NCBI GenBank assembly: GCA_963729415.1
Contig: CAVSOD010000013.1
Coordinates: 14,784 to 78,783 of the forward strand
Source of the DNA: an uncultured Acidobacteriota bacterium
GTDB lineage: Bacteria > Acidobacteriota > Terriglobia > Terriglobales > Acidobacteriaceae
Direction: 5' to 3'
Length of the DNA: 64,000 nucleotides
Shown: positions 1 through 64,000 of the stretch, one piece after another
Layout: each line of letters opens with the position of its first letter
Position numbering within the stretch: the stretch's first letter is position 1
Position numbers and translations under genes: made by a program
Notes under the pieces: model-generated
Told to the model about the DNA's origin: nothing
The model's input: the letters and a program-made list of their open reading frames with translations, nothing else
Database searches by the model: none

Positions 1-870
1 ACCTGGCCCAATTTGCTGAAGGGTGAAGGCGCGCAACTTGTCGTCAAATTGGTCCTTGCATCACTGTTGATCTGGCTTCCTTATCGATTGATCGCCAGAA
101 GCGCGCGTCGCTGGTGGCTCTATTGCGCCCTCGCTCTGATCCCGGTTGCTTTTCTGGCTCTGGTCGCGTGGCCGGTGTGGGTCGATCCGCTGACGACGAC
201 CTATAAACCTCTCGACGATCGCCCGCTGGAAGCGCGGATTGACGCGCTGGCCGCGCGGTGCGGTATCACTCACATCCCCGTCATGGTGGGCGGCAACAGC
301 ACGGGGGTGACTGGCCTCGGCCCAACCAATCGCATTGTTCTCCAGAGCAACCTGGCGTCGGTCGAAACACCTGACTAAGTCGTATTCACCATCGGCCACG
401 AGTTAAAACACTACGTCATGGACGACAACTGGAAGGGGTTGGCGATCATCGCTGTTTGCCTGCTGGCGGGATTCTGGCTTACCGACCGCCTGGGCCGCGC
501 GGCCATCCGCCGATTCTCAGGGCGCTGGGGGTTCAGCGAACTTTCCGATCCGGCGTCCCTTCCGCTGATCGTGTTCCTGTTGACCTTCTTGTGGCTTGCC
601 ATTGTGCCGTTTTTCAATCTGTTTGCGCGTCATATCGAGCTCGAAGCCGACCGCTTTGGCCTTGAATTGACCCATCAAAATCACGCGGCGGCGATGGTGT
701 TCGCGAGGGATGCCAGTTCCGGTGACGTTGCGGCCGATTGGGATACTTTCTTCCTTATCTTCCAGGCGACGCATCCCTCCGTTGCCCAGCGGATCGAATT
801 CGCCAACACCTATAAGCCGTGGGAACAGGGGAAGCCGTTGGTCTACGGCAACGTCTGCAAGCCCGAGTGA
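1..870 (+). pseudogene. M48-family zinc metallopeptidase (Ste24/HtpX-like), 5' end outside window, broken by an in-frame TAA at 376-378
   Basis: ORFs 13..378 and 418..870 share one frame. Reading through gives ...SVETPD*VVFTIGHELKHYVMDD.... The HExxH motif (HELKH, 394-408) lies between the stop and the next ATG. Downstream ELEADRFG is the usual third-ligand region of M48 peptidases. Confidence 0.8.
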
Positions 871-1015
871 TTCGAGCCGGCGATTCCAGAAACTGGTGTT
901 AATGAATCAAATCGGCGAGCTTTCTGCCTAGGCCACCAGCAACTGGTCCGTGGATAATGGGCTAGAACTGCATCTCGTGATAGGTCCTCGCAAGCCGCAT
1001 TGAGGAAGCGACCCG

Positions 1016-1059
1016 AGCGTGACTCTCACAACTGTTTCGGATTGTGCCCGAGTCACGCT
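1016..1059. repeat. perfect 10-bp inverted repeat AGCGTGACTC / GAGTCACGCT with a 24-nt loop
   Basis: Read directly from the sequence. It lies about 330 bp beyond the 3' end of the IS91-like transposase fragment, so it might be an element-end hairpin. Confidence 0.4.
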
Positions 1060-1384
1060 AGTGCTTTTTCGGACGCGACGCCGAATGAGTGCTCAAGGCT
1101 GAAAGAAGGTGAGAGGCGTCGTGTTCGAAAAAGCCGTCAGAAGGAAGCCGCTGGCGCGGCGGACGCAGGACTTATGCAAATTGAATGGAGCGAGCGAGGG
1201 GTGTAGAAGTTGGCGGGAGTGGTCAAGGCCAGTAGCGGAGGAGCCGGCGCACCTGAGCAAAGACGAGTTGATGGCCGAAGGGAGCCTAGGCGGGGACAGG
1301 AAGAAGATGTCTGGGTGTAGCGGAGACACAGTTCGGCAAGACGCTCTGAAGCGCGCCGACAGCGCGGTGTGTGGGCGAGTGATT

Positions 1385-1618
1385 TCATGCAGCCGTGGCC
1401 AGGAGTGGTGGAGAACGGAGTTGGAGTTGTGCCGCTGTGAATCGTTCGACGACGGCCATCGGTCCGCCGCACTTGGGACAGCGCCACAGCGGGGGCGGTG
1501 TAGGAGCGGTCGACGTTTGCGATTCGTTTTTCGGTGGAGTGGCGTGGAGAGCGGCGAAGCACCGTGGCAGCAGGGCGGCGCGCCTGCGGTTGGCGAGGAA
1601 GCCGAAGTGGCGGATGCG
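1385..1618 (-). mobile_element. C-terminal fragment (77 codons) of an IS91-family (Y2/HUH rolling-circle) transposase
   Basis: The frame shifted by one nt relative to ORF 1137..2093 translates RIRHFGFLANRRRAALLPRCF...PLWRCPKCGGPMAVVERFTAAQL..., with stop TGA at 1385-1387. The RH(F/Y)GxLAN box plus a CPxCG zinc-ribbon tail is what I recall for IS91-type C-termini. Confidence 0.6.
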
Positions 1619-1619
1619 G

Positions 1620-2093
1620 GCCTTTGCCGTCCTGAATATGCACGACCATGCGTCGGCTATCGATGTCGCTGACCTTCAGGCGCGTGAGCTCGGTGCGGCG
1701 CACGCCGGTACCGTAGAGGGTCATCAAAATGGTGCGATAGAAGGGAGTGGGCGCAGCATCGATGAGCTGTGCTACTTCTTCCGGACTGAGAATGGTGGGC
1801 AGGCGATAGCGCTTCTTGGGATAGGGGGTGTCGGCAGCATTCACGAATGTCGTGAATCTGCTCACCAGTAACTCCGACCTCCGGCGCTCGTGAATAAGCG
1901 ATAGCAGGGCCGTGACGACCCCGAACTCAGGCAATGTGGTCCACCGCACTCGCACGTCTTCGTCCTGGCGCGAGAGCAAAGAAACGACGCCCCTCTGGAG
2001 TTCAGGATTGCCGACGACTGCCGCTCCCAGACTCTGCGCGAGCTCCCGCACCCCGGTAGTAAAACCGGCCGCATCAAAAGCGGATCGTTGCAC
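1620..2093 (-). mobile_element. truncated tyrosine recombinase (phage-integrase family), catalytic C-terminal half deleted
   Basis: ORF 1137..2093 reads ...PKKRYRLPTILSPEEVAQLIDAAPTPFYRTILMTLYGTGVRRTELTRLKVSDIDSRRMVVHIQDGKG, which is integrase-like and includes the first Arg box. It then collapses into Pro/Arg-rich nonsense. Confidence 0.65.
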
Positions 2094-2119
2094 GGCCTGG
2101 TAGCTCCGTAGCCGATAGT

Positions 2120-2923
2120 TCAGGAGCTGCGGCTGAAGCTCAGCTGCGATTCTGTCCTCTTCTGGTCAAGGAACACGGATTTCGCGTCCGTCGGTGGCGC
2201 CGTGACTCTCAGCATCCCCTCGCTCACTTCCATGTCGATATCGCTTTCCATGGAATAGACAGCTTTGGCACACCGCATATCCATGAACTCACCCCGCCTG
2301 GCAATGTAGGCTCCACGACTGCCGGAAGCGCGCAACAATCCGCGCATCTGGTGCGTCAAGCCCGAAATGTCAATCAGCAGTGTGGGATGCAAATGCATCG
2401 GAAGGGCCCAGAATCCCGCAGGATTCAGCTCAGCCACGACAACGCCATGCCGGCAGAAGCACCGCAGAAGTCTGAGAAGGCGCCTCGCCTCTGCAGACGA
2501 CGGTCCTGAGATGACGAGCGTGGGTGGCGTGGACAAGATTTCAGGAAACCATGAGGCCAAAACGAAGTAGGGGATGGCGTGTAATTCCCGGGCTGGGAGC
2601 CTGAAGTACTTGTTCACGACATCGACGATCTTCTCGAAGAGCCCTGTGACGGATCCGTATCCGATCGCATTGACCGGAAAACGAATCGCCTCCAAAGTGC
2701 TTGAGTCGAGGGAAACTGGCACATAGATTCTGTCCCCGACCTTAAATCGGCCCGCTACCAGCGCTCGTTTCCCATCCCACAGGAGGAGAGCGAGTTTGCC
2801 AGGGATCGAGTTATCGGAGACGAGCTCCAAAATCCGCCCGTCCGAGAAATACTCCCCGGCCGTTGGAAGTACAAGATCTGACACGACAGATTTCTTGCGC
2901 GCGTTCGGCACCATGGCCACCAT
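2120..2923 (-). CDS. hypothetical protein (267 aa), no motif recognised, embedded in mobile-element debris
   Basis: Long ATG-initiated ORF with protein-like composition. No Walker, HTH or catalytic motif that I can name. Same strand as, and 26 nt upstream of, the integrase remnant. Confidence 0.45.
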   Translation of the reverse strand: MVAMVPNARKKSVVSDLVLPTAGEYFSDGRILELVSDNSIPGKLALLLWDGKRALVAGRFKVGDRIYVPVSLDSSTLEAIRFPVNAIGYGSVTGLFEKIVDVVNKYFRLPARELHAIPYFVLASWFPEILSTPPTLVISGPSSAEARRLLRLLRCFCRHGVVVAELNPAGFWALPMHLHPTLLIDISGLTHQMRGLLRASGSRGAYIARRGEFMDMRCAKAVYSMESDIDMEVSEGMLRVTAPPTDAKSVFLDQKRTESQLSFSRSS

Positions 2924-3159
2924 TCCCGTCGGCGGGAGACTGACTCACAATAGGGCCGGCCCGCCAATAGGAGCAAAATTTTTGGGGAACACGTTGGTGA
3001 CCTGAGGCAGAGGAGGAAGTCTCGAACGAGACTCACAGCCTGCTTAAAAAGTTATCTCAGCGCGGCAAACCTGTCAACACTGTGTACTCGTCCGGAGGAT
3101 GAGTGACACTTTTCATTCCTTTCGTTGAGATGAGTTCTGCCGGAGGAACTGGAGCGGGG

Positions 3160-3579
3160 TTAGGCAGCCGAGGGCCTGATGAGGGCGGAGAGTTTGTAGA
3201 TTTTTTCCGAGTGGCGGAGTTCGCGGTTGAGTTGGTTCATCTCCAGGGAACAGGGCGTGACCTGGCAGAACTCATCGGTGTGGGTGCGGTTGGCGCGCTC
3301 CACCGCGCCGTTGAGTTTGGGAGAACGGGGAGGAAGAACGGAAGAACGAACAGATGGACACCGCGCTGCTGGCAGGCCTGTTCGAACTCAGCGGCAAACT
3401 CGGGGCCGCTGTCGATCTGCACCGCCCGGATGGGAAACAGCATACGGTGCTGTTTTCCGACGCCCTACGACCCACGAGAAGACCGAGGTCCGTCCGATTT
3501 CGACATTCGCCACCCGAACGCGAGCGCTATCAAGATGCTGGCGGAGTACTCGCAGGTTTTGCGAATTTGTCGTCCCCAA
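3160..3579 (-). mobile_element. degraded DDE (rve/integrase-core) transposase remnant with several frameshifts
   Basis: The fragments ...FPIRAVQIDSGPEFAAEFEQACQQRGVHLFVLP and PRSPKLNGAVERANRTHTDEFCQVTPCSLEMNQLNRELRHSEKIY... lie in different frames. They are separated by a tandem 8-bp duplication (GGAAGAAC x2, 3332-3347). Stop at 3160-3162. Confidence 0.7.
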
Positions 3580-4657
3580 TCGGAGCGGCCTGCTGGGTCT
3601 GCTCGATCTGAATCGTGAAGCTTGCGTCCGGGCGAGCGATGGTCCAGTGGAAAGGGGTTTTCACACCACCCTCTTCGCGATAATCTCCGTAGTCTATCTG
3701 TGCGGGGTTGCGGCCGAGGGGCGTTTGTACATAGCGCAGCGTGCGAATCAACAATCCCGACTGCTGGTCGAAATAAAGTTGCACGGGCGGCCAATTATCC
3801 CGCATTCCCAGGACCAAGTAAGCCAAGTGACCATTGATTTGTTCCTTCTGTTGTAAGCGTAGTTCTTTGAAGAATTGCTTGATGGCGGTGGGGAAGAAAA
3901 GTACCGCGTCCACTCTGGCACCATCCAACTCTGATGGACCCATATCGTAAACCCCGCTGCTCGGTGTACTCAGCCAGCCCTCTTCTCCATTAATGCCTGT
4001 TACGCTGTCACCCCCAGGAAAGTGTACCGTAGTCAGTCGTTTGGCGGGCGCTTTGGCGAGGACTTCGATGGCAAAGTGTTTCGTGCCGACAGTCAACGTA
4101 CCTTTCTGAACGCGAGTTGAAATTTTCGCCACCGCGTCGGCACCGCCTACAGCCCCTAGATACTTTTGAAGAATTTCGTCTGCACTGGGCAGGTCAGCAG
4201 TGTTCGACTCGGGAGTCAGTTTGTCCTCTGCAACGATTTTGCCTTCTCCTTCACTGATCGTTGGTATCGCCACTGGCTTACGTGTGCCCCGATGACATGC
4301 GAAGCAGGTCACCTTCTGCTGGCCATCAAAGGAATCTTTATTAATTGCAAACATCATCCGCATCATCTTGCGTGCCGTCTGCTTGGTTTCCTTGTCATCC
4401 CTCTCAAACGCGTTTTCCAAATGACAGAAATCACATTGCACCCCTAGGGAGGCTGTGATGAACTGCATCGCCGGAATGAGTTGGTCGGAGGGAGCGTCTT
4501 TTAGCACCAGGATGTTTTTGTAAACCTGATCAGCGGTTTTCGGAACCGCGGTACGAGACGGGGATGGGGCGGACTGAGCCTCCAGCCAAACCGCAGTTCC
4601 CAGAACTCCTCCAGCCACACCTATGGCAAGGAGTACGTATTTCAAGCGCATATGCAT
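3530..4657 (-). CDS. secreted dihaem c-type cytochrome (reaction-centre cytochrome-c-like N-domain) fused to a ~230-aa non-haem C-terminal domain
   Basis: Signal peptide MHMRLKYVLLAIGVAGGVLGTAVWLEAQ. Two CxxCH motifs (CDFCH, CFACH). Starts 12 nt after the fucP stop. Confidence 0.7.
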   Translation of the reverse strand: MHMRLKYVLLAIGVAGGVLGTAVWLEAQSAPSPSRTAVPKTADQVYKNILVLKDAPSDQLIPAMQFITASLGVQCDFCHLENAFERDDKETKQTARKMMRMMFAINKDSFDGQQKVTCFACHRGTRKPVAIPTISEGEGKIVAEDKLTPESNTADLPSADEILQKYLGAVGGADAVAKISTRVQKGTLTVGTKHFAIEVLAKAPAKRLTTVHFPGGDSVTGINGEEGWLSTPSSGVYDMGPSELDGARVDAVLFFPTAIKQFFKELRLQQKEQINGHLAYLVLGMRDNWPPVQLYFDQQSGLLIRTLRYVQTPLGRNPAQIDYGDYREEGGVKTPFHWTIARPDASFTIQIEQTQQAAPIGDDKFAKPASTPPAS

Positions 4658-4669
4658 CCTCGATTGTCT

Positions 4670-5986
4670 TCAGTTCTCGACAGGTATGCTCCGCAACTCG
4701 GTTGCTTTCGGCAGATCAAGCGCAGGAAGGTAACCTCGCGTCGCGAAATAGAGTACATAGACGTGACAGAGGAATGGAACCAGAAAGGCGTAGCGGATAT
4801 TACTGACGTCGGAGATGTAACCCATAATCGCCGGAAAGACGGCGCCGCCAATGATGGACATTACTAATAAGGAAGAGCCAAGCTTGGTGTGCGGGCCAAG
4901 GTGCTTGAGACTCAGGGCGAAGATCGTCGGGAACATAATCGAATGAAAGAAACCGAGCAGAACCAGTGCCCACATGGGCGCCACTCCAGTTCCAAGAAGC
5001 ACGATTGTGAGACAGGTCAAAGCCGAGACACCGAAGAGCGAGAGCATGCGGGAAGCGGCGACGTGCTTCATGATCGCGGAGCCCGCAAATCTGCCAATCA
5101 TGAATCCCAGCAGGTGCAGCTTCAGATAATTCGCCGCATGTTTTTCAGGCAACCCAGGCATGCTGTATTGCGCAAACCGGATGACAAAGCTGGCGACACC
5201 CACTTGGGCACCAACATAGAAAAACTGTGCCAGAACGCCCTTTAGCAGATGTTTGTACGGCCACAACCCTCTCAGACCAGGGCCGGCACCCAAGACTTCC
5301 TTATCCCCATCCTCTTCCCGGACCTCCGGTAATCGGGCAAAGAAAATGAGGGCAGCCACGGCGAGGAAAAGTCCTGCGATTACAAGATAGGGCACTTTGA
5401 CGGTAGCTGCTTCCGCGACCTCGTAGGCATGCAGTTGCACCGGAGTCATGGCCGCCAACTGTGCGCGCGAATATTCCACTCCAGAAAGGATGAAGGCAGC
5501 GCCAACGATAGGTGTAACCACCGCACCGACGGAGTTAAAAGATTGAGCGAGGTTCAAGCGGCGCTCGGAGCTTTCGGGAGGGCCGAGGATTGTCACATAT
5601 GGATTTGCAGCCACTTCGAGAACTCCCTGACCACATGCCATCACAAAGAGCGCGAACAGGAAAAATAAGTACAGTCTTACCGATGCTGCCGGAATGAACA
5701 AGAGAGCTCCGGTCGCACAGGTCAACAGGCCAACCAGGATTCCCCGCTTGTAGCCGATCTTCTCCATCAGCCAGCCCGCTGGTAGAGCGGCCAGGAAGTA
5801 GCCTCCGAAGAATGCTGTCTGGATCAATGAAGACCGGAAGTCCGTGAGGTGAAACGCTTTTTTCAGATGAGGAATGAGAATGTCGTTCAGATTGACACCA
5901 AAAGCCCAGAGGAAAAACAGACTGGTCACCAGGATCAGTGGCACAACGTAGCGGCGCTCCGTAATCGGCACGGAAGGTTTGGTCAT
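4670..5986 (-). CDS. fucP: L-fucose:H+ symporter permease (MFS, FucP family)
   Basis: 438 aa, collinear with E. coli FucP as I recall it (LFFLWAxxxNLNDILxPxxxxAFxLTxFxxxLIQxAFxxGYF...). Confidence 0.85.
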   Translation of the reverse strand: MTKPSVPITERRYVVPLILVTSLFFLWAFGVNLNDILIPHLKKAFHLTDFRSSLIQTAFFGGYFLAALPAGWLMEKIGYKRGILVGLLTCATGALLFIPAASVRLYLFFLFALFVMACGQGVLEVAANPYVTILGPPESSERRLNLAQSFNSVGAVVTPIVGAAFILSGVEYSRAQLAAMTPVQLHAYEVAEAATVKVPYLVIAGLFLAVAALIFFARLPEVREEDGDKEVLGAGPGLRGLWPYKHLLKGVLAQFFYVGAQVGVASFVIRFAQYSMPGLPEKHAANYLKLHLLGFMIGRFAGSAIMKHVAASRMLSLFGVSALTCLTIVLLGTGVAPMWALVLLGFFHSIMFPTIFALSLKHLGPHTKLGSSLLVMSIIGGAVFPAIMGYISDVSNIRYAFLVPFLCHVYVLYFATRGYLPALDLPKATELRSIPVEN

Positions 5987-5996
5987 ATCTCTCCTG

Positions 5997-6779
5997 TCAC
6001 GTCAAAGCACGATCCAGATGTACATAACCCCCGTCCACAAACAAGTGCTGGCCGGTGATGTGCCCAGCCTTCGCGGAAATGAGAAAGACAACCATGGCCG
6101 CGATCTCTTCGGGCGCCGTCATACGTTTGTCGAGAGGAATCTTGGCGACGACAGTCTTCAGCTTTTCTTGCGGAGACGGGAAGGTGTCGAGCCATTGTTG
6201 ATAGAGTGGGGTCATCACTTCGGCAGGGATGACCGCGTTTACTCGGATGCTGTAGGGAAGCAACTCGGCCGCCCACTCGCGGGTCATGCCCAGGATGGCG
6301 CCTTTGGACGCGACGTATCCCGATGTTCCTCCCTGGCCGGTAAGCGCGGTTTTCGAACTGATGTTGACGATCGAGCCCCGGCTGCGCTTTAGGTGTGGCA
6401 CCGAATAGTGCGCCATATTGTAGTAATGCAGGAGATTCCGCTCGAGCGAGCAGACAAAGTCCTTGGGGCTGCCATGTTCGAGCCCTACCTTGTCATTGAT
6501 TCCCGCGTTATTCACGAGGGCATCGATGTGATCGAAAGTCACGACCGCCTGCTCCACAATCTCTTTGCAGTCTTCGGCTGAACAGAGATCCATGGCGATG
6601 AAACTCGCCTGCAAACTCTGGGCCTGGATCTCATCATGCAATCGCTGACACGCTGCAAGATCCCGGTCGATGGCTACTGCGATGGCGCCCTCTTGGGCGC
6701 AGCACTTGGTGATGGCTGCGCCAATACCCTTTGCGCCGCCCGTCACCAGTACAACCTTGTCTTTGAGTTGGAGATCCAT
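5997..6779 (-). CDS. SDR-family oxidoreductase, candidate L-fucose/L-rhamnose 1-dehydrogenase or 2-keto-3-deoxy-acid dehydrogenase
   Basis: TGGAKGIG Rossmann motif and YxxxK (YVASK). 260 aa. Sits in the fucose locus. Confidence 0.8.
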   Translation of the reverse strand: MDLQLKDKVVLVTGGAKGIGAAITKCCAQEGAIAVAIDRDLAACQRLHDEIQAQSLQASFIAMDLCSAEDCKEIVEQAVVTFDHIDALVNNAGINDKVGLEHGSPKDFVCSLERNLLHYYNMAHYSVPHLKRSRGSIVNISSKTALTGQGGTSGYVASKGAILGMTREWAAELLPYSIRVNAVIPAEVMTPLYQQWLDTFPSPQEKLKTVVAKIPLDKRMTAPEEIAAMVVFLISAKAGHITGQHLFVDGGYVHLDRALT

Positions 6780-6838
6780 GGTGGAGCGCGGCCCAGTCCC
6801 GGCCCAGCCCTTCCTCGCAGCAGCAATGACCTAAAGGC

Positions 6839-7630
6839 TTAGCCGCGAAGGTTCAAGAAACCTCCGTCAATTGGGTAATCCGAGCCAGTGATAAAGGCTG
6901 CTTCATCGGAGCACAGGTAGAGCGCAAGGGCCGCGATCTCTTCGGGCTGCGCCATCCTTCCGATAGGCTGCGACTTCTCCAGCTTCTGAAACATTTCCTG
7001 TTCTTTGCCGGGATAATTCCTCCGCAGATAGCCATCGACAAAGGGCGTATGGACTCTCGCAGGCGAAATGCAATTGCAGCGAATGTTATGGGCCAGGTAA
7101 TCCTTGGCCACAGAATACGTCATCGCGACCACCGCGCCCTTGCTCATCGAGTAGGCAAACCGATCCGCAAGGCCCGATGTTCCAGCGATAGATGCCATGT
7201 TTAAAATGATGCCACCGCCGTTGGCTCTCATATCGGCAACGGATGCGCACATGCAGTTGTACATCCCTTTCACGTTCACTGAGAACACGTTGTCGAAATC
7301 CTGTTCCGACGTACCTTCCAGGTTGCCAATATGAGATATCCCGGCATTATTTACCAGAATATGGACGTGACCTTCCCTGAAGATTTTCTCGAATGTTGAG
7401 TTCACATCCTGCTGCTGGGACACGTTGCAGGCAAAGGCCTTCGCATTTCCTCCAGACGTCAGGATTTCTGAGGCGACCTGTTGGGCAGCATTTTCGTCGA
7501 TGTCGAGCAGACGGACGCGCGCTCCACTGCTCGCAAACCTTAGGGCTACTGCGCGCCCAATGCCGCTGGCAGCTCCAGTAACTACTGCGAGTTTGCCATC
7601 GAGGCGAAAAGAATGTGAATTCCCTGTCAA
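6839..7630 (-). CDS. SDR-family oxidoreductase, second dehydrogenase of the deoxyhexose locus
   Basis: TGAASGIG motif and YSMSK catalytic box. 263 aa. Confidence 0.8.
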   Translation of the reverse strand: MTGNSHSFRLDGKLAVVTGAASGIGRAVALRFASSGARVRLLDIDENAAQQVASEILTSGGNAKAFACNVSQQQDVNSTFEKIFREGHVHILVNNAGISHIGNLEGTSEQDFDNVFSVNVKGMYNCMCASVADMRANGGGIILNMASIAGTSGLADRFAYSMSKGAVVAMTYSVAKDYLAHNIRCNCISPARVHTPFVDGYLRRNYPGKEQEMFQKLEKSQPIGRMAQPEEIAALALYLCSDEAAFITGSDYPIDGGFLNLRG

Positions 7631-7663
7631 AAAGCTCCCTGTTCTGAGCCAAACAGCTCAAGT

Positions 7664-10357
7664 CTACTTGTCTCGCTCTTCCCGTTTGCGTTCAAGCGCC
7701 GCTAGTGCGTTCTCTGCGTCGGCATCGTCGGGTGCGAGCTGTAAAGCGGTTCGTAACTCTTTCTTTGCCTCGTCGATGTTCCCGGTGCGGCGGTAGAAAA
7801 ACCCGAGATTCTTATGCAAGTGGGCACTTTGGGCACAATTGCCACAAAGCTGGATGGCCTGGTGCATTTGCTCCATCGCTTGAGGCCAGTTTTGCGCATT
7901 CGCCGCCTCGAGTGCGAAGTTTCCCAACTCGGAAACCCGATCGGCGATCTGTTGGCTCCTCTGTAATGTGTCGAAGCGATCCTGATACTCCTTCGCGTCG
8001 GGATCATGAATCTTATTCAGGGACTTGGCCAGGTTATACAAAGCCTGAGAATGATTCGGATCGGCCTGAATCGCCGCTTTCCAATGCTGAATGGCAGCGG
8101 AGTTGTCGCCCGAATGCTGCAGATTCTGACCCAGTAGATATTGAGCGTCGGCGTTGGCGGGCTGCAGTGCCACAACCCGCTGAAGGAGCTCCGTTGAGCG
8201 TTCTGGTTGGTTTTCCTGTTTTGTCGTGAGAGCAAGGAAATAGAGCGCACTCGTATAGTCCGGCTCCAAACGAATTGCAGCTTCGAGTTCCCGGCCTGCG
8301 TCGTCGTACTTGCCCGTTTCGAAGTAGAACCGGCCCAGATTGTAATGAGCGGCGGCAAGGTTGGGATCGAGCCGGGCGGCTTCGGAAAACTCCTTGAAAC
8401 CGTTGGGACGGTCGAATTGATCTACCAGGGCAATCCCCAAATTTAGATGAGCTTGAGCGGAGGTGGGTTCGAGCACAACCGCCTCCTGAAAGCTGTTGAC
8501 GGCATCAGATCCATGCCCGGTCTTGGCCAGAAGCATACCCAATGCCGCATAGGCATCCGCGTCGCTGGGATCAACTTGGATGGCCGTGCGAAATTGTTGT
8601 TCAGCGTCCGAGAAGACTCCCTGTTGCGCCAAGAGCAATCCGAAGTTGACACGGACCTTGCTGTACTTCGGATCGTTTTTTATGGCTTGCTGAAACAGCG
8701 ATGCCGCATCTGCATTCTTGCCCTGTTGGCTGTAAAGCACCCCGAGGTTGCTCTGCGCTTGGGAGAATGTGGGGCTAGTCTCCAGTGCTTTCTTGAAGCG
8801 TGTCTCTGCCTCGGCTTGTTGTCCGGTGCGTAACGCGAGCAAACCCAGCTGATTTTGCGCAACAGAGACATCGGGATCCAACTCGACCGTTTTCTCTAGT
8901 TCTTTTCGTTCCGAGGTGAAGTCTCCCAGCCTGTCTAGTGCGAGCGATAGATTGTAGTGCAGCTTGGCGTCGTGAGGATTGAGCTCAAGGGCCTTGCGAT
9001 AACGTTCTGCGGCTGCCTTCGCGTCTCCCGCCAAGAGAGACCGGCCCGCCTCCTCATTCAACCTGGAGATGGCAATTTCTCTGTCAGTAGTTGATTTCAC
9101 TGCAGCCAGTTTTGCTTTTTCGGCACGCGCATTTTCTTGATTGCCGACTTTTTCGAGTAGCAGCGCGAGCTCCTGATGGGTCTCCGGATCCGCCGGATTG
9201 ATGCGCTCGGCAACCTCCAAGCGTTTGATGGCTGCATCTGTTTGTCCCGTTTTTACCAACAGCATTCCGAGATTGAAGTGGATGGCAGCGTCTTGGGGAT
9301 CGAGGTTTACCGCACGCCGCAATGCGCTGATTGCTTCGTCCAGCTTCTTGAGGCCCGTATATGCCATGCCCAAGGCATAGAAGCCTTGAGCATCCTTCGG
9401 CTGGTCATGGGAGTACTCGAGAAGAACGGGTGTCGCATCGGAATAGTTCTTCATGGTTAGAAGCGCGCGCCCCATAGCAAGCCTGGAGGCATCCATGGTC
9501 TCATCAAGGTGGAGTGCTTCGCGAAATTCGGTCACCGCAGCTTCACGATCCGGTTGGTCGTCCTTTCTTGCGTAGAGCAATCCCAGATTGAAGTGGGCGG
9601 CCGCGGAATTTGGGTTGGCGGCGACCAACCCCTTCAAGGTTGCCAACCCTTTCTCCAAGTCACCATTTTCCGCGTAGGCAATGCCTAGGGCCGCCTGCAG
9701 CGACTCGACCTGGTCGGCCGGAGGCATTTGCTTCATCGAATCTTCCAAGCGGGTAACGGCCGCTTGCGGTTTGCCTTCGGCAATCAAGACCTCACTGAGC
9801 TTGAGCGCGCCGGGCACGAAATGGGGGTCAATGGTCACGGCCGTACGAAACTGTTCTTCCGCCTCGCCTAACTTCTTTTCGTCTTCCAATACGCTTCCCA
9901 ATGCAAAACGGGAACTGACGGACTCTGGTTTCTGCTGAACTGCGGTTTGGAGCTCTCGCACCGCATGTGCTCGATCTCTCTTGGTAAGAAGGGCAATCGC
10001 CAGGTTGTAATGAGCCTCCCAGTTCGGGTCTTCCAACTTGATCGAAGCTTCGAGCGCCGCGATGGCACACGAAACGCGATCTTCCTGGGCGTATAGAACT
10101 CCCAGCGTGTTGTATGCTCCAGCCGTCGGGTGGTCGTGTATGGTCTCGAGTAGAGCGGTGATCTTCTCGGATGGGTGGCTCTGCTCCAGACACGTTTTCG
10201 GCAGGGTAGGTGGACGCGTTGCGGATCCGGCGTGCCCCGGCGCCGAACTTTGCGCAGCCGCCGACACTGAACACACCAATAACATCAGGACGCTCAAATG
10301 CAAGAGCAAACACCTCGCACGTCGAGCCCGTTCTGTCCTAGCCGCCAACATCTCCAC
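7664..10357 (-). CDS. secreted tetratricopeptide-repeat (TPR) protein, 897 aa
   Basis: N-terminal signal peptide (...LLVCSVSAAAQ). More than 20 consecutive 34-aa repeats with AxxNLGxxYxxxGxxxxAxxxFxxAxxxxP signatures. Confidence 0.85.
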   Translation of the reverse strand: MEMLAARTERARRARCLLLHLSVLMLLVCSVSAAAQSSAPGHAGSATRPPTLPKTCLEQSHPSEKITALLETIHDHPTAGAYNTLGVLYAQEDRVSCAIAALEASIKLEDPNWEAHYNLAIALLTKRDRAHAVRELQTAVQQKPESVSSRFALGSVLEDEKKLGEAEEQFRTAVTIDPHFVPGALKLSEVLIAEGKPQAAVTRLEDSMKQMPPADQVESLQAALGIAYAENGDLEKGLATLKGLVAANPNSAAAHFNLGLLYARKDDQPDREAAVTEFREALHLDETMDASRLAMGRALLTMKNYSDATPVLLEYSHDQPKDAQGFYALGMAYTGLKKLDEAISALRRAVNLDPQDAAIHFNLGMLLVKTGQTDAAIKRLEVAERINPADPETHQELALLLEKVGNQENARAEKAKLAAVKSTTDREIAISRLNEEAGRSLLAGDAKAAAERYRKALELNPHDAKLHYNLSLALDRLGDFTSERKELEKTVELDPDVSVAQNQLGLLALRTGQQAEAETRFKKALETSPTFSQAQSNLGVLYSQQGKNADAASLFQQAIKNDPKYSKVRVNFGLLLAQQGVFSDAEQQFRTAIQVDPSDADAYAALGMLLAKTGHGSDAVNSFQEAVVLEPTSAQAHLNLGIALVDQFDRPNGFKEFSEAARLDPNLAAAHYNLGRFYFETGKYDDAGRELEAAIRLEPDYTSALYFLALTTKQENQPERSTELLQRVVALQPANADAQYLLGQNLQHSGDNSAAIQHWKAAIQADPNHSQALYNLAKSLNKIHDPDAKEYQDRFDTLQRSQQIADRVSELGNFALEAANAQNWPQAMEQMHQAIQLCGNCAQSAHLHKNLGFFYRRTGNIDEAKKELRTALQLAPDDADAENALAALERKREERDK

Positions 10358-10604
10358 TGGCCTTCAGGGTTCAGTCACTCCGACCTTCCACATGGCTCCG
10401 CGGTACCGAGGCGCATCGCGTCACAGTACGAGAGGACTCAGGCAACATAACAGTGTAGCGCCTGAGAAAACTATGCTGCTGGCCCACAAGTGAAAGACTC
10501 CCGGCGCAGTCTTCAAGAAGCGCGGGGCGGACCCTGGCTTTTGCAAGCTGAGCACGCCCGCTTCGTTTGTCGTCCCCTGTTTCGAGCACCCCTACTGCCA
10601 GTGC

Positions 10605-13600
10605 TCAGAAGTAAAGCTTGAGCCCGAACTGTAGCTGTCGAGGTACATTGGCCGCGTGCGTCACCTTGCCGAAATTGGAATTCTCAAGACTTGTGACCGG
10701 CACGGCCCACACGGGTGTGTTGGTCGCGTTGAACATCTCGAACCGGAACTCCATGCGGAAGCGCTCTGTAAAAGAGAATTGTCGGAAGATGGATAGGTCC
10801 AAGTTCTTGTTCCAGTCGGAACGGAGCGAGTCTCGGCCCAGATTCCCGAACGTATTTACAGCTGGAAGCTGGAACGAAGAAGTATTGAACCATCCGTCGG
10901 GCCCTTTGCTGCTGGGGTAAAAGGATCCGGTTACGTTGAGTCGCTCATATCCATATCCGTTACCATAGTTGTAGTTGCCCGTGTTGGCTCTATCCAGGCC
11001 CGTCCCCACGTCAAAGGGAGTTCCCGAACTGAAGGAGAGGACGCCGTTCAGATTCCAGCCCCCCACTAACGCATTCACGACGCGATTGTCGGACGACCAT
11101 GCGCCACCCTTGCCGAAAGGCAATGCATATACCCATGCGGCAGAGAAGATTTGCGGGAGGTCGGTGGCGGCAGGTCCCCTGTCCCCCTGCAGATTGTAAG
11201 GATTCTGGGTAGAGCAGCCTTCCACCCCATACCAGCCCGTGCAACCTTCGTCGATACTCTTGGACCAGGTGTAGGAAATCAAGTAGGTGAGGCCGTGTTG
11301 TTGCTTGCCGTTCAACGACACCTGCAGCGCGTTGTAATTGCTCTTCCCCGTGCTTCGATCATAGGCGGTTGCGCCGATGTAAGGGAAAGGCGCTCCGCAG
11401 TTGGTCGCCGTCGCGTTATTAGGGTCGTAGGGCGCGCACGCTTTATTGGCGTTTCCGCCCGCGACCATAGCCACGTTGTATGCACCACCGATGTCCAGTC
11501 GCCTGCCAACCGAACCGACATAGTTGGCCGTCAGTACGGAGTTGGAAGTCACTTGTTGCTGCACGCCCACGTTCCACTGATCGGCGTACGGTCTCTTCAA
11601 ATACGGATCCGCAAACCAAGTCGACTGATTAAACGGAGTGGGGCCCGTCACAGGACTTCCGCTGCCGAGAGCAAAAGGATCTTCTGCAAACCTATTGGGC
11701 GCAGCGCCGACCGCGTTCATATTGCTGGCTCCAAGCTGGTCGAGGCTCGGCCAGGTACCCTCGTAGTTCTGTGCGGTTTGAGTGATCGCTGCCCAGTTGT
11801 CATAAAACCTTCCGTATCCCGCGCGCAGCACGGTGTTGGGAAGCAGTTGATAAGCAACACCGACTCTTGGCTGGATGTTGCCCTTGTCGGTGTGGTAGAT
11901 CGCAGTACCGCCGAGAGGCGTCACGATCACGTGTGCGGGAAGAGTTCCTCCAGGAATACATGGCGCGGCATTGGTCTGGGCGCACGAGGGAGCGTTGCGA
12001 GCAATAATGTAGGTCCCATCGCGGAAATTCATATCACCCACAAAGTTGTTCGCGTTCTTGTTGTCGCCATAGATACCGATCAATGTGAGGTCATACCGTA
12101 GACCGAGATTTACGCTCAGCTTGCTGGTCGCCTTCCACTCATCCATAGCGTAAAACCCGTCCACCCAGCCACTGTGCTCGGTTTCAATAACATTGCGGCG
12201 TCCCGCGACAGTTGGAATGCCCAGAAGGAATGACGCCAGGGCGTTGCCGCCTGGCACAGGCAAGGTGGGATTTGATGTGTTGGCCGCTGCGAACTGAACG
12301 TTCGAGTTCAAGTACAAAGCATTCGCATTGTTGCTCGCAAAATTTCCTCCTGCCTTGAACGTGTGACGCCCGATGGTTTTTGTAAAATCGCCACCATACT
12401 CCCAGATGTCGGACACGTGGGTATTGTCGATTTGCGCGGCGCCGTGCGCGCTGGGATTGGGATTCCCGATGTATGTCTGAATTACCACATCCGGAATCAT
12501 CACAACACCGTTTCTGAAGTTCCCCGCGAAGTTCGGGGAAAATCCAACCTCCGTACCAAAGGAAGGGGCGGCATTCGCAAAGTGCGAGCCCTGGTCGATA
12601 TTCACGCTGTTGCGTCCGAAATGAAATTCCGCCAGAGTGCTGCCCGAGAACAGGTGCGTGTAGTTCGCACCTACGTTGTAGCCGTTGGTCACCTGCTCGT
12701 GCAGCAGTCCGATAAAACCACCAGACCCGCTAACCGGCTGCCGGAAACTGGTGTAGCGCGCCCAAACATAGTCATGTTGACTGAACTGGTGGTCGAGACG
12801 AACACCGCCTTCGTCCTGACGCGTGATGTTCTTGGTGGTATCCAGACCGTTCAGCGATGAACCCGTGACATTCGGCGCCGGAAACAGCTTTTTTGCGTAG
12901 TTGACCATGTTCTGGTCAATCATGGTGGAAGGAATTTTGTTGCAGGGTGTGCCGCCCGCAGCCTGAATATTGCTGGGCGCTGGCTCGGGGTTTCCCGAGG
13001 AGTCGCACAGGAAAGGTTTCCCAGTTGTGTCGTACGGATTGTAGATTTGCCCGGCAATCCCCGTGAGGTCGCCACCTAACTGCGTGGTAGTTGGCGTGAT
13101 GTACTGGTTCGCAGCAGCTGTGTGATTGCGGAAGCCTTCGTAGCTGAGGAAGAAAAATGTCTTCTTTTGGCGTTCGCCAGGAATGGGAAGAGGACCGCCG
13201 AACGTCGCACCAAACTGGTTCTGCTGGAACCCAGGCTGGCTGGAGGACTGAGTCTGCTGGCTCGTCGAAAGGAGCGGATAGATCAGTCCAGCATCGAGTG
13301 CCTTGTTTCGCAAAAATTCCCACGCCGACCCGTGGAAGTGCGACGTCCCGGACTTGGTTACCACGTTGATGACACCGCCCAGAACCCCGCCGAAAGAAGC
13401 GTCGTCGTTATGCGACTGCACCTTGAATTCCTGGATATCGTCGACAATCGGGGGAATCGCATAGGTGCTGCCGAAAGAACCCTGGTCATTGATTCCGTCC
13501 AGGAGAAACAGGTTGCTGCGGTTGGTCTGGCCGTTTACCGAAGGGTAAGAAAACGTCCCAATCGGGTTCGACCACACGCCGCCGCTAGTAGCGGAGTTCT

Positions 13601-14141
13601 GTGACACATTAACCGTACTCACGCCCGGCGTCAGGTTGAGCAACTGGGTGAAGTTGCGCCCATTCAGGGGCAAGTCGTTGACCTGCTCTTTCACCACGGC
13701 CACGCCCAGTTCGGAGGTAGACGTCTCGAGGGTAACCGGATTGTCCTGGACCTCGACGACTTCGTTAACCGCTCCGGCCTTCAGCGTGAAGTCATAGGTG
13801 GCGGTCTGATTCACCAGCAGTTCAATGCTGGTCTTCGCTGCTGGGCCAAACCCGTTCATGGTGACCTTCAGATCGTAATTTCCGGGCAGCACGCTGGTCA
13901 TCACATAGGAACCCACTCCATTTGTGACGGCCGAGCGATTCAAGCTGGTGTCGCGGTTATGCAGGGTGACATCGGCTCCGACGACGACGGCCCCAGCCGA
14001 GTCGCGAACTGTTCCATTGATGGCTGCGGTGGCCTGGGCCCAGGCCGGCAAGGTGGAAACTGTGAACACAAATGCCACTACCAACATCAGCGTCAACACC
14101 ACAATCCACCGCTCAAACCGATCGAAGACCCTGCGTGTCAT
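10605..14141 (-). CDS. TonB-dependent receptor with N-terminal carboxypeptidase-regulatory-like domain
   Basis: Signal peptide. INGTVRDSAGAVVVGADVTL...PGNYDL CarboxypepD_reg pattern, plug/barrel-length body, C-terminal ...QFGLKLYF. GGAGGA SD 6 nt before the ATG. Confidence 0.85.
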   Translation of the reverse strand: MTRRVFDRFERWIVVLTLMLVVAFVFTVSTLPAWAQATAAINGTVRDSAGAVVVGADVTLHNRDTSLNRSAVTNGVGSYVMTSVLPGNYDLKVTMNGFGPAAKTSIELLVNQTATYDFTLKAGAVNEVVEVQDNPVTLETSTSELGVAVVKEQVNDLPLNGRNFTQLLNLTPGVSTVNVSQNSATSGGVWSNPIGTFSYPSVNGQTNRSNLFLLDGINDQGSFGSTYAIPPIVDDIQEFKVQSHNDDASFGGVLGGVINVVTKSGTSHFHGSAWEFLRNKALDAGLIYPLLSTSQQTQSSSQPGFQQNQFGATFGGPLPIPGERQKKTFFFLSYEGFRNHTAAANQYITPTTTQLGGDLTGIAGQIYNPYDTTGKPFLCDSSGNPEPAPSNIQAAGGTPCNKIPSTMIDQNMVNYAKKLFPAPNVTGSSLNGLDTTKNITRQDEGGVRLDHQFSQHDYVWARYTSFRQPVSGSGGFIGLLHEQVTNGYNVGANYTHLFSGSTLAEFHFGRNSVNIDQGSHFANAAPSFGTEVGFSPNFAGNFRNGVVMIPDVVIQTYIGNPNPSAHGAAQIDNTHVSDIWEYGGDFTKTIGRHTFKAGGNFASNNANALYLNSNVQFAAANTSNPTLPVPGGNALASFLLGIPTVAGRRNVIETEHSGWVDGFYAMDEWKATSKLSVNLGLRYDLTLIGIYGDNKNANNFVGDMNFRDGTYIIARNAPSCAQTNAAPCIPGGTLPAHVIVTPLGGTAIYHTDKGNIQPRVGVAYQLLPNTVLRAGYGRFYDNWAAITQTAQNYEGTWPSLDQLGASNMNAVGAAPNRFAEDPFALGSGSPVTGPTPFNQSTWFADPYLKRPYADQWNVGVQQQVTSNSVLTANYVGSVGRRLDIGGAYNVAMVAGGNANKACAPYDPNNATATNCGAPFPYIGATAYDRSTGKSNYNALQVSLNGKQQHGLTYLISYTWSKSIDEGCTGWYGVEGCSTQNPYNLQGDRGPAATDLPQIFSAAWVYALPFGKGGAWSSDNRVVNALVGGWNLNGVLSFSSGTPFDVGTGLDRANTGNYNYGNGYGYERLNVTGSFYPSSKGPDGWFNTSSFQLPAVNTFGNLGRDSLRSDWNKNLDLSIFRQFSFTERFRMEFRFEMFNATNTPVWAVPVTSLENSNFGKVTHAANVPRQLQFGLKLYF

Positions 14142-14327
14142 GGCAAATCCTCCTCACACGAGGTTGCGCTTGGCCTCTGCGGCGCGCCCAAGCAGCTTTC
14201 AGTTCTCACGTTGCTTCTACGAGATAATCGGCCTCACAATAGCCGTAAAGAGAACCCCACGCTGCACAAGCTTCTAGCATTGCTTTTCAAATGTTGTCAA
14301 TCAAAAAATTTCACTCATAAAAATTAT

Positions 14328-14361
14328 GTTTCATAGAGTGAAACGTTTCATGGCGCCATGA
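14328..14361. promoter_or_regulatory. operator-like array GTTTCA-tagag-TGAAAC-GTTTCA overlapping the 14-bp palindrome TCATGGCGCCATGA, in the TBDR/IclR divergent intergenic region
   Basis: Read directly. TGAAACGTTTCA (14339-14350) is a perfect 12-bp palindrome. A further GTTGAAACAAC lies at about 14388-14398. The TGAAA/TTTCA half-sites resemble KdgR(IclR)-type boxes. Confidence 0.5.
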
Positions 14362-14474
14362 CATAATTTCGTGCTATCGTCCTGCTTGTTGAAACAACGT
14401 CTCGGTGAGGAGACGGGCTTACAGGGCGGTTCTGAAATCGTTCTGGGAGGCCAGGAAGTCGTGTAAGGCCCGCT

Positions 14475-15317
14475 ATGACAAGAGTCGCGAAATTGAACCA
14501 GGGCGCAACGTCTGTCGGGGTGATCTCGAAAGTGTTGCGGATTCTTGAGGCTCTACAGGGATCTTCGTCCGGGTTAGGGCTAAAGGCTATTTGCGATCGG
14601 ACCGGTATTCACAAAAGTACCGCGCATCGTTTTCTCAAACATCTGGAACGCGAACGCTATCTCATCCGCACCGAAGCAGGTACGTACCTGATCGGACCTC
14701 GCTTGTCGCAATTGTCGGCGCGCGGCAACCACGAGGCGACACTTCAAGCAGTGGCTCGACCCATCCTCTGGGAGTTGTGGAAGTCGACGCAGGAGACCGT
14801 CAATCTGGCGGTTCTTGACCAGGGAACCGTACTGTATGTGGATGTGATCGAGAGCCCTCACGAATTCAGGCTTTCATCACGAGTCGGCACTCGCAGGTCG
14901 GTACACGTCACTGCGTTGGGCAAGGCCCTGGCGGCTTTTCTTCCCGCCGAGGCCCAGGAGAATGTCTTGGGCTCGATTGCATTCCAGCCCGCGACCTCGA
15001 AAACCATCGGGAACCTGGTTCAGTTTCGGCAAGAGCTTGAAAAGATCCGGAGGCAAGGCTACGCGGTTGACGATGAGGAGGCCGTTCAGGGAGCTCGCTG
15101 CGTGAGCGCACCGATTCTCAATTCCGACGGCGTACCTATTGCTGCTGCAAGCGTGTCCGGACCTGTAACCAGAGTCAGTCCTAGTGTGGTCGCCGCGCTG
15201 GCCGGCGCAGTGATGTCTGCAGCTCAAGCCATCTCAGCAGCGATGGGGTTTTCGCAGCCAGTCGCCCATGAGGAAATCGGTCGTCGGACCAAAAGGACGA
15301 TTTTGGCTCGAACTTGA
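14475..15317 (+). CDS. IclR-family transcriptional regulator
   Basis: N-terminal wHTH (ISKVLRILEAL...ICDRTGIHKSTAHRFLKHL) and a C-terminal IclR effector domain (GYAVDDEEAVQGARCVSAPI). Confidence 0.85.
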   Translation: MTRVAKLNQGATSVGVISKVLRILEALQGSSSGLGLKAICDRTGIHKSTAHRFLKHLERERYLIRTEAGTYLIGPRLSQLSARGNHEATLQAVARPILWELWKSTQETVNLAVLDQGTVLYVDVIESPHEFRLSSRVGTRRSVHVTALGKALAAFLPAEAQENVLGSIAFQPATSKTIGNLVQFRQELEKIRRQGYAVDDEEAVQGARCVSAPILNSDGVPIAAASVSGPVTRVSPSVVAALAGAVMSAAQAISAAMGFSQPVAHEEIGRRTKRTILART

Positions 15318-15334
15318 AGGTCGTAAAGCCCCCT

Positions 15335-17131
15335 TCACTTCTTCGGTTCGCCTCTCGCGTCGCAGCGCTTCAGGAAACTTCGGAGCGCATCGTCCTGCGG
15401 AAAGGTCCGTGTTCCCTTCGCGGCCACTTCGCAAGCTTCCTGAGGCTTGTTCTGTGCAAAAGAGATCGTCGTACTAAGTTGATAGAGAACGGCATCGCTC
15501 GGTGCCACCTGCATTCCCTCCCGCAGAACATCGATCGCCTCCGATGGGCGGTCGGCCGCCGCCAACAACTGTGCCAGTTCTTCGAAGTCCGCGGGATTCG
15601 TTGAGCCATGCGCGACGGCAGCCTGAAGGTACCGAATTGCGAGTAACGCGCCTTCTGCATCGTGCTTCTGTCCCGCCTCATCCGCCAGTGCTTCCAAGAC
15701 GTAAACATTGTCGGCCTCAGCGGCCCTGAGTTGTTGTGCCAGCGACCAGTAACTGTTTCGGTATTCCGGATGCGCGAGAATTATTTGCGCATATGCCTGC
15801 AACCGGGTCAGCGGTGCCACTGCCCCGGGCTTAGTGGGATTGGCGCTGAGATGAACCAGATCAGGAAGCTGAGGAGTCGTCATATTGAAGGCCGCCTCCG
15901 GGAATCGCTCTTCGGCTTCGGCTACGATGCGATGGTTCGTTAGAACGGAGTGGGAGATTACGGCCACGTCCCGCTTGGGCATGTGACACCCCGCGCAGTC
16001 GTCGGGGGGCGCCTTGTGCTGTCGCAGAGTCAGCGGAACTGCGCAGCTTTTCTCGGTATGGCAAGCCAGGCATTTCTTGCGAAAGTATTCCGGAGCTTCC
16101 TGCGCAGAGGATTGCACATGCGGATCGTGGCAGCTGATGCAACCTAGGTGGCCACCACTCCCCTGGTAACACTTGCTGAGGCGCATCGAGAGATAGTGCT
16201 CCAACAGGTCGTCCTTGGGCGCCGACTGACGATCAAACGGAACCATGAATATGCTGACGGTCTCGTCCAGTTCACGCCCGGGACGAAAATCGCGATACAT
16301 CTTTCCTGTTTGCAAAACACGCGCATCCCCGGCTTGGTGGCATGACATGCAGATGTTGTCCGCCAGCCATGAGGACAGTTTGCCGGGATTGGTGATCGAG
16401 CCGGAGCCAGATCCCAACTGCTCTGAGGCAACGTGTCCTTCGCCCGGGCCGTGACAGTTCTCGCAGCCAATAGCGAGTTCCGCGAATGGCGGATGCTGGT
16501 AACGGCCGTTCCCGTTCAGAACTGGACGGGGTTGCCCGCTATGGCAGGCGATACAAGCAGGGAGAATCGGCCGATTGAAACCGTAATCTCCGTATTCGTA
16601 CCCGGGTGAGAGAGCCCACTGATGTGGTTTGGTATAGAACGAAAGCGGCGCTTCGAAGAGAGAATCATCCTGCTTTACGATCGCGCCACTCCCGTTCGCG
16701 CCCGAACCAATGATCCACTCCACTTTGCGTGTCTCGCGGAAAATATCTTTTCCGTCAGCCGAGGATGCGTACTCGCTCTGGTAGAGATGGCCATCGCGGG
16801 TGTGGACCTCAAAATGGCGATTGAGCTTGGGATCAAAGATGCTCACCGAAGACGGTATTCGCTCGAGGAGTGCAGGAGTGATCTCCGACATGGAGCGGCC
16901 CATGTCGGTGCGCGAGAAGGATTCGTAGATACTGGGATGACATTTCGCGCAGGCTCCTGACCCCGTGTAGCCGGCGTCTGCGCCGGTATTCTGTTGGGCA
17001 GACACGATCGTTCCCGGCACTCTGCCCTGGGAAATCAGGAGGATCAAAAACAGCGTTCCGATGAGAGACCCGACCGCTCTCGCGATTGCAAACCCCAACA
17101 TCCGCCCTGTGTGCTGCGGCGCTTTTATCAC
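15335..17131 (-). CDS. secreted heptahaem c-type cytochrome with C-terminal TPR-like helical region
   Basis: Seven CxxCH motifs: CAKCH, CIACH, CENCH, CMSCH, CISCH, CLACH, CAGCH. The C-terminal ~200 aa are Ala/Leu-rich helical repeats. Confidence 0.8.
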   Translation of the reverse strand: MIKAPQHTGRMLGFAIARAVGSLIGTLFLILLISQGRVPGTIVSAQQNTGADAGYTGSGACAKCHPSIYESFSRTDMGRSMSEITPALLERIPSSVSIFDPKLNRHFEVHTRDGHLYQSEYASSADGKDIFRETRKVEWIIGSGANGSGAIVKQDDSLFEAPLSFYTKPHQWALSPGYEYGDYGFNRPILPACIACHSGQPRPVLNGNGRYQHPPFAELAIGCENCHGPGEGHVASEQLGSGSGSITNPGKLSSWLADNICMSCHQAGDARVLQTGKMYRDFRPGRELDETVSIFMVPFDRQSAPKDDLLEHYLSMRLSKCYQGSGGHLGCISCHDPHVQSSAQEAPEYFRKKCLACHTEKSCAVPLTLRQHKAPPDDCAGCHMPKRDVAVISHSVLTNHRIVAEAEERFPEAAFNMTTPQLPDLVHLSANPTKPGAVAPLTRLQAYAQIILAHPEYRNSYWSLAQQLRAAEADNVYVLEALADEAGQKHDAEGALLAIRYLQAAVAHGSTNPADFEELAQLLAAADRPSEAIDVLREGMQVAPSDAVLYQLSTTISFAQNKPQEACEVAAKGTRTFPQDDALRSFLKRCDARGEPKK

Positions 17132-17230
17132 TGACTCACTGTTTCCAACCCAGGCATTTCAGCGCACTTTAGTCGAAAGCGGTTATCCGCTGCAATGGTC
17201 CGAACTCTTCTGGATGAAAACGTAAATCGG

Positions 17231-18342
17231 CTATATGACCTTGATCGTGCAGTTCTCTATGAAATCCCAATCCCATTCGACCCCTATTCCAGGAGTTTCC
17301 GGTACGTGAGCATAACCGCCCGCATCGATGTCGATGGCACGCATCATCCCAAAGTTCATGTACGAGACGGGGTAGAGGAGTTCCAGGAACTCGCAATTCG
17401 AGATGGCGGCGCAGCACTGCAGATTCACAATCTCAAGTGGATGATAGATCGCCGTGTGCAACTCACACCGGACTCCGAAGGATTCCGCCAGATGGGCAGT
17501 CTTCATAACGGGCGTGACCCCACCCTTCCAAGACACATCTGTTCGTATACGATGTCGACCACGGCATCGGAGATACATTGCGCGGTGGAGTAGTGCGAAC
17601 CGGCGAGGACTTCAGTGCCACAGATGGGTATGTCGAGCTTTGCGGCGAGCTTCTTCAAACCGTGAAAGTTGACGTCCGGGAGTGGCTCTTCCAGCCAGTA
17701 GAAGTTTAATCGTTCCAGTTCACGCCCGACGCGGATGGCCTCCTCGTATGAATATGCCGCAACCGGATCCGCCATCAACTTGAAATCCGGCCCCACAGCC
17801 TCCCGGCAAGCACGATAAGCCGCAAGATCAAAATCCACCTTGCCAGGAGGATGCAACTTGTAGGCGTGCCAGCCAAGTGTTTTCACTTCCAGCGCCTGCT
17901 TTGCATAATTTTCAGGCGAGTCCAGAACAAATGAGCTGGCGTAAACCGGAACCTTCGTCCGGTAAGCACCCAGGAGTTTGTAAAGTGGCAAGCCCGAAAT
18001 CTGGCCTGCAATATCCCACAGGCAGATGTCAAACGGCCCGTAGGCATAGATGGGGACGTGATTCCACCAGCGGTCGTAGGTGCGAAAATCCTGCCAGTGC
18101 TTCTCGCGAAACAGCGGATCCTTCCCTTCGAAAAATGGCTTCAACACTGAGGCCGCAATCGATCCTGCCATCTCCGCGCCGCGACCTGCAAATCCGAAAG
18201 AGTGGCCCTCCACGCCGGCGTCGGTCTTCATGGAGATGACCAGAAAGTCGAAGTTCGACTTGCCGCCTGCCCCCATTTCGCCGTCTGTCATAGCTTCGCG
18301 ACGGTTTTGGCAGACTCTCACCTCGATGGACTTGATGATCAA
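17231..18342 (-). pseudogene. enolase-superfamily (mandelate racemase/muconate-lactonizing type) acid-sugar dehydratase candidate, frameshifted at about 17546-17547
   Basis: ORF 17503..18483 (...AVVDIV) continues in ORF 17231..17578 (RTDVSWKGGVTPVMK...). Removing TA from GTATAC restores the canonical DIVRTDVSWKGG. Likely TTG start at 18342, preceded by GGAG 7 nt upstream. Confidence 0.75.
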
Positions 18343-18585
18343 TGTGAAGCTCCGGCTTGGTATGCGCTTCGAAGCGCCGTGACTGTACAAAATGTGCTTG
18401 GGCGTGTCAACGAAGCAGGCTTTTATGCTCCTCTCGGATTGGACTGGCCAGTTGCAATCGGTGGAACATTCTGGCTCCCCCAAGTGTCGACGATGATTTC
18501 CCTTGACCTGCGTAGCGGAGATGGTTCATTTTCTCCGCTCACTCTTATCCGACTTCGATCCATTGTTTGGGCTTATGGAGACCCA

Positions 18586-19602
18586 ATGAACGGAAGTGTT
18601 GTGTCAGGACTCGCGATAGTCATTCTCGCCGGCATTCTCAACGGAAGTTTTGCCGCGCCCATGAAGCGAATGACTAGCTGGCGCTGGGAAAACAGTTGGC
18701 TGATCTTCGCCGCCTCTGGCCTGATCGTGCTTCCGTGGATTATTACCCTTGCCACCGTGCCGAATGTCGCAGGAGTATTTATAGCCGCATCGCCGTCTGT
18801 TCTGATCAAGGTCCTTTTGTTTGGATTGCTATGGGGCGTTGGCGCTACATTGTTCGGCCTCGGGATCAGCCGCGTTGGAATGGCGTTGGGGTTCGCGCTG
18901 ATTCTGGGGATCACGGCTTCTTTTGGTTCGCTGTTTCCCTTGGCGATTCTTCATTCGGACCAACTCGTTGCAAAACGAGGGTTGGCTCTCATCGCCGGCA
19001 CCGTCGTCATGCTTTTGGGCCTGGTGTTTCTTGCGCTCGCCGGACGCGCTCGTGAGCGCGTTTCGGGGACGAGCGATGGTACACGTTGTGGCTTCACTGT
19101 CGGACTCATCATCTGCATCTTTTCTGGAATGTTCTCGTCGATGTTGAACTTCAGCTTCGTCTTTGGCGACGAACTTCGGTTGCACGCGCTGCAGTTCGGA
19201 GCCAGCACCGGAATGGCAAGCAATCCGATCTGGGCGCTCACTGTAACTGGCGGCTTTGTCGCCAATTTCATCTACTGCGTGTATCTGCTGAACAGGAACC
19301 GTACCTGGCACGTGTTCCGGGAAGGAAAACCCGTCGCCAACTGGTCCCTCGGCATCTCCATGGGGCTACTCTGGTTCGGGGGAACCCTGATCTACGGTGT
19401 TGGCGCGACGTCACTGGGAACTCTTGGCGGTGTCGTCGGCTGGCCAATCTTCATGACCATCGACATCATTGCGGCCCTCTTCTGGGGTGCCGTGACCGGG
19501 GAATGGAAGGGAGCTAGTCGGCGGGCCTTGGTCTACAACTGGGTGGGAGTCGGAATACTTCTGGTCGCAATTGCAGTCATCTCCGCGGGCAACGCAAGCT
19601 AG
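18586..19602 (+). CDS. rhaT: L-rhamnose/H+ symporter-family permease (RhaT-like)
   Basis: From ATG 18586: MNGSVVSGLAIVILAGILNGSFAAPMKRMTSWRWENSWLIFAASGLIVLPWI..., collinear with E. coli RhaT as I recall it. The upstream part of ORF 18202 is antisense to the enolase gene. Confidence 0.7.
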   Translation: MNGSVVSGLAIVILAGILNGSFAAPMKRMTSWRWENSWLIFAASGLIVLPWIITLATVPNVAGVFIAASPSVLIKVLLFGLLWGVGATLFGLGISRVGMALGFALILGITASFGSLFPLAILHSDQLVAKRGLALIAGTVVMLLGLVFLALAGRARERVSGTSDGTRCGFTVGLIICIFSGMFSSMLNFSFVFGDELRLHALQFGASTGMASNPIWALTVTGGFVANFIYCVYLLNRNRTWHVFREGKPVANWSLGISMGLLWFGGTLIYGVGATSLGTLGGVVGWPIFMTIDIIAALFWGAVTGEWKGASRRALVYNWVGVGILLVAIAVISAGNAS

Positions 19603-19623
19603 CAGTTCACATCATTCGGAGGT

Positions 19624-21420
19624 CTATCTGCCGGTGATTGGCCGGTCGATCCGCACGGAACTGACTCCACGAGTCTTGCTCTTATCTAAGCCGCTGCCTT
19701 CGCGCACAACGTAGAACTGGTTTGCGGGAAGATGGGAGAGCGTCTCGACCTGCCCGCTGGGCCAGCGGATTACAACTTTCTCCGCCTGGGAAGAGGCACC
19801 CAACCCGAAATGCAGCCGAAGGTCGCTCTGCGATATGAAACCATCGCCACTGCGCACTTCCTTCGCGTACTTATCGCCCCCCTGAACCAGCGTTACCAAT
19901 GCGCCCAAGGCGGCGCGATTCGATTTCACGCCCACCAGTTGCAGGCTGATCCAATTCCCAATCGGCGCTGTGTTGTAGTAGAGCGACGGTGTCTCGTTCA
20001 TGTTGTTCACCAGCGCCTCCTGGCGACCATCGTTGAATAGATCCCCAAGGGCCATACCCCGACCGGAGTGGAGTTCACTCAACACTGAGCCCGCGTCCGC
20101 GGTAATGTTGGCAAATGTTCCGTCGCGCAGGTTGTAATACGCGACCTTCGGCTCACGATAGCTCGTACCGAGCGCCTTGCCGTCAACCTCTGGATATACG
20201 TGGCCGTTGGCGATCAGAATACCGGGCCAGCCACTGTTGTCGAAGTCATAGAACTGCACACCCCATCCCAGCCAGTTTTTGATTTTCCCCAGTCCTGCGG
20301 GGTAGGTGACGTCATCAAAATTGCTGTCCCCCCTATTCCGATAGAGCGTGGGAGTGTCGTCGCTGAAATTGGTTTTTACAATGTCCTGATAACCGCTGTG
20401 CGTCAAGTCACCGGCAGAAAGGCCCATGCCCGCCTGCTCGGAACCGTCTTCGTTGTATGCCACCCCCGCCTTCTTCCCGATCTCACTGAAGGTCCCGTCA
20501 TGATTGTTATGGTACAGAAGGCTGGCGGTAGAGTCGCAGGCAACGTAAACGTCGGGCCACCCATCAAGATCGAAATCTGCTGTCAGAGCAGTAAATCCAT
20601 AACACGCGGTCGCCTTAAGAATGCCCGAGCTTCGTGAGACGTCGGTGAAAGTACCGTCGCCGTTGTTGTGGTAAAGGGCATTGGCGCCCGGCTTGAGCCC
20701 CCGCGGGCCACACATGACGTTAATCCCTTTCCACTGGCACCAGGGCCCCTGGCCCGGTCGCGGCACAGAGTCGTAGCTGAAATCCACGTAGCGCACCAGG
20801 AGAATGTCGACTTTGCCGTCGCGGTCGTAATCGACAAAGCTGCATCCGGTGCTCCATTCGTCCCGATCGGTCTTGAGTCCTGCTTTGGCCGTTACATCGG
20901 TGAACGTTCCATCCCCGTTGTTGCGATAGAGTACGTTCTGTCCCCAGTAAGTGACGAGCAAATCGAGGTAGCCGTCGTTGTCATAGTCGCCGACGCAGCC
21001 GCCTTGCCCCCAGCCTGAGCGCGCCAGTCCGGCATGGGAGGTGACGTCGCTGAACGTTCCGTCATGGTTGTTGTGATAAAGGTGACCGGTGGGCGCTTTG
21101 CCTTTGGAGAATCCCTCCACCGTCGAACCATTCGGAAGGTAAATATCAGGCCACCCGTCATTGTCGTAATCGAAAATAATGGCGCCGTTACCGGTGGTTT
21201 CGATGATGAATTCTTTGTGCTGATCCCCGCCGTATACGTTGAGCGCGACCAACCCCACCTGCTTGGCAATATCTTCGAAATGAACTTGACCTGACTTGAC
21301 TCTCGATGGGTCACTCCTGGTGGGTTGCGTGCCCTGAGCGGCCAGCCAAGTCGTCAACAAGAAAAGCGTCGCAAGAGGCGCGAGAACGCGCGACCGTTTG
21401 GCCTCAGCAAGCTGGATCAC
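19624..21420 (-). CDS. secreted FG-GAP/VCBS-repeat protein with ASPIC/UnbV C-terminal domain (CRTAC1 family)
   Basis: Repeated DxDxDGxxD motifs (DYDNDGWPD, DYDNDGYLD, DYDRDGKVD, DFDLDGWPD). C-terminal ...RSGDGFISQSDLRLHFGLG. Confidence 0.8.
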   Translation of the reverse strand: MIQLAEAKRSRVLAPLATLFLLTTWLAAQGTQPTRSDPSRVKSGQVHFEDIAKQVGLVALNVYGGDQHKEFIIETTGNGAIIFDYDNDGWPDIYLPNGSTVEGFSKGKAPTGHLYHNNHDGTFSDVTSHAGLARSGWGQGGCVGDYDNDGYLDLLVTYWGQNVLYRNNGDGTFTDVTAKAGLKTDRDEWSTGCSFVDYDRDGKVDILLVRYVDFSYDSVPRPGQGPWCQWKGINVMCGPRGLKPGANALYHNNGDGTFTDVSRSSGILKATACYGFTALTADFDLDGWPDVYVACDSTASLLYHNNHDGTFSEIGKKAGVAYNEDGSEQAGMGLSAGDLTHSGYQDIVKTNFSDDTPTLYRNRGDSNFDDVTYPAGLGKIKNWLGWGVQFYDFDNSGWPGILIANGHVYPEVDGKALGTSYREPKVAYYNLRDGTFANITADAGSVLSELHSGRGMALGDLFNDGRQEALVNNMNETPSLYYNTAPIGNWISLQLVGVKSNRAALGALVTLVQGGDKYAKEVRSGDGFISQSDLRLHFGLGASSQAEKVVIRWPSGQVETLSHLPANQFYVVREGSGLDKSKTRGVSSVRIDRPITGR

Positions 21421-21462
21421 GTGGTTATCTTAAAGCAGAACTGGCGATCCTTCTCCCGAGCC

Positions 21463-22350
21463 TTATCTCGTCGCGTGTGCGAGATCGACCGCTAGGGGTT
21501 GCCACACTGTCACCATTTGCCGTGATTCGCCCAGTCTGTCAATCCCAAGTTCCACTATGTCGCCCACCTTCAGGTATTGCGGAGGCCGCATGCCTAATCC
21601 CACTCCGGCCGGTGTTCCTGTGCTGATGACGTCGCCTGGCAGTAGCGTCATGAATTGACTGACGTAGCTGACGAGGGTCGGTACGTCAAAGATCATCTCG
21701 CGGGTGGAACTGCGTTGGCGAAATGCGCCATTTACTTTCAGCCACATGTTCAGGTCGCCGGGATTGGGGATCTCGTCGCGCGTCGCCAGGAACGGCCCCA
21801 ACGGCGCAAAGGTGTCGGCGCTCTTTCCCTTGACCCATTGTCCGCCCCGCTCCAGTTGAAAGACCCGTTCGGAATAATCGTTGTGCAGAACATAACCAGC
21901 CACATATTCGAGCGCGTCTTCACGCTCGATATAGCTTGCCCTCTTGCCGATCACCACCGCCAACTCAACTTCCCAATCCACTTTGGATCCATTCTTCGGA
22001 ATGACAAGGTCATCGTTCGGGCCGACGAGAGAGCTGGTAGCTTTGAAAAATATGACGGGCTCTTTCGGGATCTCCATTTTGCTTTCTTTCGCGTGATCGT
22101 GGAAGTTCAAACCGATGCAAACGATCTTGCTCGGTCGAGCAATCGGCGAGCCCAGCCGCACAGACTGTGCAATCTGCGGCGCCGAAGCTGCATTGTCCTT
22201 CCACCAGCGCCTCAGTTGGGACAGCCCGTCATCGGCCAGGAATGTCTCGTCATAGTCGCCTGTGAAGCCGGAGACATCCCGACGCGTGGAGTCTTCCAGC
22301 ATGACGCCGGGCTTCTCTCCACCTGGAACACCAAACCGGATCAGCTTCAT
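21463..22350 (-). CDS. fumarylacetoacetate-hydrolase-family protein, candidate 2,4-diketo-3-deoxy-L-fuconate/rhamnonate hydrolase
   Basis: Start moved to MKLIRFG... (ATG 22350). FAH-fold motifs (...VCIGLNFHDHAKE..., ...GDVISTGTPAGVG...). Confidence 0.75.
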   Translation of the reverse strand: MKLIRFGVPGGEKPGVMLEDSTRRDVSGFTGDYDETFLADDGLSQLRRWWKDNAASAPQIAQSVRLGSPIARPSKIVCIGLNFHDHAKESKMEIPKEPVIFFKATSSLVGPNDDLVIPKNGSKVDWEVELAVVIGKRASYIEREDALEYVAGYVLHNDYSERVFQLERGGQWVKGKSADTFAPLGPFLATRDEIPNPGDLNMWLKVNGAFRQRSSTREMIFDVPTLVSYVSQFMTLLPGDVISTGTPAGVGLGMRPPQYLKVGDIVELGIDRLGESRQMVTVWQPLAVDLAHATR

Positions 22351-22593
22351 TTCCTTCTGCCCGTCCTCGCGTGCCTGATCACGCTCAAAGTAGTTCGCCA
22401 CGAAAAAGGCGGATCGTAATTGAACAGATGCACGAGCGCAAGCCCGCGACGGAAGTTGTTGAGCTGGCGAACCGCAGAGTTTCACAAGGTAAAACTTTCG
22501 CCATCGACATCGGCGCGCGAAAACACAAAACTGTTTTCACCCTTTACCGTTGCTGCTAGAGTTTGCCGTTGCACAAGTCATTGGGACCTCACC

Positions 22594-23676
22594 ATGAATG
22601 ACATCTTTCCGCACCTCGATTACAAACCGAAGCTACCGCAGCGATTGGACCACGGAATCGGCATTATCGGCGCCGGAGGAATCGTCAACTATGCGCATCT
22701 ACCTGCGTACAAGAAGGCGGGATTTAAAGTTGTGTGCATCACCGACCGAGATCGCGAAAAGGCGGAGCGCACCGCCAAAGAGCACGGAATCGGAAGAGTG
22801 TGCGCCAGTGTCGATGAGTTGCTGAGTCTATCCGAGGTCGAGATCGTCGACATAGCCGTCTACCCCTCGGAGCAGGTCGCTATTGTCGAGAAGGCCGCTG
22901 CCGCAGGCAAACATCTGTTGTGCCAGAAACCTTTTGCCGACGAGTATTCAAAAGCGGTTCGCAGCGTTGAACTCGCGGAACGCGCCAAGGTAAAGATTGC
23001 GGTCAACCAACAGATGCGCTGGGATGCTGGCATCCGTTGCGCGCGCCTTTTGATGGATGATGGTTGGCTGGGCACGCCCACCTACGCTGCGATTCAGGTT
23101 CACTGTAAGACTGACTGGAGTCTCTGGCCCTGGATCTATCAGGGCAAGCATGTCGAGATCATGTTTCACAGCATTCATTACATCGATTCCCTTCGCTATC
23201 TGCTGGGTGATCCGGCTTACGTTTTCACCAGCGGAAGCCGCGCGCCGGGTGAAACCACACAAGCTGAAACCAAGACCCTAACCACGTGGGAGTACAAATC
23301 CAGCCTGCAGGTACTGATCGACGTTTGCCATACCACATGGCACGACGATCCCTATGCCATCTTTCGCTTTGAAGGCACTGAAGGCGTGATCAAGGGAACT
23401 ATCGGTCTGATGTACAACTATCCGACTGGCCGGCCCGACACCCTGGAGTTCATGTCGAAGCGTAATCCTGGCTACTGGTTCTCGGCTCGCCTCGACAGCA
23501 TGTGGATTCCGGATGCCTTCGTCGGTCCGATGGCGTCACTCATGCGGTCCATCGAGAGCGGATCGGAGCCCGAGACCAGTGGACGCGACAACCTTCGAAC
23601 GTTGCAAGTGGTATTCGCCGAATACCGCTCCATGGCAGAAAAGCGAGCCGTCCGCCCTGAAGAAATCAATGCATGA
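22594..23676 (+). CDS. Gfo/Idh/MocA-family NAD(P)-dependent oxidoreductase
   Basis: Start at ATG 22594 (MNDIFPHLDYKPK...). GIIGAGGIVNYAHLPAY Rossmann N-terminus. Confidence 0.75.
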   Translation: MNDIFPHLDYKPKLPQRLDHGIGIIGAGGIVNYAHLPAYKKAGFKVVCITDRDREKAERTAKEHGIGRVCASVDELLSLSEVEIVDIAVYPSEQVAIVEKAAAAGKHLLCQKPFADEYSKAVRSVELAERAKVKIAVNQQMRWDAGIRCARLLMDDGWLGTPTYAAIQVHCKTDWSLWPWIYQGKHVEIMFHSIHYIDSLRYLLGDPAYVFTSGSRAPGETTQAETKTLTTWEYKSSLQVLIDVCHTTWHDDPYAIFRFEGTEGVIKGTIGLMYNYPTGRPDTLEFMSKRNPGYWFSARLDSMWIPDAFVGPMASLMRSIESGSEPETSGRDNLRTLQVVFAEYRSMAEKRAVRPEEINA

Positions 23677-23682
23677 ACAACG

Positions 23683-24933
23683 TTATTTGGCTGGAAGCAC
23701 GCCCTTCAAGTCCGAAGAGGACCCGGGCACCTGCGAGGTTACGTACCTGCCATTCTCTATTTGAGCAGGATCTACGAAATGTGGCTGCAGATGCGGGATG
23801 CATTCGAGAAATACCGCTTCATGCCCTAGCGCAATGTGATTAAACAGCACCATGTGTTGGTGAATCTGTCCCATATCGCCCACGTGTGGAATGACTCGCA
23901 GACCGAACTTTCGCGCCAGTAAACTGACTGTAATGAACTCAGAGATGCCGGCCACCCGCGTGCAGTCGACTTGCACAATCTGCACGGCCGCCGCCTGCAT
24001 GAAATTCTTGAACATAACGCGGTTCGGAACGTGCTCGCCCAGAGCCAACGGTATCGGCCGAACCGCATGGGAAAGTGTGCTGTGCGCGCGAATATCGTCA
24101 GGGTGAGTCGGTTCCTCTACAAAAAACGGAGCCATCTTCCGAAGCTTTTCGCACATTTCGAGTGCTTGTGGAAGGGTCCACTGCTGGTTCGCGTCAAGCA
24201 TGATCAGCGCATCTGCTCCGGCCAGGTCGCGCAACATGAAGGCGCGCCGCACGTCACGCTCCCCGTCTCGGGATCCGACCTTCAGCTTGAAAGCGTGAAA
24301 GCCCTTTGCCATCGCCTGTTGCGTCAGATCCTTCACTTGCTCGTCTTCATACTGGAACCAGCCTACGGATGTGTCATAACCGGGATAGCCGCTGCGCAAG
24401 ATGCTCTCCCGCTCTCGGCGGGAGCTCGCCTGGTTACGCAACATCGTTTCAGCCTCCTCCCGCGTGAGCACGTCTTCGAGATAGCTCAAATCGAGCAGGT
24501 CGACAATCTTTTTTGCATCGAGATCCAGGAGAAGCCGCCATAAGGGCACGCCCCGACTCTTCGCCCACAAATCGAAACACGCGTTGGTGAGCGAGGCGAG
24601 GGCCAGGTGAACGACGCCCTTATGAGGACCCAGCCAGCGAAGCTGAGGGTGTTGCGCAAGGTTTTGTGCAATCGCTCCGAAATCCGACATCAATTCCTCG
24701 ATTTCCCTGCCAATCAGTTCCTTGCCAAGCCATTCAATCGCTTCACAAACCAACTGATTGCCCAGTCCAAGCGTAAGCACGATGCCGCTGCCGAAGACCT
24801 TTTCTTGGGAGCCGAGCAGAGTGGTGGCAAATGCGTACTCGGCACCCGAGTGCACCGCGTCGCTGCCCGCCCCTTGCTCCAGCGGAAAACGCACATCCCG
24901 CGTTTCCAGCGAAGTAATCCGGAATTGTGTCAT
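23683..24933 (-). CDS. fucD: L-fuconate dehydratase (enolase superfamily)
   Basis: 416 aa, collinear with Xanthomonas FucD as I recall it (ITSLETRDVRFP..., LRWLGPHKGVVHLA..., EEPTHPDD..., GEHVPNRVMFKNF...). Confidence 0.85.
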   Translation of the reverse strand: MTQFRITSLETRDVRFPLEQGAGSDAVHSGAEYAFATTLLGSQEKVFGSGIVLTLGLGNQLVCEAIEWLGKELIGREIEELMSDFGAIAQNLAQHPQLRWLGPHKGVVHLALASLTNACFDLWAKSRGVPLWRLLLDLDAKKIVDLLDLSYLEDVLTREEAETMLRNQASSRRERESILRSGYPGYDTSVGWFQYEDEQVKDLTQQAMAKGFHAFKLKVGSRDGERDVRRAFMLRDLAGADALIMLDANQQWTLPQALEMCEKLRKMAPFFVEEPTHPDDIRAHSTLSHAVRPIPLALGEHVPNRVMFKNFMQAAAVQIVQVDCTRVAGISEFITVSLLARKFGLRVIPHVGDMGQIHQHMVLFNHIALGHEAVFLECIPHLQPHFVDPAQIENGRYVTSQVPGSSSDLKGVLPAK

Positions 24934-25099
24934 GTCACCTGATACGAGGCAGGTCGCCTCGGTTTGCGAAAACTATACCCACATATCAAAGCCATCGAAT
25001 ATAGTAGGGCGCCTTCAGCGAGTGCAAGGCGTTCATTCTCGTTGTGAATCTTTAGCATGGTCATCAAGAGCCACGAACGGATCATGAAAGGACGACGAT

Positions 25100-25423
25100 A
25101 TGAAGCGTTACGGTTCCGTGATCAAAGTCAGACCCGAATCTCTTGAAGCCTATAAGAAATATCACGCTGCCGTATGGCCGGAGGTCCTCGCCATGATCCG
25201 GAAATGCAAAATACAAAACTATTCCATCTATCTGAAAGACGACCTGCTCTTCGGCTACTTCGAATATCACGGGACGGACTATCCGGCCGACATGGCGAAG
25301 ATGGCTGCCGATCCGAAGACCCAGGAATGGTGGACGATCATGATGCCAATGCAGCAGCCCTTGGAGACCTGCGCCGAAGGCGAGTGGTGGGCCAATATGG
25401 AAGAAGTGTTTCATTGCGATTGA
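25100..25423 (+). CDS. rhaM: L-rhamnose mutarotase-family protein (RhaM/YiiL)
   Basis: 107 aa. ...YKKYHAAVWPEVLAMIRKCKIQNYSIYL...WW...EEVFH matches the YiiL pattern. Confidence 0.8.
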   Translation: MKRYGSVIKVRPESLEAYKKYHAAVWPEVLAMIRKCKIQNYSIYLKDDLLFGYFEYHGTDYPADMAKMAADPKTQEWWTIMMPMQQPLETCAEGEWWANMEEVFHCD

Positions 25424-25475
25424 TTTGACAGACCTCGAGTTCGACACTACAGTTCGGCTCCGGCCTAACCGCCTT

Positions 25476-26318
25476 ATGCAAATCGTGGACACGCACCAGC
25501 ACCTCTGGGACATAGAGCACTTTCGCTACTCCTGGCTCCACTCCCTTCCGCAGTTGAACCGCTCTTTCCGAATGGCGGACTATCTCGCAGCCACCGAAGG
25601 ATTGAACGTGGTGAAGTCGGTGCACATGGAAGCGGACGTCGATGAGCAGTACATGCTCGACGAGACCCGCCATTTGCTTGCGCTTGCTGAACAAACCGAC
25701 AATCCTCTCGAAGGCATCGTGGCATGCGGCCGGCCCGAGAACGAAGATTTCAAATCCTATCTGGACAAGATCGCGGCGTATCCCAAGGTAAAGGGGATTC
25801 GTCGCGTGCTCCATACCCAGCCGGACGGGGTCGGCCAGGGAGCGACCTTCCTCAAGAACGTGGCTGCGCTCTCGGATTACGGCCTCTCATTCGACATCTG
25901 CGTTCTGGCTCGGCAGCTTCCGATTGCGATCAAACTAGTCTCTAAATCCCCGGATGTGGTCTTCATCCTCGACCACTGTGGCGTGCCCCAAGTGAAGGAG
26001 CAGCATCTCGACCCTTGGCGGTCGCACATCACGGAGATCGCCAAGTTTCCAAATGTCTCCTGCAAAATCTCCGGCTTGGTGGCATACGCAGATTCAGAGC
26101 GATGGACTGCTGAAGACCTCAGACCTTTTGTCGAGCACGTGATCGTCACCTTCGGCTGGGATCGCGTCCTTTTTGGGAGCGACTGGCCGGTGTGCACGCT
26201 CTCCGCCAGCTATCGACAGTGGGTGGAAGCATTGCAGGCCCTCACGCACGAAGCAGGTGAGATCAACCAGAAGAAGCTGTTTCACGACAATGCCGTCCGC
26301 GTATACCGGCTGAGCTAA
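25476..26318 (+). CDS. amidohydrolase-2-family lactonase (cog3618 type, candidate L-fucono-/L-rhamnono-lactonase)
   Basis: MQIVDTHQHLWD N-terminus typical of this family. The ORF track offers an alternative TTG start at 25425. Confidence 0.7.
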   Translation: MQIVDTHQHLWDIEHFRYSWLHSLPQLNRSFRMADYLAATEGLNVVKSVHMEADVDEQYMLDETRHLLALAEQTDNPLEGIVACGRPENEDFKSYLDKIAAYPKVKGIRRVLHTQPDGVGQGATFLKNVAALSDYGLSFDICVLARQLPIAIKLVSKSPDVVFILDHCGVPQVKEQHLDPWRSHITEIAKFPNVSCKISGLVAYADSERWTAEDLRPFVEHVIVTFGWDRVLFGSDWPVCTLSASYRQWVEALQALTHEAGEINQKKLFHDNAVRVYRLS

Positions 26319-27521
26319 AGCCCAAACTCCCTCTGAATGGTCGCGGTGTGTTCTCCTACTCTGGGGGCGAGCCCCGTGCTGGTCAGAAGAGCTCCGTCCA
26401 ACCGAATCGGTAGGCGAGTGGTCAGAATCTCGATTCCTCGTCCATTGGTAAGGGTTTGCACCATGGCGAGTTCCTTGAAAGCTTTGCTTGCGCAGAGCTT
26501 GGGCCAATCCAAGACCTCGGCGCACCAGATGTCAGCGGCGTTCAGTATCTCGAGCCAGTGCTCGGTGGTGTGCTCCTTGAGGCGACTGCGCAATAATCTT
26601 CTTGATCTCGTCGCGACGTTGGAAACCCTCGGCCGAGTTCGAGATTTCCTGGAGCGCAGGTAAATCGAGCAATTTGCCGAGCGTCGGAAGATGGGTCATG
26701 GCCAGGGCCAGGTAGCCGTTCGCCGTGTCGTAGACCCCGTAAGGCGCCGCCAGGTAGGCGTGGGCGTTGCGAAATGTACTCCTCCGCGGTGGCCGTCGTC
26801 CGTCATTCAAGTGCGTCGTCAGCACTTCAAATTGGAAGTCCAGTAAGGCCTCAATCAGGCTGGTTTCGACGAGTCCACCGTGGCCCATCACGCCACGTCG
26901 CACGAGACAGGCCAAAATTCCCTCGCACAGGTTGTGGCCCGCCAGCATATCGGCGATAGCCAGAGCCATCGGCGTAGGCGGATCGCCGTCGTTGCCGCTC
27001 AGCCACATGATTCCGGATCGCGCCTGTGCCAGCAGGTCCTGACCTGGTCGATCGCGCCATGCCTCCGCATTCCCATACCCGGACACGATTCCGTACACCA
27101 ACCGGCTGTTTATCTGCGACACGCTGTCGTAACCAAGTCCCAGCCTCTCCATCACGCCCGGACGGAAGTTCTGCACCATCACATCGGTGCGCGCTATTAA
27201 TTGGCGGAGTTTATCGAGAGCGACGGGATCCTTCAGGTCTGCGGCATAGCTCTCCTTGTTGCGATTGATCGCGTGAAAGAGCGTGTTCTCGCCGTGCACA
27301 TCGGTATCGCTGAGGTAGAGCGTGCGGCCCAGGTCTCCAGTCCCAGGCCGTTCGATCTTGATCACGCGGGCGCCAAGATCCGCCAAGCGAAGGGTGGCCA
27401 ATGAACCGGAAAGAAACTGGCTGAAATCCAGCACCAGCACACCCTGGAGGGGTCTTTCTGTCTTCGGATCGCGGCGAACTGTCGAAATAGTCACGGAGAG
27501 GCTCCTGGCTGTGGTGGGCAC
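26315..27521 (-). pseudogene. family-III CoA-transferase (CaiB/BaiF type), frameshifted near 26583-26588
   Basis: ORF 26532..27521 (...LQGVLVLDFSQFLSGSLATLRLADLGARVIKIERPGTGD...RRDEIKKIIAQ) continues in ORF 26315..26593 (RLKEHTTEHWLEILNAADIWCAEV...). One extra nt (or a 2-nt loss) separates the frames. Confidence 0.75.
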
Positions 27522-27598
27522 TCGTCACCGGATTCCTTGCACCGGGGGATGCTCCCAACTCAGGCACGTTGCGATTTCAATTCTACCCATAAAATAAT

Positions 27599-27615
27599 AT
27601 TTTCATTAGGAAAAT
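27599..27615. promoter_or_regulatory. inverted repeat ATTTTC-attag-GAAAAT in an AT-rich stretch 26 nt upstream of the second IclR gene
   Basis: Read directly. It has the same 6-5-6 architecture as GTTTCA-tagag-TGAAAC at 14328-14344. Confidence 0.4.
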
Positions 27616-27640
27616 AACGTAGTAGGCTAAAGATGCTCTT

Positions 27641-28465
27641 ATGACCCCCCGGCGCACGATTCGTCGGCAGCTTGCTTCGCGGAGAATCCGCTACGCTGCT
27701 CCAGCTCTCGAAAAGGGCCTGGACATCCTGGAGCTACTAGCTTCCGTCTCGGACTCTCTGACGCACAGCGAGATTGCCAGCCGACTAGGGCGCACCATTA
27801 CCGAAGTCTTCCGCATGTTGGTGTGTCTCGAAGAACGGGGCTATCTTTCGCGGACGGGTACAGACGAGCGCTACCAGCTGACGCTGAAGCTGTTCGAGAT
27901 TGTCCATCAGCATCGCCCTCTGCAACGCCTGATAACTCAGGCGCGCCCGCTGGTACAACGGGTGGCGAGCGAAACCGGACAGTCCTGCCATTTGGCTATG
28001 CTCAACAACGCGGAGGTAGTTCTGGTAGCGCAGTCTGACGCGCCCGGTAACATGGGTTTCTCAGTCCGTCTTGGTGCAAATATTGATCTTCTGAACACCG
28101 CTTCCGGACACGTCATCCTGGCGTTTCAGAGCGAGGAGGTCCGCGCCCGCGCGCTGGGAGCCTGGCGTCTGCGTTCCAGAAAACCAGTCCCGCTCGGCCT
28201 TTCCCGTCACCTGAACCAAATTCGTCGGCGAGGCTATGAGGAACTGGCCAGCTACCAAGTCCACGGAGTCGTGAACATCAGCTATCCAGTATTGAATCAA
28301 CACGGAGAGGCGATTGCGGCGATGACTGTGCCATTTCTTGCTCGCATCGGAGACAGCCTGGGGCCGCCCCAGGTCAAGGAGGCGTTGAGTGCGGCATCCC
28401 GTGCGCTTTCCTTAGCCATCGGCGGCAAGAGACTGGAACTTTCATCCGGAATGCTGCTGCCATGA
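27641..28465 (+). CDS. IclR-family transcriptional regulator, first gene of the operon
   Basis: wHTH ([13 protein letters not shown]...[20 protein letters not shown]) plus an IclR effector domain. Its stop overlaps the next start (ATGA). Confidence 0.85.
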
Positions 28466-28911
28466 CGCGAACAGAGTATTTCGAGGATTATTCAATCGGC
28501 GCCCAACGCGTCACCTCGGGGCGGACAATTACCGAGACCGACGTCGTCATTCATGCGGGCCACACGGGAGACTACTTCCCGCACCACGTTGACGCGGAAT
28601 TTGCCCGGGCAACACCGTTCGGCCAGCGAATCGCCCACGGCACTATGACCTTCGCCATCGGCATCGGCCTCACAGCCAGTCAGATTAATCCTGTCGCATT
28701 TACCTACGGGTATGACAAGGTGCGCTTCCCAAAGCCCGTCTTCATCGGAGACACGCTACGGACTCGCGTCACTGTGAAGGAGAAGCAGGACGACCCCAAG
28801 CGGAAAGGGTTGGGTCGCATCGTGGAAGCTTGCGAAGTGCTCAATCAGCGCGATGAGATAGTCCTGTATTGCGAGCACATTCTGCTAGCTGAGAAGCGCC
28901 CGGCCGCTTGA
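28462..28911 (+). CDS. MaoC-like hotdog-fold dehydratase/hydratase (149 aa)
   Basis: ...[26 protein letters not shown]...FGQRIAHG... is a typical MaoC_dehydratase signature. Confidence 0.75.
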
Positions 28912-28949
28912 TCGGGCTACCGGTGCTTTCAGAAGGGAGGAGGTTTAGT

Positions 28950-30122
28950 GTGGGAATCACTCTGAGAGGGCTCACCTGGGATCATCCCCGCGGTTACGCC
29001 CCTTTGCTTGGAGGTGTCCCCGAATATAAGACACAACATCCTGAAATCGATGTCCAGTGGGACCGGCGAACTTTGCGTGAATTTGGCGAAGCTCCGATCG
29101 AGCAATATCTGGATCGCTATGATCTGCTCATCGTGGACCACCCGTTCGTCGGATTCGCCGCAGCTCACGCGGCACTTGTGGACCTCGCGCCTTCGATCAG
29201 CGAAGTGGAGAAACATCGTTTCGCGATAGACTCCGTAGGCCCTTCCTGGAAATCCTACTGGTATGACGGCGGCCTCTGGGCCTTCCCCATCGATGCCGCA
29301 ACGCAAGTCGCATCCTATCGGCCTGATCTTTTATCAGTGTTGTCTTCCACTGTTCCGAACACCTTCGACGATGTCTTGGGAGTGGGAGCAAAAGCTCGCA
29401 AAATTGGGAAACACATCGTTGTGCCCGCGTGTCCGACAGATGCGATCAGTCTTTTCTTTACCTTGAGTGCAAATCTCGGAGATCCTGTTCCCGGAGAGCG
29501 CGAACTCTTCGTGGAAGACTCGGTCGCAGCAGACGTGCTTGGTAGGCTTCACGCGCTCATAGCCGTTGCGCATCCCAAGTCGGTCGACTGGAACCCGATC
29601 CAAGTTTACGATTTCATGTCCAGCAGTTCCGACGCGGTCTACTGTCCGTACGGCTTCGGTTATTCCAACTACTCGCGAGTGAGTAGCTCGGTGCGATTGA
29701 AGTTCACGAATGCTCCCACTGCAGGCCAGCATGGATGCGCCGGGACAACGCTGGGAGGGACGGGGGTTGCAATTAGTAAGCACAGCGCAAATCAACCAGA
29801 AGCCATCTCCTACGCCAAATGGCTGGTCAGCCCCGAACACCAGCGAGGGACCTATTTTCGCGAAGGAGGCCAACCTGCCAGCCTGGCGGCCTGGAGGAAC
29901 CCATCAGTGAATGCGGCATCAGACGACTTCTTTGCCGGTACGCTGCAGACTCTACAGACCGCCTACGTGCGACCCCGTTTCGATGGATTCGTTCGTTTCT
30001 TTGAGGCTGCAGGAATCGAAATCAATCGTTGCTTACGCGGAGAAATCAAGGATGCAGCGCTGATCCGATGGCTTAATGATCGCTACGCCACTCAGCGAAT
30101 CGCAGCACGCCGAATCGCGTAG
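28950..30122 (+). CDS. solute-binding-protein-fold protein (family-1 SBP-like) without signal peptide
   Basis: GGAGG at 28939-28943 lies 6 nt before GTG 28950. The protein starts [20 protein letters not shown].... It has SBP-like length and composition, no hydrophobic leader, and no adjacent permease or ATPase. Confidence 0.55.
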
Positions 30123-30139
30123 CGACAGAGAGGCACCTG

Positions 30140-30661
30140 GTGAGAAACCCGAATCCCGATCCCGCGAAGCATAAAGAGATTTCTATCTGGAATGCCGAAG
30201 ATTGGTTGTACGAGGACTTCGAGGTGGGCAAGCGTGCGCGTTCGATTCGGCGCACGATTTCCGAGGGCGAGAGCATGTTGTTCAATGCCATGGTTCTCGA
30301 CATGCACCCCTACGTGGCCGACGATGTTTTCGCCAAAGAAGAGGGAGTTTTTGGAAAGCGGCTGGTGGCGGGCGCCATGGTATTTAGTCTGGGATTAGGA
30401 CTCATGGCGCACAACAACATTCATACTTTTAGCTACGGATACGACAAGTTGCGCTTCATCAAACCGGTTTTCGTTGGCGATACCATTTACACCATTCGCA
30501 CGCAAATGGAGAAACTACCCAAGTACGCTGAAATGGGGATGGTAAGGGTCTCTTACGAAGTCTTCAAGATGCCAGGAGAGCTGGTGCTGTATTGCGAACA
30601 CTTGCAAACCGTGAAGTATCGCGACCCCACGAAGTTCAAGGACCAACTGCAGCAGAAGTAA
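30140..30661 (+). CDS. MaoC-like hotdog-fold dehydratase/hydratase (173 aa)
   Basis: ...[26 protein letters not shown]...[10 protein letters not shown]... and the shared tail ...LVLYCEHL, as in the first MaoC gene. GTG start. Confidence 0.7.
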
Positions 30662-30672
30662 AGCATCTCCTT

Positions 30673-31329
30673 ATGACGCCACCGGGATCGCTCGCCGAAC
30701 GATTGCAAAGCTGCTATAGCGGGGCCGTGTTTGACGTGCTGAGGACGAAAGGCTTTCTCAGGCAGACCCTCCCGCAATACATCCGCCCTTTGAATCTGCA
30801 GCACAAGCTTGCCGGCCCGGTATTTACCATCGAGGGGAGGCGGGACGATTCGTTGGACGCTCATGAGAGCCTTCTGCGGTGGTGTGAACTCTTGTCCAAG
30901 GCGCCCGCGAACACAGTGTTGATCTGTCAACCCAATGACCACACTCTGGCGTACATGGGAGAACTCTCCGCCGAGACCCTGCACCACAAGAAGGTGCTAG
31001 GCTACATCGTGGATGGCGGATGCCGCGATTCGGCTTTTATCGAGAGCATGGGTTTTCCGGTGTTCTGCAAGTATTTCACTCCGGTGGACGTAGTGAGCAA
31101 GTGGGCAACCACGTCTCTGGGCGAGCCTATTCAGATCGGCGAAGTCACGGTATCCACGGGTGACTATGTACTTGCCGATCGCGACGGAATCGTGATCGTC
31201 CCCGGTGCAATCGCTTCAGAGGTGCTGCAAGAGACCGAAGAAGTCCTGCGCAAAGAAAATCTCGTGCGAAAGGCGATTCTGCAGGGTGTTGACCCGGTTC
31301 AAGCTTACCTGCGGTACGGAAAGTTTTGA
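30673..31329 (+). CDS. RraA-like protein (class II pyruvate aldolase / oxaloacetate decarboxylase family)
   Basis: Start at ATG 30673 (MTPPGSLAERL...). ...AYMGELSAETLHHKKVLGYIVDGGCRDSAFIESMGFPVF... matches the RraA/HMG-CHA aldolase core. Confidence 0.7.
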   Translation: MTPPGSLAERLQSCYSGAVFDVLRTKGFLRQTLPQYIRPLNLQHKLAGPVFTIEGRRDDSLDAHESLLRWCELLSKAPANTVLICQPNDHTLAYMGELSAETLHHKKVLGYIVDGGCRDSAFIESMGFPVFCKYFTPVDVVSKWATTSLGEPIQIGEVTVSTGDYVLADRDGIVIVPGAIASEVLQETEEVLRKENLVRKAILQGVDPVQAYLRYGKF

Positions 31330-31646
31330 TGCAAACGGAAGGCAAATCAAGAAAGCTGCTGCGCATTCATCGCGACGACAACGTGTTGATCGTCGTCGTA
31401 CCTATAAGACCCGGGGATCGTGACATCCTTGATGGGCGCGAAGTCGTGTTCACTCAGAACATTGCAATCGGCCACAAGGTTGCTGTCCGAGATATCGAAA
31501 CGGGAGAAAAGATATTTAAGTGTGGTGTTCCGATTGGTTCGGCCAAAGAGAGCATTCCTGCAGGAGGACACATTCACCTGCATAACCTGAAGAGTGACTA
31601 CATCGCAACTTACACTTTGGACAAAGATCATGTCTTCGTCAAGTAA
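31329..31646 (+). CDS. UxaA/GarD/SuyA-type small subunit (SAF beta-clip domain only)
   Basis: ...DNVLIVVVPIRPGD...IAIGHKVAVRDIETGEKIFKCGVPIGSAKESIPAGGHIHLHNL is the N-terminal SAF module of altronate/galactarate dehydratases, encoded here as a separate gene. Confidence 0.7.
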   Translation: MQTEGKSRKLLRIHRDDNVLIVVVPIRPGDRDILDGREVVFTQNIAIGHKVAVRDIETGEKIFKCGVPIGSAKESIPAGGHIHLHNLKSDYIATYTLDKDHVFVK

Positions 31647-32844
31647 CACCCTTGCACTGCAAGGCTTTCTGCGCTCGGACGGAAGAAAAGGAATCCGTAA
31701 CTGCATCGTTGTCGCCTATCTTGTGGAATGCGCTCACCACGTGGCTCGCGAGATCGTGGACGCTTTTCGGGATCAACCGGTTCATTTGATCGGCTTTGGA
31801 GGATGCTACCCCAACGCCTACGCTGACCGGATGATGAATACGCTCTGTACCCATCCGAACGTCGGGGGGGCACTGCTGCTTTCCCTGGGATGCGAAAGCT
31901 TTAATCGGCATCGCCTCGCTGAAAATATTGCTAAGACCGGCCGGCCCGTGGAGACAGTCGTCATCCAGCAGACGGGGGGAACAAGGAAATCCATCGAGTC
32001 GGGCAAAACGTGGGTCTCGAAGGCGCTCCAGCAGATTGCTGAGGTGCCGCGGGCTCCATTGCACGTGAACGAACTCGTGGTAGGAACCGTTTGCGGCGGA
32101 TCGGACGCCACCAGCGGAATCTCGGCTAATCCCGCGGTGGGACGTGCTTTCGACATGCTAGTTAAGCAAGGCGCGGCCACGATCTTCGAGGAAACCGGTG
32201 AAATGATCGGACTCGAAGACGTCATGTCGGCCCGCGCGGTCACGTCGGAGCTTGGCCACGAACTGAAAACATCCGTCGAAAAAGCAGCACATTACTACAA
32301 GCAAATGGGGCATGCCAGTTTCGCGCCGGGCAATGCCGAGGGTGGACTAACCACCATCGAGGAAAAGTCGATCGGAGCATATTGCAAGAGTGGCGATTCC
32401 CCCATCTCCGGACTCATCAAGCCCGGCGACGTTCCTCATAGGGGCGGTCTGTACCTATTGGATGTCGTCCCCGATGGCGAGCCGCGATTTGGATTCCCCA
32501 ATATTAACGACAATGCCGAAATTGCCGAACTGATCGCCTGCGGTTCCCACGTGATCTTGTTCACGACCGGACGCGGTTCGGTGGTGGGCTCTGCGATTTC
32601 GCCCGTCATAAAAATCTGCGCGAACCCGGAGACCTACGAGCGCATGAGCGATGATATGGACATCAATGCGGGGAAAATCCTGCGGTTGGAAGCGAGCGTA
32701 GACGAAGTCGGCGATGAAATTTACCGAAAAGTATTGGACGTGGCATCGGGGACGCAGAGTTGTTCCGAGAGCCTCGGACATCAGGAGTTCGTGCTCACCT
32801 ACAAGTCGTTTGAGCCCATCGGACCAGCTTGCCTGCCTGGGTGA
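31630..32844 (+). CDS. UxaA/GarD/SuyB-type large subunit (GD_AH_C dehydratase domain)
   Basis: ATG 31630 (MSSSSNTLALQGFLRSDGRKGIRNCIVV...) overlaps the small-subunit gene by 17 nt. ...GCESFN..., ...VCGGSDATSG..., ...LFTTGRGS... are typical of the family. Confidence 0.75.
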   Translation: MSSSSNTLALQGFLRSDGRKGIRNCIVVAYLVECAHHVAREIVDAFRDQPVHLIGFGGCYPNAYADRMMNTLCTHPNVGGALLLSLGCESFNRHRLAENIAKTGRPVETVVIQQTGGTRKSIESGKTWVSKALQQIAEVPRAPLHVNELVVGTVCGGSDATSGISANPAVGRAFDMLVKQGAATIFEETGEMIGLEDVMSARAVTSELGHELKTSVEKAAHYYKQMGHASFAPGNAEGGLTTIEEKSIGAYCKSGDSPISGLIKPGDVPHRGGLYLLDVVPDGEPRFGFPNINDNAEIAELIACGSHVILFTTGRGSVVGSAISPVIKICANPETYERMSDDMDINAGKILRLEASVDEVGDEIYRKVLDVASGTQSCSESLGHQEFVLTYKSFEPIGPACLPG

Positions 32845-33500
32845 GGCTTCGCTTGGTTGAAGCGCTCTAACCACCCTGGGTCTGAGTGCTCCACGTCCCC
32901 ATCTTCAAGGGTGTCGAGCCGCCCGTGGTCGTGATTTTGAAGATGGTTCCACAGCCGCGGCCCAGTCCCGCCCGCTCCCGTTTTTCCGTACGAGTTCCCT
33001 TCGGTGCCTTGGACTAGGGGACCGATGGGGGTTTGACCTTCGGCGCAACCGCACTTGGCAACAGACCTCCGATGAGTCGCCCGGCTTGCTTGTCCCGCAG
33101 CCGACTATGAGCTGACTTAACCCGTTTGTTTTGAAACAGCTACTGCCCAGAGCTTCACCCCCCTGACGCGACATATAAACAATTCGGTGAGAGAGGTTTG
33201 TCGTGGAGCGCAGGGAAGCAACGCGACCTAGGGCCTTCTTTTTCCATCCACACACCCCCGAAGCTCTGAGAGGGCCAATGAAATGAAGGGACCCTGAAGC
33301 GGAGCCCTCAAAGAAACCTAAACAGTCACACAGCCTATAGGCGTTTTTTGTTCGAAAACGACAAAACAAGCGACTATTCTGATCGAAAAGATCATAAAAA
33401 CGATTGACTCCTGCGGGATAAGCGCATTACGATGCGTCCAGTTTTCCAGAATCGGGCTTCCGTGCGTGAAGACATTCTGAGATGGCGGAGGAGCGTGCTT

Positions 33501-36500
33501 ATGACGGGCGCACAACTTAGCGAGAAAAGAGGTCTGCTCCGGGGCGCATTGGCGATTGTTTTCTTACTTAGTGCGATGCCCCTCTGGGCCCAGTTTGATA
33601 CGGGCACGATCAAAGGCGCGGTGACGGATCCGTCGGGCGCTGGCGTGCCGAAAGCAAAGATTACCGCGACAAACGTCGGAACGGGCATTGACACCTCGAC
33701 GACCAGCGACGCAAACGGAGACTTCGTGATCTCCGCTGTTCCGTATGGCAACTACGTAGTCAAGGCCAATGCTGCGGGTTTTGCCGAAGCCACGAGTCCA
33801 TCCATTGTTTTGAACGTGGGTGCGATTGTGCGCGTCAACCTTGCCTTGGCGATCGCGTCCGCGCAGCAGAAGATCGAAGTCACCGGAACCACGACGACGG
33901 TGCAGACGGAAACCACCCAGGACGGCACAACCCTTAACTCAGTACAGGTTGCGAACCTCCCGGTGAATGGTCGCGACGTCAGCGATTTTCTGGAAGTTGC
34001 CCCGGGATCGATCAACTCCACGGGGTTCTTTCAAGGCAGCGTGAATGGGCTGGAGAACGTCTTTACCGGCCTCAACATCACGGTGGACGGGCAAAACGCG
34101 TCGCGCGGCGATATCAATGGCTTCCTTGACACCGAGGGTCAGGAAGGTGCGCGCGTCACGCGCTCCAGTCTCGACAGCATTCAGGAAATTGACTTCACCA
34201 ACAGTGGCTACAGCGCGGAAAAGGGCTATTCGCTCGGCCCGCAGATGAACGTCATCACGAAGTCAGGGAGCAACAACCTGCATGGAACCGCGTTTGAATT
34301 CCTGCGCAACGATGCGTTCGATGCCAAGGATTACTTCGACACGGGAAAAGTAGCGCCGCTGCGGCTCAATCAATTCGGTGGAAATCTAGGCGGGCCGCTC
34401 ATTAAGAACAAGCTCTTCTTCTTTGTGAACTACGAGGGCGATCGGACGATCATTAACAACTTCAATGCGTTGTACCAGATTCCCAGTGCATACTTGCGCT
34501 CTGAAGCTCACGATCCCCGGATGGATCCCGTATTTGCGCAGTTTGCGCCCTTGCCGGCGAACTGCAACACCATCCCCGCCCCGGCCTCTTGCGCCGTGCC
34601 CGGCTTCGATAATCCCGGTGATCCTGCGAGCGGGTCGCAACTTATTTACACCTTGGCCGTCCTGCCCAACCGACTCACGGAAAACACTGGGTCCGTAAAA
34701 GTTGATTGGAACATCTCGGAGCGAGATCACACGTTCGTCCGCTACAACATCAATGACTCGCTAACGAACTACACGTTTGGTTTGAACCAAGGACAGGTTT
34801 CTCCGCAAAAGCTGAGGACCCAGTTGGGCAAGATTGAAGAGACGCACACGTTCAGCCCGACTCTTCTGAATCAGTTCAGCGTGTCGATCAACCGCTTCTA
34901 TTCTGATACTAACTCGAACACGCCCACGCCGTTTGTTGGTTTCGGCGGTTTCTTTACGAACCTGGGTGCCCTCCCAGGCCCGAATACCTTCAACCAGATC
35001 ACTCCCTTCAATATCTTCGAGGTCTTCGACAACGTGACGAAGACCGTAAGGCAGCACACTCTAAAGTTTGGACTGCAATACCGGTATAACCAGTTGAACG
35101 AATTCCTCAGGCCACAGCAGACCTTCTTGTTTGGTGGCGCAAACATATTTTTCCCCAACCCCTTCCATGACTTCTTGAATGACAGTCCATTCGTGCTCCA
35201 GAAGATTGGCTTTCCTGGCCCAGCGGGGATTGTGAATTCAAATTGGGGTTTCTACGGGCAGGACGACTGGAAGATTACTCGCCGACTCACCCTGAGCCTG
35301 GGGTTGCGCTACGACTACAACACGGCATGGAGTGAACGTACTCACCAGGCCGCGAACTTCGATTTCGCATCGCAAACCATACTTCCCGCGACTCAAGCCT
35401 TGTACACTCCGCCGAAAGGCGACGTCGCTCCGCGCATCGGCTTATCCTGGGATCCCTTCGGCAATGGAAAAACCGTGATCCACGGCTACGGCGGTCTCTT
35501 CTATATGCCGATGCAATTCGGCTTTGGTCTACTCAGCAACAACGCTGCTTTTCAGAGTTACAACGTAAATGTGTTCCAGGTGCCAATCGCATATCCGATG
35601 GCGAACCCGCCACTTCCGGCCGGAACACAGAACGTCAATATCTTCCCGCAGCATCCGCGTGATCCGCTTTCCACGAACTGGTTGCTAGGGGTTCAACGGG
35701 AACTCCTGCCTAACACCGTGCTCAGCATCAATTACACGGGCAATAAGGCCCAGCACATGCAGTCGGGCGTGAGTTTCGCGGCGCTCAATCTGAACCCGGC
35801 GAATACGGTGACACAGGCGCGGCAATTCAGCGGATTTGCCAGCGAGAACCTGAACGCGGACACCCTCTACTCCACCTACAATGCGTTGCAGATTCAAGTG
35901 CGCCGTAACGTCGGACGCTTGAACTACGAAGTGAACTACACCTGGTCGCATGAGCTCGACGACATGGTGAATGTCTTCGGCGGCTTTTCCGATCCGTTTA
36001 ACCCGAATGTCGACCGTGCCAGCGGAGATTGGGACGTACGTCACAATCTCACCGGCAGCGTGGTATACGACCTTCCGGATTGGAAAGGAACAAACGCGAT
36101 CGCGAAAGGCTTCCTGTCGGGATGGCAGGTGTCTAATATTCTGCAAACGCGCAGTGGTCTTCCGACCAACATCCAACTCATCAGCGGATTCTTTGGGCTC
36201 CCAATGCGGCCGAACTTCGTCTCGGGACAGAGCCCGACAGTGGGCAATGCGAAGTGGCCGATCGGCAATTACAACCCGAGCGCGTTCGCGATACCGCCGG
36301 GATTCGATGGCACATGGGGAGCTAACCTGGGAACGGTCGGTCGAAATGCGCTTCGCGGCCCCGGGTTCTTCCAATGGGACTTCTCGCTAGCAAAGAACAT
36401 TCCCATCAAAGAAGCCATTAAAGTTCAGCTTCGGGCGGACTTCTTCAACATCTTCAACCATCCCAACTTCGCGAACCCGGACGGTGGAATTTGTACTGCA

Positions 36501-36668
36501 GTGTCTCCGTTTGTGCCAGCAACGGCCACTACGCCAGCTGTGCCGGCAAGTTGCACGCCCAACGCTTCCTTTGGGCGGACTGGTCAGACAATTGCCGATA
36601 ACGTGGGCACGCAGATTGGCAACGGTACATCGCGACAGATCCAACTGGCGGTGAAGTTGATTTTCTAG
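33501..36668 (+). CDS. TonB-dependent receptor with carboxypeptidase-regulatory-like N-domain
   Basis: Start at MTGAQLSEKRGLLRGALAIVFLLSAMPLWAQ. GTIKGAVTDPSGAGVPKAKITA...YGNYVV CarboxypepD_reg pattern. C-terminal ...QLAVKLIF. Confidence 0.85.
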   Translation: MTGAQLSEKRGLLRGALAIVFLLSAMPLWAQFDTGTIKGAVTDPSGAGVPKAKITATNVGTGIDTSTTSDANGDFVISAVPYGNYVVKANAAGFAEATSPSIVLNVGAIVRVNLALAIASAQQKIEVTGTTTTVQTETTQDGTTLNSVQVANLPVNGRDVSDFLEVAPGSINSTGFFQGSVNGLENVFTGLNITVDGQNASRGDINGFLDTEGQEGARVTRSSLDSIQEIDFTNSGYSAEKGYSLGPQMNVITKSGSNNLHGTAFEFLRNDAFDAKDYFDTGKVAPLRLNQFGGNLGGPLIKNKLFFFVNYEGDRTIINNFNALYQIPSAYLRSEAHDPRMDPVFAQFAPLPANCNTIPAPASCAVPGFDNPGDPASGSQLIYTLAVLPNRLTENTGSVKVDWNISERDHTFVRYNINDSLTNYTFGLNQGQVSPQKLRTQLGKIEETHTFSPTLLNQFSVSINRFYSDTNSNTPTPFVGFGGFFTNLGALPGPNTFNQITPFNIFEVFDNVTKTVRQHTLKFGLQYRYNQLNEFLRPQQTFLFGGANIFFPNPFHDFLNDSPFVLQKIGFPGPAGIVNSNWGFYGQDDWKITRRLTLSLGLRYDYNTAWSERTHQAANFDFASQTILPATQALYTPPKGDVAPRIGLSWDPFGNGKTVIHGYGGLFYMPMQFGFGLLSNNAAFQSYNVNVFQVPIAYPMANPPLPAGTQNVNIFPQHPRDPLSTNWLLGVQRELLPNTVLSINYTGNKAQHMQSGVSFAALNLNPANTVTQARQFSGFASENLNADTLYSTYNALQIQVRRNVGRLNYEVNYTWSHELDDMVNVFGGFSDPFNPNVDRASGDWDVRHNLTGSVVYDLPDWKGTNAIAKGFLSGWQVSNILQTRSGLPTNIQLISGFFGLPMRPNFVSGQSPTVGNAKWPIGNYNPSAFAIPPGFDGTWGANLGTVGRNALRGPGFFQWDFSLAKNIPIKEAIKVQLRADFFNIFNHPNFANPDGGICTAVSPFVPATATTPAVPASCTPNASFGRTGQTIADNVGTQIGNGTSRQIQLAVKLIF

Positions 36669-36687
36669 GCTGAGAGTGCTTCCCAAT

Positions 36688-36721
36688 CCGGCGGCAGCGA
36701 GTATCCCTGCCGCCGGGGTTT
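36688..36721 (+). terminator. GC-rich hairpin CCGGCGGCAG-cgagtatcc-CTGCCGCCGG followed by GGTTT
   Basis: Perfect 10-bp stem 20 nt after the TBDR stop. The T-tract is weak, so intrinsic termination is plausible but not certain. A second hairpin, GCGGGA-tcat-TCCCGC, lies at 36755-36770. Confidence 0.5.
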
Positions 36722-36830
36722 CGGTACTGTTGGCCCGGCACACTGAGAATTGAGGCGGGATCATTCCCGCTTCAGCATCCGCTTTCTCCGTAACCGTCAC
36801 ACCACGAAACTGGGCAACGAAGTCTGACCA

Positions 36831-38585
36831 ATGTCAAAACCATATGTTTCAAATTACGACAAACATCCAGTGGTTCCGGTTGCGGATGCCCAGTGCGATA
36901 TTGGCTGGAATGATGTCGCTTCCCGTCTGAAGAAGGAGGTTCGCCCAGGTCGATTCGTAATTGCAGTGGAATGCTACCCCGGGTGCAATTTAGGCGAGAT
37001 GGAATCCAACCTGTCCTCTGTTCTCCGTCCGCAGGCAGTGCTGTGCACCGACGATTGTTATCTTTCCGAGAGTGCCATCACAGCTTTGACTGCGCGCGAT
37101 CTTGGCGACGATCCCGTCTTCGCTTTCATGAACAACTACGAGCTCTCGGAATTTCTGGACGAGGGCAAACTGCGGGAGAAACGCAGAGAACTGGAGTCCG
37201 CAACCAGCTTGGTCCTCGTGATCGGCACGGGAGCTACGCTGTTGGCCGAAGAGTGGGATTTGCTGGTGTACTGCGACCTGGCTCGCTGGGAGATTCAGCA
37301 GCGCCAACGTGCCGGCCAGATCGGCAACTTAGGCTTGAGCAATCTGGACGAACGTCCTGCCCTGAAGTACAAACGCGGCTATTTCGTGGATTGGCGGGCG
37401 GCCGATCGCCTCAAAAAAAGGCTCTTGTCTCGCATCGACTTCCTGCTCGACACAAACCAGCACGATCAACCGAAGATGATCAGTGGGACACAGCTTGCTG
37501 AAGGATTGCGGCGCGCCGCGACTCAGCCTTTTCGCGTGGTCCCGTTTTTTGACCCTGGCCCCTGGGGCGGCCAATGGATGAAGGATGTCTGCGATCTGCC
37601 GCGCGATGTCGAGAACTTCGCGTGGTGTTTCGATTGTGTCCCGGAAGAAAACAGCCTGTTGCTCGGTTTTGGTGACGCACGGGTTGAGATCCCGTCGATC
37701 AACCTGGTCTTCACGCATCCCCACGAACTGCTCGGAGAGGCAGTCCATGCCCGCTTCGGGACCGAATTTCCGATCCGTTTTGACTTCCTCGACACCATGG
37801 ATGGGGGCAATCTCTCGTTTCAAGTGCATCCGCTCACCGAATACATCCAGGAAAAATTCGGCATGGCTTATACCCAGGATGAGAGCTACTACATGCTGGA
37901 CGCAGGCGCCGATGGCTATGTCTATCTCGGCCTGAAAGAGAAGATCGATCGGGAGCAGATGATCGAGGATCTTCACCGGGCGCAGGAGGGAGAGTTTTTT
38001 TTCGATGCGGACAAGTATGTGAATCGATGGCCGGCGAAGAAGCACGATCACTTCCTCATCCCCGCCGGCACTCCACATTGTTCCGGCAAGAACAGCATGG
38101 TCCTTGAGATCAGCGCCACGCCCTATATCTTTACTTTCAAGATGTGGGACTGGGGCCGTTTGGGGCTGGACGGAACGCCACGCCCGATTCATCTGGAGCA
38201 TGGACTGCGCAACGTGCAGTGGGACCGTACGACCCGATGGGTGGAAGACAATCTTCTGAATCGAATTTGCGAGGTCGGGCGTGGAGACGGCTGGGTTGAG
38301 GAGCGGACCGGCCTTCATGAACGTGAGTTCATCGAAACGCGAAGGCACTGGTTCACCGGGCCCGTCCTCCACAGCACAGACGGAGGCGTAAACGTTTTGA
38401 ATCTATGCGAGGGACGCGAAGCTGTAGTCGAGAGTCCAACGGGTGACTTCCCCCCGCTGGTCGTGCATTATGCCGAAACGTTCATCGTGCCAGCGGCGGT
38501 GGGGCAGTATGTCGTTCGCCCGCATGGAGAGTCGGAAGGAAAGCGCTGCGCCACAATCAAGGCCTTCGTTCGAAGCAATCCATAG
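36831..38585 (+). CDS. class-I phosphomannose-isomerase-like cupin protein with long N-terminal extension (584 aa)
   Basis: ...PGPWGGQWMKD...NLSFQVHP...QDESYYMLDAG...IPAGTPHCSG... matches type-I PMI zinc-site blocks as I recall them. Confidence 0.55.
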   Translation: MSKPYVSNYDKHPVVPVADAQCDIGWNDVASRLKKEVRPGRFVIAVECYPGCNLGEMESNLSSVLRPQAVLCTDDCYLSESAITALTARDLGDDPVFAFMNNYELSEFLDEGKLREKRRELESATSLVLVIGTGATLLAEEWDLLVYCDLARWEIQQRQRAGQIGNLGLSNLDERPALKYKRGYFVDWRAADRLKKRLLSRIDFLLDTNQHDQPKMISGTQLAEGLRRAATQPFRVVPFFDPGPWGGQWMKDVCDLPRDVENFAWCFDCVPEENSLLLGFGDARVEIPSINLVFTHPHELLGEAVHARFGTEFPIRFDFLDTMDGGNLSFQVHPLTEYIQEKFGMAYTQDESYYMLDAGADGYVYLGLKEKIDREQMIEDLHRAQEGEFFFDADKYVNRWPAKKHDHFLIPAGTPHCSGKNSMVLEISATPYIFTFKMWDWGRLGLDGTPRPIHLEHGLRNVQWDRTTRWVEDNLLNRICEVGRGDGWVEERTGLHEREFIETRRHWFTGPVLHSTDGGVNVLNLCEGREAVVESPTGDFPPLVVHYAETFIVPAAVGQYVVRPHGESEGKRCATIKAFVRSNP

Positions 38586-38606
38586 TGCTGAGTGCGGGAG
38601 GAATAA

Positions 38607-39524
38607 ATGAATCGCAGGATTCTGATCCTCGCCACGGTTTGCCTCCTCGGCGGCTTCTTTCCGGCTGCGGGGGCACAGCCCACCCCCACCAACGCATGGG
38701 TTGACAGCATCGCCGAGAAGTATGCCATTTCCCCTGACGTGACGTATGGAGTCGCGAACAATTACGCGCTCAAGCTGGATGTGTGGCAGAGGAAAGACAC
38801 GAAGGGTCCCTCTCCCACTCTGATTTACTACCATGGCGGCGGGTGGATCTTCGGAGATCGCACGGGAGCCACACTGAACTTCCTACCTTATCTCGAATTG
38901 GGGTGGAACGTAGTCAACGTAGAATATCGTATGGCGCCAGTGTCGCTGGCGCCAGCAGCGGTAGAAGATTGCCGCTGCGCTTTGCGCTGGGTGGTACGAA
39001 ACGCCAAGCAGTACAACGTCGACACACAACGAATTGTCCTGACTGGGCACTCTGCGGGCGGGCACCTCTCACTTATCGCTGGAATGTTGCCCAACGGCAC
39101 GGGCCTGGATAACAACTGCTACGGCGACGATGCTCGCAGCGACAGCAAACTTAGCGTAGCGGCCATCATTAACTGGTTTGGGATCTCGGATGTCAACGAC
39201 CTGATCCAAGGCCCGAATTTGAAAAACTACGCACTGATGTGGATGGGTAGCCAGACCGATGCCGTCGCGATCGCCAAGCGCGTTTCCCCGATGACCTATG
39301 TTCGTTCGGGATTGCCACCCGTCCTCTCCATTCACGGGGATCAGGATTCGGTCGTGCCTTACGAGCAGTCGGTTCGCCTACACCAGGCCCTCACGGCGGC
39401 AGGCGTTCCGAATCAACTGATTACCATCAAAGGCGGCGGCCACGGCCAGTTCAGCGACACGCAACTGGAAGAAGCCTATGGCAAGTTGCGTCTTTTTTTG
39501 CAGGTGCACGGACTGGTGCCGTAA
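38607..39524 (+). CDS. secreted alpha/beta-hydrolase (esterase/lipase-type)
   Basis: Signal peptide, HGGGW oxyanion motif, GHSAGG nucleophile elbow. Confidence 0.75.
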   Translation: MNRRILILATVCLLGGFFPAAGAQPTPTNAWVDSIAEKYAISPDVTYGVANNYALKLDVWQRKDTKGPSPTLIYYHGGGWIFGDRTGATLNFLPYLELGWNVVNVEYRMAPVSLAPAAVEDCRCALRWVVRNAKQYNVDTQRIVLTGHSAGGHLSLIAGMLPNGTGLDNNCYGDDARSDSKLSVAAIINWFGISDVNDLIQGPNLKNYALMWMGSQTDAVAIAKRVSPMTYVRSGLPPVLSIHGDQDSVVPYEQSVRLHQALTAAGVPNQLITIKGGGHGQFSDTQLEEAYGKLRLFLQVHGLVP

Positions 39525-40679
39525 CTAGGCTTTTCCGCTCGCCGGGATCCGTAAATTTTGCCCGTCAGTGTCGTAGAGGGAGAGATCTAGGGTGGCGGTG
39601 ACATCGATAATCCCTCGCCAATCGGCGGGCACAGGGGTCGCGAAAAGCTGATAGGACGTGGTGACTGTATCTCCCGCGGGGAGAGTTGCGAACACAGGAG
39701 TGCCAAACAGAGTCTTTGCCTGTTGAGCGCTTTGTAGGCCAGTTGGCATCGGACTGGTCCCGAATTCCACGCCTCGGGCGCGTGTCGTACCATTCCAGGG
39801 AGCGTATTGGCGGGCGCAGTCTTCTTCCCAGAGAGCGATCCACGGAAACCGATTGCGATCGAAGAAATACCCGGCAACCGTTTTGAGTCGCTGGTTGTGG
39901 ACTGCTGCAAAACCCTGGGCCCGCTGCTCCTCTGTCAATAAAGCGGCGACAAAGCCCGTGCCGCCACGCAGGAAAGGTTTGGAGATATCGACTAATTCCC
40001 CGCCTAACGTTTTGGCCCAAGGCCAAGCGAAGTTGGAATTCGAGGCCAGCAACTCCTTGCCTTCGTAGCCTTCCGGCCAGGTTCTGCCGCGCTTCGCCGA
40101 AAGAAAAAGTTGGGATTCTTCTCTAGCGAAAAACGGTTCCCCAAAAGTGGCGTGCTCCACCCACTGGTAGTCCAACTCCGCATTGCCCAGGTTAGTTAGC
40201 TGCTCTTCGATCAGGATCGAGAAAGCCTGTGCTGAGAGGAGGAGCGTACGTTTCAATCGCAGCCGATATTCCGGAAGAGCCACTTCGAGCGAGAGGTGGG
40301 CTTTCTTACCGTCAGCAGATGACGAGAGAACTTCCCACTCGGCGCAGGCAGCCTCACCATGCAGCGGCAACCCGCGCGCCGCTTCTTCTGGAGAGGGCAT
40401 GCCGAAGTAGGCGAGTACTAACGCGTGCCCGGTAAAACCCGACAGGAATCTCCCCACCGCACCTTTCCCATACTTTCCGGAGTGGAGGTCGGGTGAGTAC
40501 CCGGATGGCTCGATTGTGCTCCAGGGTGATTCGAACAAGAGGTTGTAAGGCGAGCCACACAAGCGAAAGTCAGCGATGTGACCGCCTCCCAGCAGTACTG
40601 TCAGTTCGATCGAGCGGTTCGAAAGACAGTATCCACGACGCTGCTTCCAAAGAATGGGGGTGGCTTCGCAGAGCTTCAT
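39525..40679 (-). CDS. uncharacterised protein, possibly aldose-1-epimerase/galactose-mutarotase-like fold
   Basis: 384 aa and beta-rich. Last gene of a translationally coupled operon (4-nt overlap with the SDR gene). The fold call is pattern recognition only. Confidence 0.35.
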   Translation of the reverse strand: MKLCEATPILWKQRRGYCLSNRSIELTVLLGGGHIADFRLCGSPYNLLFESPWSTIEPSGYSPDLHSGKYGKGAVGRFLSGFTGHALVLAYFGMPSPEEAARGLPLHGEAACAEWEVLSSSADGKKAHLSLEVALPEYRLRLKRTLLLSAQAFSILIEEQLTNLGNAELDYQWVEHATFGEPFFAREESQLFLSAKRGRTWPEGYEGKELLASNSNFAWPWAKTLGGELVDISKPFLRGGTGFVAALLTEEQRAQGFAAVHNQRLKTVAGYFFDRNRFPWIALWEEDCARQYAPWNGTTRARGVEFGTSPMPTGLQSAQQAKTLFGTPVFATLPAGDTVTTSYQLFATPVPADWRGIIDVTATLDLSLYDTDGQNLRIPASGKA

Positions 40680-41491
40680 TTGTGCGTAGCCGCTCCCGTT
40701 CCGCCTTCCTGGAACGCCATTCCTCCAGCCGGAACCAGCATTCCTCCATCGACGACCAAGGCTGCACCCGTGATGAAGGATGACATGGGAGAAACAAGAT
40801 AAAGAACGGCATCCGCAACTTCCTCCGGCTTACCGATACGCCCGAGAGCGTGCATGCGCTCGCAGGTCTGGATCACCTGATGCGGGTCGGTGGCCAGGCT
40901 TGCTGCCCAACGCAACATCGGAGTGTCAATCGTTCCCGGACAGACACAGTTCACTCGGATCCGTTTCGACGCGTAATCAAGAGCCATGGCCCGTGTCAGA
41001 CCCAACAGGGCATGTTTCGACGTGACATACGCAACCGAATTCTTGATTGCCGTGAAGCTCTGCACAGAACCGAGTACAACGATCGCTCCACCGTTTTCGA
41101 GCATATGGGGAACGGAATACTTGGCGGTTAGAAAACATCCCGTGAGGTTGATAGCAAGAACGCGCTCCCAATCTTGCTCAGTGGTTGTGATGACATCTCC
41201 GTAGTGCTGCACTCCGGCGTTGCTCACCACGATGTCAATTCTGCGATCATGTGCCATTACTTCTGTGATGGCGTGCTCGACTTCATGACTCTGGCTCACA
41301 TCGCAGCAGTAGTAGCTGCACGAGGCCCCCGCGCTTCGGATCTCAGAGGCCGTTTTGTTCCCGGCTTCCTGGTTCGGATCAAGGATGGCCACTGACGCTC
41401 CCGTCCGCGCGAGTTTCCGCGAGGTAGCCTCTCCAATCCCCATGGCTCCGCCGGTCACAATCGCTACTTTGCCGGAAAGATCGATGTTCAT
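40676..41491 (-). CDS. SDR-family oxidoreductase
   Basis: TGGAMGIG and YVTSK motifs. 271 aa. Confidence 0.8.
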   Translation of the reverse strand: MNIDLSGKVAIVTGGAMGIGEATSRKLARTGASVAILDPNQEAGNKTASEIRSAGASCSYYCCDVSQSHEVEHAITEVMAHDRRIDIVVSNAGVQHYGDVITTTEQDWERVLAINLTGCFLTAKYSVPHMLENGGAIVVLGSVQSFTAIKNSVAYVTSKHALLGLTRAMALDYASKRIRVNCVCPGTIDTPMLRWAASLATDPHQVIQTCERMHALGRIGKPEEVADAVLYLVSPMSSFITGAALVVDGGMLVPAGGMAFQEGGTGAATHK

Positions 41492-44400
41492 TGCCGATCC
41501 TCCTTCGCAAGGTGAGGACTGGTGTGGAGTCTTACGGTGATGACCTGAAAGGGTTGCAACGAGACACTCACTCCTTCTGGCGTCGACTGGAGTGGTGACT
41601 GATTCTCTTCAAGGAGATTACAGAGCCAGGCCTGTTCGAGCTTCAGATACTTGCTCGAAATCGTGAATTGAGTCACCTCACCCGCAGCTTCCTGTAACCG
41701 GAGAATGGTTCCGTCGCCATCCTCGGCAACCTTCCACGTGAGTAAATTACCCTTTGGGTTGCTTACGCTCAACAGGCTCGCCTGATTGTTGGGAAGAACA
41801 TTCTTGTCGGTGGAGGCGGCCACATCGTCTTTCTCGAGGGGAGTGAGTGCGTTCCAGCCAAAACGGTTCAATGAAGCCGGGTCGAAACGGGAAGCACTGC
41901 TGATGGCGTAGCGGAAGGTGAAGTCGCCCCCTTGCCATGCGGGGAAGTTTGTTCCCCAGTAGTTGTTGATGAGCCACGAAAAGATCGTGCTGCTTCTTGG
42001 GCTGAAATCTGCAGGCCATGTGCCGCGCACGATGTCTCCGAAGTTCACCAACGGAGCGTCGATCGGAACCACGGCTGCTGTGACTTCGTGGTTGTACGCT
42101 GCGGACCACGTGGCCGGCAGGTACCACTCTCGACTGCCGCCCGGGAGTTCGTCTTTCGCAGGGTTGACCCAAGCAGACTGTGATCCGTAAGCGAATTGTG
42201 GATCGCTTACTGCAAAGGGAAACGCGATGTATGCGGATTCGCGCGTCAGAGCTCTTGCTTTTTTCACGTGATAGGTAAGCAGTATTTGCTTTTCAGTGTT
42301 TGGAAGCAGAATCTCCATGTCGACTACGGGAGTATTCACCGCCTGAGCGCGCACCAACGCCACCAAGCCCAGAGGTGTTTGCTTCGCCGAAACCAACGTT
42401 CCGGATTCAGCGGCGTGCACTACCAGGTCAGGTGGACGCAGCCCCGATCCAAATCTGTATAACGAATTGTTGGGATAGTCATCTCCACCGCTAACGTAGA
42501 GGTACGTACCGAACTTATATGGGCTCTCTGGATCGACTAGTTCGCGACCAAGTTCTTTGTCGAAGATGCTTGCAATAGCACCGGTCGCGGGAGCAAGCCT
42601 CACGCGGTAAAACTGGTTTTCAAGAATGTTGTTTGTGACTTTAACAATTTCGTCCGATCGGGCAGCAGTTGGCTTGACCGTGAAAAGCTTATAGCCGATC
42701 GCTGGTACGTCGTTCGCGAGGAAACGAACGCGTATGTTCCCGGGACCGAATCCCGGCAATGAAATGCCCTTCCCCTTCCAGAGCACTTCCATGGCAACTG
42801 GCTTTCCAGTGGACGGGTCGAACAGGCTGGAGCCTTCGGGCAGGTCTGTTTCCACAATTCCGGAACGTGGCCAGCCCAGGGAGTTCCACACTACGACAGA
42901 AGCTTCCTTCGGTTTCACCAGTGCTTCAAGCTGCGCCCAACTGCGCTGGATCGATTCATCGATGTCGTTTTTTGCCCGGCGAGCGCGAGACTCTTTCAAA
43001 GCGATCTGCTCGACGCTCTGGTGGTGTTCGGGCTGCGTGGTAGCTCCAACATACGTCCACGTATGCTCGTCGTACAGCAACTCGTTCCGCCAGGCATCCT
43101 GAAGCTTGCTGCGGTCCGGAGTTACCAGGGGATCGAGGGACGAGACAGCAGACCCTATTACTTCGCCGGTGGCGATGCGATGCTGGTTCTCACGGTGCAT
43201 GGCAGTGTACATCGCGTCCGACCCGTAGCCGTCTTCCCAGTAAGGACCGAAGTCGCCCCGGTAAACGGGGATCTTGCCCTTCCACTCGTGCTCGATCTGA
43301 GCCAACGCCGAGTGCACGGTCGCAAACTCAAACCGCGGCCAGGCATACTCGCGAGATACAGCCGCGACGATTTCGCTTTGTTCCGGAGCCAGCGGTGTAT
43401 TTTCCAACTGCGTGCCGAAGATGATCGCCGTGTTCGCGGTGTAATCGGGCCGGGAGTACGCCTGGAGAAACACCGGAAGAGCATCGCGAATGGCTTCTAT
43501 TCGCCAGGGCGTGCCGAATAGCGTCTGCAATTGGAGATACGCGCGGGAGTACCACATAAGCACACGGCCACCGTTGGGGCCTTCCCAATAGAATGGAGAC
43601 TTCTCGTTCCAGCGGCCGAGCAGCATTACCGGAGCACGCCAGCTGTTGCTGGCGGCGATCAGGTACTTGATTCCTGCGTCGTGCAGGATGGAAGCGTACG
43701 CCCAGGTGTAGGACGGCACGTCGACAATCTGCGCCGCATCGGTTGTGGGGAGCTTGAACTCGCGTTTCAGGCGACTCTCATTGTAGAGGGATCGGGCGAG
43801 GCCCTCCCAGGAAGCGTTCCCGGTGTGCTGATTCGCAAACTCGGGAGGGATCACGATGCTGCCTTCGCGCACGTGCTTCAAGAAGCGGTCACGTGAGTCG
43901 ACAGTCCGGCCCCGCAGATATTCACTCGCCACCCAGCTTCCGTCCAGCGTCCAGCGGAAATCGGGAGCCGTGCGGATCAGATTCATAGCGCCGTCGATGG
44001 ATTGCGAATGTAGCTCGGCTACCTTTGCAGCGTAGTCTGTGAACCCGATGTCGAGATGCTCATGAGGGATGATGGCAATGGTCCATTTCTTCGCGGGCTC
44101 GGCTTTCGATGTTGCCGCGAACCTACCCACGCTCACAGCGGCAGGCAGGGGACCATTCCACTCTGGCACATCAAAGCTCAGCCGGATTTCTCCGAAGCTC
44201 GTCCCGGTAAAAAACTCTTTCTTCGAAGAGTTCGTGCCAATCTGCAATTCGACACTGCCGGCCTTTTCCAAACTGCCCCCCTGGACGAAGACATCAACAA
44301 TTTCGGCCAGACCGCCCGGCAATGCACGATAAAAAATGGTGGGTTCCACCCGAACTGTGAACGCTTGCTCGTCGTAGCGGGCCTCGGCGTCTTGCGTAAG

Positions 44401-45015
44401 TTCGAGGGCGTCGTACACCAGGCCTGAATGGCCGGCGGCGATACCCCCGAAGGAGTTCTGCACCTCGGCTGGATCATCTACCGCTGTCAGTACAAAACGG
44501 TTTTCGCCGCGACGGAGCCATTCCGCCGGGACGGCGATCCGCTTCTCATCCGTGGACGTTTGCGGGACGAAGGTACCTTCCCAGTCGCCCGCATCGAAAT
44601 TCAACTTTGGATGGAAGTAGAAGAGCCCTGCCCTCCCGTTGACCTCAAGCTTAAGCGACGACAGGCGGGGGGTCTCATACAACATGGCAATCCGCAAGTA
44701 ATAAACTCCCCGCGGAGCCTCCGGCAGATAGAACTCAATCGTAAAGGGATGGTAACGGCCGCCCGTCATCCCATTCGCTGGGCCAGGCTGGAACCGGTAC
44801 CAATCCTTATCCTTGCTCTTGCCAATCACGAAGACCGGATCGCTTTTAGGATCGGCGTAGGCAATGTCGCGATCGCGAAACTCTCCCGAGGAGTGATTGA
44901 AGGTTCCAATTTTCCAGACGCTGCGCTCGGCCGCTATCGAGGCAGCGGGCGTTAGCAAGACCGCCATCACGAGCGCTGCAAGGAGACAGCTTTTGTGGAT
45001 CACGGTGGTCACCAT
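41488..45015 (-). CDS. secreted ~1175-aa glycoside-hydrolase-family-38-like protein with an N-terminal ~300-aa beta-sandwich (CBM/lyase-accessory-like) module
   Basis: Start at MVTTVIHKSCLLAALVMAVLLTPAASIAA. IIPHEHLDIGFTDY (HxHxD) and ...GSIVIPPEFANQHTGNASWEGLARSL... resemble the GH38 N-domain. The ATG overlaps the upstream stop by 7 nt. Confidence 0.5.
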   Translation of the reverse strand: MVTTVIHKSCLLAALVMAVLLTPAASIAAERSVWKIGTFNHSSGEFRDRDIAYADPKSDPVFVIGKSKDKDWYRFQPGPANGMTGGRYHPFTIEFYLPEAPRGVYYLRIAMLYETPRLSSLKLEVNGRAGLFYFHPKLNFDAGDWEGTFVPQTSTDEKRIAVPAEWLRRGENRFVLTAVDDPAEVQNSFGGIAAGHSGLVYDALELTQDAEARYDEQAFTVRVEPTIFYRALPGGLAEIVDVFVQGGSLEKAGSVELQIGTNSSKKEFFTGTSFGEIRLSFDVPEWNGPLPAAVSVGRFAATSKAEPAKKWTIAIIPHEHLDIGFTDYAAKVAELHSQSIDGAMNLIRTAPDFRWTLDGSWVASEYLRGRTVDSRDRFLKHVREGSIVIPPEFANQHTGNASWEGLARSLYNESRLKREFKLPTTDAAQIVDVPSYTWAYASILHDAGIKYLIAASNSWRAPVMLLGRWNEKSPFYWEGPNGGRVLMWYSRAYLQLQTLFGTPWRIEAIRDALPVFLQAYSRPDYTANTAIIFGTQLENTPLAPEQSEIVAAVSREYAWPRFEFATVHSALAQIEHEWKGKIPVYRGDFGPYWEDGYGSDAMYTAMHRENQHRIATGEVIGSAVSSLDPLVTPDRSKLQDAWRNELLYDEHTWTYVGATTQPEHHQSVEQIALKESRARRAKNDIDESIQRSWAQLEALVKPKEASVVVWNSLGWPRSGIVETDLPEGSSLFDPSTGKPVAMEVLWKGKGISLPGFGPGNIRVRFLANDVPAIGYKLFTVKPTAARSDEIVKVTNNILENQFYRVRLAPATGAIASIFDKELGRELVDPESPYKFGTYLYVSGGDDYPNNSLYRFGSGLRPPDLVVHAAESGTLVSAKQTPLGLVALVRAQAVNTPVVDMEILLPNTEKQILLTYHVKKARALTRESAYIAFPFAVSDPQFAYGSQSAWVNPAKDELPGGSREWYLPATWSAAYNHEVTAAVVPIDAPLVNFGDIVRGTWPADFSPRSSTIFSWLINNYWGTNFPAWQGGDFTFRYAISSASRFDPASLNRFGWNALTPLEKDDVAASTDKNVLPNNQASLLSVSNPKGNLLTWKVAEDGDGTILRLQEAAGEVTQFTISSKYLKLEQAWLCNLLEENQSPLQSTPEGVSVSLQPFQVITVRLHTSPHLAKEDRQ

Positions 45016-46202
45016 TTGGGCTGCGTAACGATGGAACCTGCGCGCCGGGGATCGTCCGTCCACGCCCCCATTTCCTGTTGTTTCGACAATTCGTGGTAAC
45101 GGGCAAGCTTGTCGCGGTCGAGCGTAACTCCCAGCCCTGGCCCCGTCGGAACCTTCATCGCTCCATCCTTAAACTGCATCTTGCCGCCTTCCAGGATGTC
45201 ATCGGTCAGGTGGTGGTAATGCGAATCAGCGGCCAGGGTGAGATTAGGAAGACAGGCAGCCAAATGCAACATGGCAGCTTGCGAGATTCCGAACTCCGCG
45301 CCGCTATGCATGCCCGCATCCACGCCAAGTGCGTCGCAGATTTGCCCTGCAACCTTTGCCCGCTGAATCCCGCCGTACCAATGAGGATCGAGCAGTACGA
45401 CATCGAGCACATCGGCCATGATGTTTGGGGCAAGATCTTCATACGCGAATACCGACATATTCGAAGCCAGCGTTACCCACGGGACCTTCGCATTAACGCG
45501 TTGCATCGCGCGCATCCCCCACACCGGGTCTTCCAGATATTCCATGTTGTAGTCGTGGAGTCGCCGGGCGACATCAACCGCCGTGGTTATGGTCCAGACC
45601 GCGTTCGGATCGAGCCGGATTCGATGTTTCGGGAAGGCCTCGCGCAGGGCAATGAAGGTGGCGATCTCTTCTTCGGGAGGCAGCACGCCATTTTTGTATT
45701 TGAGGGTCTTGAATCCATACTTTGAAACCAGGTTTTTGGCAAAAGCCACCATTTGTTCGGGGCTGGAAATCTCGCCGGTACCAGCCTCATTGGGATATCG
45801 ATAGAAGAGATAACCGGCAAACGCAACTTCATCTCGAATGCGTCCACCGAGCAGATCGCACACGGGCCGATTCAACGCTTTTCCCTGAATATCGAGCAAG
45901 GCGAACTCGATGCCGGCAAATCCAAGCACGAATCCGAAGAGTTTCACCGAACTGGGCGCGGCCACCTTCCAGCGAATGCGCTCGAGGTTCATGGGATCTT
46001 CCCCAATGAGTTGCGGTCGCAAGTCGGCCAGTTGGCCGGCACGACTCGCGCCGGTGTAACACTCCCCCAAGCCGGTGATTCCTTCATCGGTGTCGATCTC
46101 GATGATGATGCGCGAGAAGCCTGGATGGGAACCGATCGAATACCGCAACGGCGCTTCAATCGGGATGAAAGCACGAGTCCAACGGACATCAGTAATCTTC
46201 AT
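45009..46202 (-). CDS. enolase-superfamily dehydratase, glucarate-dehydratase-like subgroup
   Basis: MKITDVRWTRAFIPIE.... ...KYKNGVLPPEEEI...RIRLDPNAVW...YLEDPV...LLDPHWYGG...MHSGAEFGIS...ADSHYHHL... is collinear with the GlucD pattern as I recall it. Confidence 0.7.
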   Translation of the reverse strand: MKITDVRWTRAFIPIEAPLRYSIGSHPGFSRIIIEIDTDEGITGLGECYTGASRAGQLADLRPQLIGEDPMNLERIRWKVAAPSSVKLFGFVLGFAGIEFALLDIQGKALNRPVCDLLGGRIRDEVAFAGYLFYRYPNEAGTGEISSPEQMVAFAKNLVSKYGFKTLKYKNGVLPPEEEIATFIALREAFPKHRIRLDPNAVWTITTAVDVARRLHDYNMEYLEDPVWGMRAMQRVNAKVPWVTLASNMSVFAYEDLAPNIMADVLDVVLLDPHWYGGIQRAKVAGQICDALGVDAGMHSGAEFGISQAAMLHLAACLPNLTLAADSHYHHLTDDILEGGKMQFKDGAMKVPTGPGLGVTLDRDKLARYHELSKQQEMGAWTDDPRRAGSIVTQPKW

Positions 46203-46218
46203 GAAGCGCTCCGCAGAG

Positions 46219-47061
46219 CTAACGTTGATTAAACAAAGGTTGTCCCGCAACGCCTGCTCGGACGCGACAAATGTGCCAACGGCTCAGATTGGCGAAGTAC
46301 ATCTCATCGAACTGTGCACCGCCAAAGGCGACGTTGGTGGGACTGGCCAGCATTGTTCCTTCGCGGTCAGCCGCGAACAGCGTTACCTTTCCATCCAGCG
46401 CCACACGATACACGTTATGCGAAGCGTAGCAGGTGACATAGAGATTGCCGGCGGCATCAAGCGCAGCTCCGTCCGGGACATCATGCAGCCCGGATGCATA
46501 CACACGGGGTTTCCCGGTCATGTTCCCCGAGTTCACCGGAACAGCCAAGACGTTATCCTTAGTGCTTTGGACCACAAATAGAACTTTGTCGTCGGCGCTC
46601 AACGAAAGGCCATTCGGGAAAGCCAGTCCCGACAGCAATTGCTCGATCCTGCCATTGGGGCGAAGCACAAAAAGAAAGCCGTCATTCGCGTGAAACTCGC
46701 CGGAATCGCTGAAATAGAGGTTACCCTCGCAATCAAAGACGGCGAAATTCGGAGTCCGGAGCCGGTAACGGCCGACTCTTTCCCAGGAGTGCAAGACCTT
46801 GCCGGAGCGGTCAAGACGAATCAGCGCGCCGAGCTTGAAGTTGCAGACGTAGAGTTCTTGGCGGTCCGAGAACGTAAGCCCAAGATTGAAGCCGCCAAGG
46901 GTTGTGACGATTTTGACTCTGCGCTTCGAGTCGATGCGGTAGATCTGACCAAGTTCTCCGCCTGCCCAGAGGTTGCCGTCGCGATCAAATGCAAGACCCT
47001 CAGGATGATCAAGCCCCTCGGCGAAGACCTCAAAGCGATCGAGAGCGAGGGTCGGCTTCAT
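46219..47061 (-). CDS. SMP-30/gluconolactonase/LRE-family lactonase
   Basis: ...EGLDHPEGLAFDRDGNLW... and repeated six-blade propeller motifs (FPNGLSLS, PDGAALDAAGNLYV). Confidence 0.75.
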   Translation of the reverse strand: MKPTLALDRFEVFAEGLDHPEGLAFDRDGNLWAGGELGQIYRIDSKRRVKIVTTLGGFNLGLTFSDRQELYVCNFKLGALIRLDRSGKVLHSWERVGRYRLRTPNFAVFDCEGNLYFSDSGEFHANDGFLFVLRPNGRIEQLLSGLAFPNGLSLSADDKVLFVVQSTKDNVLAVPVNSGNMTGKPRVYASGLHDVPDGAALDAAGNLYVTCYASHNVYRVALDGKVTLFAADREGTMLASPTNVAFGGAQFDEMYFANLSRWHICRVRAGVAGQPLFNQR

Positions 47062-47172
47062 GATCGAATTATGGCCAAAAGTATATCTTGTGTACTTGTT
47101 TTATGGGGAAAAAGACATATATAGTTTCTCTTCGGTGAAAGCCAAGCAGGCAACCGGTCGGGAGCGACCTCG

Positions 47173-48336
47173 ATGCATCTTGCTCTTTCGCCACGGACTG
47201 CATCATTCTCTGCGAAGGTGTCTATCGTGCGCATCCTGTCTGCGGTTGTTTTCATGTTCTTCTTCTTCATGCCACTCGCTGTCGCCGAGTCTCAGCACTT
47301 CGATTGCAGCCCGTCGTTCCCCCCTCAGGCGCCGTGGCAGGGTGCGGATGCGGCCTATTCCATCCCATTACAGGATGGCCGGGTGGTGTGGATTTTCGGC
47401 GACACACTCTACGGCGACAAACGCCAAGTCACCGGCAACGACCCACGAATGGTACACAACACGATCGGGATTTCGACGTGCAAGGACGGAAATTGGAAGA
47501 TCGAATACTCGATCAAGCGCGGGGTGAAGGGCGAGTTTGATAGTTTCTTTAAACCGCAGCGGAACGACGGGACGTATTACTGGGCGCTCGATGGGGTGGA
47601 GTACAACCACGAGCTGTGGATCACGCTCGTCTGTGTGCGCAATAAACCGAATTCCGATGCCTTCGCGCTTGGATTTGAGGTTTGTGGAACCGACCTGGCG
47701 CATGTGACCGGGCTCAAGGAGGATCCCCAGAACTGGAAGGTTTCATACTTCCCTCTTGTGGAGGAAAGTGTGCACGCGAATCCGTCGGCTTCCGCACTGA
47801 TCGAGGACGACTACCTTTACATCTTCACCTTGTATGAGCAAGGAAATCGGCCACAAATTCTCACGCGCATTCCGCTCAAGGGGCTCGGCGATCCGAAGAA
47901 AAACCTCCGGTACCTGGGTAGCGACGACCAGTGGCACGAAGGCATCGAGCCGGCGAAGGCGAAAGTCATCATGAATAAGGGAGCGTCCGAGATGTCGGTG
48001 CACTATCACCCGGAACTGAAGAAGTGGCTTGCGGTGCTCGTTGATCCGCAGATCTTTTCTGACAAGGTGCTCTTGCGTACGGCGCCGAGCATGACCGGTC
48101 CATGGACGGAGGGCGATGTTATCTACAAGATTCCGATCCTACAGAAGAGCGATCCGAACTACGACCCCGACACCTTCTGCTATGCGGGAAAGGAGCATCC
48201 CGAGTTCGAGAAGCCTGGCGAGCTCCTGTTTACGTACGTGTGCAATTCGATGAAGCCGAAGAAACTCGAGGTCGAGACCAATGTCTACTTCCCGCAAGTA
48301 GTCCGCATGCCGATGCCGGAGGCGGCGAAGAAATAG
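47173..48336 (+). CDS. secreted beta-propeller glycoside-hydrolase-like protein (DUF4185-type guess)
   Basis: Signal peptide. ...SIPLQDGRVVWIFGDTLYG... motif. The family call is tentative. Confidence 0.35.
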   Translation: MHLALSPRTASFSAKVSIVRILSAVVFMFFFFMPLAVAESQHFDCSPSFPPQAPWQGADAAYSIPLQDGRVVWIFGDTLYGDKRQVTGNDPRMVHNTIGISTCKDGNWKIEYSIKRGVKGEFDSFFKPQRNDGTYYWALDGVEYNHELWITLVCVRNKPNSDAFALGFEVCGTDLAHVTGLKEDPQNWKVSYFPLVEESVHANPSASALIEDDYLYIFTLYEQGNRPQILTRIPLKGLGDPKKNLRYLGSDDQWHEGIEPAKAKVIMNKGASEMSVHYHPELKKWLAVLVDPQIFSDKVLLRTAPSMTGPWTEGDVIYKIPILQKSDPNYDPDTFCYAGKEHPEFEKPGELLFTYVCNSMKPKKLEVETNVYFPQVVRMPMPEAAKK

Positions 48337-48337
48337 A

Positions 48338-49162
48338 TTATCGTTCGAGAACGTCCTTGCAGAATGCGAGCGTACTGCGCACGTGTTCCGTCCAGTAAGG
48401 CCAGTCGTGATTGCCGGGGAACTCTTCGTACTTGTGAGAAACATCGAGTTTCGTGAGCTCCTGGTGCAGTCGCCGGTTGTCTTCAATCAGCGGATCTTCG
48501 GTTCCGCAATCGAAACGAAGTGGCGGCAGATGGCTGCGATTAGTCTCAGCCCAATGCAGCAGGCTGATGTCTCGCTCTCCTGCAAATAGAAATGTCTCGG
48601 GCGGGTAGGGGATGAACCGTGAAAGTTGGGCAAGGTCGGTGACCGAGGAATGTGCGGAGATGCCCAGAGTACGCGACGCATACTTCATCCCCAGGCGCAT
48701 TGCTCCAAACCCTCCCATCGAGAGTCCCGCGAGAAAAAATCTGTTGGTCGAGAGTTGCGGAAACAGGTCGCCGAGGCAAGCCGGGATGTCTTCGACAATC
48801 CACTTCTCGTAATTGCCATGGATGTAGGGTACGTAGCCGGTTCCGTCTCCCCACAAACCATCCGACGGCATGGCGATCATGATCGGGGGCATGTCGCCCG
48901 AACGAAGCATTTTCGTCGCGGTTCTGTCGATGCTGCCGTTCAGCCACCAATTCCATTGGCATCCATAGACACCGTGCAGCAAGAGCAACAAAGGTAGATG
49001 TCGCAGTTTTTCAGCGCATGGGGGGAGGTAAATAAGGACGTCGGCCCTCTGAGGGAGGGCATCCCCGCGGAAGTTGAGAAAGCGGAGGTTCTCATTTCCC
49101 GGTATCGGAGCGGAGAGCTGTGCGTTAGGAAATCTTGGCATTGCCATGTGATGTGCTGGCAC
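48338..49162 (-). CDS. esterase (esterase-D / putative-esterase family)
   Basis: ...LLLLHGVYGCQWNWW... and GLSMGG nucleophile elbow. Confidence 0.7.
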   Translation of the reverse strand: MPAHHMAMPRFPNAQLSAPIPGNENLRFLNFRGDALPQRADVLIYLPPCAEKLRHLPLLLLLHGVYGCQWNWWLNGSIDRTATKMLRSGDMPPIMIAMPSDGLWGDGTGYVPYIHGNYEKWIVEDIPACLGDLFPQLSTNRFFLAGLSMGGFGAMRLGMKYASRTLGISAHSSVTDLAQLSRFIPYPPETFLFAGERDISLLHWAETNRSHLPPLRFDCGTEDPLIEDNRRLHQELTKLDVSHKYEEFPGNHDWPYWTEHVRSTLAFCKDVLER

Positions 49163-49212
49163 GTCTTCGTGTCAGAATGACCGTGGAGCGAACCACCTGC
49201 CTCTGGCACTGC

Positions 49213-51723
49213 TCAGTGGGTCAGGACGACCTTCATGCCCACTGCCTCATCAGGGAACTTGACCCACGCTGTTTTCGAGTCAACATCGTACATCCAGCCC
49301 TTCTCAGATTCCTGCCACGCCTTGACCGAGCCTTGCCGAGGAACTTCTGTGCAGCCTACAGTCACCGTGCGTGGCTCGCTAGCCTGGAGATGCACTTTCA
49401 CAACGATGGACCGCTTTGCCGGATGGTAAGTCCCCTCTCGAGACGATATTTCGACGCCGATCCGGTCCGCAGCACTCTCGACGCTGACTGTTTGCTGCAA
49501 ATAGACGCCCTTCTCGTAGGCAAAGCTGATACCGTCGTCATCGTAATATTCGCGGGTGGAGGATCCTTCCGGATAGACGTCAAAGGTGAGCGGATCGATC
49601 GGGTACTGGTCGGTGTACTGCATGGCTTGCTGGCTAGGAATGACTGCTCCGGCCCGCACGAACAACGGTATTCGCTCCAGCGGAGCATTCACGTTAACCG
49701 TGAGCGGGCCAACGTAGCGGCGATCCGTCCAGTAGTCGTACCAGGTTCCTTGCGGGAAATAGACAGAGCGGTTCTCGTCGTAGTCCTTCCCGATGGGCGC
49801 GACGAGCAGGTCATCTCCGAATAGGTATTCATCGTTGGTGCCAATGGCCGTCCAGTCGTCCGGGTATTCCAGCAGCAGCGGCCGCATGATGGGCTGGCCC
49901 GTCTGTGATGCTTGCCAGAACGCCGTATAGATGTAGGGCAGCAAACGGTAGCGCAGCCTGATCGATTCGCGGTTGATGCCTTCCATCCGGTTCCCGAAGC
50001 CCCATGGCTCGAGGTTGCCGGGACCGAGAGAATGTGTCCAAGAAAAAGGAGTGAGAAGCCCAGTCTGCATCCAGCGGGTATAGAGTTCGGGACTCGGTAC
50101 CGGAACGATTCCGCCGATATCCGCCCCCACGAATTGCAGGCCTGACAGTCCCATGCCATTCAGCATGGGCATACTCAAGCGGAGATGGTCCCAGGTGCCG
50201 TAGTTGTCACCGCTCCACTGGGCTGCGTAGCGTTGTCCTCCCGCAAAAGTCGCGCGCGTAATGATGAAGGGACGCTCGTTCGGCCGCACTCGCAACATGC
50301 CTTCGCGGGTCGCGAGCGTCTCGAGCATGCCGTATACATTGTGGATTTCGGCATGCGCCCGTGGACCCATCTCGGTGTGATGTACGGCATCCAGATCAAA
50401 CGTTCTCGCCGGTCCCTGATTCGCCATCACGACCGGTTCATTCATGTCAGTCAGATAGGCTGCGACTCCTTGGTCTAATTGTTCCTCGAACAGCCCGGCC
50501 CACCAGTCTCGGACCTTGGGTGAAGCGAAGTCGGGGTAGGCGTTAAGAGCAGCCCATCCCTTGCCGGTGATGATCGTGCCGTCCGCTTTCTGTACGAAAT
50601 AGCCTTTGTCGAGTCCCTGCTTGTAGACCCAGAAGTTCGGGTCGACCTTCACCATAGGATCCACAATAGCGATGGTGTGAAATCCCTGCTGGCGAAGATC
50701 GCTCATCATGCGCTTGGGATCGGGGAAGCGAGTCTTGTCCCAGGTGAAGATGCGATAGCCATCCATGTAGTCGATGTCGAGAAAGATGCCGTCGCAGGGA
50801 ATCTGGCGAACTCGAAAGTTTTCAGCGATGAAGCGAACCCGGCTCTCAGGGTAATAGCTGTAGCGGCTTTGGATGTAACCCAGCGCCCAGCGCGGTGGCA
50901 ACGCGATGCGACCGACTAGTTCTGTGAAGCGGCTGACCACCTGCCTGGGATCGGGTCCGCCGAAAAAGTAGTAGTTGAGCTCTCCGCCTTCCGCGCCGAA
51001 CGAGTAGACATCACGGAATTCCGATCCCATGTCAAACGAAGATCGCCAGGTGTTATCCAGGAAAATTCCATACGCGCGACCTTGGCGGAGCGCGATGAAG
51101 AACGGAACCGATTCATAGAGTGGCTCTGACGAAGCATCGAAACCCTCGGGATCGCGGTTCCACATAACGAGCGAGCGGCCGCGCTTATCGAGCGGGGTGC
51201 TCTTCTCGCCGAAGCCAAAATAGTGTTCGTCCGCAGGCTCCCATTTCCATACCCGCACTCGATCGCCGTTCCACGCGATGCCTTGAGTGTCAGAGTCTTT
51301 CGAGAGCAGTGCGCCCTTCGCGTCGTAAAACGCGACGCGCAAGGGGCTCAACTGGACGCGCGCCTCCAGTTGCTCCGTCCGAATTCTTTGATACTTGCCA
51401 TCGTTCGAGAAATCGACTTTGACGGGTGGCCAATCGGTTTTTACGACGGCATAGGAATGGTCGGGCGGAAGCGAGGTAGCGTGGACGGTTCGAACGCGAA
51501 TCAAATCCGGCGCGAGAACCTGAATGACGACCGTAGCCCGCACGCCTCGAAAGGTAAATTCATTGCTTTTTCGTTCCGCTGGCTTCAGGTTGCCAATCGA
51601 TTCCCACTCCGCCGTTGCCACGCCGGAGAGGAGCAGGATGACCACCAAAAGGGGAAGACAACGATGAGTTCGAAGAAACCGCCGATCGGTCGAGTTCCGC
51701 ATAAATCGAGTTGAGCTGCCCAA
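49213..51723 (-). CDS. glycoside hydrolase family 31 (alpha-glucosidase/alpha-xylosidase type), secreted
   Basis: ...PCDGIFLDIDYMDGYRIFTWD..., ...YLTDMNEP..., ...WSGDN... are GH31 signatures. 836 aa. Confidence 0.8.
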   Translation of the reverse strand: MGSSTRFMRNSTDRRFLRTHRCLPLLVVILLLSGVATAEWESIGNLKPAERKSNEFTFRGVRATVVIQVLAPDLIRVRTVHATSLPPDHSYAVVKTDWPPVKVDFSNDGKYQRIRTEQLEARVQLSPLRVAFYDAKGALLSKDSDTQGIAWNGDRVRVWKWEPADEHYFGFGEKSTPLDKRGRSLVMWNRDPEGFDASSEPLYESVPFFIALRQGRAYGIFLDNTWRSSFDMGSEFRDVYSFGAEGGELNYYFFGGPDPRQVVSRFTELVGRIALPPRWALGYIQSRYSYYPESRVRFIAENFRVRQIPCDGIFLDIDYMDGYRIFTWDKTRFPDPKRMMSDLRQQGFHTIAIVDPMVKVDPNFWVYKQGLDKGYFVQKADGTIITGKGWAALNAYPDFASPKVRDWWAGLFEEQLDQGVAAYLTDMNEPVVMANQGPARTFDLDAVHHTEMGPRAHAEIHNVYGMLETLATREGMLRVRPNERPFIITRATFAGGQRYAAQWSGDNYGTWDHLRLSMPMLNGMGLSGLQFVGADIGGIVPVPSPELYTRWMQTGLLTPFSWTHSLGPGNLEPWGFGNRMEGINRESIRLRYRLLPYIYTAFWQASQTGQPIMRPLLLEYPDDWTAIGTNDEYLFGDDLLVAPIGKDYDENRSVYFPQGTWYDYWTDRRYVGPLTVNVNAPLERIPLFVRAGAVIPSQQAMQYTDQYPIDPLTFDVYPEGSSTREYYDDDGISFAYEKGVYLQQTVSVESAADRIGVEISSREGTYHPAKRSIVVKVHLQASEPRTVTVGCTEVPRQGSVKAWQESEKGWMYDVDSKTAWVKFPDEAVGMKVVLTH

Positions 51724-51746
51724 GGCAAATTACCGCGAGGACCGCT

Positions 51747-52763
51747 TTACACTTCGCCCGAAAGCAAAGGCACAGCTCCGAACAATCCGGCATTGTTTCC
51801 AAGTTCAGCAGCAACAATCCGGACCTTGCCCCACGGTGTCCAGGCGTGCTCTTGGACAAACCGCTGCACGTAGGGAAGAATGACGTCGGCGCTGCGCATG
51901 ACACCGCCACCGATGACGATCATTTCGGGATCGTAGGCGTGAATGAGGCCCACCGACGCATTTGCCCAAACCTGCAGACAGTAGTCTCGAATTTGCGTTG
52001 CTACCCTGTCCCCTTTTTGGGCGAGATCGAAAAGAATCTTGAAATCGACTCGTTCCTGGCGCGAGAGTGCGCTGTTGTTGAACCCGTTCCATTCCTTTGC
52101 CATGATGGGCAAGGCCCAGCCGGACGCTTCCGCCTCCATGCAGCCGATGGCGCCGCAGGTGCACGGACGCCCACCGACCTTTGCGGGCAGATGGCCACCG
52201 AGGCAGCCGGCCTGCGCGTGCTTGCCACGCAGCAGCTTGCCTTCGATCATGGCTGCTCCCCCGATGCCGGTGCCCAGGGTGATCATCACCAGGTTGTCGC
52301 ACCCGCGAGCGGCACCGACGTGTCGCTCTCCCAGCAGCGCCATTCGTGCATCATTCTCGATGGCAAAGGGCAGTCCGAATTCTTTTCTGCTCCAAGACTG
52401 GAAGTCGATCTCGGGAGCATCGTCATACTTCTTGTTGGTGGAGATAACCCGTCCGATGCGTGCGTCCGCCAGTCCGCAAAAGCCGAGCGCCACTCCTAGA
52501 CACTGCTGAGGATCCATCCGCAGTTCTTTCACGAGATCTCGCATCACGGTCGCGAACTGATCGAGGGCAGGGCGCAACTCTTGCGATGGGTCCATCGGAA
52601 TTTCGCGGCTGCCGAGAATGGCTGCACCCTGCACAACCGCTAACGTCGCGTGGGTGCCTCCTAAATCGATCGAAAATGCGGTTTTGTGCACAGGGTCCGC
52701 CGGACGCTCAAAAGACCTCGTATCGCCAGAATACGACAAGATCAAATTATTTAACCATGCCAA
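51747..52763 (-). CDS. ROK-family sugar kinase
   Basis: DLGGTH ATP-binding N-terminus and CTCGAIGCMEAEASG zinc motif. Confidence 0.8.
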   Translation of the reverse strand: MAWLNNLILSYSGDTRSFERPADPVHKTAFSIDLGGTHATLAVVQGAAILGSREIPMDPSQELRPALDQFATVMRDLVKELRMDPQQCLGVALGFCGLADARIGRVISTNKKYDDAPEIDFQSWSRKEFGLPFAIENDARMALLGERHVGAARGCDNLVMITLGTGIGGAAMIEGKLLRGKHAQAGCLGGHLPAKVGGRPCTCGAIGCMEAEASGWALPIMAKEWNGFNNSALSRQERVDFKILFDLAQKGDRVATQIRDYCLQVWANASVGLIHAYDPEMIVIGGGVMRSADVILPYVQRFVQEHAWTPWGKVRIVAAELGNNAGLFGAVPLLSGEV

Positions 52764-52823
52764 ACGAACATATGAATGATCTTTTTATTTGATTTCGGAA
52801 CCATCGTCGACTAGCCTATTCGG

Positions 52824-53393
52824 GTGAATCCCGTCTTGGCAGACATCGACTGGAGCACCGGAACTTTGCGAGTGCCGGGCTTGCGCTCGTTGGAAAAGAA
52901 GCTTGGACAGCTGAAGGCAGTATTTCACGACAAGGAAGCCTGGCAAAAAATGGATCCCGAGACCATCGTCTACCAGGTCTGGTCGTGGGAGCCTGTGCCT
53001 GCCGGAACCGAAGGGGGATTGTTCTGGGGCTGCACCGAGATTCAGCCTGGGTGTGTCGGAAATGAATATTTCATGACCCACGGCCACCGCCATGCCATCG
53101 TGAATCGAGCGGAATTTTACGGCACGACGGTTGGTCAAGGAAAGCTTGTGCTCCGCGACGAGTCGGGGAGGGTCTGGGCAGAAGAGATGAAGCCCGGGAG
53201 CTTGCACTACATACCCGGCCGGATCGCACATCGCGTGGTGAACACCGGAGGCGTACCCCTGCGCTTCGTGGCCTGCTGGCCGAGCGACGCCGGCCACGAC
53301 TATGAAATTGCGGGGGGAAAAGGCCTGGGTGCAAGAGTGCTCCAGCGCAACGGAGAGCCGGTTTTCGAGATAATCCCGGACGCAGTTGCTTGA
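52824..53393 (+). CDS. cupin-type glucose-6-phosphate isomerase (archaeal cPGI family), 189 aa
   Basis: Collinear with Pyrococcus cPGI as I recall it: THGHRHAIVNRAEFY vs TKGHFHAKLDRAEVY, and YIPGRIAHRVVNTGGVPLRFVACWPSDAGHDYE vs YVPPYWAHRTVNIGDEPFIFLAIYPADAGHDYG. Confidence 0.8.
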   Translation: MNPVLADIDWSTGTLRVPGLRSLEKKLGQLKAVFHDKEAWQKMDPETIVYQVWSWEPVPAGTEGGLFWGCTEIQPGCVGNEYFMTHGHRHAIVNRAEFYGTTVGQGKLVLRDESGRVWAEEMKPGSLHYIPGRIAHRVVNTGGVPLRFVACWPSDAGHDYEIAGGKGLGARVLQRNGEPVFEIIPDAVA

Positions 53394-53401
53394 TCCAGTG
53401 C

Positions 53402-54175
53402 ATGAAATTCGATCCGAAACTTGGTGTGCATCGGACCGAGGACATGGGCTTCCGCTACGACAAAGATGTCTTCGGCCCGCAGCCGGAGCTTCGCCGCCTC
53501 GACGACATCCGGCGGAGTTTGCGGGACCCAGAGTGTGCGGGACCTGATCCGGTTTACTCCATCGTGATGGACGTTGGCCGCAACGCAGACCGCGACGAAC
53601 TGAAACGTCGCATGCTGCTCTTCGGCGTGGTCACGTATGCATCGGGACGTCTAGGAGACGAACCGGTTCGCAGTCAGGGACACGTTCATGCAATCGCCCC
53701 ACACTGCGGGTGGTCCACACCGGAGATCTTCGAAGTCTGGGAAGGCGAGGCCATCATTTACGCACAAGAGAGGGCTTCTTACGACCCTGGGCGCTGTGTT
53801 GTGATCCGAGCGGTCGCCGGACAAAAGGTCGTCGTGCCTCCTAGATGGGCGCACTGTGTCATCAATGCCGATCCCGAAACCCGTATGACTTTCGGAGCCT
53901 GGTGTGACCGGCAATACGGATTTCTCTACGATGATATTCGCGCGCGCGGCGGGCTGGCATGGTTTCCTCTGCTGGATGCGCAACACAACATTCATTGGGA
54001 ACCCAATCCAAGATATTCCTCGTCAAAGCTTGCAGTCCGAGAGCCACGGCCCTACCCGGAGTTGGGCCTCTCGTCGGCGCCGCTCTATGAACAATTCATG
54101 AAAAATCCGGAGAGCGTACAGTGGGTTGCGAACCCAGGGCGGTTGTGCGCAGTGTGGGATAAATTCGAACCCTGA
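53402..54175 (+). CDS. second, longer cupin-type PGI-family paralogue (~257 aa)
   Basis: ...SQGHVHAIAPHCGWSTPEIFEVWEGEAIIY...VVVPPRWAHCVINA... keeps the His/His/Glu/His cupin ligand pattern. An alternative TTG start at 53390 overlaps the previous stop. Confidence 0.65.
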   Translation: MKFDPKLGVHRTEDMGFRYDKDVFGPQPELRRLDDIRRSLRDPECAGPDPVYSIVMDVGRNADRDELKRRMLLFGVVTYASGRLGDEPVRSQGHVHAIAPHCGWSTPEIFEVWEGEAIIYAQERASYDPGRCVVIRAVAGQKVVVPPRWAHCVINADPETRMTFGAWCDRQYGFLYDDIRARGGLAWFPLLDAQHNIHWEPNPRYSSSKLAVREPRPYPELGLSSAPLYEQFMKNPESVQWVANPGRLCAVWDKFEP

Positions 54176-54177
54176 GT

Positions 54178-55509
54178 TCAGTCTGCCATTCCCAGTTTTC
54201 GTTCGAGCGACTCCAAAGAAACACCCGTCGTGTCGGGATAAACTGTCGCGATCAGCAGCACGTCCAAAAACATCATTGCCCCAAAGAAGAAGAATGGAGT
54301 TGCGCTCGATTTGGCAGCGAGCACTGGGAACACGGCGGAGATGAAAGCGTTCGTTACCCACAAAGTCGAAGTCCCCACGGCTTGGCCCTTGGCACGAACC
54401 CGCGTGGGAAAAACCTCGCTCATGTACACCCAGATGACGGCGCCCTGGGATATCGCGAAGCATCCCATAAAACCGATGAGCAGCCAGATCAGCCATTCTC
54501 CGTGAGTTCCACTGCGAAAGATCTGGCCGATGACGACGAGAAAAATGCATACCCCCGCAGTTCCCGCGAGTAGAAGCTTTTTGCGCCCCAGCTTGTCGAT
54601 CAGCGTCATGGCCACGAGCGTAAAGAAGAGGTTCGTGCATCCGATGATGACCGACTGCATGCCAGCCGAATACTTGCTCGCGCCGGCGGCAGCGAAGATG
54701 TCGTTCAGGTAGTACAGGCAGGCGTTGATGCCGGTGAGCTGGTTGAAGGCACCCGCAGTCATGGCGAGAATGATCGGCAGCATATACTTCTTCTGAAAGA
54801 GAGGTTCGCCCACCGATGCCCGCTCGAGGTGAATGGATTGGACAATCTCTCCAAGTTCGCGCTCGGGGTCATCGGTCCCGGTGAGGCGTAACACATCCAG
54901 CGCTTCCGTGGTGCGACCTTGCATCGCCAGCCAGCGTGGACTGCGAGGGATGAAAAACAGCATCACCAGGAACAGAAGTGCGGGTGCAGCCGCGATCCCC
55001 AGCATCCATCGCCACTCCACCAGTCCGAGGCTCATTCTGCCAATCAGGAAGTTGGAGAGATACGCGACCAGAATTCCGACCACAATATTCACTTGAAAGA
55101 AGCCGACGAGTCGCCCGCGCCATTTCGGAGGTGACAACTCGGCGATGTACATAGGGGCCAGCACGGAAGATCCGCCAATCCCCAAGCCACCGATGATGCG
55201 AAAGAACAGGAGCGAAGGCCAGTTCCAGGCAAAAGCGCATCCCAGAGCCGACAACATATAGAAGATCGCCATGATTCTCAGGCTGTCGCGGCGTCCGATC
55301 TTCTGGCCCGGATAGCCGGCTGTCATCGCGCCGATGACCGTTCCCCACAGCGCGCTGGACACAGTGAGCCCGAGCAGCGATGGGCTCAGGTGGTACACCT
55401 CCGTGAGTTGATGGGTCGTGCCAGCGATCACCGCCGTGTCAAAGCCAAACAACAATCCCCCGAGGGCGCTTACGAACGTGCTTTTGGCCACGTGCCGGTT
55501 GATGCCCAT
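54178..55509 (-). CDS. MFS sugar-porter-family transporter
   Basis: 12-TM layout, GRRDSL and PRSPRWL signature motifs. Confidence 0.8.
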   Translation of the reverse strand: MGINRHVAKSTFVSALGGLLFGFDTAVIAGTTHQLTEVYHLSPSLLGLTVSSALWGTVIGAMTAGYPGQKIGRRDSLRIMAIFYMLSALGCAFAWNWPSLLFFRIIGGLGIGGSSVLAPMYIAELSPPKWRGRLVGFFQVNIVVGILVAYLSNFLIGRMSLGLVEWRWMLGIAAAPALLFLVMLFFIPRSPRWLAMQGRTTEALDVLRLTGTDDPERELGEIVQSIHLERASVGEPLFQKKYMLPIILAMTAGAFNQLTGINACLYYLNDIFAAAGASKYSAGMQSVIIGCTNLFFTLVAMTLIDKLGRKKLLLAGTAGVCIFLVVIGQIFRSGTHGEWLIWLLIGFMGCFAISQGAVIWVYMSEVFPTRVRAKGQAVGTSTLWVTNAFISAVFPVLAAKSSATPFFFFGAMMFLDVLLIATVYPDTTGVSLESLERKLGMAD

Positions 55510-55522
55510 GCGCTCGATTTCC

Positions 55523-55550
55523 TTTCGCTAATGACCGAATCCTAGCGAAA
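55523..55550. promoter_or_regulatory. 8-bp inverted repeat TTTCGCTA-N12-TAGCGAAA in the divergent MFS / Tat-protein intergenic region
   Basis: Read directly. A TTGACA hexamer follows about 25 nt downstream. Confidence 0.35.
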
Positions 55551-55644
55551 AGAACATAAAACGTCCATGACATTGACAGAACGGATGCTATAAAGTTGCG
55601 ATATAGCCAGATAAGCTCTTGCATTCACCTTCGAAGGGATCGCG

Positions 55645-57888
55645 ATGCCTCCCGATCACGACGTAAACCGGCGCCTGTTTCTGAAGCTTGGTGGCGCTGG
55701 TACCGCCCTCGCGGCCTTGAACCTGCATGGAGTCTCCACGGCTAGTTCCCGTGAGATCCAGTCGCGGCTCAAGAACCTGCCCTCTCCGCCCGGACTCTCC
55801 GATCTGGCCTCGGACCGATTGGCCTACCAGTTTCGCGACCTCTTCAACTGTCCGGCTGCGATGAACGAATACGGATATGCCCAGGTGGGAAAGTCCGTTG
55901 CCGCGGTCACTGCTATTTCGTTTCCACCCTACGCCTGCTGCGGGCCGCCGGAAATGGAATGGAGTCCGGGTTATCTATTGACATGCGAATTGTTCGTGAA
56001 TGGTCGCTTTGTCGCCATCTCTGCTGCTCCAGATGGCACCGTCGAATATCAATGGTTTCCCCATTGTGTGGTGCGGAACCAGACGGTCGACAATCTGCGA
56101 TTCACCACGCGAATGTTTCTTCCCGCTAAACAACGGGCGGTTCTGCAAAGCGTCAAAGTGCAGAATTTGAGTGGATCTTCGCGTCGTTTCACCTTGAGCT
56201 TCGACCTTCGCGGTGCGGTCGCGAAGAAAACGCAACCGTGGTTTGTCAATTCGCCCGGTGAGGCCGACAACCATATCAGTTTTGATCAAAACCGAGGGTG
56301 CCTGATCTTTGAGGCGCGGCATTCGCAAGTGGCGGCAGTTCAGGGATTTCATCGGTCACCGGATCGCATCGAGCAGAAGCGAATGCTCGCCTTCGACCTG
56401 CACCTTGGTCCGAATGAGTCTCATCAGCTGAACTTTGCCGTGGCACTCGCCAAGGACGGACAGCGGGCGCTCGACCTTTACCAAACACTGCAGGCGAATT
56501 TCGCGGACATCGAAAAGCAGAGCGAAGCCTCATTTCAAAACCTTCTGCAAGCGGCTTTCACGCCGAATAACTCCGAATTCAGCGGGCATCTGCCACGACT
56601 AACAACGAAAGACGAGTCGCTTTGGAAGCTCTATCACAACGGTTTCGCGAACCTTCTGTTCGCCCGCCGCGTGTCGCCGGATTCTGTGTACGGTTCTACG
56701 TATCTGACTCTCAGTGGTCACGTCCTTCCAACCCTCAGCTTTCCGTGGGATACCTCCCTGACCTCACTCTCTCTGGCTCTTCTGGACCCTGTTCCACTTC
56801 GGAAACTGGTCGAAGTCTGGTTGAGTCTTCCCATGCACGAGCATCATTCCAGCGATTACGTTAGCGGCCAAGCCGTAGGCCCGTGGTACGCAGTCAACGA
56901 TACCGCGATCGTGCGCTGTGCGTGGAGCTATGTCTGTGTGAGTGGGGACTTCTCCTGGCTCGACAAGAAAATCGGAGATGAGACTATTCTCGAGCGACTC
57001 GAAGGCCACGCCCTCTACTGGAAGAAGCTGGACCGCTCCGGTCACGGTTTTGCCGACTACGGCAAGATTGAAAATCTGCTGGAAGTGGTGAGTACGTACC
57101 TTCACGAAGTCGCAGGAATGAATGCCAACAATGTTCAAGCCATGCGGGCCGTGGCCGGCATGCACGAACACCGCGGGGATGCAGGACGGGCGCGAGAACT
57201 GCGCACCGAAGCGAAAAGCCTGGCGGACCGCATCAATCGAGAACTCTACGTAGAGGAGAGGGGTTACTGGCGTTGTCGACAGCCGGATGGGTCCTTCAAC
57301 GAGGTCCGCCATTGCTATGACTTTCTGGCGATTATCGACAGCATGGGGGATGACCTCTCTCCCTCGCAGCGGCGACAAATGGCGGATTTCTTCTGGCGTG
57401 AACTACACACAGAGAAATGGATGCGTGCTCTTTCACAAAGCGACCCCGACGCCACCTGGAACATCCGTCCTGACCACAGCTGCCTGGGGGCCTATGGGGC
57501 GTGGCCCGCGATGACGGCCAGAGGACTGTACAAGATTGGTCACTCGGGCAAGGTTGTGGCGTGGTTGCGAGAGGTGGCCAAGGCAGGAAATCAAGGGCCG
57601 ATCGGGCAAGGTCACTTTGTCGAGGACGTGTTTCCTCCAGTGAACGGCGGCGCGCGCAAAGCCTCGGAGGATCCACCTTATATTGAGGACTGGAGCTGTA
57701 TTGCTGCGGGCGCGTTCAGCGATCTGGTGATCGACTCGATCTTCGGCGCCGAGCTGTCCCTGACCCAGGGGATCTGCGTGAACTCACGAATCGCTGACTT
57801 CGATCCGGACGCGCGCTTAGAAGGTCTGCATTACCAGGGAGAACTCTACACGGTGACGAAGAACGGAGCGCGCAAAGAACCAGCCTGA
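55645..57888 (+). CDS. Tat-exported 747-aa protein of unknown function, possibly (alpha/alpha)6 six-hairpin glycosidase-like
   Basis: Canonical twin-arginine motif NRRLFLKLGGAGTALAA. The helical C-terminal half resembles six-hairpin glycosidases, but only loosely. Confidence 0.4.
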   Translation: MPPDHDVNRRLFLKLGGAGTALAALNLHGVSTASSREIQSRLKNLPSPPGLSDLASDRLAYQFRDLFNCPAAMNEYGYAQVGKSVAAVTAISFPPYACCGPPEMEWSPGYLLTCELFVNGRFVAISAAPDGTVEYQWFPHCVVRNQTVDNLRFTTRMFLPAKQRAVLQSVKVQNLSGSSRRFTLSFDLRGAVAKKTQPWFVNSPGEADNHISFDQNRGCLIFEARHSQVAAVQGFHRSPDRIEQKRMLAFDLHLGPNESHQLNFAVALAKDGQRALDLYQTLQANFADIEKQSEASFQNLLQAAFTPNNSEFSGHLPRLTTKDESLWKLYHNGFANLLFARRVSPDSVYGSTYLTLSGHVLPTLSFPWDTSLTSLSLALLDPVPLRKLVEVWLSLPMHEHHSSDYVSGQAVGPWYAVNDTAIVRCAWSYVCVSGDFSWLDKKIGDETILERLEGHALYWKKLDRSGHGFADYGKIENLLEVVSTYLHEVAGMNANNVQAMRAVAGMHEHRGDAGRARELRTEAKSLADRINRELYVEERGYWRCRQPDGSFNEVRHCYDFLAIIDSMGDDLSPSQRRQMADFFWRELHTEKWMRALSQSDPDATWNIRPDHSCLGAYGAWPAMTARGLYKIGHSGKVVAWLREVAKAGNQGPIGQGHFVEDVFPPVNGGARKASEDPPYIEDWSCIAAGAFSDLVIDSIFGAELSLTQGICVNSRIADFDPDARLEGLHYQGELYTVTKNGARKEPA

Positions 57889-57890
57889 GT

Positions 57891-58745
57891 TCACACACGC
57901 ATTATTTCGATTCCGAGTTTCTGGAACGGCTCAATCGCGCTGTCTGCCGCCTTTGTATCCGTAATGAGGACGTTCAGTTCACTGGCATTGCAAATACGCC
58001 AATTTGCGACAACCCCAAGCTTTTCGCTGTCTACAACCGCCACGCGGCGTCGCGCCAATCGCATCATTGTCGCATTAAGTTCCGCTTCATCGGCGTTGAA
58101 GCAACTGGCGCCCCATTCGGCATCCATGCCATCGGCTCCAATGAACATGGTGTTAATCAGCATGTTCTCCAGGGACTTCAGCGCGGCCGATCCGACGAGA
58201 GAGAACCACTCTCCATGAAGGTGCCCTCCTGTCACGAATACGTAGACGTCCTTTCTTTTGGAGAGTTCCATGGCTACATTCACCGTGTTGGTAACCACCG
58301 TGATGTTGTAATTCATCGGCAATCCGCGAATCACTTCGGTGGTCGTGGTACCGGGAGTCAGTGCGATGGTTTCGCCGGGAGTGATCAAGGCGGCTGCAGC
58401 ACGCCCGATCCGGCGCTTCTCCTCTGCGGCACGCTCCACTTGTGCCATGAACGACTGATCGCGGCGAAAGGGCTCGTAAAACAACGGCTCAATCGATACC
58501 GCGCCGCCATGGGTTCGTTGCAGGAGCCCTTTTTGTTCCAACGCATCCAGATCCCGCCGAATGGTCACTACTGACACGCCCAACTGCCCACTCATGGAAT
58601 CTACGGAAACTCGCCCGGACTGCTGCAGAGCAGTGAGTATCGTCGTGAACCGGGTCTGCTGCTTGTCCGATGACACCATGGCCGCCGAACCAGAATTTCC
58701 GTCGCCAGCGTGTCCGCTCGCTTGCCGAGACTTGGCCAGTGTCAT
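57891..58745 (-). CDS. DeoR/GlpR-family transcriptional regulator
   Basis: ...VSVDSMSGQLGVSVVTIRRDLDALEQKGLLQRTHGGAV wHTH plus a sugar-phosphate-binding C-domain. Start taken at MTLAK (the ORF track extends to 58793). Confidence 0.8.
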   Translation of the reverse strand: MTLAKSRQASGHAGDGNSGSAAMVSSDKQQTRFTTILTALQQSGRVSVDSMSGQLGVSVVTIRRDLDALEQKGLLQRTHGGAVSIEPLFYEPFRRDQSFMAQVERAAEEKRRIGRAAAALITPGETIALTPGTTTTEVIRGLPMNYNITVVTNTVNVAMELSKRKDVYVFVTGGHLHGEWFSLVGSAALKSLENMLINTMFIGADGMDAEWGASCFNADEAELNATMMRLARRRVAVVDSEKLGVVANWRICNASELNVLITDTKAADSAIEPFQKLGIEIMRV

Positions 58746-59879
58746 GGTCCCCCCCTTATGCCAATCAAAAAAGAAAAGCAAAAATGGCCGCAAGGGTTTC
58801 GTTTTGCGTCCAAACGAAAGTCCATGTTAGAGATGGTACCCGACATTTGAGCAAATACCAACTCACCCTCTCGCGAACGCTGAAGGGTTAATCCATGTAT
58901 GAAGGAAAAGAATGTTGCGCGGAAGGAATCGAATGTAGCCGGGAACGTAGTTTTAAAGACCTGCGAGGAAATCTGAGGGGAGCGCACGGGAGTCAAAAAC
59001 TGTATGGCACCCCTCGGTATTGTTCCCCTAAGGTCCCCTCGTTGGATGAACGCACAATTTCCTGCACGCATGGCAATGCACCAAACTCATGACTACACGC
59101 CCTGTTTCCGTTACCTCTGCTCTGCAGGAACCCACGACTTGTGCGCTCGTGAACGGAGAGTCGACGGCCGAGACCGCGTCTGCGGTTGTCCGTGCCACAA
59201 CGACAAGCAGCCCCGTCCCCCTTCGGACCCAATGGACCTCGTCCGGGCGTTCTGGCGTGTCCTTTTGGCGTTTCTCCCATTTCCCATTGAGATTGAGCCG
59301 GGCTGGGATCCCATTTCCACCCCGCGCTTCGCTGGTTTTCCGGTGAACATCCCCTGTGCCGACTTGCGCGCAAAGCAGGCCTGAAATGCGCGACTTAATA
59401 TTCGACCGGTAACCTCTTCGTCGAGAACTCGCAGAGGAGCCAAGGATGCGCTACTACCCCGGCAAGCTAGTCCGTTCTGGGTCGAAGTGATCATCACCAA
59501 GAAGAACGGAGATATCGTGACCCGCAAGTACCGCCGAAAAGAATTGATATGCTAAGCATCCGGTCCGGATTTCCAGAAAGCCATGCTTCACACGACAATC
59601 TTCGGACTGGAAGAAAACGATCTGCATGCCCACAACGGCAGCGTCCGAGAAGGCCGTTATTGCTTTTGTCAGGTTTACGCCATAAAGGACTTCGTATCCG
59701 TCGATAAGCATCGAGCGGCTGTGGATTCCGGCGCGGAGCAATTGAAGTCTCAGGTAGTTTCACGGATTACGGGACGACCGCTCTTCGGCGCGCTCTGGCT
59801 CCGGTTTGACCGGCAGTCAATACCCAGCCTGTCACTGCGGGGCGCTTACGTGCCCGCGAAATCTCATGAAAGTTTCGTT

Positions 59880-62618
59880 TTACGGCTTGGATTCCTGCAA
59901 GAGCACCACATCAGAATCGGTGTGGCCGCGCAGGATGCCAAGCTTCTTGCCATCCGGCGACCAGTGAAACGAGAGGATTTGCTCGGAGTTGAAGTGTGTA
60001 ATCTGATGGCCAGGACTACCGTCGACGGGCTGAATCCAGACGTTATCCACACCATTCTCTTTGACTGGGTAGGCGACCGACTTTCCGTCTGCTGTGAATT
60101 GCACACCTTTGGAAATTCTCGGATTGGCGTCGAACATGCGTGGCGAACGAAGCGTCGCGATATCCAGCAGGGCGATTTTATCCGTGCTGTTTGCGGTGAC
60201 CGTGTTCGTGGTCGCAACCACGTACACTAGGGTCTTTCCATCGGGCGAAATGCCGATGCCGCGCCCCGCTAGATACCCGCTTTCCACACTGCTGCTGGGA
60301 ATTGGTTCTGGTTTGCCGGAGCCATCCAGGGGAACACGCGAAAGCTGCTTCACACCGGGCCAGTAATACACCCAGTTCGAATTGGCGGAACACACTGGAA
60401 ACGTGTCAAACCTTTCGTCAGCCAGCTTAATAGGATTCGAGCCGTCTGCATTGATACGCCAGATCCCGACCGTGTTGCCGCTGTGAAATGCCCAGGGGAA
60501 AACGATGAATTGGGTGCCGCACGGGGAAAGACTGAGGATATTCGCTGCCGGATCAATGACCACTTGGGTGGGATTTTGCCCGTTCGGGTCGCTGCGCACG
60601 AGCTCCGTCAAGTCGGATGTGAGTAGGCCCCCGTCTACTGTCCAATTAAAAAATCGGATGTGTTCGCCGCCGGATCCCGACGGAGGGATGTCCGCGGACG
60701 TGCTGCCCTGGCCGGGCAAGACATAAAAATTGCTCACCACCTTCTGCTGAACTGTGGCTAAGGTCCTTCCGTCAGCCGAAAGGGTCAAGGTCGCATAGCT
60801 GTTGGTGTCACGGGAAATCGGACGCAACTGGCCGTCAGGCAGCGCGACGTAACCAATCTGGCGGCGATTGAAGTTGGGTCCTTTTTGCTGGTAGATGACA
60901 AACAGGCCATCCCCATCAGGCGACCATGCCATCTCCCAGATCGCCTTGTCAGCAAAAGTTAGGGTTTTGATTTTTCCTGAATCCCGGTCGAGAAGATTGA
61001 TTCCCCCGAGCGCGTCGCCCGGCTGGAGTTCAGGATATGCGATCTGTTTGCCGTTGGGGGACCAGGCCAGCCACCTAGCGAGAGAACCCATGGGCGCAAT
61101 ATGCAATACCTTTTCGTCGCTGCCATCCAGATTTGCCTCGAGCAGGCGATATTTACCTGTTTCCGGATTGTTGCCTCGGATGTAAGCCATCCGTCGGCCA
61201 TCGGGAGAAAACGCGAAGGCACTATCTACATCGTGGACTACCGCCTTTGGAGTACCGCCCAAGACCGGGGCTCGGTAAACGTTGAAATCACTGGCGATGG
61301 CATTTTCGGCTTTGCGGAAGAAGATGTAGTTTCCGTCTGGTGAGAACGCTGCATTAGGAATGGTGGCAGAAGGGGCGACGACTTGTGTATCGCTTCCGGT
61401 CGCCACGTTACGAAGCCAGAGGCTGTTCAGTCCTTTGTCGTCCATCACTGTTAGAACGTACTTCCCGTCCAGTGATATGGCGGTGACCACGGCCCGATTG
61501 GAATTTGTCACCTGCGTGATCGCGAAGTTCTGGAACGGGGTTGGCGCGGCGGAGCGAAGCAGCGAGTACAAACCTACTCCGGCCGCTGCCAGAATGATGA
61601 GCGCCGCTGTCACGGCGGCTCCATACCACCATGTGCGCTGCGGCGCAGCCGCTGCTACGGTTGCGCTGCTGGCAGTGTGAGCCGGCTGAACTGTCGGTGC
61701 CGCGGCTGCCACCTCTCCGCTACTGGCTGACATTTGTCTATTCGAATCCGTATCGCGCTTGAGTCGTTGCAGTTCCGCCCTCATGTCAGAGGCATGCTGG
61801 TAGCGCAAGTCGCGATCCTTCTCCAGGGCCCGGTTGATGATTCGTTCCAGTTCCGCGGGCACATCAGGATTGAAGCGAACAGGAGGTGCTGGAGCTCGGT
61901 TCAAGACGGCTTCAAAGATCATCCCCGAGGTGTCCCCCCGGAAGGGCAATGCGCCAGTCGCCATCTCATACAGCAACACGCCAAATGAGAACAGGTCGCT
62001 CCTGGCATCCAAGTCCTTGCCACGCACCTGCTCAGGAGACATATAAGCCACGGTGCCAAGCGCTGTTCCCGGGCTCGTAAGATGTGGCCCATCGAGCGTC
62101 CCAGTCTGTGTATAGCCCGCCACAATTTGGGTTGGAGAATTGGCCCCCGCCGTCACCTTGGCCAAACCGAAATCAAGAATCTTGGCGTGTCCGCGCTTGG
62201 TGAGGAAAATGTTGGCGGGCTTGATGTCACGATGGATGATACCTTCGCTGTGAGCTGCGTCCAGCGCGTCCGCAATCTCAATCGCCAACCCGAGCAAAAG
62301 GTCGGTTTCCAGTGGTTTTCCGGCAATCCGATGCTTCAGCGTCAGCCCGTCCAGAAACTCCATCACGATGAACGGCTTGCCATCTTGCTGTCCGATTTCG
62401 TAGATCGTGCAGATGTTGGGATGGTTTAGAGCTGAGGCTGCTTGTGCCTCCCGCTGGAACCGGGCCAATGACTGGGGATCTTGGGCGACGTTATCTGGCA
62501 GAAACTTCAAGGCGACAAAGCGGTGCAGAGTTACATCTTCCGCCTTGTAGACGACACCCATCCCACCGCCACCCACCTTCTCCACAACGCGGTAGTGCGA
62601 AATTGTTTCGCCGATCAT
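59880..62618 (-). CDS. Ser/Thr protein kinase with one TM helix and a C-terminal TolB/PD40-like beta-propeller region
   Basis: Hanks kinase motifs ([30 protein letters not shown]). TM segment [22 protein letters not shown]. Repeated ...SPDG(K/R/N)x(I/L/V)A(Y/F) blades. Confidence 0.85.
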
Positions 62619-63001
62619 TCGGGAGATGCCTGGCCTTCGGGTGGCCTCATCTTAAAGACGTGGCTTCTGAGAGTCAACGAATGGCGGAGCTGACTGACCG
62701 CAGGTGAGCCGAACACTCGCTTCCGCGCGGCAACCGCGGAAGGTCGAGGTATCTCTGTGCGGGGATCTGGAAGTGTTCCAGATGGGCGTCGAGTGGATTA
62801 GGACCGACAAGTCGGCGAGGCATGCCTAAACGTATTACGCACGATTTGCCCGAAATGAGCGTCTTGAAGCGCGTGACTCGAGCCTGTGAGAGCAAAACGG
62901 GGATCAAGACTGCGTTTTTTGGCCTTCTCGCAATTTCCGTCCCTTCTGCAAAATGATCAGTATAATGTCGCGTCACACCACAGGAGCCTGCTACCAAGGT
63001 G

Positions 63002-64000
63002 ATGTGCGCATTCGCTCAGTCACCGGTCTGGTCTCGGCTAAAGCGGTTAACGATAGGTCTTGCGTTGATCGCCCTCCTCTCGTCGATCTTGCTGGTTTCC
63101 GACCTTGGACATCGAAGGACGGCTGCCGCCGCCAATGCGGGCGCAGGCGGCCGGAAGTTCAAAGTTGCGATTGTGTACTACGCGCATGGTGTGAGTAACG
63201 ACTATTGCGTGAATGGTCTCCTCGAGGGACTCAAGGCCAGTGGTCTCGAACAGGGAAAGAACCTGGAAGTTGTGAAGGCAGATGCGCAAGCGGAAATGAT
63301 CAATATCCCAGCCATTCTTCAGAATTACGACAGCTCCAATGTCGACCTGATCATGACCATTTCGACGCCGTGCCTTGCCGGAGCGTGCAACAACGTAAAG
63401 CACAAAAGAGTGGTTTTCACCTGTGTGAGTGATCCGATTGCTGCGGGAGCTGGGAAGAGCCACATGGAACATTTGCCATTCGTGACCGGGGTCGGCAGTT
63501 TCCCGCCGGTGAGCCACATGTTGGATTTCATGCAGAAACTGGTGCCAGGACTGCGTGCTGTAGGAACGATGTACAACCCGGCGGAAGCAAATTCGGTGAA
63601 GGAGCAGGCGGTCGCGCGCGAAGTATTTCAGAAACGCGGTATCAGGCTCGAGCAGATTGCCGTTAGCGGATCAAGCGAAGTGTTACAAGCAGTCCAAATC
63701 CTGGCTGGGCGCGACATCGAGGTGGTGTGGTTGCCCGCCGACAATACCGGTATTCAGGGATACGAAGGCGCAGTGAAGGGTGCGAAAGACGCGCGCCTTC
63801 CACTGATTACCGACATATGCTCGGCGCTGCCCCGCGGCGGTCTGGCGTGCCTCGGTGTGGGAATGCAGTACTCCTCATTGGTCGCCGGAAAGCTGGCGGG
63901 CCGCGTTTTGCTGGGTGAGAATCCGAAAGATATGCCTATCGAAGAAGTTGCCGTGGAGGAAATGGCGATCGTCCGAAGCAATGCGGCGGAATTGGGTATC
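63002..64000 (+). CDS. ABC-transporter substrate-binding protein (ABC_sub_bind type), 3' end outside window
   Basis: An open frame absent from the ORF track because it runs off the edge: MCAFAQSPVWSRLKRLTIGLALIALLSSILLVSD...KFKVAIVYYAHGVSNDYCVNGLLEGLKASG...VVWLPADNTGIQGYEGAV.... 333 codons without a stop. Confidence 0.65.
   Translation, partial: MCAFAQSPVWSRLKRLTIGLALIALLSSILLVSDLGHRRTAAAANAGAGGRKFKVAIVYYAHGVSNDYCVNGLLEGLKASGLEQGKNLEVVKADAQAEMINIPAILQNYDSSNVDLIMTISTPCLAGACNNVKHKRVVFTCVSDPIAAGAGKSHMEHLPFVTGVGSFPPVSHMLDFMQKLVPGLRAVGTMYNPAEANSVKEQAVAREVFQKRGIRLEQIAVSGSSEVLQAVQILAGRDIEVVWLPADNTGIQGYEGAVKGAKDARLPLITDICSALPRGGLACLGVGMQYSSLVAGKLAGRVLLGENPKDMPIEEVAVEEMAIVRSNAAELGI

Follow-up and report, generated by a model that had tools for sequence, protein, structure and literature searches.

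A conserved CoA-transferase, MaoC and leaderless MalE-fold protein module in a putative L-fucose-type sugar oxidation island of an acidobacterium

Seven genes lie on the plus strand at 27641-32844 of the window, the whole 64-kb stretch of DNA analysed: an IclR-family regulator (27641-28465; Pfam PF09339 and PF01614, matching HTH_IclR and IclR_C), MaoC1, an (R)-hydratase-type hot-dog protein (28462-28911; PF01575, 3e-29), a leaderless MalE-fold (CUT1-type) SBP homologue of 390 aa (28950-30122; PF01547), the hot-dog protein MaoC2 (30140-30661; PF01575, 5e-11), an RraA-like protein of the HMG/CHA-aldolase family (30673-31329; PF03737, 1e-28), and the small (SAF) and large subunits of a split UxaA/GarD-type dehydratase (31329-31646; SAF, 2e-4; and 31630-32844; PF04295 and PF20629). 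The IclR and MaoC1 genes share an ATGA overlap (28462-28465), and MaoC1 is followed after 38 nt by the SBP-like gene, which starts with a GTG at 28950 preceded by the Shine-Dalgarno sequence GGGAGGAGG. Gaps of 17 and 11 nt flank MaoC2, the RraA and SAF genes overlap by 1 nt (TGATG), and the two dehydratase pieces by 17 nt. An ORF re-check bore out all the genes and junctions of a previous sequence-only reading, and the single transcript proposed there is upheld as probable. Its domain assignments were all backed by Pfam, weakly in the case of SAF; NCBIfam matches of the operon and neighbouring proteins were all far under the equivalog cut-offs.

Facing the operon on the minus strand is a disrupted family-III (CaiB/BaiF) CoA-transferase (26315-27521; CoA_transf_3). 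Its family and divergent position had been recognised correctly, as had the leaderless SBP-fold protein, but the gene is not the intact single ORF that was assumed: one extra base at ~26578-26586, overlooked before, splits it relative to intact 392-aa orthologues into an N part (26532-27521, 329 aa; CoA_transf_3, 4e-74) and a C part (26315-26593, 92 aa; 2e-10). The gene is intact in all relatives and frameshifted in the window only; if the extra base is not a sequencing artefact, the CoA module may be inactive in this sequence. The intact 392-aa orthologue of a related locus (L001) matches formyl-CoA transferase, YfdE and SUGCT at ~1e-50. The Asp of the CoA-transferase motif ALAIADMLAG aligns with that of GVAMTDIVAG in the best formyl-CoA-transferase match, and we take it to be the catalytic Asp of the family, as in Frc.

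An alignment of 29 acidobacterial intergenic regions between the CoA-transferase and IclR genes revealed a conserved block of 50 nt, which contains an operator-like inverted repeat, ATAAAAT-N4-TTTTCAT (27589-27606, annotated as 27589-27609, plus strand). This repeat has only two copies in the window, the second upstream of another IclR gene, and together the block and the rarity of the repeat support the CoA-transferase and the operon as one regulatory unit, whose divergent promoter is probably autoregulated by the IclR repressor. A scan of the 64 kb found no copy upstream of the fucose genes described below, which counts against the combined explanation given there for island and module.

MaoC1 retains the Asp/His dyad (GDYFPHH), and the corresponding motif of MaoC2 is degenerate in the alignment (D-M-H-P-Y-V, with Val in place of the catalytic His); MaoC2 is probably a non-catalytic partner of MaoC1. 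The SBP-like protein matches SBP_bac_1 at 3e-11, and its AF2 model is a confident MalE fold (pLDDT 95.8); by Foldseek it resembles MalE3, SmoF and SBPs that bind trehalose (TM ~0.8, identity 15-20%). Members of its family are all ~385 aa long and start at the first beta-strand. We predict it to be a cytoplasmic partner of the CoA-transferase and the hydratase.

The CoA-transferase, MaoC1/MaoC2 and the leaderless MalE-fold protein constitute a widespread, conserved module. Of 78 loci from Acidobacteriota, Pseudomonadota, Chloroflexota, Bacteroidota, Verrucomicrobiota and one Desulfovibrio, 68 have a family-III CoA-transferase near the SBP-like gene and 66 have a hydratase, either MaoC or crotonase, which in 46 of the 66 lies <3 kb away and always on the same strand; crotonase takes the place of MaoC in 32 non-acidobacterial loci. 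The CoA-transferase was not found near the SBP-like gene in L022, L023 and L025, and the hydratase is missing beside it in L055, L059, L061 and Sinorhizobium meliloti, whose pSymB carries a bare CoA-transferase/SBP-like pair overlapping by 4 nt. IclR is present in 64 loci, and in 60 of the 78 it is encoded <3 kb from the SBP-like gene in the same orientation; 49 loci have an SDR. Three unrelated lactonase folds (Amidohydro_2, 7-bladed propeller, SMP-30) occur next to or within the module, as do transporters for sugars or sugar acids (RhaT, MFS, CUT1, CUT2 and TRAP types), and dehydrogenases are also among its neighbours.

Related acidobacteria carry the same gene set in rearranged order, e.g., GFO-ENOL-RhaM-UxaL-UxaS-AmHy-RraA-CoAT-IclR-MaoC1-SBP-MaoC2-SDR in L017-type loci and IclR-MaoC1-SBP-MaoC2-GFO-RhaM-AmHy, all on one strand, in L022 and L023. 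Outside Acidobacteriota, two independent replicates were found, in Desulfovibrio (L057: DHDPS-aldolase, IclR, RhaT, GFO, AmHy, RhaM, CoAT, MaoC and SBP-like) and on a Martelella plasmid (L086: enolase and ABC transporter, then IclR-amidohydrolase-RhaM-GFO-CaiB-SBP-like-MaoC). Of 32 acidobacterial loci, 23 encode RraA, frequently in a different position as a copy of 43% identity, and 17 encode UxaA; the latter is absent from L014, L015, L022 and L023, and in L017-type loci lies elsewhere in the locus on the other strand. With UxaA in only about half of these loci, the split UxaA pair and RraA count as accessory genes, and the seven genes are not the single indivisible system they had been thought to be.

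Upstream of the operon, further sugar genes extend the island to ~18.2-32.8 kb. A RhaT-family sugar/H+ symporter (18202-19602, plus strand; PF06379, 1e-25), found again in 15 related loci, probably starts near 18586, because its domain covers ORF residues 129-465. It is followed by a fumarylacetoacetate-hydrolase (FAH) family protein (21463-22485, minus; PF01557, 6e-72), 70-80% identical to its copies in related loci and a candidate 2,4-diketo-3-deoxy-aldonate hydrolase for route-3 cleavage to pyruvate and a hydroxy acid, a role deduced from PMC6336799 and PMC11199699, and by a GFO/IDH/MocA oxidoreductase (22420-23676, plus; PF01408 and PF22725), a candidate sugar 1-dehydrogenase that 28 of the 32 acidobacterial loci encode and that also adjoins the module in L057 and L086. 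An enolase-superfamily protein (23683-24933, minus) is L-fuconate-dehydratase-like (FucD-like), matching the Xanthomonas campestris enzyme (2hxt/1yey) and human ENOSF1 at 1e-103 (phmmer against PDB). A RhaM-family (L-rhamnose/L-fucose type) mutarotase (25100-25423, plus; PF05336, 6e-35) and an L-fucono-1,5-lactonase-like Amidohydro_2 lactonase (25425-26318, plus; PF04909, 1e-54; 148 bits to NCBIfam FuconLaconase, below its 400-bit cut-off) complete the series. The limits previously given to the operon left out the FAH, GFO, FucD-like, RhaM and Amidohydro_2 genes, yet these belong to the same conserved set.

The best explanation for island and module combined, which we hold tentatively and at slightly less than even likelihood, is that a Terriglobia-type acidobacterium here encodes an oxidative, non-phosphorylative pathway for a sugar of the L-fucose type, the substrate having the configuration of a 6-deoxy-L-hexose, L-galactose or D-arabinose. 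RhaT would take up the sugar and RhaM mutarotate it; the GFO-family dehydrogenase would then oxidise it to a lactone, from which the Amidohydro_2 lactonase would make the aldonate by hydrolysis. The FucD-like enolase would dehydrate this aldonate to a 2-keto-3-deoxy acid, with the split UxaA/GarD-type dehydratase acting redundantly or on a second aldonate. The RraA-like protein, a candidate 2-keto-3-deoxy-aldonate aldolase with only sub-threshold NCBIfam matches, would then release pyruvate and an aldehyde; alternatively, an SDR-type dehydrogenase might oxidise C4 and the FAH hydrolase cleave the product to pyruvate and a hydroxy acid. An SDR of this type adjoins the module in related loci; the sole SDR in the window lies at 40676-41491, outside the sugar island.

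The operon itself would thus combine an IclR repressor, an accessory dehydratase/aldolase pair and the conserved, uncharacterised CoA module. Our best guess, read from gene context, is that the module may run a CaiB/CaiD-like CoA cycle on a sugar-derived hydroxy acid. The CoA-transferase would load CoA on a beta-hydroxy carboxylate (the aldonate or a downstream hydroxy acid), whose alpha-proton is removed far more easily from the thioester than from the free acid; a MaoC1/MaoC2 heterodimer with one active site would dehydrate or hydrate the thioester, and the CoA would then move to a fresh substrate molecule, following the pattern of the carnitine cycle. The intracellular MalE-fold protein might serve as a polyol-binding specificity or catalytic subunit. 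With two conventional aldonate dehydratases in the window, and a known dehydratase family <10 kb away in 34 of 64 full-length loci, the module is not a simple replacement for that dehydration. The minimal Vibrio and Alsobacter loci, which comprise TRAP, IclR and the module and lack sugar-oxidising genes, suggest that the true substrate may instead be some organic acid that is imported and has nothing to do with fucose; the closest characterised CoA-transferases use small dicarboxylates (oxalate, glutarate, mesaconate), which also counts against a sugar acid.

For the split UxaA, a candidate heteromeric L-fuconate-type aldonate dehydratase, the SAF piece matches NCBIfam galactarate dehydratase (positions 3-78) and the large subunit matches GD_AH_second (9e-30), GD_AH_C (4e-83) and Escherichia coli GarD (6u7l; 5e-46). 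The large subunit retains four invariant Cys (positions 34, 59, 88 and 155) that are reported to be conserved in iron-dependent aldonate dehydratases and absent from SuyAB (PMC6336799), and the SuyAB/sulfolactate identity entertained earlier is therefore unlikely.

Literature searches found no characterised counterpart of the CoA-transferase/MaoC/SBP-like module and no mention of aldonyl-CoA esters. Klebsiella deoxyribonate catabolism provides a genetic precedent for CoA-bound sugar-acid intermediates (PMC6365646). The earlier statement that the genes fit no characterised pathway thus holds for this trio of CoA-transferase, hydratase and intracellular SBP-like protein, whose role in sugar breakdown is without published description, but not for the remainder. 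The split UxaA shares the heteromeric L-fuconate dehydratase architecture proposed for Campylobacter jejuni and, from gene context, for Paraburkholderia mimosarum (PMC6336799), and IclR, split UxaA, amidohydrolase and aldolase together match the non-phosphorylative L-fucose route of C. jejuni, encoded by the IclR-controlled operon cj0480c-cj0490 with its own split UxaA (PMC12566272).

We found that the genes at 26315-32844 belong to an L-fucose-type oxidative sugar island of known kind (approximately 18.2-32.8 kb), in which a module comprising a family-III CoA-transferase, a hydratase and a cytoplasmic protein with a solute-binding-protein (SBP) fold is embedded, and that the gene set is partly explained. 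The sequence-only reading had considered it unmappable to any characterised pathway; the part belonging to the fucose route does map (PMC11199699, PMC12566272, PMC6336799), whereas for the CoA module no characterised counterpart was found. The seven same-strand ORFs of the operon and their junctions were re-derived from the window sequence, in exact agreement with that reading: an IclR-type regulator (27641-28465, +), which overlaps the hydratase gene MaoC1 (28462-28911, +; assigned by Pfam) by ATGA; an SBP-like protein of 390 aa (28950-30122, +), separated by a 38-nt gap with the ribosome-binding site GGGAGGAGG and beginning with a GTG start at 28950; MaoC2 (30140-30661, +) after a gap of 17 nt; an RraA-type protein (30673-31329, +) after a further 11 nt; the small (SAF) piece of a split UxaA (31329-31646, +), joined to RraA by a TGATG overlap; and the UxaA large piece (31630-32844, +), overlapping the SAF piece by 17 nt. 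Pfam confirmed each of the proposed domain assignments. The NCBIfam matches of the locus genes were all far under the equivalog cut-offs and, therefore, no gene can be named from homology alone. A promoter and terminator scan gave nothing above shuffled sequences. As for conservation of the gene neighbourhood, the set does recur across loci, among related loci also in other arrangements, but what is conserved functionally goes beyond the operon first described, and within the operon RraA and UxaA are variable.

The left flank contains, in order, a RhaT-type symporter, an FG-GAP/ASPIC protein, a FAH-family hydrolase, a GFO/MocA oxidoreductase, an enolase-superfamily protein, a RhaM mutarotase, and an Amidohydro_2 protein. 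The enolase-superfamily protein matched solved L-fuconate dehydratases (FucD) at 1e-103, and the Amidohydro_2 protein is kin to L-fucono-1,5-lactonase, with a lactonase score under the NCBIfam equivalog cut-off. RhaM, GFO, Amidohydro_2, the FucD-like enolase together with the split UxaA, RraA, and FAH are clustered and, with the exception of a C4 dehydrogenase, the left flank provides the enzymes of the non-phosphorylative L-fucose pathway (PMC11199699). No SDR that could serve as C4 dehydrogenase adjoins the island (the nearest in the window, at 40676-41491, lies outside it); related loci carry one. L-Fucose (or L-galactose / D-arabinose) is thus a candidate substrate, judging from the homology to solved FucD and the gene context. 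Soil metagenomes and MAGs carrying the label Terriglobales or Candidatus Sulfotelmatobacter supply the closest SBP-like proteins (77-95% identity), and a Terriglobales MAG has the same gene order from the enolase to UxaA as the window, with an intact CoA-transferase of 392 aa and a different right flank. The surroundings (10605-14141, 33432-36668 and 36831-46250) have the look of a polysaccharide-utilisation region of acidobacterial type, with two TonB-type outer-membrane proteins (CarboxypepD_reg/OMP_b-brl_4), a BD-FAE esterase, a DUF4432 protein, an SDR, a GH38 protein of 1191 aa that carries a CBM-like domain of PL4 type, and a third enolase-superfamily gene (45009-46250); a 584-aa ORF (36831-38585) gave no Pfam match.

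The split UxaA shows the architecture of the UxaA/GarD superfamily (SAF piece, GD_AH_second and GD_AH_C in Pfam), with positions 3-78 of the NCBIfam galactarate dehydratase model matched by the small gene and 104-493 by the large one. Among 18 homologues of the large subunit, invariance is complete or nearly complete at C34, C59, C88, and C155, which, judging from matching spacing, would correspond to Cys134/173/208/276, the iron site, of C785_RS13685. Four Cys are conserved in all superfamily members except SuyAB; the superfamily includes a D-arabinonate dehydratase with weak L-fuconate activity (Watanabe et al., PMC6336799), and a heteromeric two-gene L-fuconate dehydratase of Paraburkholderia mimosarum was inferred from gene context in the same study (PMC6336799). 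In the fucose operon of C. jejuni, the repressor is a divergent IclR-type protein (FucR), the split uxaA (cj0482/cj0483) is proposed to convert L-fuconate to 2-keto-3-deoxy-L-fuconate, and an amidohydrolase, an SDR fucose dehydrogenase, and a DapA-type aldolase are also present (PMC12566272). Because of these parallels and the four-Cys pattern, we tentatively place the split UxaA among aldonate dehydratases of the L-fuconate / L-galactonate / D-arabinonate type; RraA would be a non-orthologous 2-keto-3-deoxy-aldonate aldolase. The RraA-like domain was matched at 1e-28, and the LigK/PcmE equivalog models reached 72-84 bits against cut-offs of 179-304.

The content, conservation, motifs, and fold of the module are established. 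Members of the SBP-like family are about 385 aa long, and their first beta-strand lies right at the start, with 2-6 residues before it; W, D, DHP, GG-G, Q, GQP, and RP are among the residues that do not vary, and H13, R15, D59, D64, H65, Q309, and R342 are among the invariant positions. The AF2 model (pLDDT 95.8) has as its closest structures MalE3, SmoF, and trehalose/maltose-binding proteins (TM about 0.8, 15-20% identity). A search of the structural matches for an enzyme with this fold returned only transport SBPs and MBP fusions. A transport SBP was considered and rejected, as there is no leader and there are no permease genes: a signal peptide or lipobox is absent in all 44 aligned members, the window's operon holds no permease or ATPase gene, and of the features of an ABC-transporter SBP only the fold is present. 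Relatives were found in at least 564 of 600 pattern matches listed (GTDB species-representative genomes, one per species), and the family comprises 474 clusters at 50% identity with E < 1e-30. In MaoC1, the hydratase-2 motif GDYFPHH with its Asp/His dyad is kept across orthologues, whereas MaoC2 (motif L-D-M-H-P-Y-V) has Val for the catalytic His in every orthologue; such an arrangement is typical of heterodimeric hot-dog hydratases that have a single active site, and MaoC2 is probably the non-catalytic partner of MaoC1. In 32 non-acidobacterial loci a crotonase takes the place of the MaoC pair, and its motif (GGGMELVLCCD...LPEIKLG) looks, by eye, to hold both hydratase Glu residues, which points to plain hydration/dehydration of a thioester. 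The CoA-transferase matched CoA_transf_3 (Pfam, 4e-74); an intact orthologue is nearest to formyl-CoA transferase, YfdE, and SUGCT, and aligns an Asp, which we take to be the family-III catalytic Asp, with an Asp of the best formyl-CoA-transferase chain.

The divergent CoA-transferase, described as one gene from the sequence alone, is in fact broken into parts of 329 aa and 92 aa in different frames. Compared with ten orthologous genes it carries one extra base between ~26578 and 26586, and its reading frame, intact in all 10 closest loci, is not intact in the window. A second enolase-superfamily (MR_MLE) gene (17231-18483, -), 9 kb from this site, is also frameshifted: ORF 17503-18483 stops within the C-terminal domain and the remainder is found in another frame as ORF 17231-17578, while its orthologue in a related locus with intact genes (L001) has 369 aa and adjoins RhaT. 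The two frameshifts within 10 kb reflect either indel errors in the sequence or decay of the island, and the module is possibly disabled in this genome.

The CoA-transferase and the operon appear as one unit in their shared promoter region. A 50-nt block of the CoA-transferase/IclR intergenic region is kept in 29 acidobacterial loci in a cross-genome alignment and includes, at 27589-27606, an inverted repeat (ATAAAAT-N4-TTTTCAT); a plain scan of this intergenic region for inverted repeats had turned up only a GC-rich pair lacking conservation. This operator-like block bears out the earlier grouping and supports a regulon of the module's own IclR protein. Only two repeats of this type occur in the window, and none was found upstream of its fucose genes; the block thus provides no direct link to the control of these flanking genes. 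The other copy, ATAAAAATTATGTTTCAT at 14317-14334, is very like the operon repeat and lies upstream of a second IclR-family gene (14475-15317), in the divergent intergenic region between that gene and the TonB-dependent outer-membrane protein gene at 10605-14141.

We compared 80 genomic loci, gathered with a 10-sequence alignment of the SBP-like protein. A family-III CoA-transferase is present in 68/78 loci, a hydratase in 66/78 (less than 3 kb from the SBP-like gene in 46, each time on the same strand), IclR in 64/78, and an SDR in 49/78. The acidobacterial loci (n=32) contain MaoC (31), IclR (31), lactonase (30), CoA-transferase (28), GFO (28), RhaM (28), RraA (23), enolase (18), and the split UxaA (17), and their module proteins are 75-94% identical across genomes. 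One recurrent order (L017-type) is GFO, enolase, RhaM, the UxaA large and small pieces on the opposite strand, lactonase, RraA, CoA-transferase, IclR, MaoC1, SBP-like, MaoC2, and SDR; in two other loci (L022/L023), IclR-MaoC1-SBP-like-MaoC2-GFO-RhaM-lactonase are all on one strand. In seven acidobacterial loci (L017-, L024-, and L026-type, ~12600-13850, -) an LldD-like FMN-dependent alpha-hydroxy-acid dehydrogenase (PF01070, 1e-130) comes after the SDR, downstream of MaoC2, which is consistent with L-lactate as an end product of the pathway.

Beyond Acidobacteriota the context of the module is again sugar oxidation. A Desulfovibrio (L057) combines a DHDPS-aldolase, IclR, RhaT, GFO, Amidohydro_2, and RhaM with CoA-transferase, MaoC, and the SBP-like protein, and a Martelella plasmid (L086) has an enolase and a CUT1 ABC transporter followed by IclR-amidohydrolase-RhaM-GFO-CaiB-SBP-like-MaoC. 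Two Bacteroidota (L070, L075) carry an MFS sugar porter, an SDR, the SBP-like protein, a crotonase, CoA-transferase, a UxuA-like dehydratase, and RraA, with a 7-bladed lactonase between crotonase and CoA-transferase in L070, and in a Chloroflexota locus (L050) an SMP-30 lactonase lies between the SBP-like gene and CoA-transferase. Loci of the Mesorhizobium / Kaistia type have a CUT2 ABC transporter, SDRs, a UxuA-like or enolase-type dehydratase, and a family-I CoA-transferase-like protein (Mesorhizobium also RraA), and Azospirillum (L034) has TRAP, SBP-like, CoA-transferase, SDR, FAH, and MaoC. Minimal units are found in Vibrio nigripulchritudo pA (IclR and TRAP, then SBP-like-CaiB-crotonase), in Alsobacter (DctPQM-SBP-like-CoA-transferase-MaoC2), and in S. 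meliloti pSymB (L084, 10844-13131), where a CaiB/BaiF CoA-transferase and the SBP-like gene overlap by 4 nt. This last pair adjoins traA, without hydratase or sugar genes; the bare pair recurs on numerous pSymB replicons of S. meliloti and S. medicae (90 Sinorhizobium records matched) and provides a genetically tractable entry point.

Several of these loci hold further genes of interest. In Martelella mediterranea (pMM593, L086), a second sugar cluster at 11741-21101, directly beside the RhaM-GFO-CaiB-SBP-like-MaoC cluster, comprises LacI, a FAH hydrolase, a CUT2 ABC transporter, an enoyl-CoA hydratase, a CoA transferase, an SDR, and an aldose 1-epimerase; it is without an SBP-like gene and, therefore, CoA-transferase/hydratase pairs in sugar clusters may extend beyond the SBP-like family. 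In a Terriglobia MAG (CAWAYW010000025, L025, 5272-14594), an SBP-like paralogue (64% identical) is surrounded by RhaT, Amidohydro_2, two SDRs, a DeoC/LacD-type aldolase, a class-V aminotransferase, and a GHL6/GH42M protein, with no CoA-transferase or hydratase within 10 kb, which argues that the ligand of the SBP-fold protein is a sugar or sugar acid and not CoA. A protein of 139-148 aa recurs near RraA and SDR in the Bacteroidota clusters (L070, 6159-6578 and 8753-9193; L075, ~15085-15530); the one copy scanned (L070, 8753-9193) gave no Pfam match at 1e-5.

The most far-reaching reading, still tentative, is that CoA-transferase, hydratase (MaoC or crotonase), and cytoplasmic MalE-fold protein may constitute an undescribed, widely distributed enzyme system that handles a sugar-derived carboxylate as a CoA thioester in oxidative sugar pathways, e.g., by dehydrating or cleaving an aldonyl-CoA, and for which a binding protein of the transporter type would have been recruited as catalytic or specificity subunit. 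We infer CoA activation, dehydration, and recycling as follows: the transferase would put CoA on a sugar-derived beta-hydroxy carboxylate, the hydratase would then dehydrate or hydrate the resulting thioester, CoA would be recycled by the transferase, formally by a CaiB/CaiD logic, and the MalE-fold protein would either bind the polyol moiety or carry out an additional reaction. Abstraction of the alpha-proton is much easier in a thioester than in the free aldonate, which makes the chemistry of the proposed step sensible. To our knowledge, oxidative non-phosphorylative sugar routes are thought to run wholly on free acids, with the exception of a genetically inferred deoxyribonate case. For sugar-acid intermediates bound to CoA, Klebsiella provides a genetic precedent (PMC6365646). 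Literature searches for the module's gene combination (CoA-transferase, hydratase, sugar acid, and SBP) and for aldonyl-CoA esters (fuconyl-, rhamnonyl-, galactonyl-, gluconyl-, arabinonyl-, and xylonyl-CoA) found none, those for an acidobacterial fuconate/MaoC link or for fucose/rhamnose with CoA-transferase, hydratase, and lactonase gave irrelevant or unrelated papers only, and a paper on fucose in SAR202 holds no CoA enzymes; as far as this literature shows, the module is uncharacterised.

A simple alternative aldonate dehydratase would be a narrower role for the module. Against it count the two conventional dehydratases in the window, some loci without hydratase or nearby transferase, and the fact that only 30/64 full-length loci lack all four known dehydratase families (ENOL, UxaA, UxuA, or IlvD) within 10 kb, a known family being present in 34/64; as a count of dehydratase replacement, the 30/64 loci are ambiguous. 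If the module does act on sugar acids, a CoA-dependent step would join the oxidative sugar pathways, which might explain the approximately half of loci without a known aldonate dehydratase within 10 kb. It would also be a new case of the SBP fold in cytoplasmic metabolism, and the routine annotation of SBP-like proteins as extracellular or ABC-transporter binding proteins would be corrected. The module is spread over soil acidobacteria, rhizobia, marine Bacteroidota, Chloroflexota, Verrucomicrobiota, and a Desulfovibrio. Candidate tractable carriers for functional study are Martelella mediterranea, Azospirillum oleiclasticum, Flagellimonas nanhaiensis, Vibrio nigripulchritudo pA, and the S. 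meliloti pSymB pair; intact modules are available, e.g., from the Terriglobales MAG JBAUUQ010000038 and from M. mediterranea pMM593.

Among the alternatives, an activation-hydration-cleavage sequence like that of Ict/Ich/Ccl is unlikely, but draws on several observations. MaoC would hydrate an activated unsaturated or hydroxy (di)carboxylate, and the SBP-fold protein would be a new acyl-CoA lyase in place of the CitE type, yielding acetyl-CoA and a keto acid. The models nearest to the CoA-transferase are indeed mesaconate, oxalate, and glutarate transferases, the MaoC proteins weakly match RipB/Ich and mesaconyl-CoA hydratase models, and the invariant His, Asp, and Arg of the SBP-like family look enzyme-like; self-contained minimal units of TRAP, IclR, CoA-transferase, hydratase, and SBP-like protein exist in Vibrio and Alsobacter, and the bare S. 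meliloti pair would suit a hydroxy-acid substrate. However, all model scores are far below cut-off, the structural matches hold no SBP-fold enzyme, and the association with mutarotase, sugar dehydrogenase, and lactonase in three phyla would be left unexplained.

It is also quite unlikely, in our judgement, that module and sugar genes have no functional link and that the module is an independent organic-acid unit decaying here. The frameshifts in the CoA-transferase and in the enolase-family gene at 17231-18483, the existence of minimal TRAP-linked units, and the operator repeat confined to the module's own promoter are in favour of this reading, but operon fusions with GFO-RhaM-Amidohydro_2 genes occur in L022/L023, Desulfovibrio, and Martelella, lactonase genes are inserted among the module genes in Bacteroidota and Chloroflexota, and the high identity of the module proteins across acidobacterial genomes argues for selection.

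It is rather improbable that the module serves to remove the C3 half of the sugar, by converting L-glycerate (from L-galactose-type sugars) into glyceryl-CoA with beta-elimination to pyruvate, or by serving a lactate/lactaldehyde branch. The two Bacteroidota loci already hold dehydrogenase, lactonase, UxuA-type dehydratase, and RraA aldolase, to which the module would, therefore, add an extra step, no aldehyde dehydrogenase was seen in the loci, and D-glyceryl-CoA has been proposed as an intermediate elsewhere (PMC6365646). Yet 6-deoxy sugars yield lactate or lactaldehyde, which have no beta-hydroxyl, the L017-type loci already carry the LldD-like FMN dehydrogenase, and a C3 acid needs no large MalE-type pocket.

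Very improbable, finally, is an epimerisation in which C2 or C3 of an aldonate is inverted via the CoA ester, either by dehydration followed by rehydration or by family-III chemistry of the racemase type, so that non-cognate 6-deoxy-aldonates could be fed to FucD or UxaA: conventional dehydratases coexist with the module in the window and in the 34/64 loci, family III includes alpha-methylacyl-CoA racemase, and there are two different hot-dog subunits, but MaoC2 is without the catalytic His, and the crotonase motif with its by-eye Glu reading suggests a plain hydratase. A SuyAB-type sulfo-lyase combined with an aldolase and a CoA branch, with a sulfonated acid as substrate, as the sequence-only reading had entertained, is scarcely credible and was rejected, since, despite the SAF and GD_AH split shared with SuyAB and the label Candidatus Sulfotelmatobacter of some relatives, the large subunit has four invariant Cys like the iron-dependent dehydratases and unlike SuyAB, which is reported to be without the set (PMC6336799; compared by description), fucose operons also have split UxaA genes, the neighbours are fucose-pathway genes, and no sulfite exporter, sulfite dehydrogenase, or sulfonate genes occur among the Pfam-scanned neighbour ORFs.

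Compared with known systems, the island resembles the C. jejuni FucR regulon (cj0480c-cj0490) in its IclR-type regulator, split UxaA, amidohydrolase-type lactonase, sugar dehydrogenase, transporter, and aldolase (PMC12566272), and the non-phosphorylative L-fucose route of X. campestris/Burkholderia in its FucD-type enolase and FAH hydrolase (Xanthomonas route, PMC11199699). The aldolase of these loci is, however, of the DapA/DHDPS type and their dehydrogenase an SDR (FucX), whereas those of the window are of the RraA and GFO types, and the island, unlike them, is without an aldehyde dehydrogenase; CoA-transferase, MaoC, and a cytoplasmic SBP-fold protein have not been described for either. The proposed L-fuconate dehydratase of P. 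mimosarum (A19U_RS0100650/655) likewise consists of a SAF piece and a GD_AH piece encoded by two genes, and the UxaA/GarD dehydratases have the four conserved Cys in common with the window's large subunit. With the SBPs of CUT1 transporters (MalE, SmoF, trehalose/maltose-binding proteins), the SBP-like protein shares the two-lobe fold and the Pfam domains SBP_bac_1 and SBP_bac_8, but it has neither export signal nor cognate permease/ATPase, and its gene partners are a CoA-transferase and a hydratase.

For the module, itaconate degradation (Ict/Ich/Ccl) also pairs a CoA-transferase with a MaoC-type hydratase, and weak RipB/Ich and mesaconate-transferase matches were obtained (the RipB_Ich model reached 57 bits against a cut-off of 340), but the locus has no CitE/HpcH-type lyase and its sugar-pathway context differs. 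In the deoxyribonate cluster of Klebsiella michiganensis, a sugar acid is likewise proposed to be handled as a CoA thioester and a CoA-transferase is present, together with a CoA-synthetase, a hydroxyacyl-CoA dehydrogenase, a thiolase, and a glycerate kinase, whereas no hydratase or SBP-fold protein is described (PMC6365646). Of the caiTABCDE set, CaiA, CaiC, CaiE, and CaiT are absent from the window and only the CaiB-family transferase is in common (the L-carnitine CoA-transferase model gave 63 bits against a cut-off of 413); unlike CaiB/CaiD, the module has an extra MalE-fold protein and stands in a context of sugar oxidation, not of betaines. The analogy with the carnitine cycle is mechanistic only, and lies in the pairing of a family-III CoA-transferase with a hydratase/dehydratase that would act on the CoA ester of a beta-hydroxy acid, the hydratase being a CaiD-like crotonase in 32 related loci and a predicted MaoC heterodimer in the window.

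Follow-up and report, generated by a model that had tools for sequence, protein, structure and literature searches.

The window analyzed here, a 64,000-nucleotide stretch of DNA from an uncultured Acidobacteriaceae bacterium, contains at positions 28950–30122 of the plus strand a gene for a 390-residue protein, SBPL, which we assign as a leaderless family-1 solute-binding protein (SBP) fold on the basis of Pfam SBP_bac_1, an AlphaFold (AF2) model, Foldseek, and dN/dS. A Shine-Dalgarno sequence, GGAGG (28939–28943, plus strand), lies 6 nt before the GTG start at 28950; this strong motif and its spacing, pointed out in an earlier sequence-only reading of the DNA, were confirmed in the sequence. 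The alternative TTG start at 28908 shares bases with the stop codon of the preceding MaoC gene and would lengthen the protein by just [14 protein letters not shown], 14 non-hydrophobic residues that represent the longest possible extension. The SBPL frame of the window is closed 24 codons 5′ of a conserved Gly (locus row L084).

SBPL is flanked on the same strand by two genes that had been called MaoC genes, and both do encode MaoC domains. MaoC1 (28462–28911, 149 aa) is a canonical (R)-hydratase-type hot-dog protein that matches PF01575 with 101.6 bits and PDB entry 4ffu over its full length (235.8 bits, E = 1e-69), with the GD..P.H positions kept. Its paralog MaoC2 (30140–30661, 173 aa) matches PF01575 with 42.7 bits and is 66–77% identical across phyla; in the 4ffu alignment its Asp is kept, while the two His positions read Tyr and Val, Val replacing the motif His. 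Judged by alignment, MaoC1 thus keeps the Asp and His of GD..P.H, the hydratase-2 motif, and MaoC2 lacks the His.

The operon is headed by an IclR-family regulator (27641–28465, plus strand; HTH_IclR and IclR_C domains) that shares an ATGA overlap with MaoC1 and whose position is conserved in relatives. Downstream of MaoC2, also on the plus strand, lie genes for an RraA/HMG-aldolase-like protein of 218 aa (30673–31329; PF03737, 101 bits), present in only a subset of related loci, and for the two subunits of a split UxaA/GarD-type sugar-acid dehydratase. Its SAF-domain small subunit (31329–31646) is recognized through weak SAF and galactarate-dehydratase N-terminal matches and is kept as a 105-aa gene in relatives; its large subunit (31630–32844, 404 aa) matches GD_AH_C with 278.9 bits and GD_AH_second with 104 bits.

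Divergently transcribed from the operon is a family-III (CaiB/YfdE-type) CoA-transferase gene (26318–27521, minus strand; PF02515, 250 bits). It is intact in relatives' loci and frameshifted in the window near 26579–26585, where tblastn places residues 7–299 in frame −3 and residues 302–388 in frame −1. No second copy was found in the source genome, and the frameshift in the assembly's sole copy counts against the module discussed below as the functional reading here. Beyond it lie an Amidohydro_2 sugar lactonase (25425–26318, plus strand; PF04909, 186.5 bits) that resembles L-fucono-lactonases, although its 147.7 bits against the NCBIfam L-fucono-1,5-lactonase model fall below the cut-off; a rhaM-family deoxy-sugar mutarotase (25100–25423, plus strand; PF05336, 120 bits); an L-fuconate dehydratase (FucD) ortholog of the enolase superfamily (23683–24933, minus strand; 350 bits over the full length of Xanthomonas FucD, 1yey/2hxt); a Gfo/Idh/MocA oxidoreductase (22594–23676, plus strand), assigned through Pfam and neighbor clustering; and an FAH-family hydrolase (21463–22350, minus strand) closest to the LRA6-like 2,4-didehydro-3-deoxy-L-rhamnonate hydrolases (NCBIfam NF053535, 361.5 bits over the full length against a cut-off of 500).

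The window thus carries the parts of the oxidative L-fucose and L-rhamnose pathways, which proceed through a FucD or LRA3 dehydratase and then LRA5/LRA6 or an aldolase: mutarotase, lactonase, FucD, FAH hydrolase, split UxaA-type dehydratase with aldolase-like protein, and IclR regulator. A split UxaA-type fuconate dehydratase also serves the oxidative fucose route of C. jejuni. The pathways as described, however, use no CoA, no hot-dog hydratase, and no cytoplasmic SBP-fold protein.

Fold, location, and family of SBPL

SBPL matches Pfam SBP_bac_1 with 44.6 bits, above the curated threshold of 26, its homologs are precomputed in the database as PF01547/PF13416, and its best sequence relatives in the PDB are sugar SBPs (E ∼2e-7). 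The AF2 model (pLDDT 95.4, pTM 0.92) aligned in Foldseek with MalE3, SmoF, and other sugar SBPs at TM scores of 0.82–0.85 and a probability of 1.00, and each of the top 50 matches was either a MalE-like transport SBP or a fusion construct with MBP. SBPL is therefore predicted to have an intact MalE/CUT1-type fold of class II, with two α/β lobes and a hinge, and the Pfam match, model, and structure search together bear out the proposal that it is SBP-like. This two-lobed fold is shared with the CUT1 sugar SBPs (T. maritima MalE3, 6dtq; SmoF, 7yzs; the Thermus protein, 6j9w; T. litoralis TMBP, 1eu8), and conserved residues occupy the same inter-lobe cleft positions in both. In contrast to the CUT1 proteins, with which it shares only 15–20% identity, SBPL lacks a signal peptide, a lipobox, and a permease and ATPase of its own, and its gene stands among those of cytoplasmic enzymes. 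Neither transport SBPs nor SBPL2, a second leaderless SBP family, share its invariant family motifs ([32 protein letters not shown]...AW, RPR).

More than 2000 homologs of SBPL were found, the best 120 of which are 78–95% identical to it and almost all 388–392 aa long. With dN/dS against orthologs at 0.08–0.13 (∼0.1), selection on the gene is strongly purifying, and these two observations show that SBPL is no chance open reading frame. At E<1e-30, 473 representatives were collected, almost all of 375–400 aa and aligning from residue 2–5; the family comprises ∼470 clusters at 50% identity in at least 10 phyla. Many loci have an in-frame stop 7–15 codons 5′ of the conserved GITW.H.RG block, making a leader impossible in many homologs, and the N-terminal extensions of longer gene calls are not conserved. 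By these alignments the family appears large, phylogenetically patchy, and leaderless throughout, extending to homologs elsewhere what had been surmised for this gene: neither of its starts yields a signal peptide or lipobox, as judged from sequence, and conservation begins at residue 2–5. SBPL is accordingly predicted to stay in the cytoplasm. No natural fusion to another domain was found among the homologs listed.

An alignment of 41 sequences (mean identity ∼40%) contains 34 invariant columns, and the invariant polar residues are H12, R14, D63-H64, D115, Y238, Y241, Q298, Q308, R341, and R343. To place these residues relative to the cleft, we aligned SBPL with the ligand-site mutants of 6j9w/6jai, in which the three residues of the Thermus alpha-glycoside-binding protein mutated by the depositors (as given in the entry titles) fall at or beside invariant positions. 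R341 is the counterpart of Thermus R356, the LGGxG loop that of W287, and A117 (two positions after invariant D115) that of D118. The invariant residues of SBPL thus appear to map to canonical ligand-cleft positions.

Neighborhoods of related loci

We compared 83 SBPL-type loci from at least 10 phyla, collected by a related-loci search seeded with a 9-sequence alignment. SBPL-family genes are embedded in catabolic clusters for the oxidative breakdown of 6-deoxy-hexoses (L-fucose/L-rhamnose), and the sugar context of related loci includes GH78 and GH106 rhamnosidases, RhaT, and rhaM. The most constant neighbor is the family-III CoA-transferase (72 of 83 loci). In 45 loci it directly follows SBPL; at 36 the two genes lie ≤20 nt apart, and at 22 they overlap by 4 nt. 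A hydratase is present in 69 loci, as MaoC in 62 and as crotonase in 7, never both. SBPL is thus tied most closely to the CoA-transferase, whose translation is often coupled to its own, and next to a (de)hydratase of the MaoC or crotonase type. Other neighbors are the Gfo/Idh/MocA family (54/83), a lactonase gene (41/83), and an IclR gene (36/83). The CoA-transferase and SBPL are the fixed elements, whereas non-homologous types can take the place of dehydrogenase, lactonase, and hydratase alike.

These counts bear on two points of the sequence-only reading. As to its question whether homologs elsewhere are also MaoC-flanked, MaoC is present in most loci, with the second MaoC gene optional and MaoC replaced entirely by crotonase in 7 loci. 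Its picture of a ligand-binding or catalytic subunit working with the flanking hot-dog proteins stands as to an SBP-like, probably cytoplasmic protein, but the most constant partner is the CoA-transferase. It had also noted the lack of a permease gene in the operon, which extends to the whole contig: no BPD_transp_1 permease was found on the contig that holds the window (C13), and the 15 such matches in the genome all lie elsewhere. SBP_bac_1 has three further matches in the genome, none of them on C13, and two (on C7 and C11) lie a few kb from permease matches. Permease genes occur within 7 kb of SBPL in 18 of the 83 loci only, many of which also hold a separate exported SBP; where ABC permeases accompany SBPL, a distinct SBP with a signal peptide comes with them. 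As grounds for giving up the idea, the same reading had named signal-bearing homologs beside ABC permeases or a non-SBP fold; the homologs are leaderless and mostly not beside ABC permeases, and structure prediction is SBP-like.

Two compact units carry no known aldonate dehydratase within the operon: MaoC-SBPL-CoA-transferase-CoA-transferase-lactonase-RhaT-Gfo in Chitinophagaceae and IclR-lactonase-mutarotase...Gfo-CoA-transferase-SBPL-MaoC in Martelella. No FucD/RhamD-like enolase was found in the Pedobacter and Paenibacillus genomes, which keep the downstream FAH hydrolase. A clean argument from a missing dehydratase was nevertheless dropped, as all five genomes tested hold UxaA-family and IlvD genes and the gap is suggestive only; in Niabella and Pedobacter, UxaA-family genes elsewhere in the genome could serve instead of the module.

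A candidate CoA-cycling module

We propose, as our preferred explanation, that the CoA-transferase, the hydratase, and SBPL may constitute a CoA-cycling hydro-lyase of the CaiB/CaiD type for a 6-deoxy-aldonate, with SBPL as its cytoplasmic binding or catalytic partner, a reading of gene content and conservation for which we find the case evenly balanced. Sugar dehydrogenase and lactonase would supply a 6-deoxy-L-aldonate, most likely L-rhamnonate and possibly L-fuconate too, which the CoA-transferase would load with CoA. From this thioester MaoC, an (R)-specific hydratase, would remove the 3-hydroxyl to give a 2-keto-3-deoxy acyl-CoA. Handing its CoA on to the next aldonate molecule would free the 2-keto-3-deoxy acid, which could then be processed as usual by an aldolase or by dehydrogenase/hydrolase steps. 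The SBPL cleft, lined by invariant Arg, His, Asp, Tyr, and Gln, may bind the sugar acid in free form, as the lactone, or as the lactonization-prone CoA ester, and SBPL would either present or protect the substrate as partner of the CoA-transferase or catalyze a step of its own.

In E. coli, CaiB and CaiD are established as a CoA-transferase and enoyl-CoA hydratase working with CoA cycling, and CaiE, an accessory protein of the carnitine system of unknown role, is reported to stimulate the pair (PMC2131755). The SBPL module would share with this system the pairing of a family-III CoA-transferase with a (de)hydratase for the CoA ester of a 3-hydroxy acid, which is presumed here from the genes. 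It differs in its hydratase, mostly a MaoC hot-dog protein, in its presumed substrate, a polyhydroxy sugar acid, and in SBPL itself, whose SBP fold is unrelated to CaiE. It also differs in lacking a CaiC-like ligase: no such priming acyl-CoA ligase was found among the conserved neighbors of the 83 loci, which counts against CoA cycling. Further points weigh against the model: neither aldonyl-CoA nor 2-oxoacyl-CoA esters are known as metabolites, a role as sugar 1-dehydrogenase cannot be assigned to the Gfo/Idh/MocA enzyme, and SBPL sometimes lies apart from the genes of its partners, one 7.3-Mb genome having SBPL and neither partner at the thresholds used. In the window and the Rhodobacteraceae loci, moreover, a bona fide FucD and a UxaA-type enzyme accompany the module, so that a vacant dehydratase step alone does not explain its presence there.

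In a stronger form, which we offer tentatively and consider doubtful, SBPL would be an obligatory cytoplasmic part, as catalyst or as the subunit that holds the substrate, of a CoA-dependent dehydratase. Together with the CoA-transferase and the hot-dog hydratase it would make the 2-keto-3-deoxy acid from L-rhamnonate or L-fuconate, an aldonyl-CoA being the intermediate, and SBPL2 would replace the lactonase in some lineages.

The module may point to a CoA-dependent reaction of sugar-acid catabolism that has yet to be described. The oxidative fucose and rhamnose pathways are considered fully described and CoA-free, and a conserved module of this kind implies that a reaction has been missed or that dehydration can follow another chemistry; if the stronger form is true, it would give oxidative sugar catabolism its first CoA-thioester step and the MalE fold a new function. 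The carriers of the module are soil, plant-associated, and marine polysaccharide degraders of at least 10 phyla, and the SBPL family would be a naturally occurring example of a MalE-type binding fold taken over for work in the cytoplasm. Our full-text literature search found no paper describing a module of SBPL, CoA-transferase, and hydratase. Work on Brucella BaaR, GapMind, and Variovorax fucose metabolism, also considered, proved unrelated to it.

Alternative roles for SBPL

Rather unlikely, yet the most serious alternative, is that SBPL is a free-standing SBP-derived enzyme acting on a 6-deoxy-sugar derivative, for example as a lyase, hydrolase/thioesterase, lactone-opening, or isomerizing enzyme, and is a pathway neighbor rather than a partner of the CoA-transferase. 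Its pattern of invariant polar residues looks enzyme-like, and SBPL sometimes stands apart from the CoA-transferase and MaoC genes. At locus L010 an SBPL paralog accompanies RhaT, a lactonase, two SDRs, and rhaM, and at L018, L021, and L044 SBPL accompanies an enolase, in all four cases with no CoA-transferase or MaoC gene nearby. Furthermore, the lactonase gene is found in none of the 20 SBPL2 loci versus 41 of the 63 others (Fisher p ∼1e-7), an exclusion that recurs in several lineages of the tree and suggests that SBP folds took on catalysis in the pathway. A precedent exists in cyclohexadienyl dehydratase, PheC, in which a binding-protein fold evolved toward catalysis (10.1101/157495, PMC7683729). 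The ancestry of PheC, however, lies in the family-3 amino-acid SBPs, and the enzyme has kept its export, whereas SBPL belongs to family 1 and is probably cytoplasmic. Thiaminase I, MqnA/MqnD, and THI5 are further enzymes built on binding-protein folds, but neither these nor PheC appeared among the PDB sequence matches of SBPL or its Foldseek top 50, and so tight a translational link to the CoA-transferase would be more usual for partners whose synthesis is kept at a fixed ratio.

Improbable is a second alternative, that the module acts downstream of aldonate dehydration, on a product shared by the fucose and rhamnose routes, such as an acid derived from L-lactate or L-lactaldehyde, or on another acid from the same polysaccharides. 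This would fit its occurrence in fucose-type and rhamnose-type contexts alike and its coexistence in the window with FucD and UxaA-type dehydratases, and the closest characterized CoA-transferases (YfdE, succinate-hydroxymethylglutarate, mesaconate) use dicarboxylates. Aldaric dicarboxylates, however, cannot arise from 6-deoxy sugars, MaoC and crotonase hydratases work at C3 whereas lactoyl-CoA has no 3-hydroxyl, and the compact operons join the module with transporter, mutarotase, dehydrogenase, and lactonase but no dehydratase.

SBP folds serve elsewhere as sensor domains, and with an IclR gene heading the window operon and present in 36 of the loci, SBPL might be imagined as a cytoplasmic sensor of the inducing sugar or sugar acid that signals to IclR or another regulator. 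We consider this highly improbable: over half of the loci lack an IclR gene nearby, IclR proteins have their own effector domain (IclR_C), and the SBPL gene is coupled to the CoA-transferase gene rather than to that of the regulator.

Barely credible is that SBPL is a transport SBP after all, through a mis-called start, non-classical export, or a transporter encoded elsewhere: RefSeq and JGI label homologs "extracellular/ABC transporter substrate-binding protein" and a few Chloroflexota and Actinomycetota loci (L019, L026, L041) place SBPL directly after two permease genes, but in-frame stops exclude a leader in many homologs, the contig lacks a permease gene, accompanying ABC systems bring their own signal-peptide SBP, members of the family abound in Bacteroidota loci with uptake through RhaT or FucP-like MFS proteins, and invariance of the cleft residues over ten phyla is unlike transport SBPs. 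In the records seen, that database label would be wrong on location and would inflate transporter counts in metabolic reconstructions. SBPL homologs are also carried on Sinorhizobium megaplasmids, where the inspected records are unannotated or the gene is matched in three pieces.

A binding-protein fold without a leader

The sequence-only reading placed a solute-binding-protein (SBP) fold with neither signal peptide nor transporter between two MaoC genes, and closer analysis bore out each element. The gene, here called SBPL (28950–30122, + strand; 390 aa; family 1, MalE/CUT1-type), begins as described at GTG 28950, 6 nt after a GGAGG motif (28939–28943). The sole longer start, TTG 28908, lies across the stop codon of the preceding MaoC gene; it would add 14 residues without a hydrophobic core, and the frame is closed just upstream (locus row L084). 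Both flanking genes, MaoC1 (28462–28911, +) and MaoC2 (30140–30661, +), encode MaoC-domain proteins. The genome's 15 ABC permease matches all lie off the window's contig, as do its three further SBP_bac_1 matches, two of which are a few kb from permease matches; SBPL is present in one copy. Homologues elsewhere are likewise leaderless: in many SBPL genes among 80 genome loci, an in-frame stop lies 7–15 codons upstream of the conserved GITW.H.RG block, which rules out a signal peptide outright in those genes. Longer gene calls are few, with N-terminal extensions that are non-hydrophobic and unrelated. RefSeq and JGI annotate the homologues as extracellular or ABC-transporter binding proteins.

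SBPL matches Pfam SBP_bac_1 with 44.6 bits (cut-off 26), and its sequence relatives in the PDB are sugar SBPs (best 6jai, E 2e-7). An AlphaFold2 model computed from a 41-sequence alignment (pLDDT 95.4, pTM 0.92) was placed by Foldseek on MalE3, SmoF, the Thermus alpha-glycoside-binding protein, GacH and TMBP with TM scores of 0.78–0.85; the top 50 hits contained no enzyme, all being transport SBPs or MBP fusion constructs. The gene shows a dN/dS of 0.08–0.13 against seven acidobacterial orthologues, and 34 columns of the 41-sequence alignment are invariant at about 40% mean identity, including H12, R14, D63-H64-P65, D115, R124, Y238, Y241, G269/G272, Q298, G307-Q308-P309, W315, and R341-P342-R343. 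For cleft mapping we aligned SBPL to the Thermus alpha-glycoside-binding protein and took the residues mutated by its depositors from the entry titles: R356 aligns with invariant R341, W287 with the LGGxG loop, and D118 with A117, two residues past invariant D115. Because all three lie on or beside invariant positions, the invariant set appears to line the canonical ligand cleft. Conservation this strict over ten phyla suggests a single fixed ligand and possibly chemistry as well. Judged from its sequence, SBPL is a new, uncharacterised variant of the binding-protein fold, predicted to be cytoplasmic.

A word-indexed search returned more than 2000 homologues, the best 120 of which are 78–95% identical to SBPL, almost all 388–392 aa long, and come from Terriglobales and 'Sulfotelmatobacter'-type Acidobacteriota. 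An exhaustive search of 50%-identity representatives yielded 473 clusters at E<1e-30, nearly all of 375–400 aa and aligning from residue 2–5 in both query and target. The 80 loci span Acidobacteriota, Pseudomonadota, Bacteroidota, Chloroflexota, Thermomicrobiota, Bacillota, Actinomycetota, Planctomycetota, Deinococcota, and Verrucomicrobiota. In the window's own phylum, the gene was present in only 4 of the 301 genomes sampled. In a tree of 83 loci, Acidobacteriota occur at 4–5 places, and the sister of the window's clade is Azospirillum plus Chelatococcus. This patchy distribution and tree placement suggest horizontal transfer of the cassette.

One Terriglobia genome holds two paralogues, the first (G306:C25:515144-519382) between MaoC1 and MaoC2 with an adjoining CoA-transferase, the second (L010) 65% identical, 300 kb away, and accompanied by RhaT, a lactonase, two SDRs and rhaM, without a CoA-transferase of its own. 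About 100 of 146 plasmid records with SBPL matches are Sinorhizobium/Ensifer megaplasmids; plasmid homologues such as NZ_CP020331.1 421992-423101 carry the label 'ABC transporter substrate-binding protein'. The S. meliloti RCAM1115 match falls into three pieces, has no CDS in the PLSDB table and is thus possibly a pseudogene.

Conserved neighbours and the CoA-transferase

An eight-gene cassette, comprising a family-III (CaiB/YfdE-type) CoA-transferase divergent from IclR, then IclR, MaoC1, SBPL, MaoC2, an RraA-like gene, SAF and UxaA-large, is kept in relatives despite differing outer flanks, which at locus L001 are flagellar genes. We clustered all ORFs within 7 kb of SBPL at 83 loci. The most frequent neighbour was the CoA-transferase (72 of 83; 50–65% identical to the window's across phyla), followed by MaoC (62), a Gfo/Idh/MocA oxidoreductase (54), an Amidohydro_2 or SMP-30 lactonase (41), IclR (36), an enolase-superfamily dehydratase (19), rhaM (19), ABC permeases (18), RraA (16), and a crotonase (7, never with MaoC). 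The RraA gene and split-UxaA pair occur only in Acidobacteriota, Rhodobacteraceae and a few other loci, and so form a separable unit. The proposal of a cytoplasmic ligand-binding or catalytic subunit working with the flanking hotdog proteins holds as to compartment and fold, but MaoC is neither universal nor the commonest partner.

At 45 of 83 loci, SBPL is followed directly by the CoA-transferase gene, with a gap of at most 20 nt in 36 of these 45 and a 4-nt overlap in 22. Three of five carriers whose SBPL locus lacks the CoA-transferase or MaoC have these genes elsewhere in the genome. CoA-transferase and SBPL stay constant while the dehydrogenase (Gfo or SDR), lactonase (Amidohydro_2 or SMP-30) and hydratase (MaoC or crotonase) are each displaced by a non-homologous type. 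The loci with a crotonase-type enoyl-CoA hydratase are L016, L019, L026, L043, L045, L056, and L067; most also have an SMP-30 lactonase and/or an SDR, and this arrangement may be a form of the module whose sugar acid differs in stereochemistry.

In MaoC1, both the Asp and the His of the hydratase-2 motif are present, and the protein aligns end to end with PDB 4ffu (235.8 bits, E 1e-69). A close relative of this hydratase thus has a solved structure, one with no assigned function and named only 'oxidase'. MaoC2 has Val at the motif His position, yet no other protein of the module is as well conserved (66–77% identity between Acidobacteriota, Chloroflexota, Bacillota, and Pseudomonadota); most Bacteroidota loci lack it. 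This fits a catalytic/non-catalytic hot-dog pair, of which HadAB and ChsH1/H2 are examples. In the window, a single extra base near 26579–26585, outside any homopolymer, breaks the CoA-transferase gene (26318–27521, − strand) into two reading frames; both halves are 83–91% identical to intact relatives, and this is the only copy in the genome. The break is either an assembly error or a sign that the module is losing its function here, with SBPL still intact.

Deoxy-sugar setting and possible roles

The SBPL locus in Pedobacter is of the polysaccharide-utilisation type and also encodes GH78 and GH106 alpha-L-rhamnosidases, GH2 and a FucP-like MFS transporter; in Chitinophagaceae SBPL occurs with RhaT. 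Adjacent genes in the window encode an L-fuconate dehydratase orthologue of full length (350 bits to 1yey), a rhaM mutarotase, an Amidohydro_2 lactonase, and an FAH hydrolase whose nearest match is 2,4-didehydro-3-deoxy-L-rhamnonate hydrolase. This gene context is that of oxidative 6-deoxy-L-hexose catabolism. Several compact operons (e.g. in Chitinophagaceae and on a Martelella plasmid) combine genes for transporter, mutarotase, Gfo/Idh/MocA, lactonase, CoA-transferase(s), MaoC, and SBPL with no known aldonate dehydratase. A search at E≤1e-10 found no FucD/RhamD-like enolase in Pedobacter hiemivivus or Paenibacillus rigui; both nevertheless retain FAH hydrolases (48–64% identical). Apart from its rhamnosidase-flanked SBPL locus, P. 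hiemivivus has an apparently complete oxidative L-fucose operon (L085, G001:C56:156000-175000) encoding an MFS transporter, rhaM, a fused 552-aa UxaA-type dehydratase, an SDR, a secreted 442-aa protein, an FAH hydrolase, a lactonase and a further SDR.

The best-supported reading is that the module would act as a CoA-cycling hydro-lyase, for which CaiB/CaiD provides the precedent (PMC2131755). The CoA-transferase would esterify an aldonate, MaoC would dehydrate the aldonyl-CoA across C2–C3, and the CoA would be handed to the next aldonate molecule. L-rhamnonate and L-fuconate are both, by our own stereochemical reasoning, 3R, the configuration used by MaoC enzymes. Against this scheme, aldonyl-CoA is not known as a metabolite, the cluster contains no priming ligase, the window itself also encodes known dehydratases, and UxaA-family genes are found elsewhere in all genomes tested.

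Within the CoA-cycling scheme, SBPL may be a binder that presents or protects a sugar acid, lactone or lactonisation-prone aldonyl-CoA for the CoA-transferase, a version favoured by its translational coupling to that gene. Alternatively, it may be an enzyme in its own right, which is favoured by the invariant polar cleft, its occasional occurrence apart from the CoA-transferase and the precedent for SBP-to-enzyme evolution. None of the known SBP-derived enzymes appeared among its PDB sequence matches or the Foldseek top 50. Roles as a sensor or a transport protein are unlikely. SBPL shares the SBP_bac_1/CUT1 superfamily with transport SBPs by fold and sequence but fails both functional hallmarks, export and a cognate transporter. 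We found no description of the module in the literature, and SBPL belongs to a putative, previously undescribed CoA-dependent module of deoxy-sugar catabolism. This analysis adds the stop-codon proof of a leaderless family, a high-confidence model, cleft mapping, the rhamnosidase/RhaT context, quantified CoA-transferase coupling, non-orthologous displacement, a phylogeny with transfer-like distribution, and the mutual exclusion of lactonase and a second leaderless family.

A second leaderless SBP family

This second leaderless SBP_bac_1 family, SBPL2, starts M..FRIAVRKFGPFESA and was found at 20 loci (L038:13457-14692, L068:12775-14082, L035:12347-13570 and 17 more). BLAST clustering groups it with exported SBPs that carry signal or Tat peptides and, in Rhodobacteraceae, are encoded beside ABC permeases. 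Every leaderless SBPL2 locus has a Gfo/Idh/MocA gene. A lactonase gene is present at none of these 20 loci, as against 41 of the 63 without SBPL2, and SBPL2 may stand in for the lactonase.
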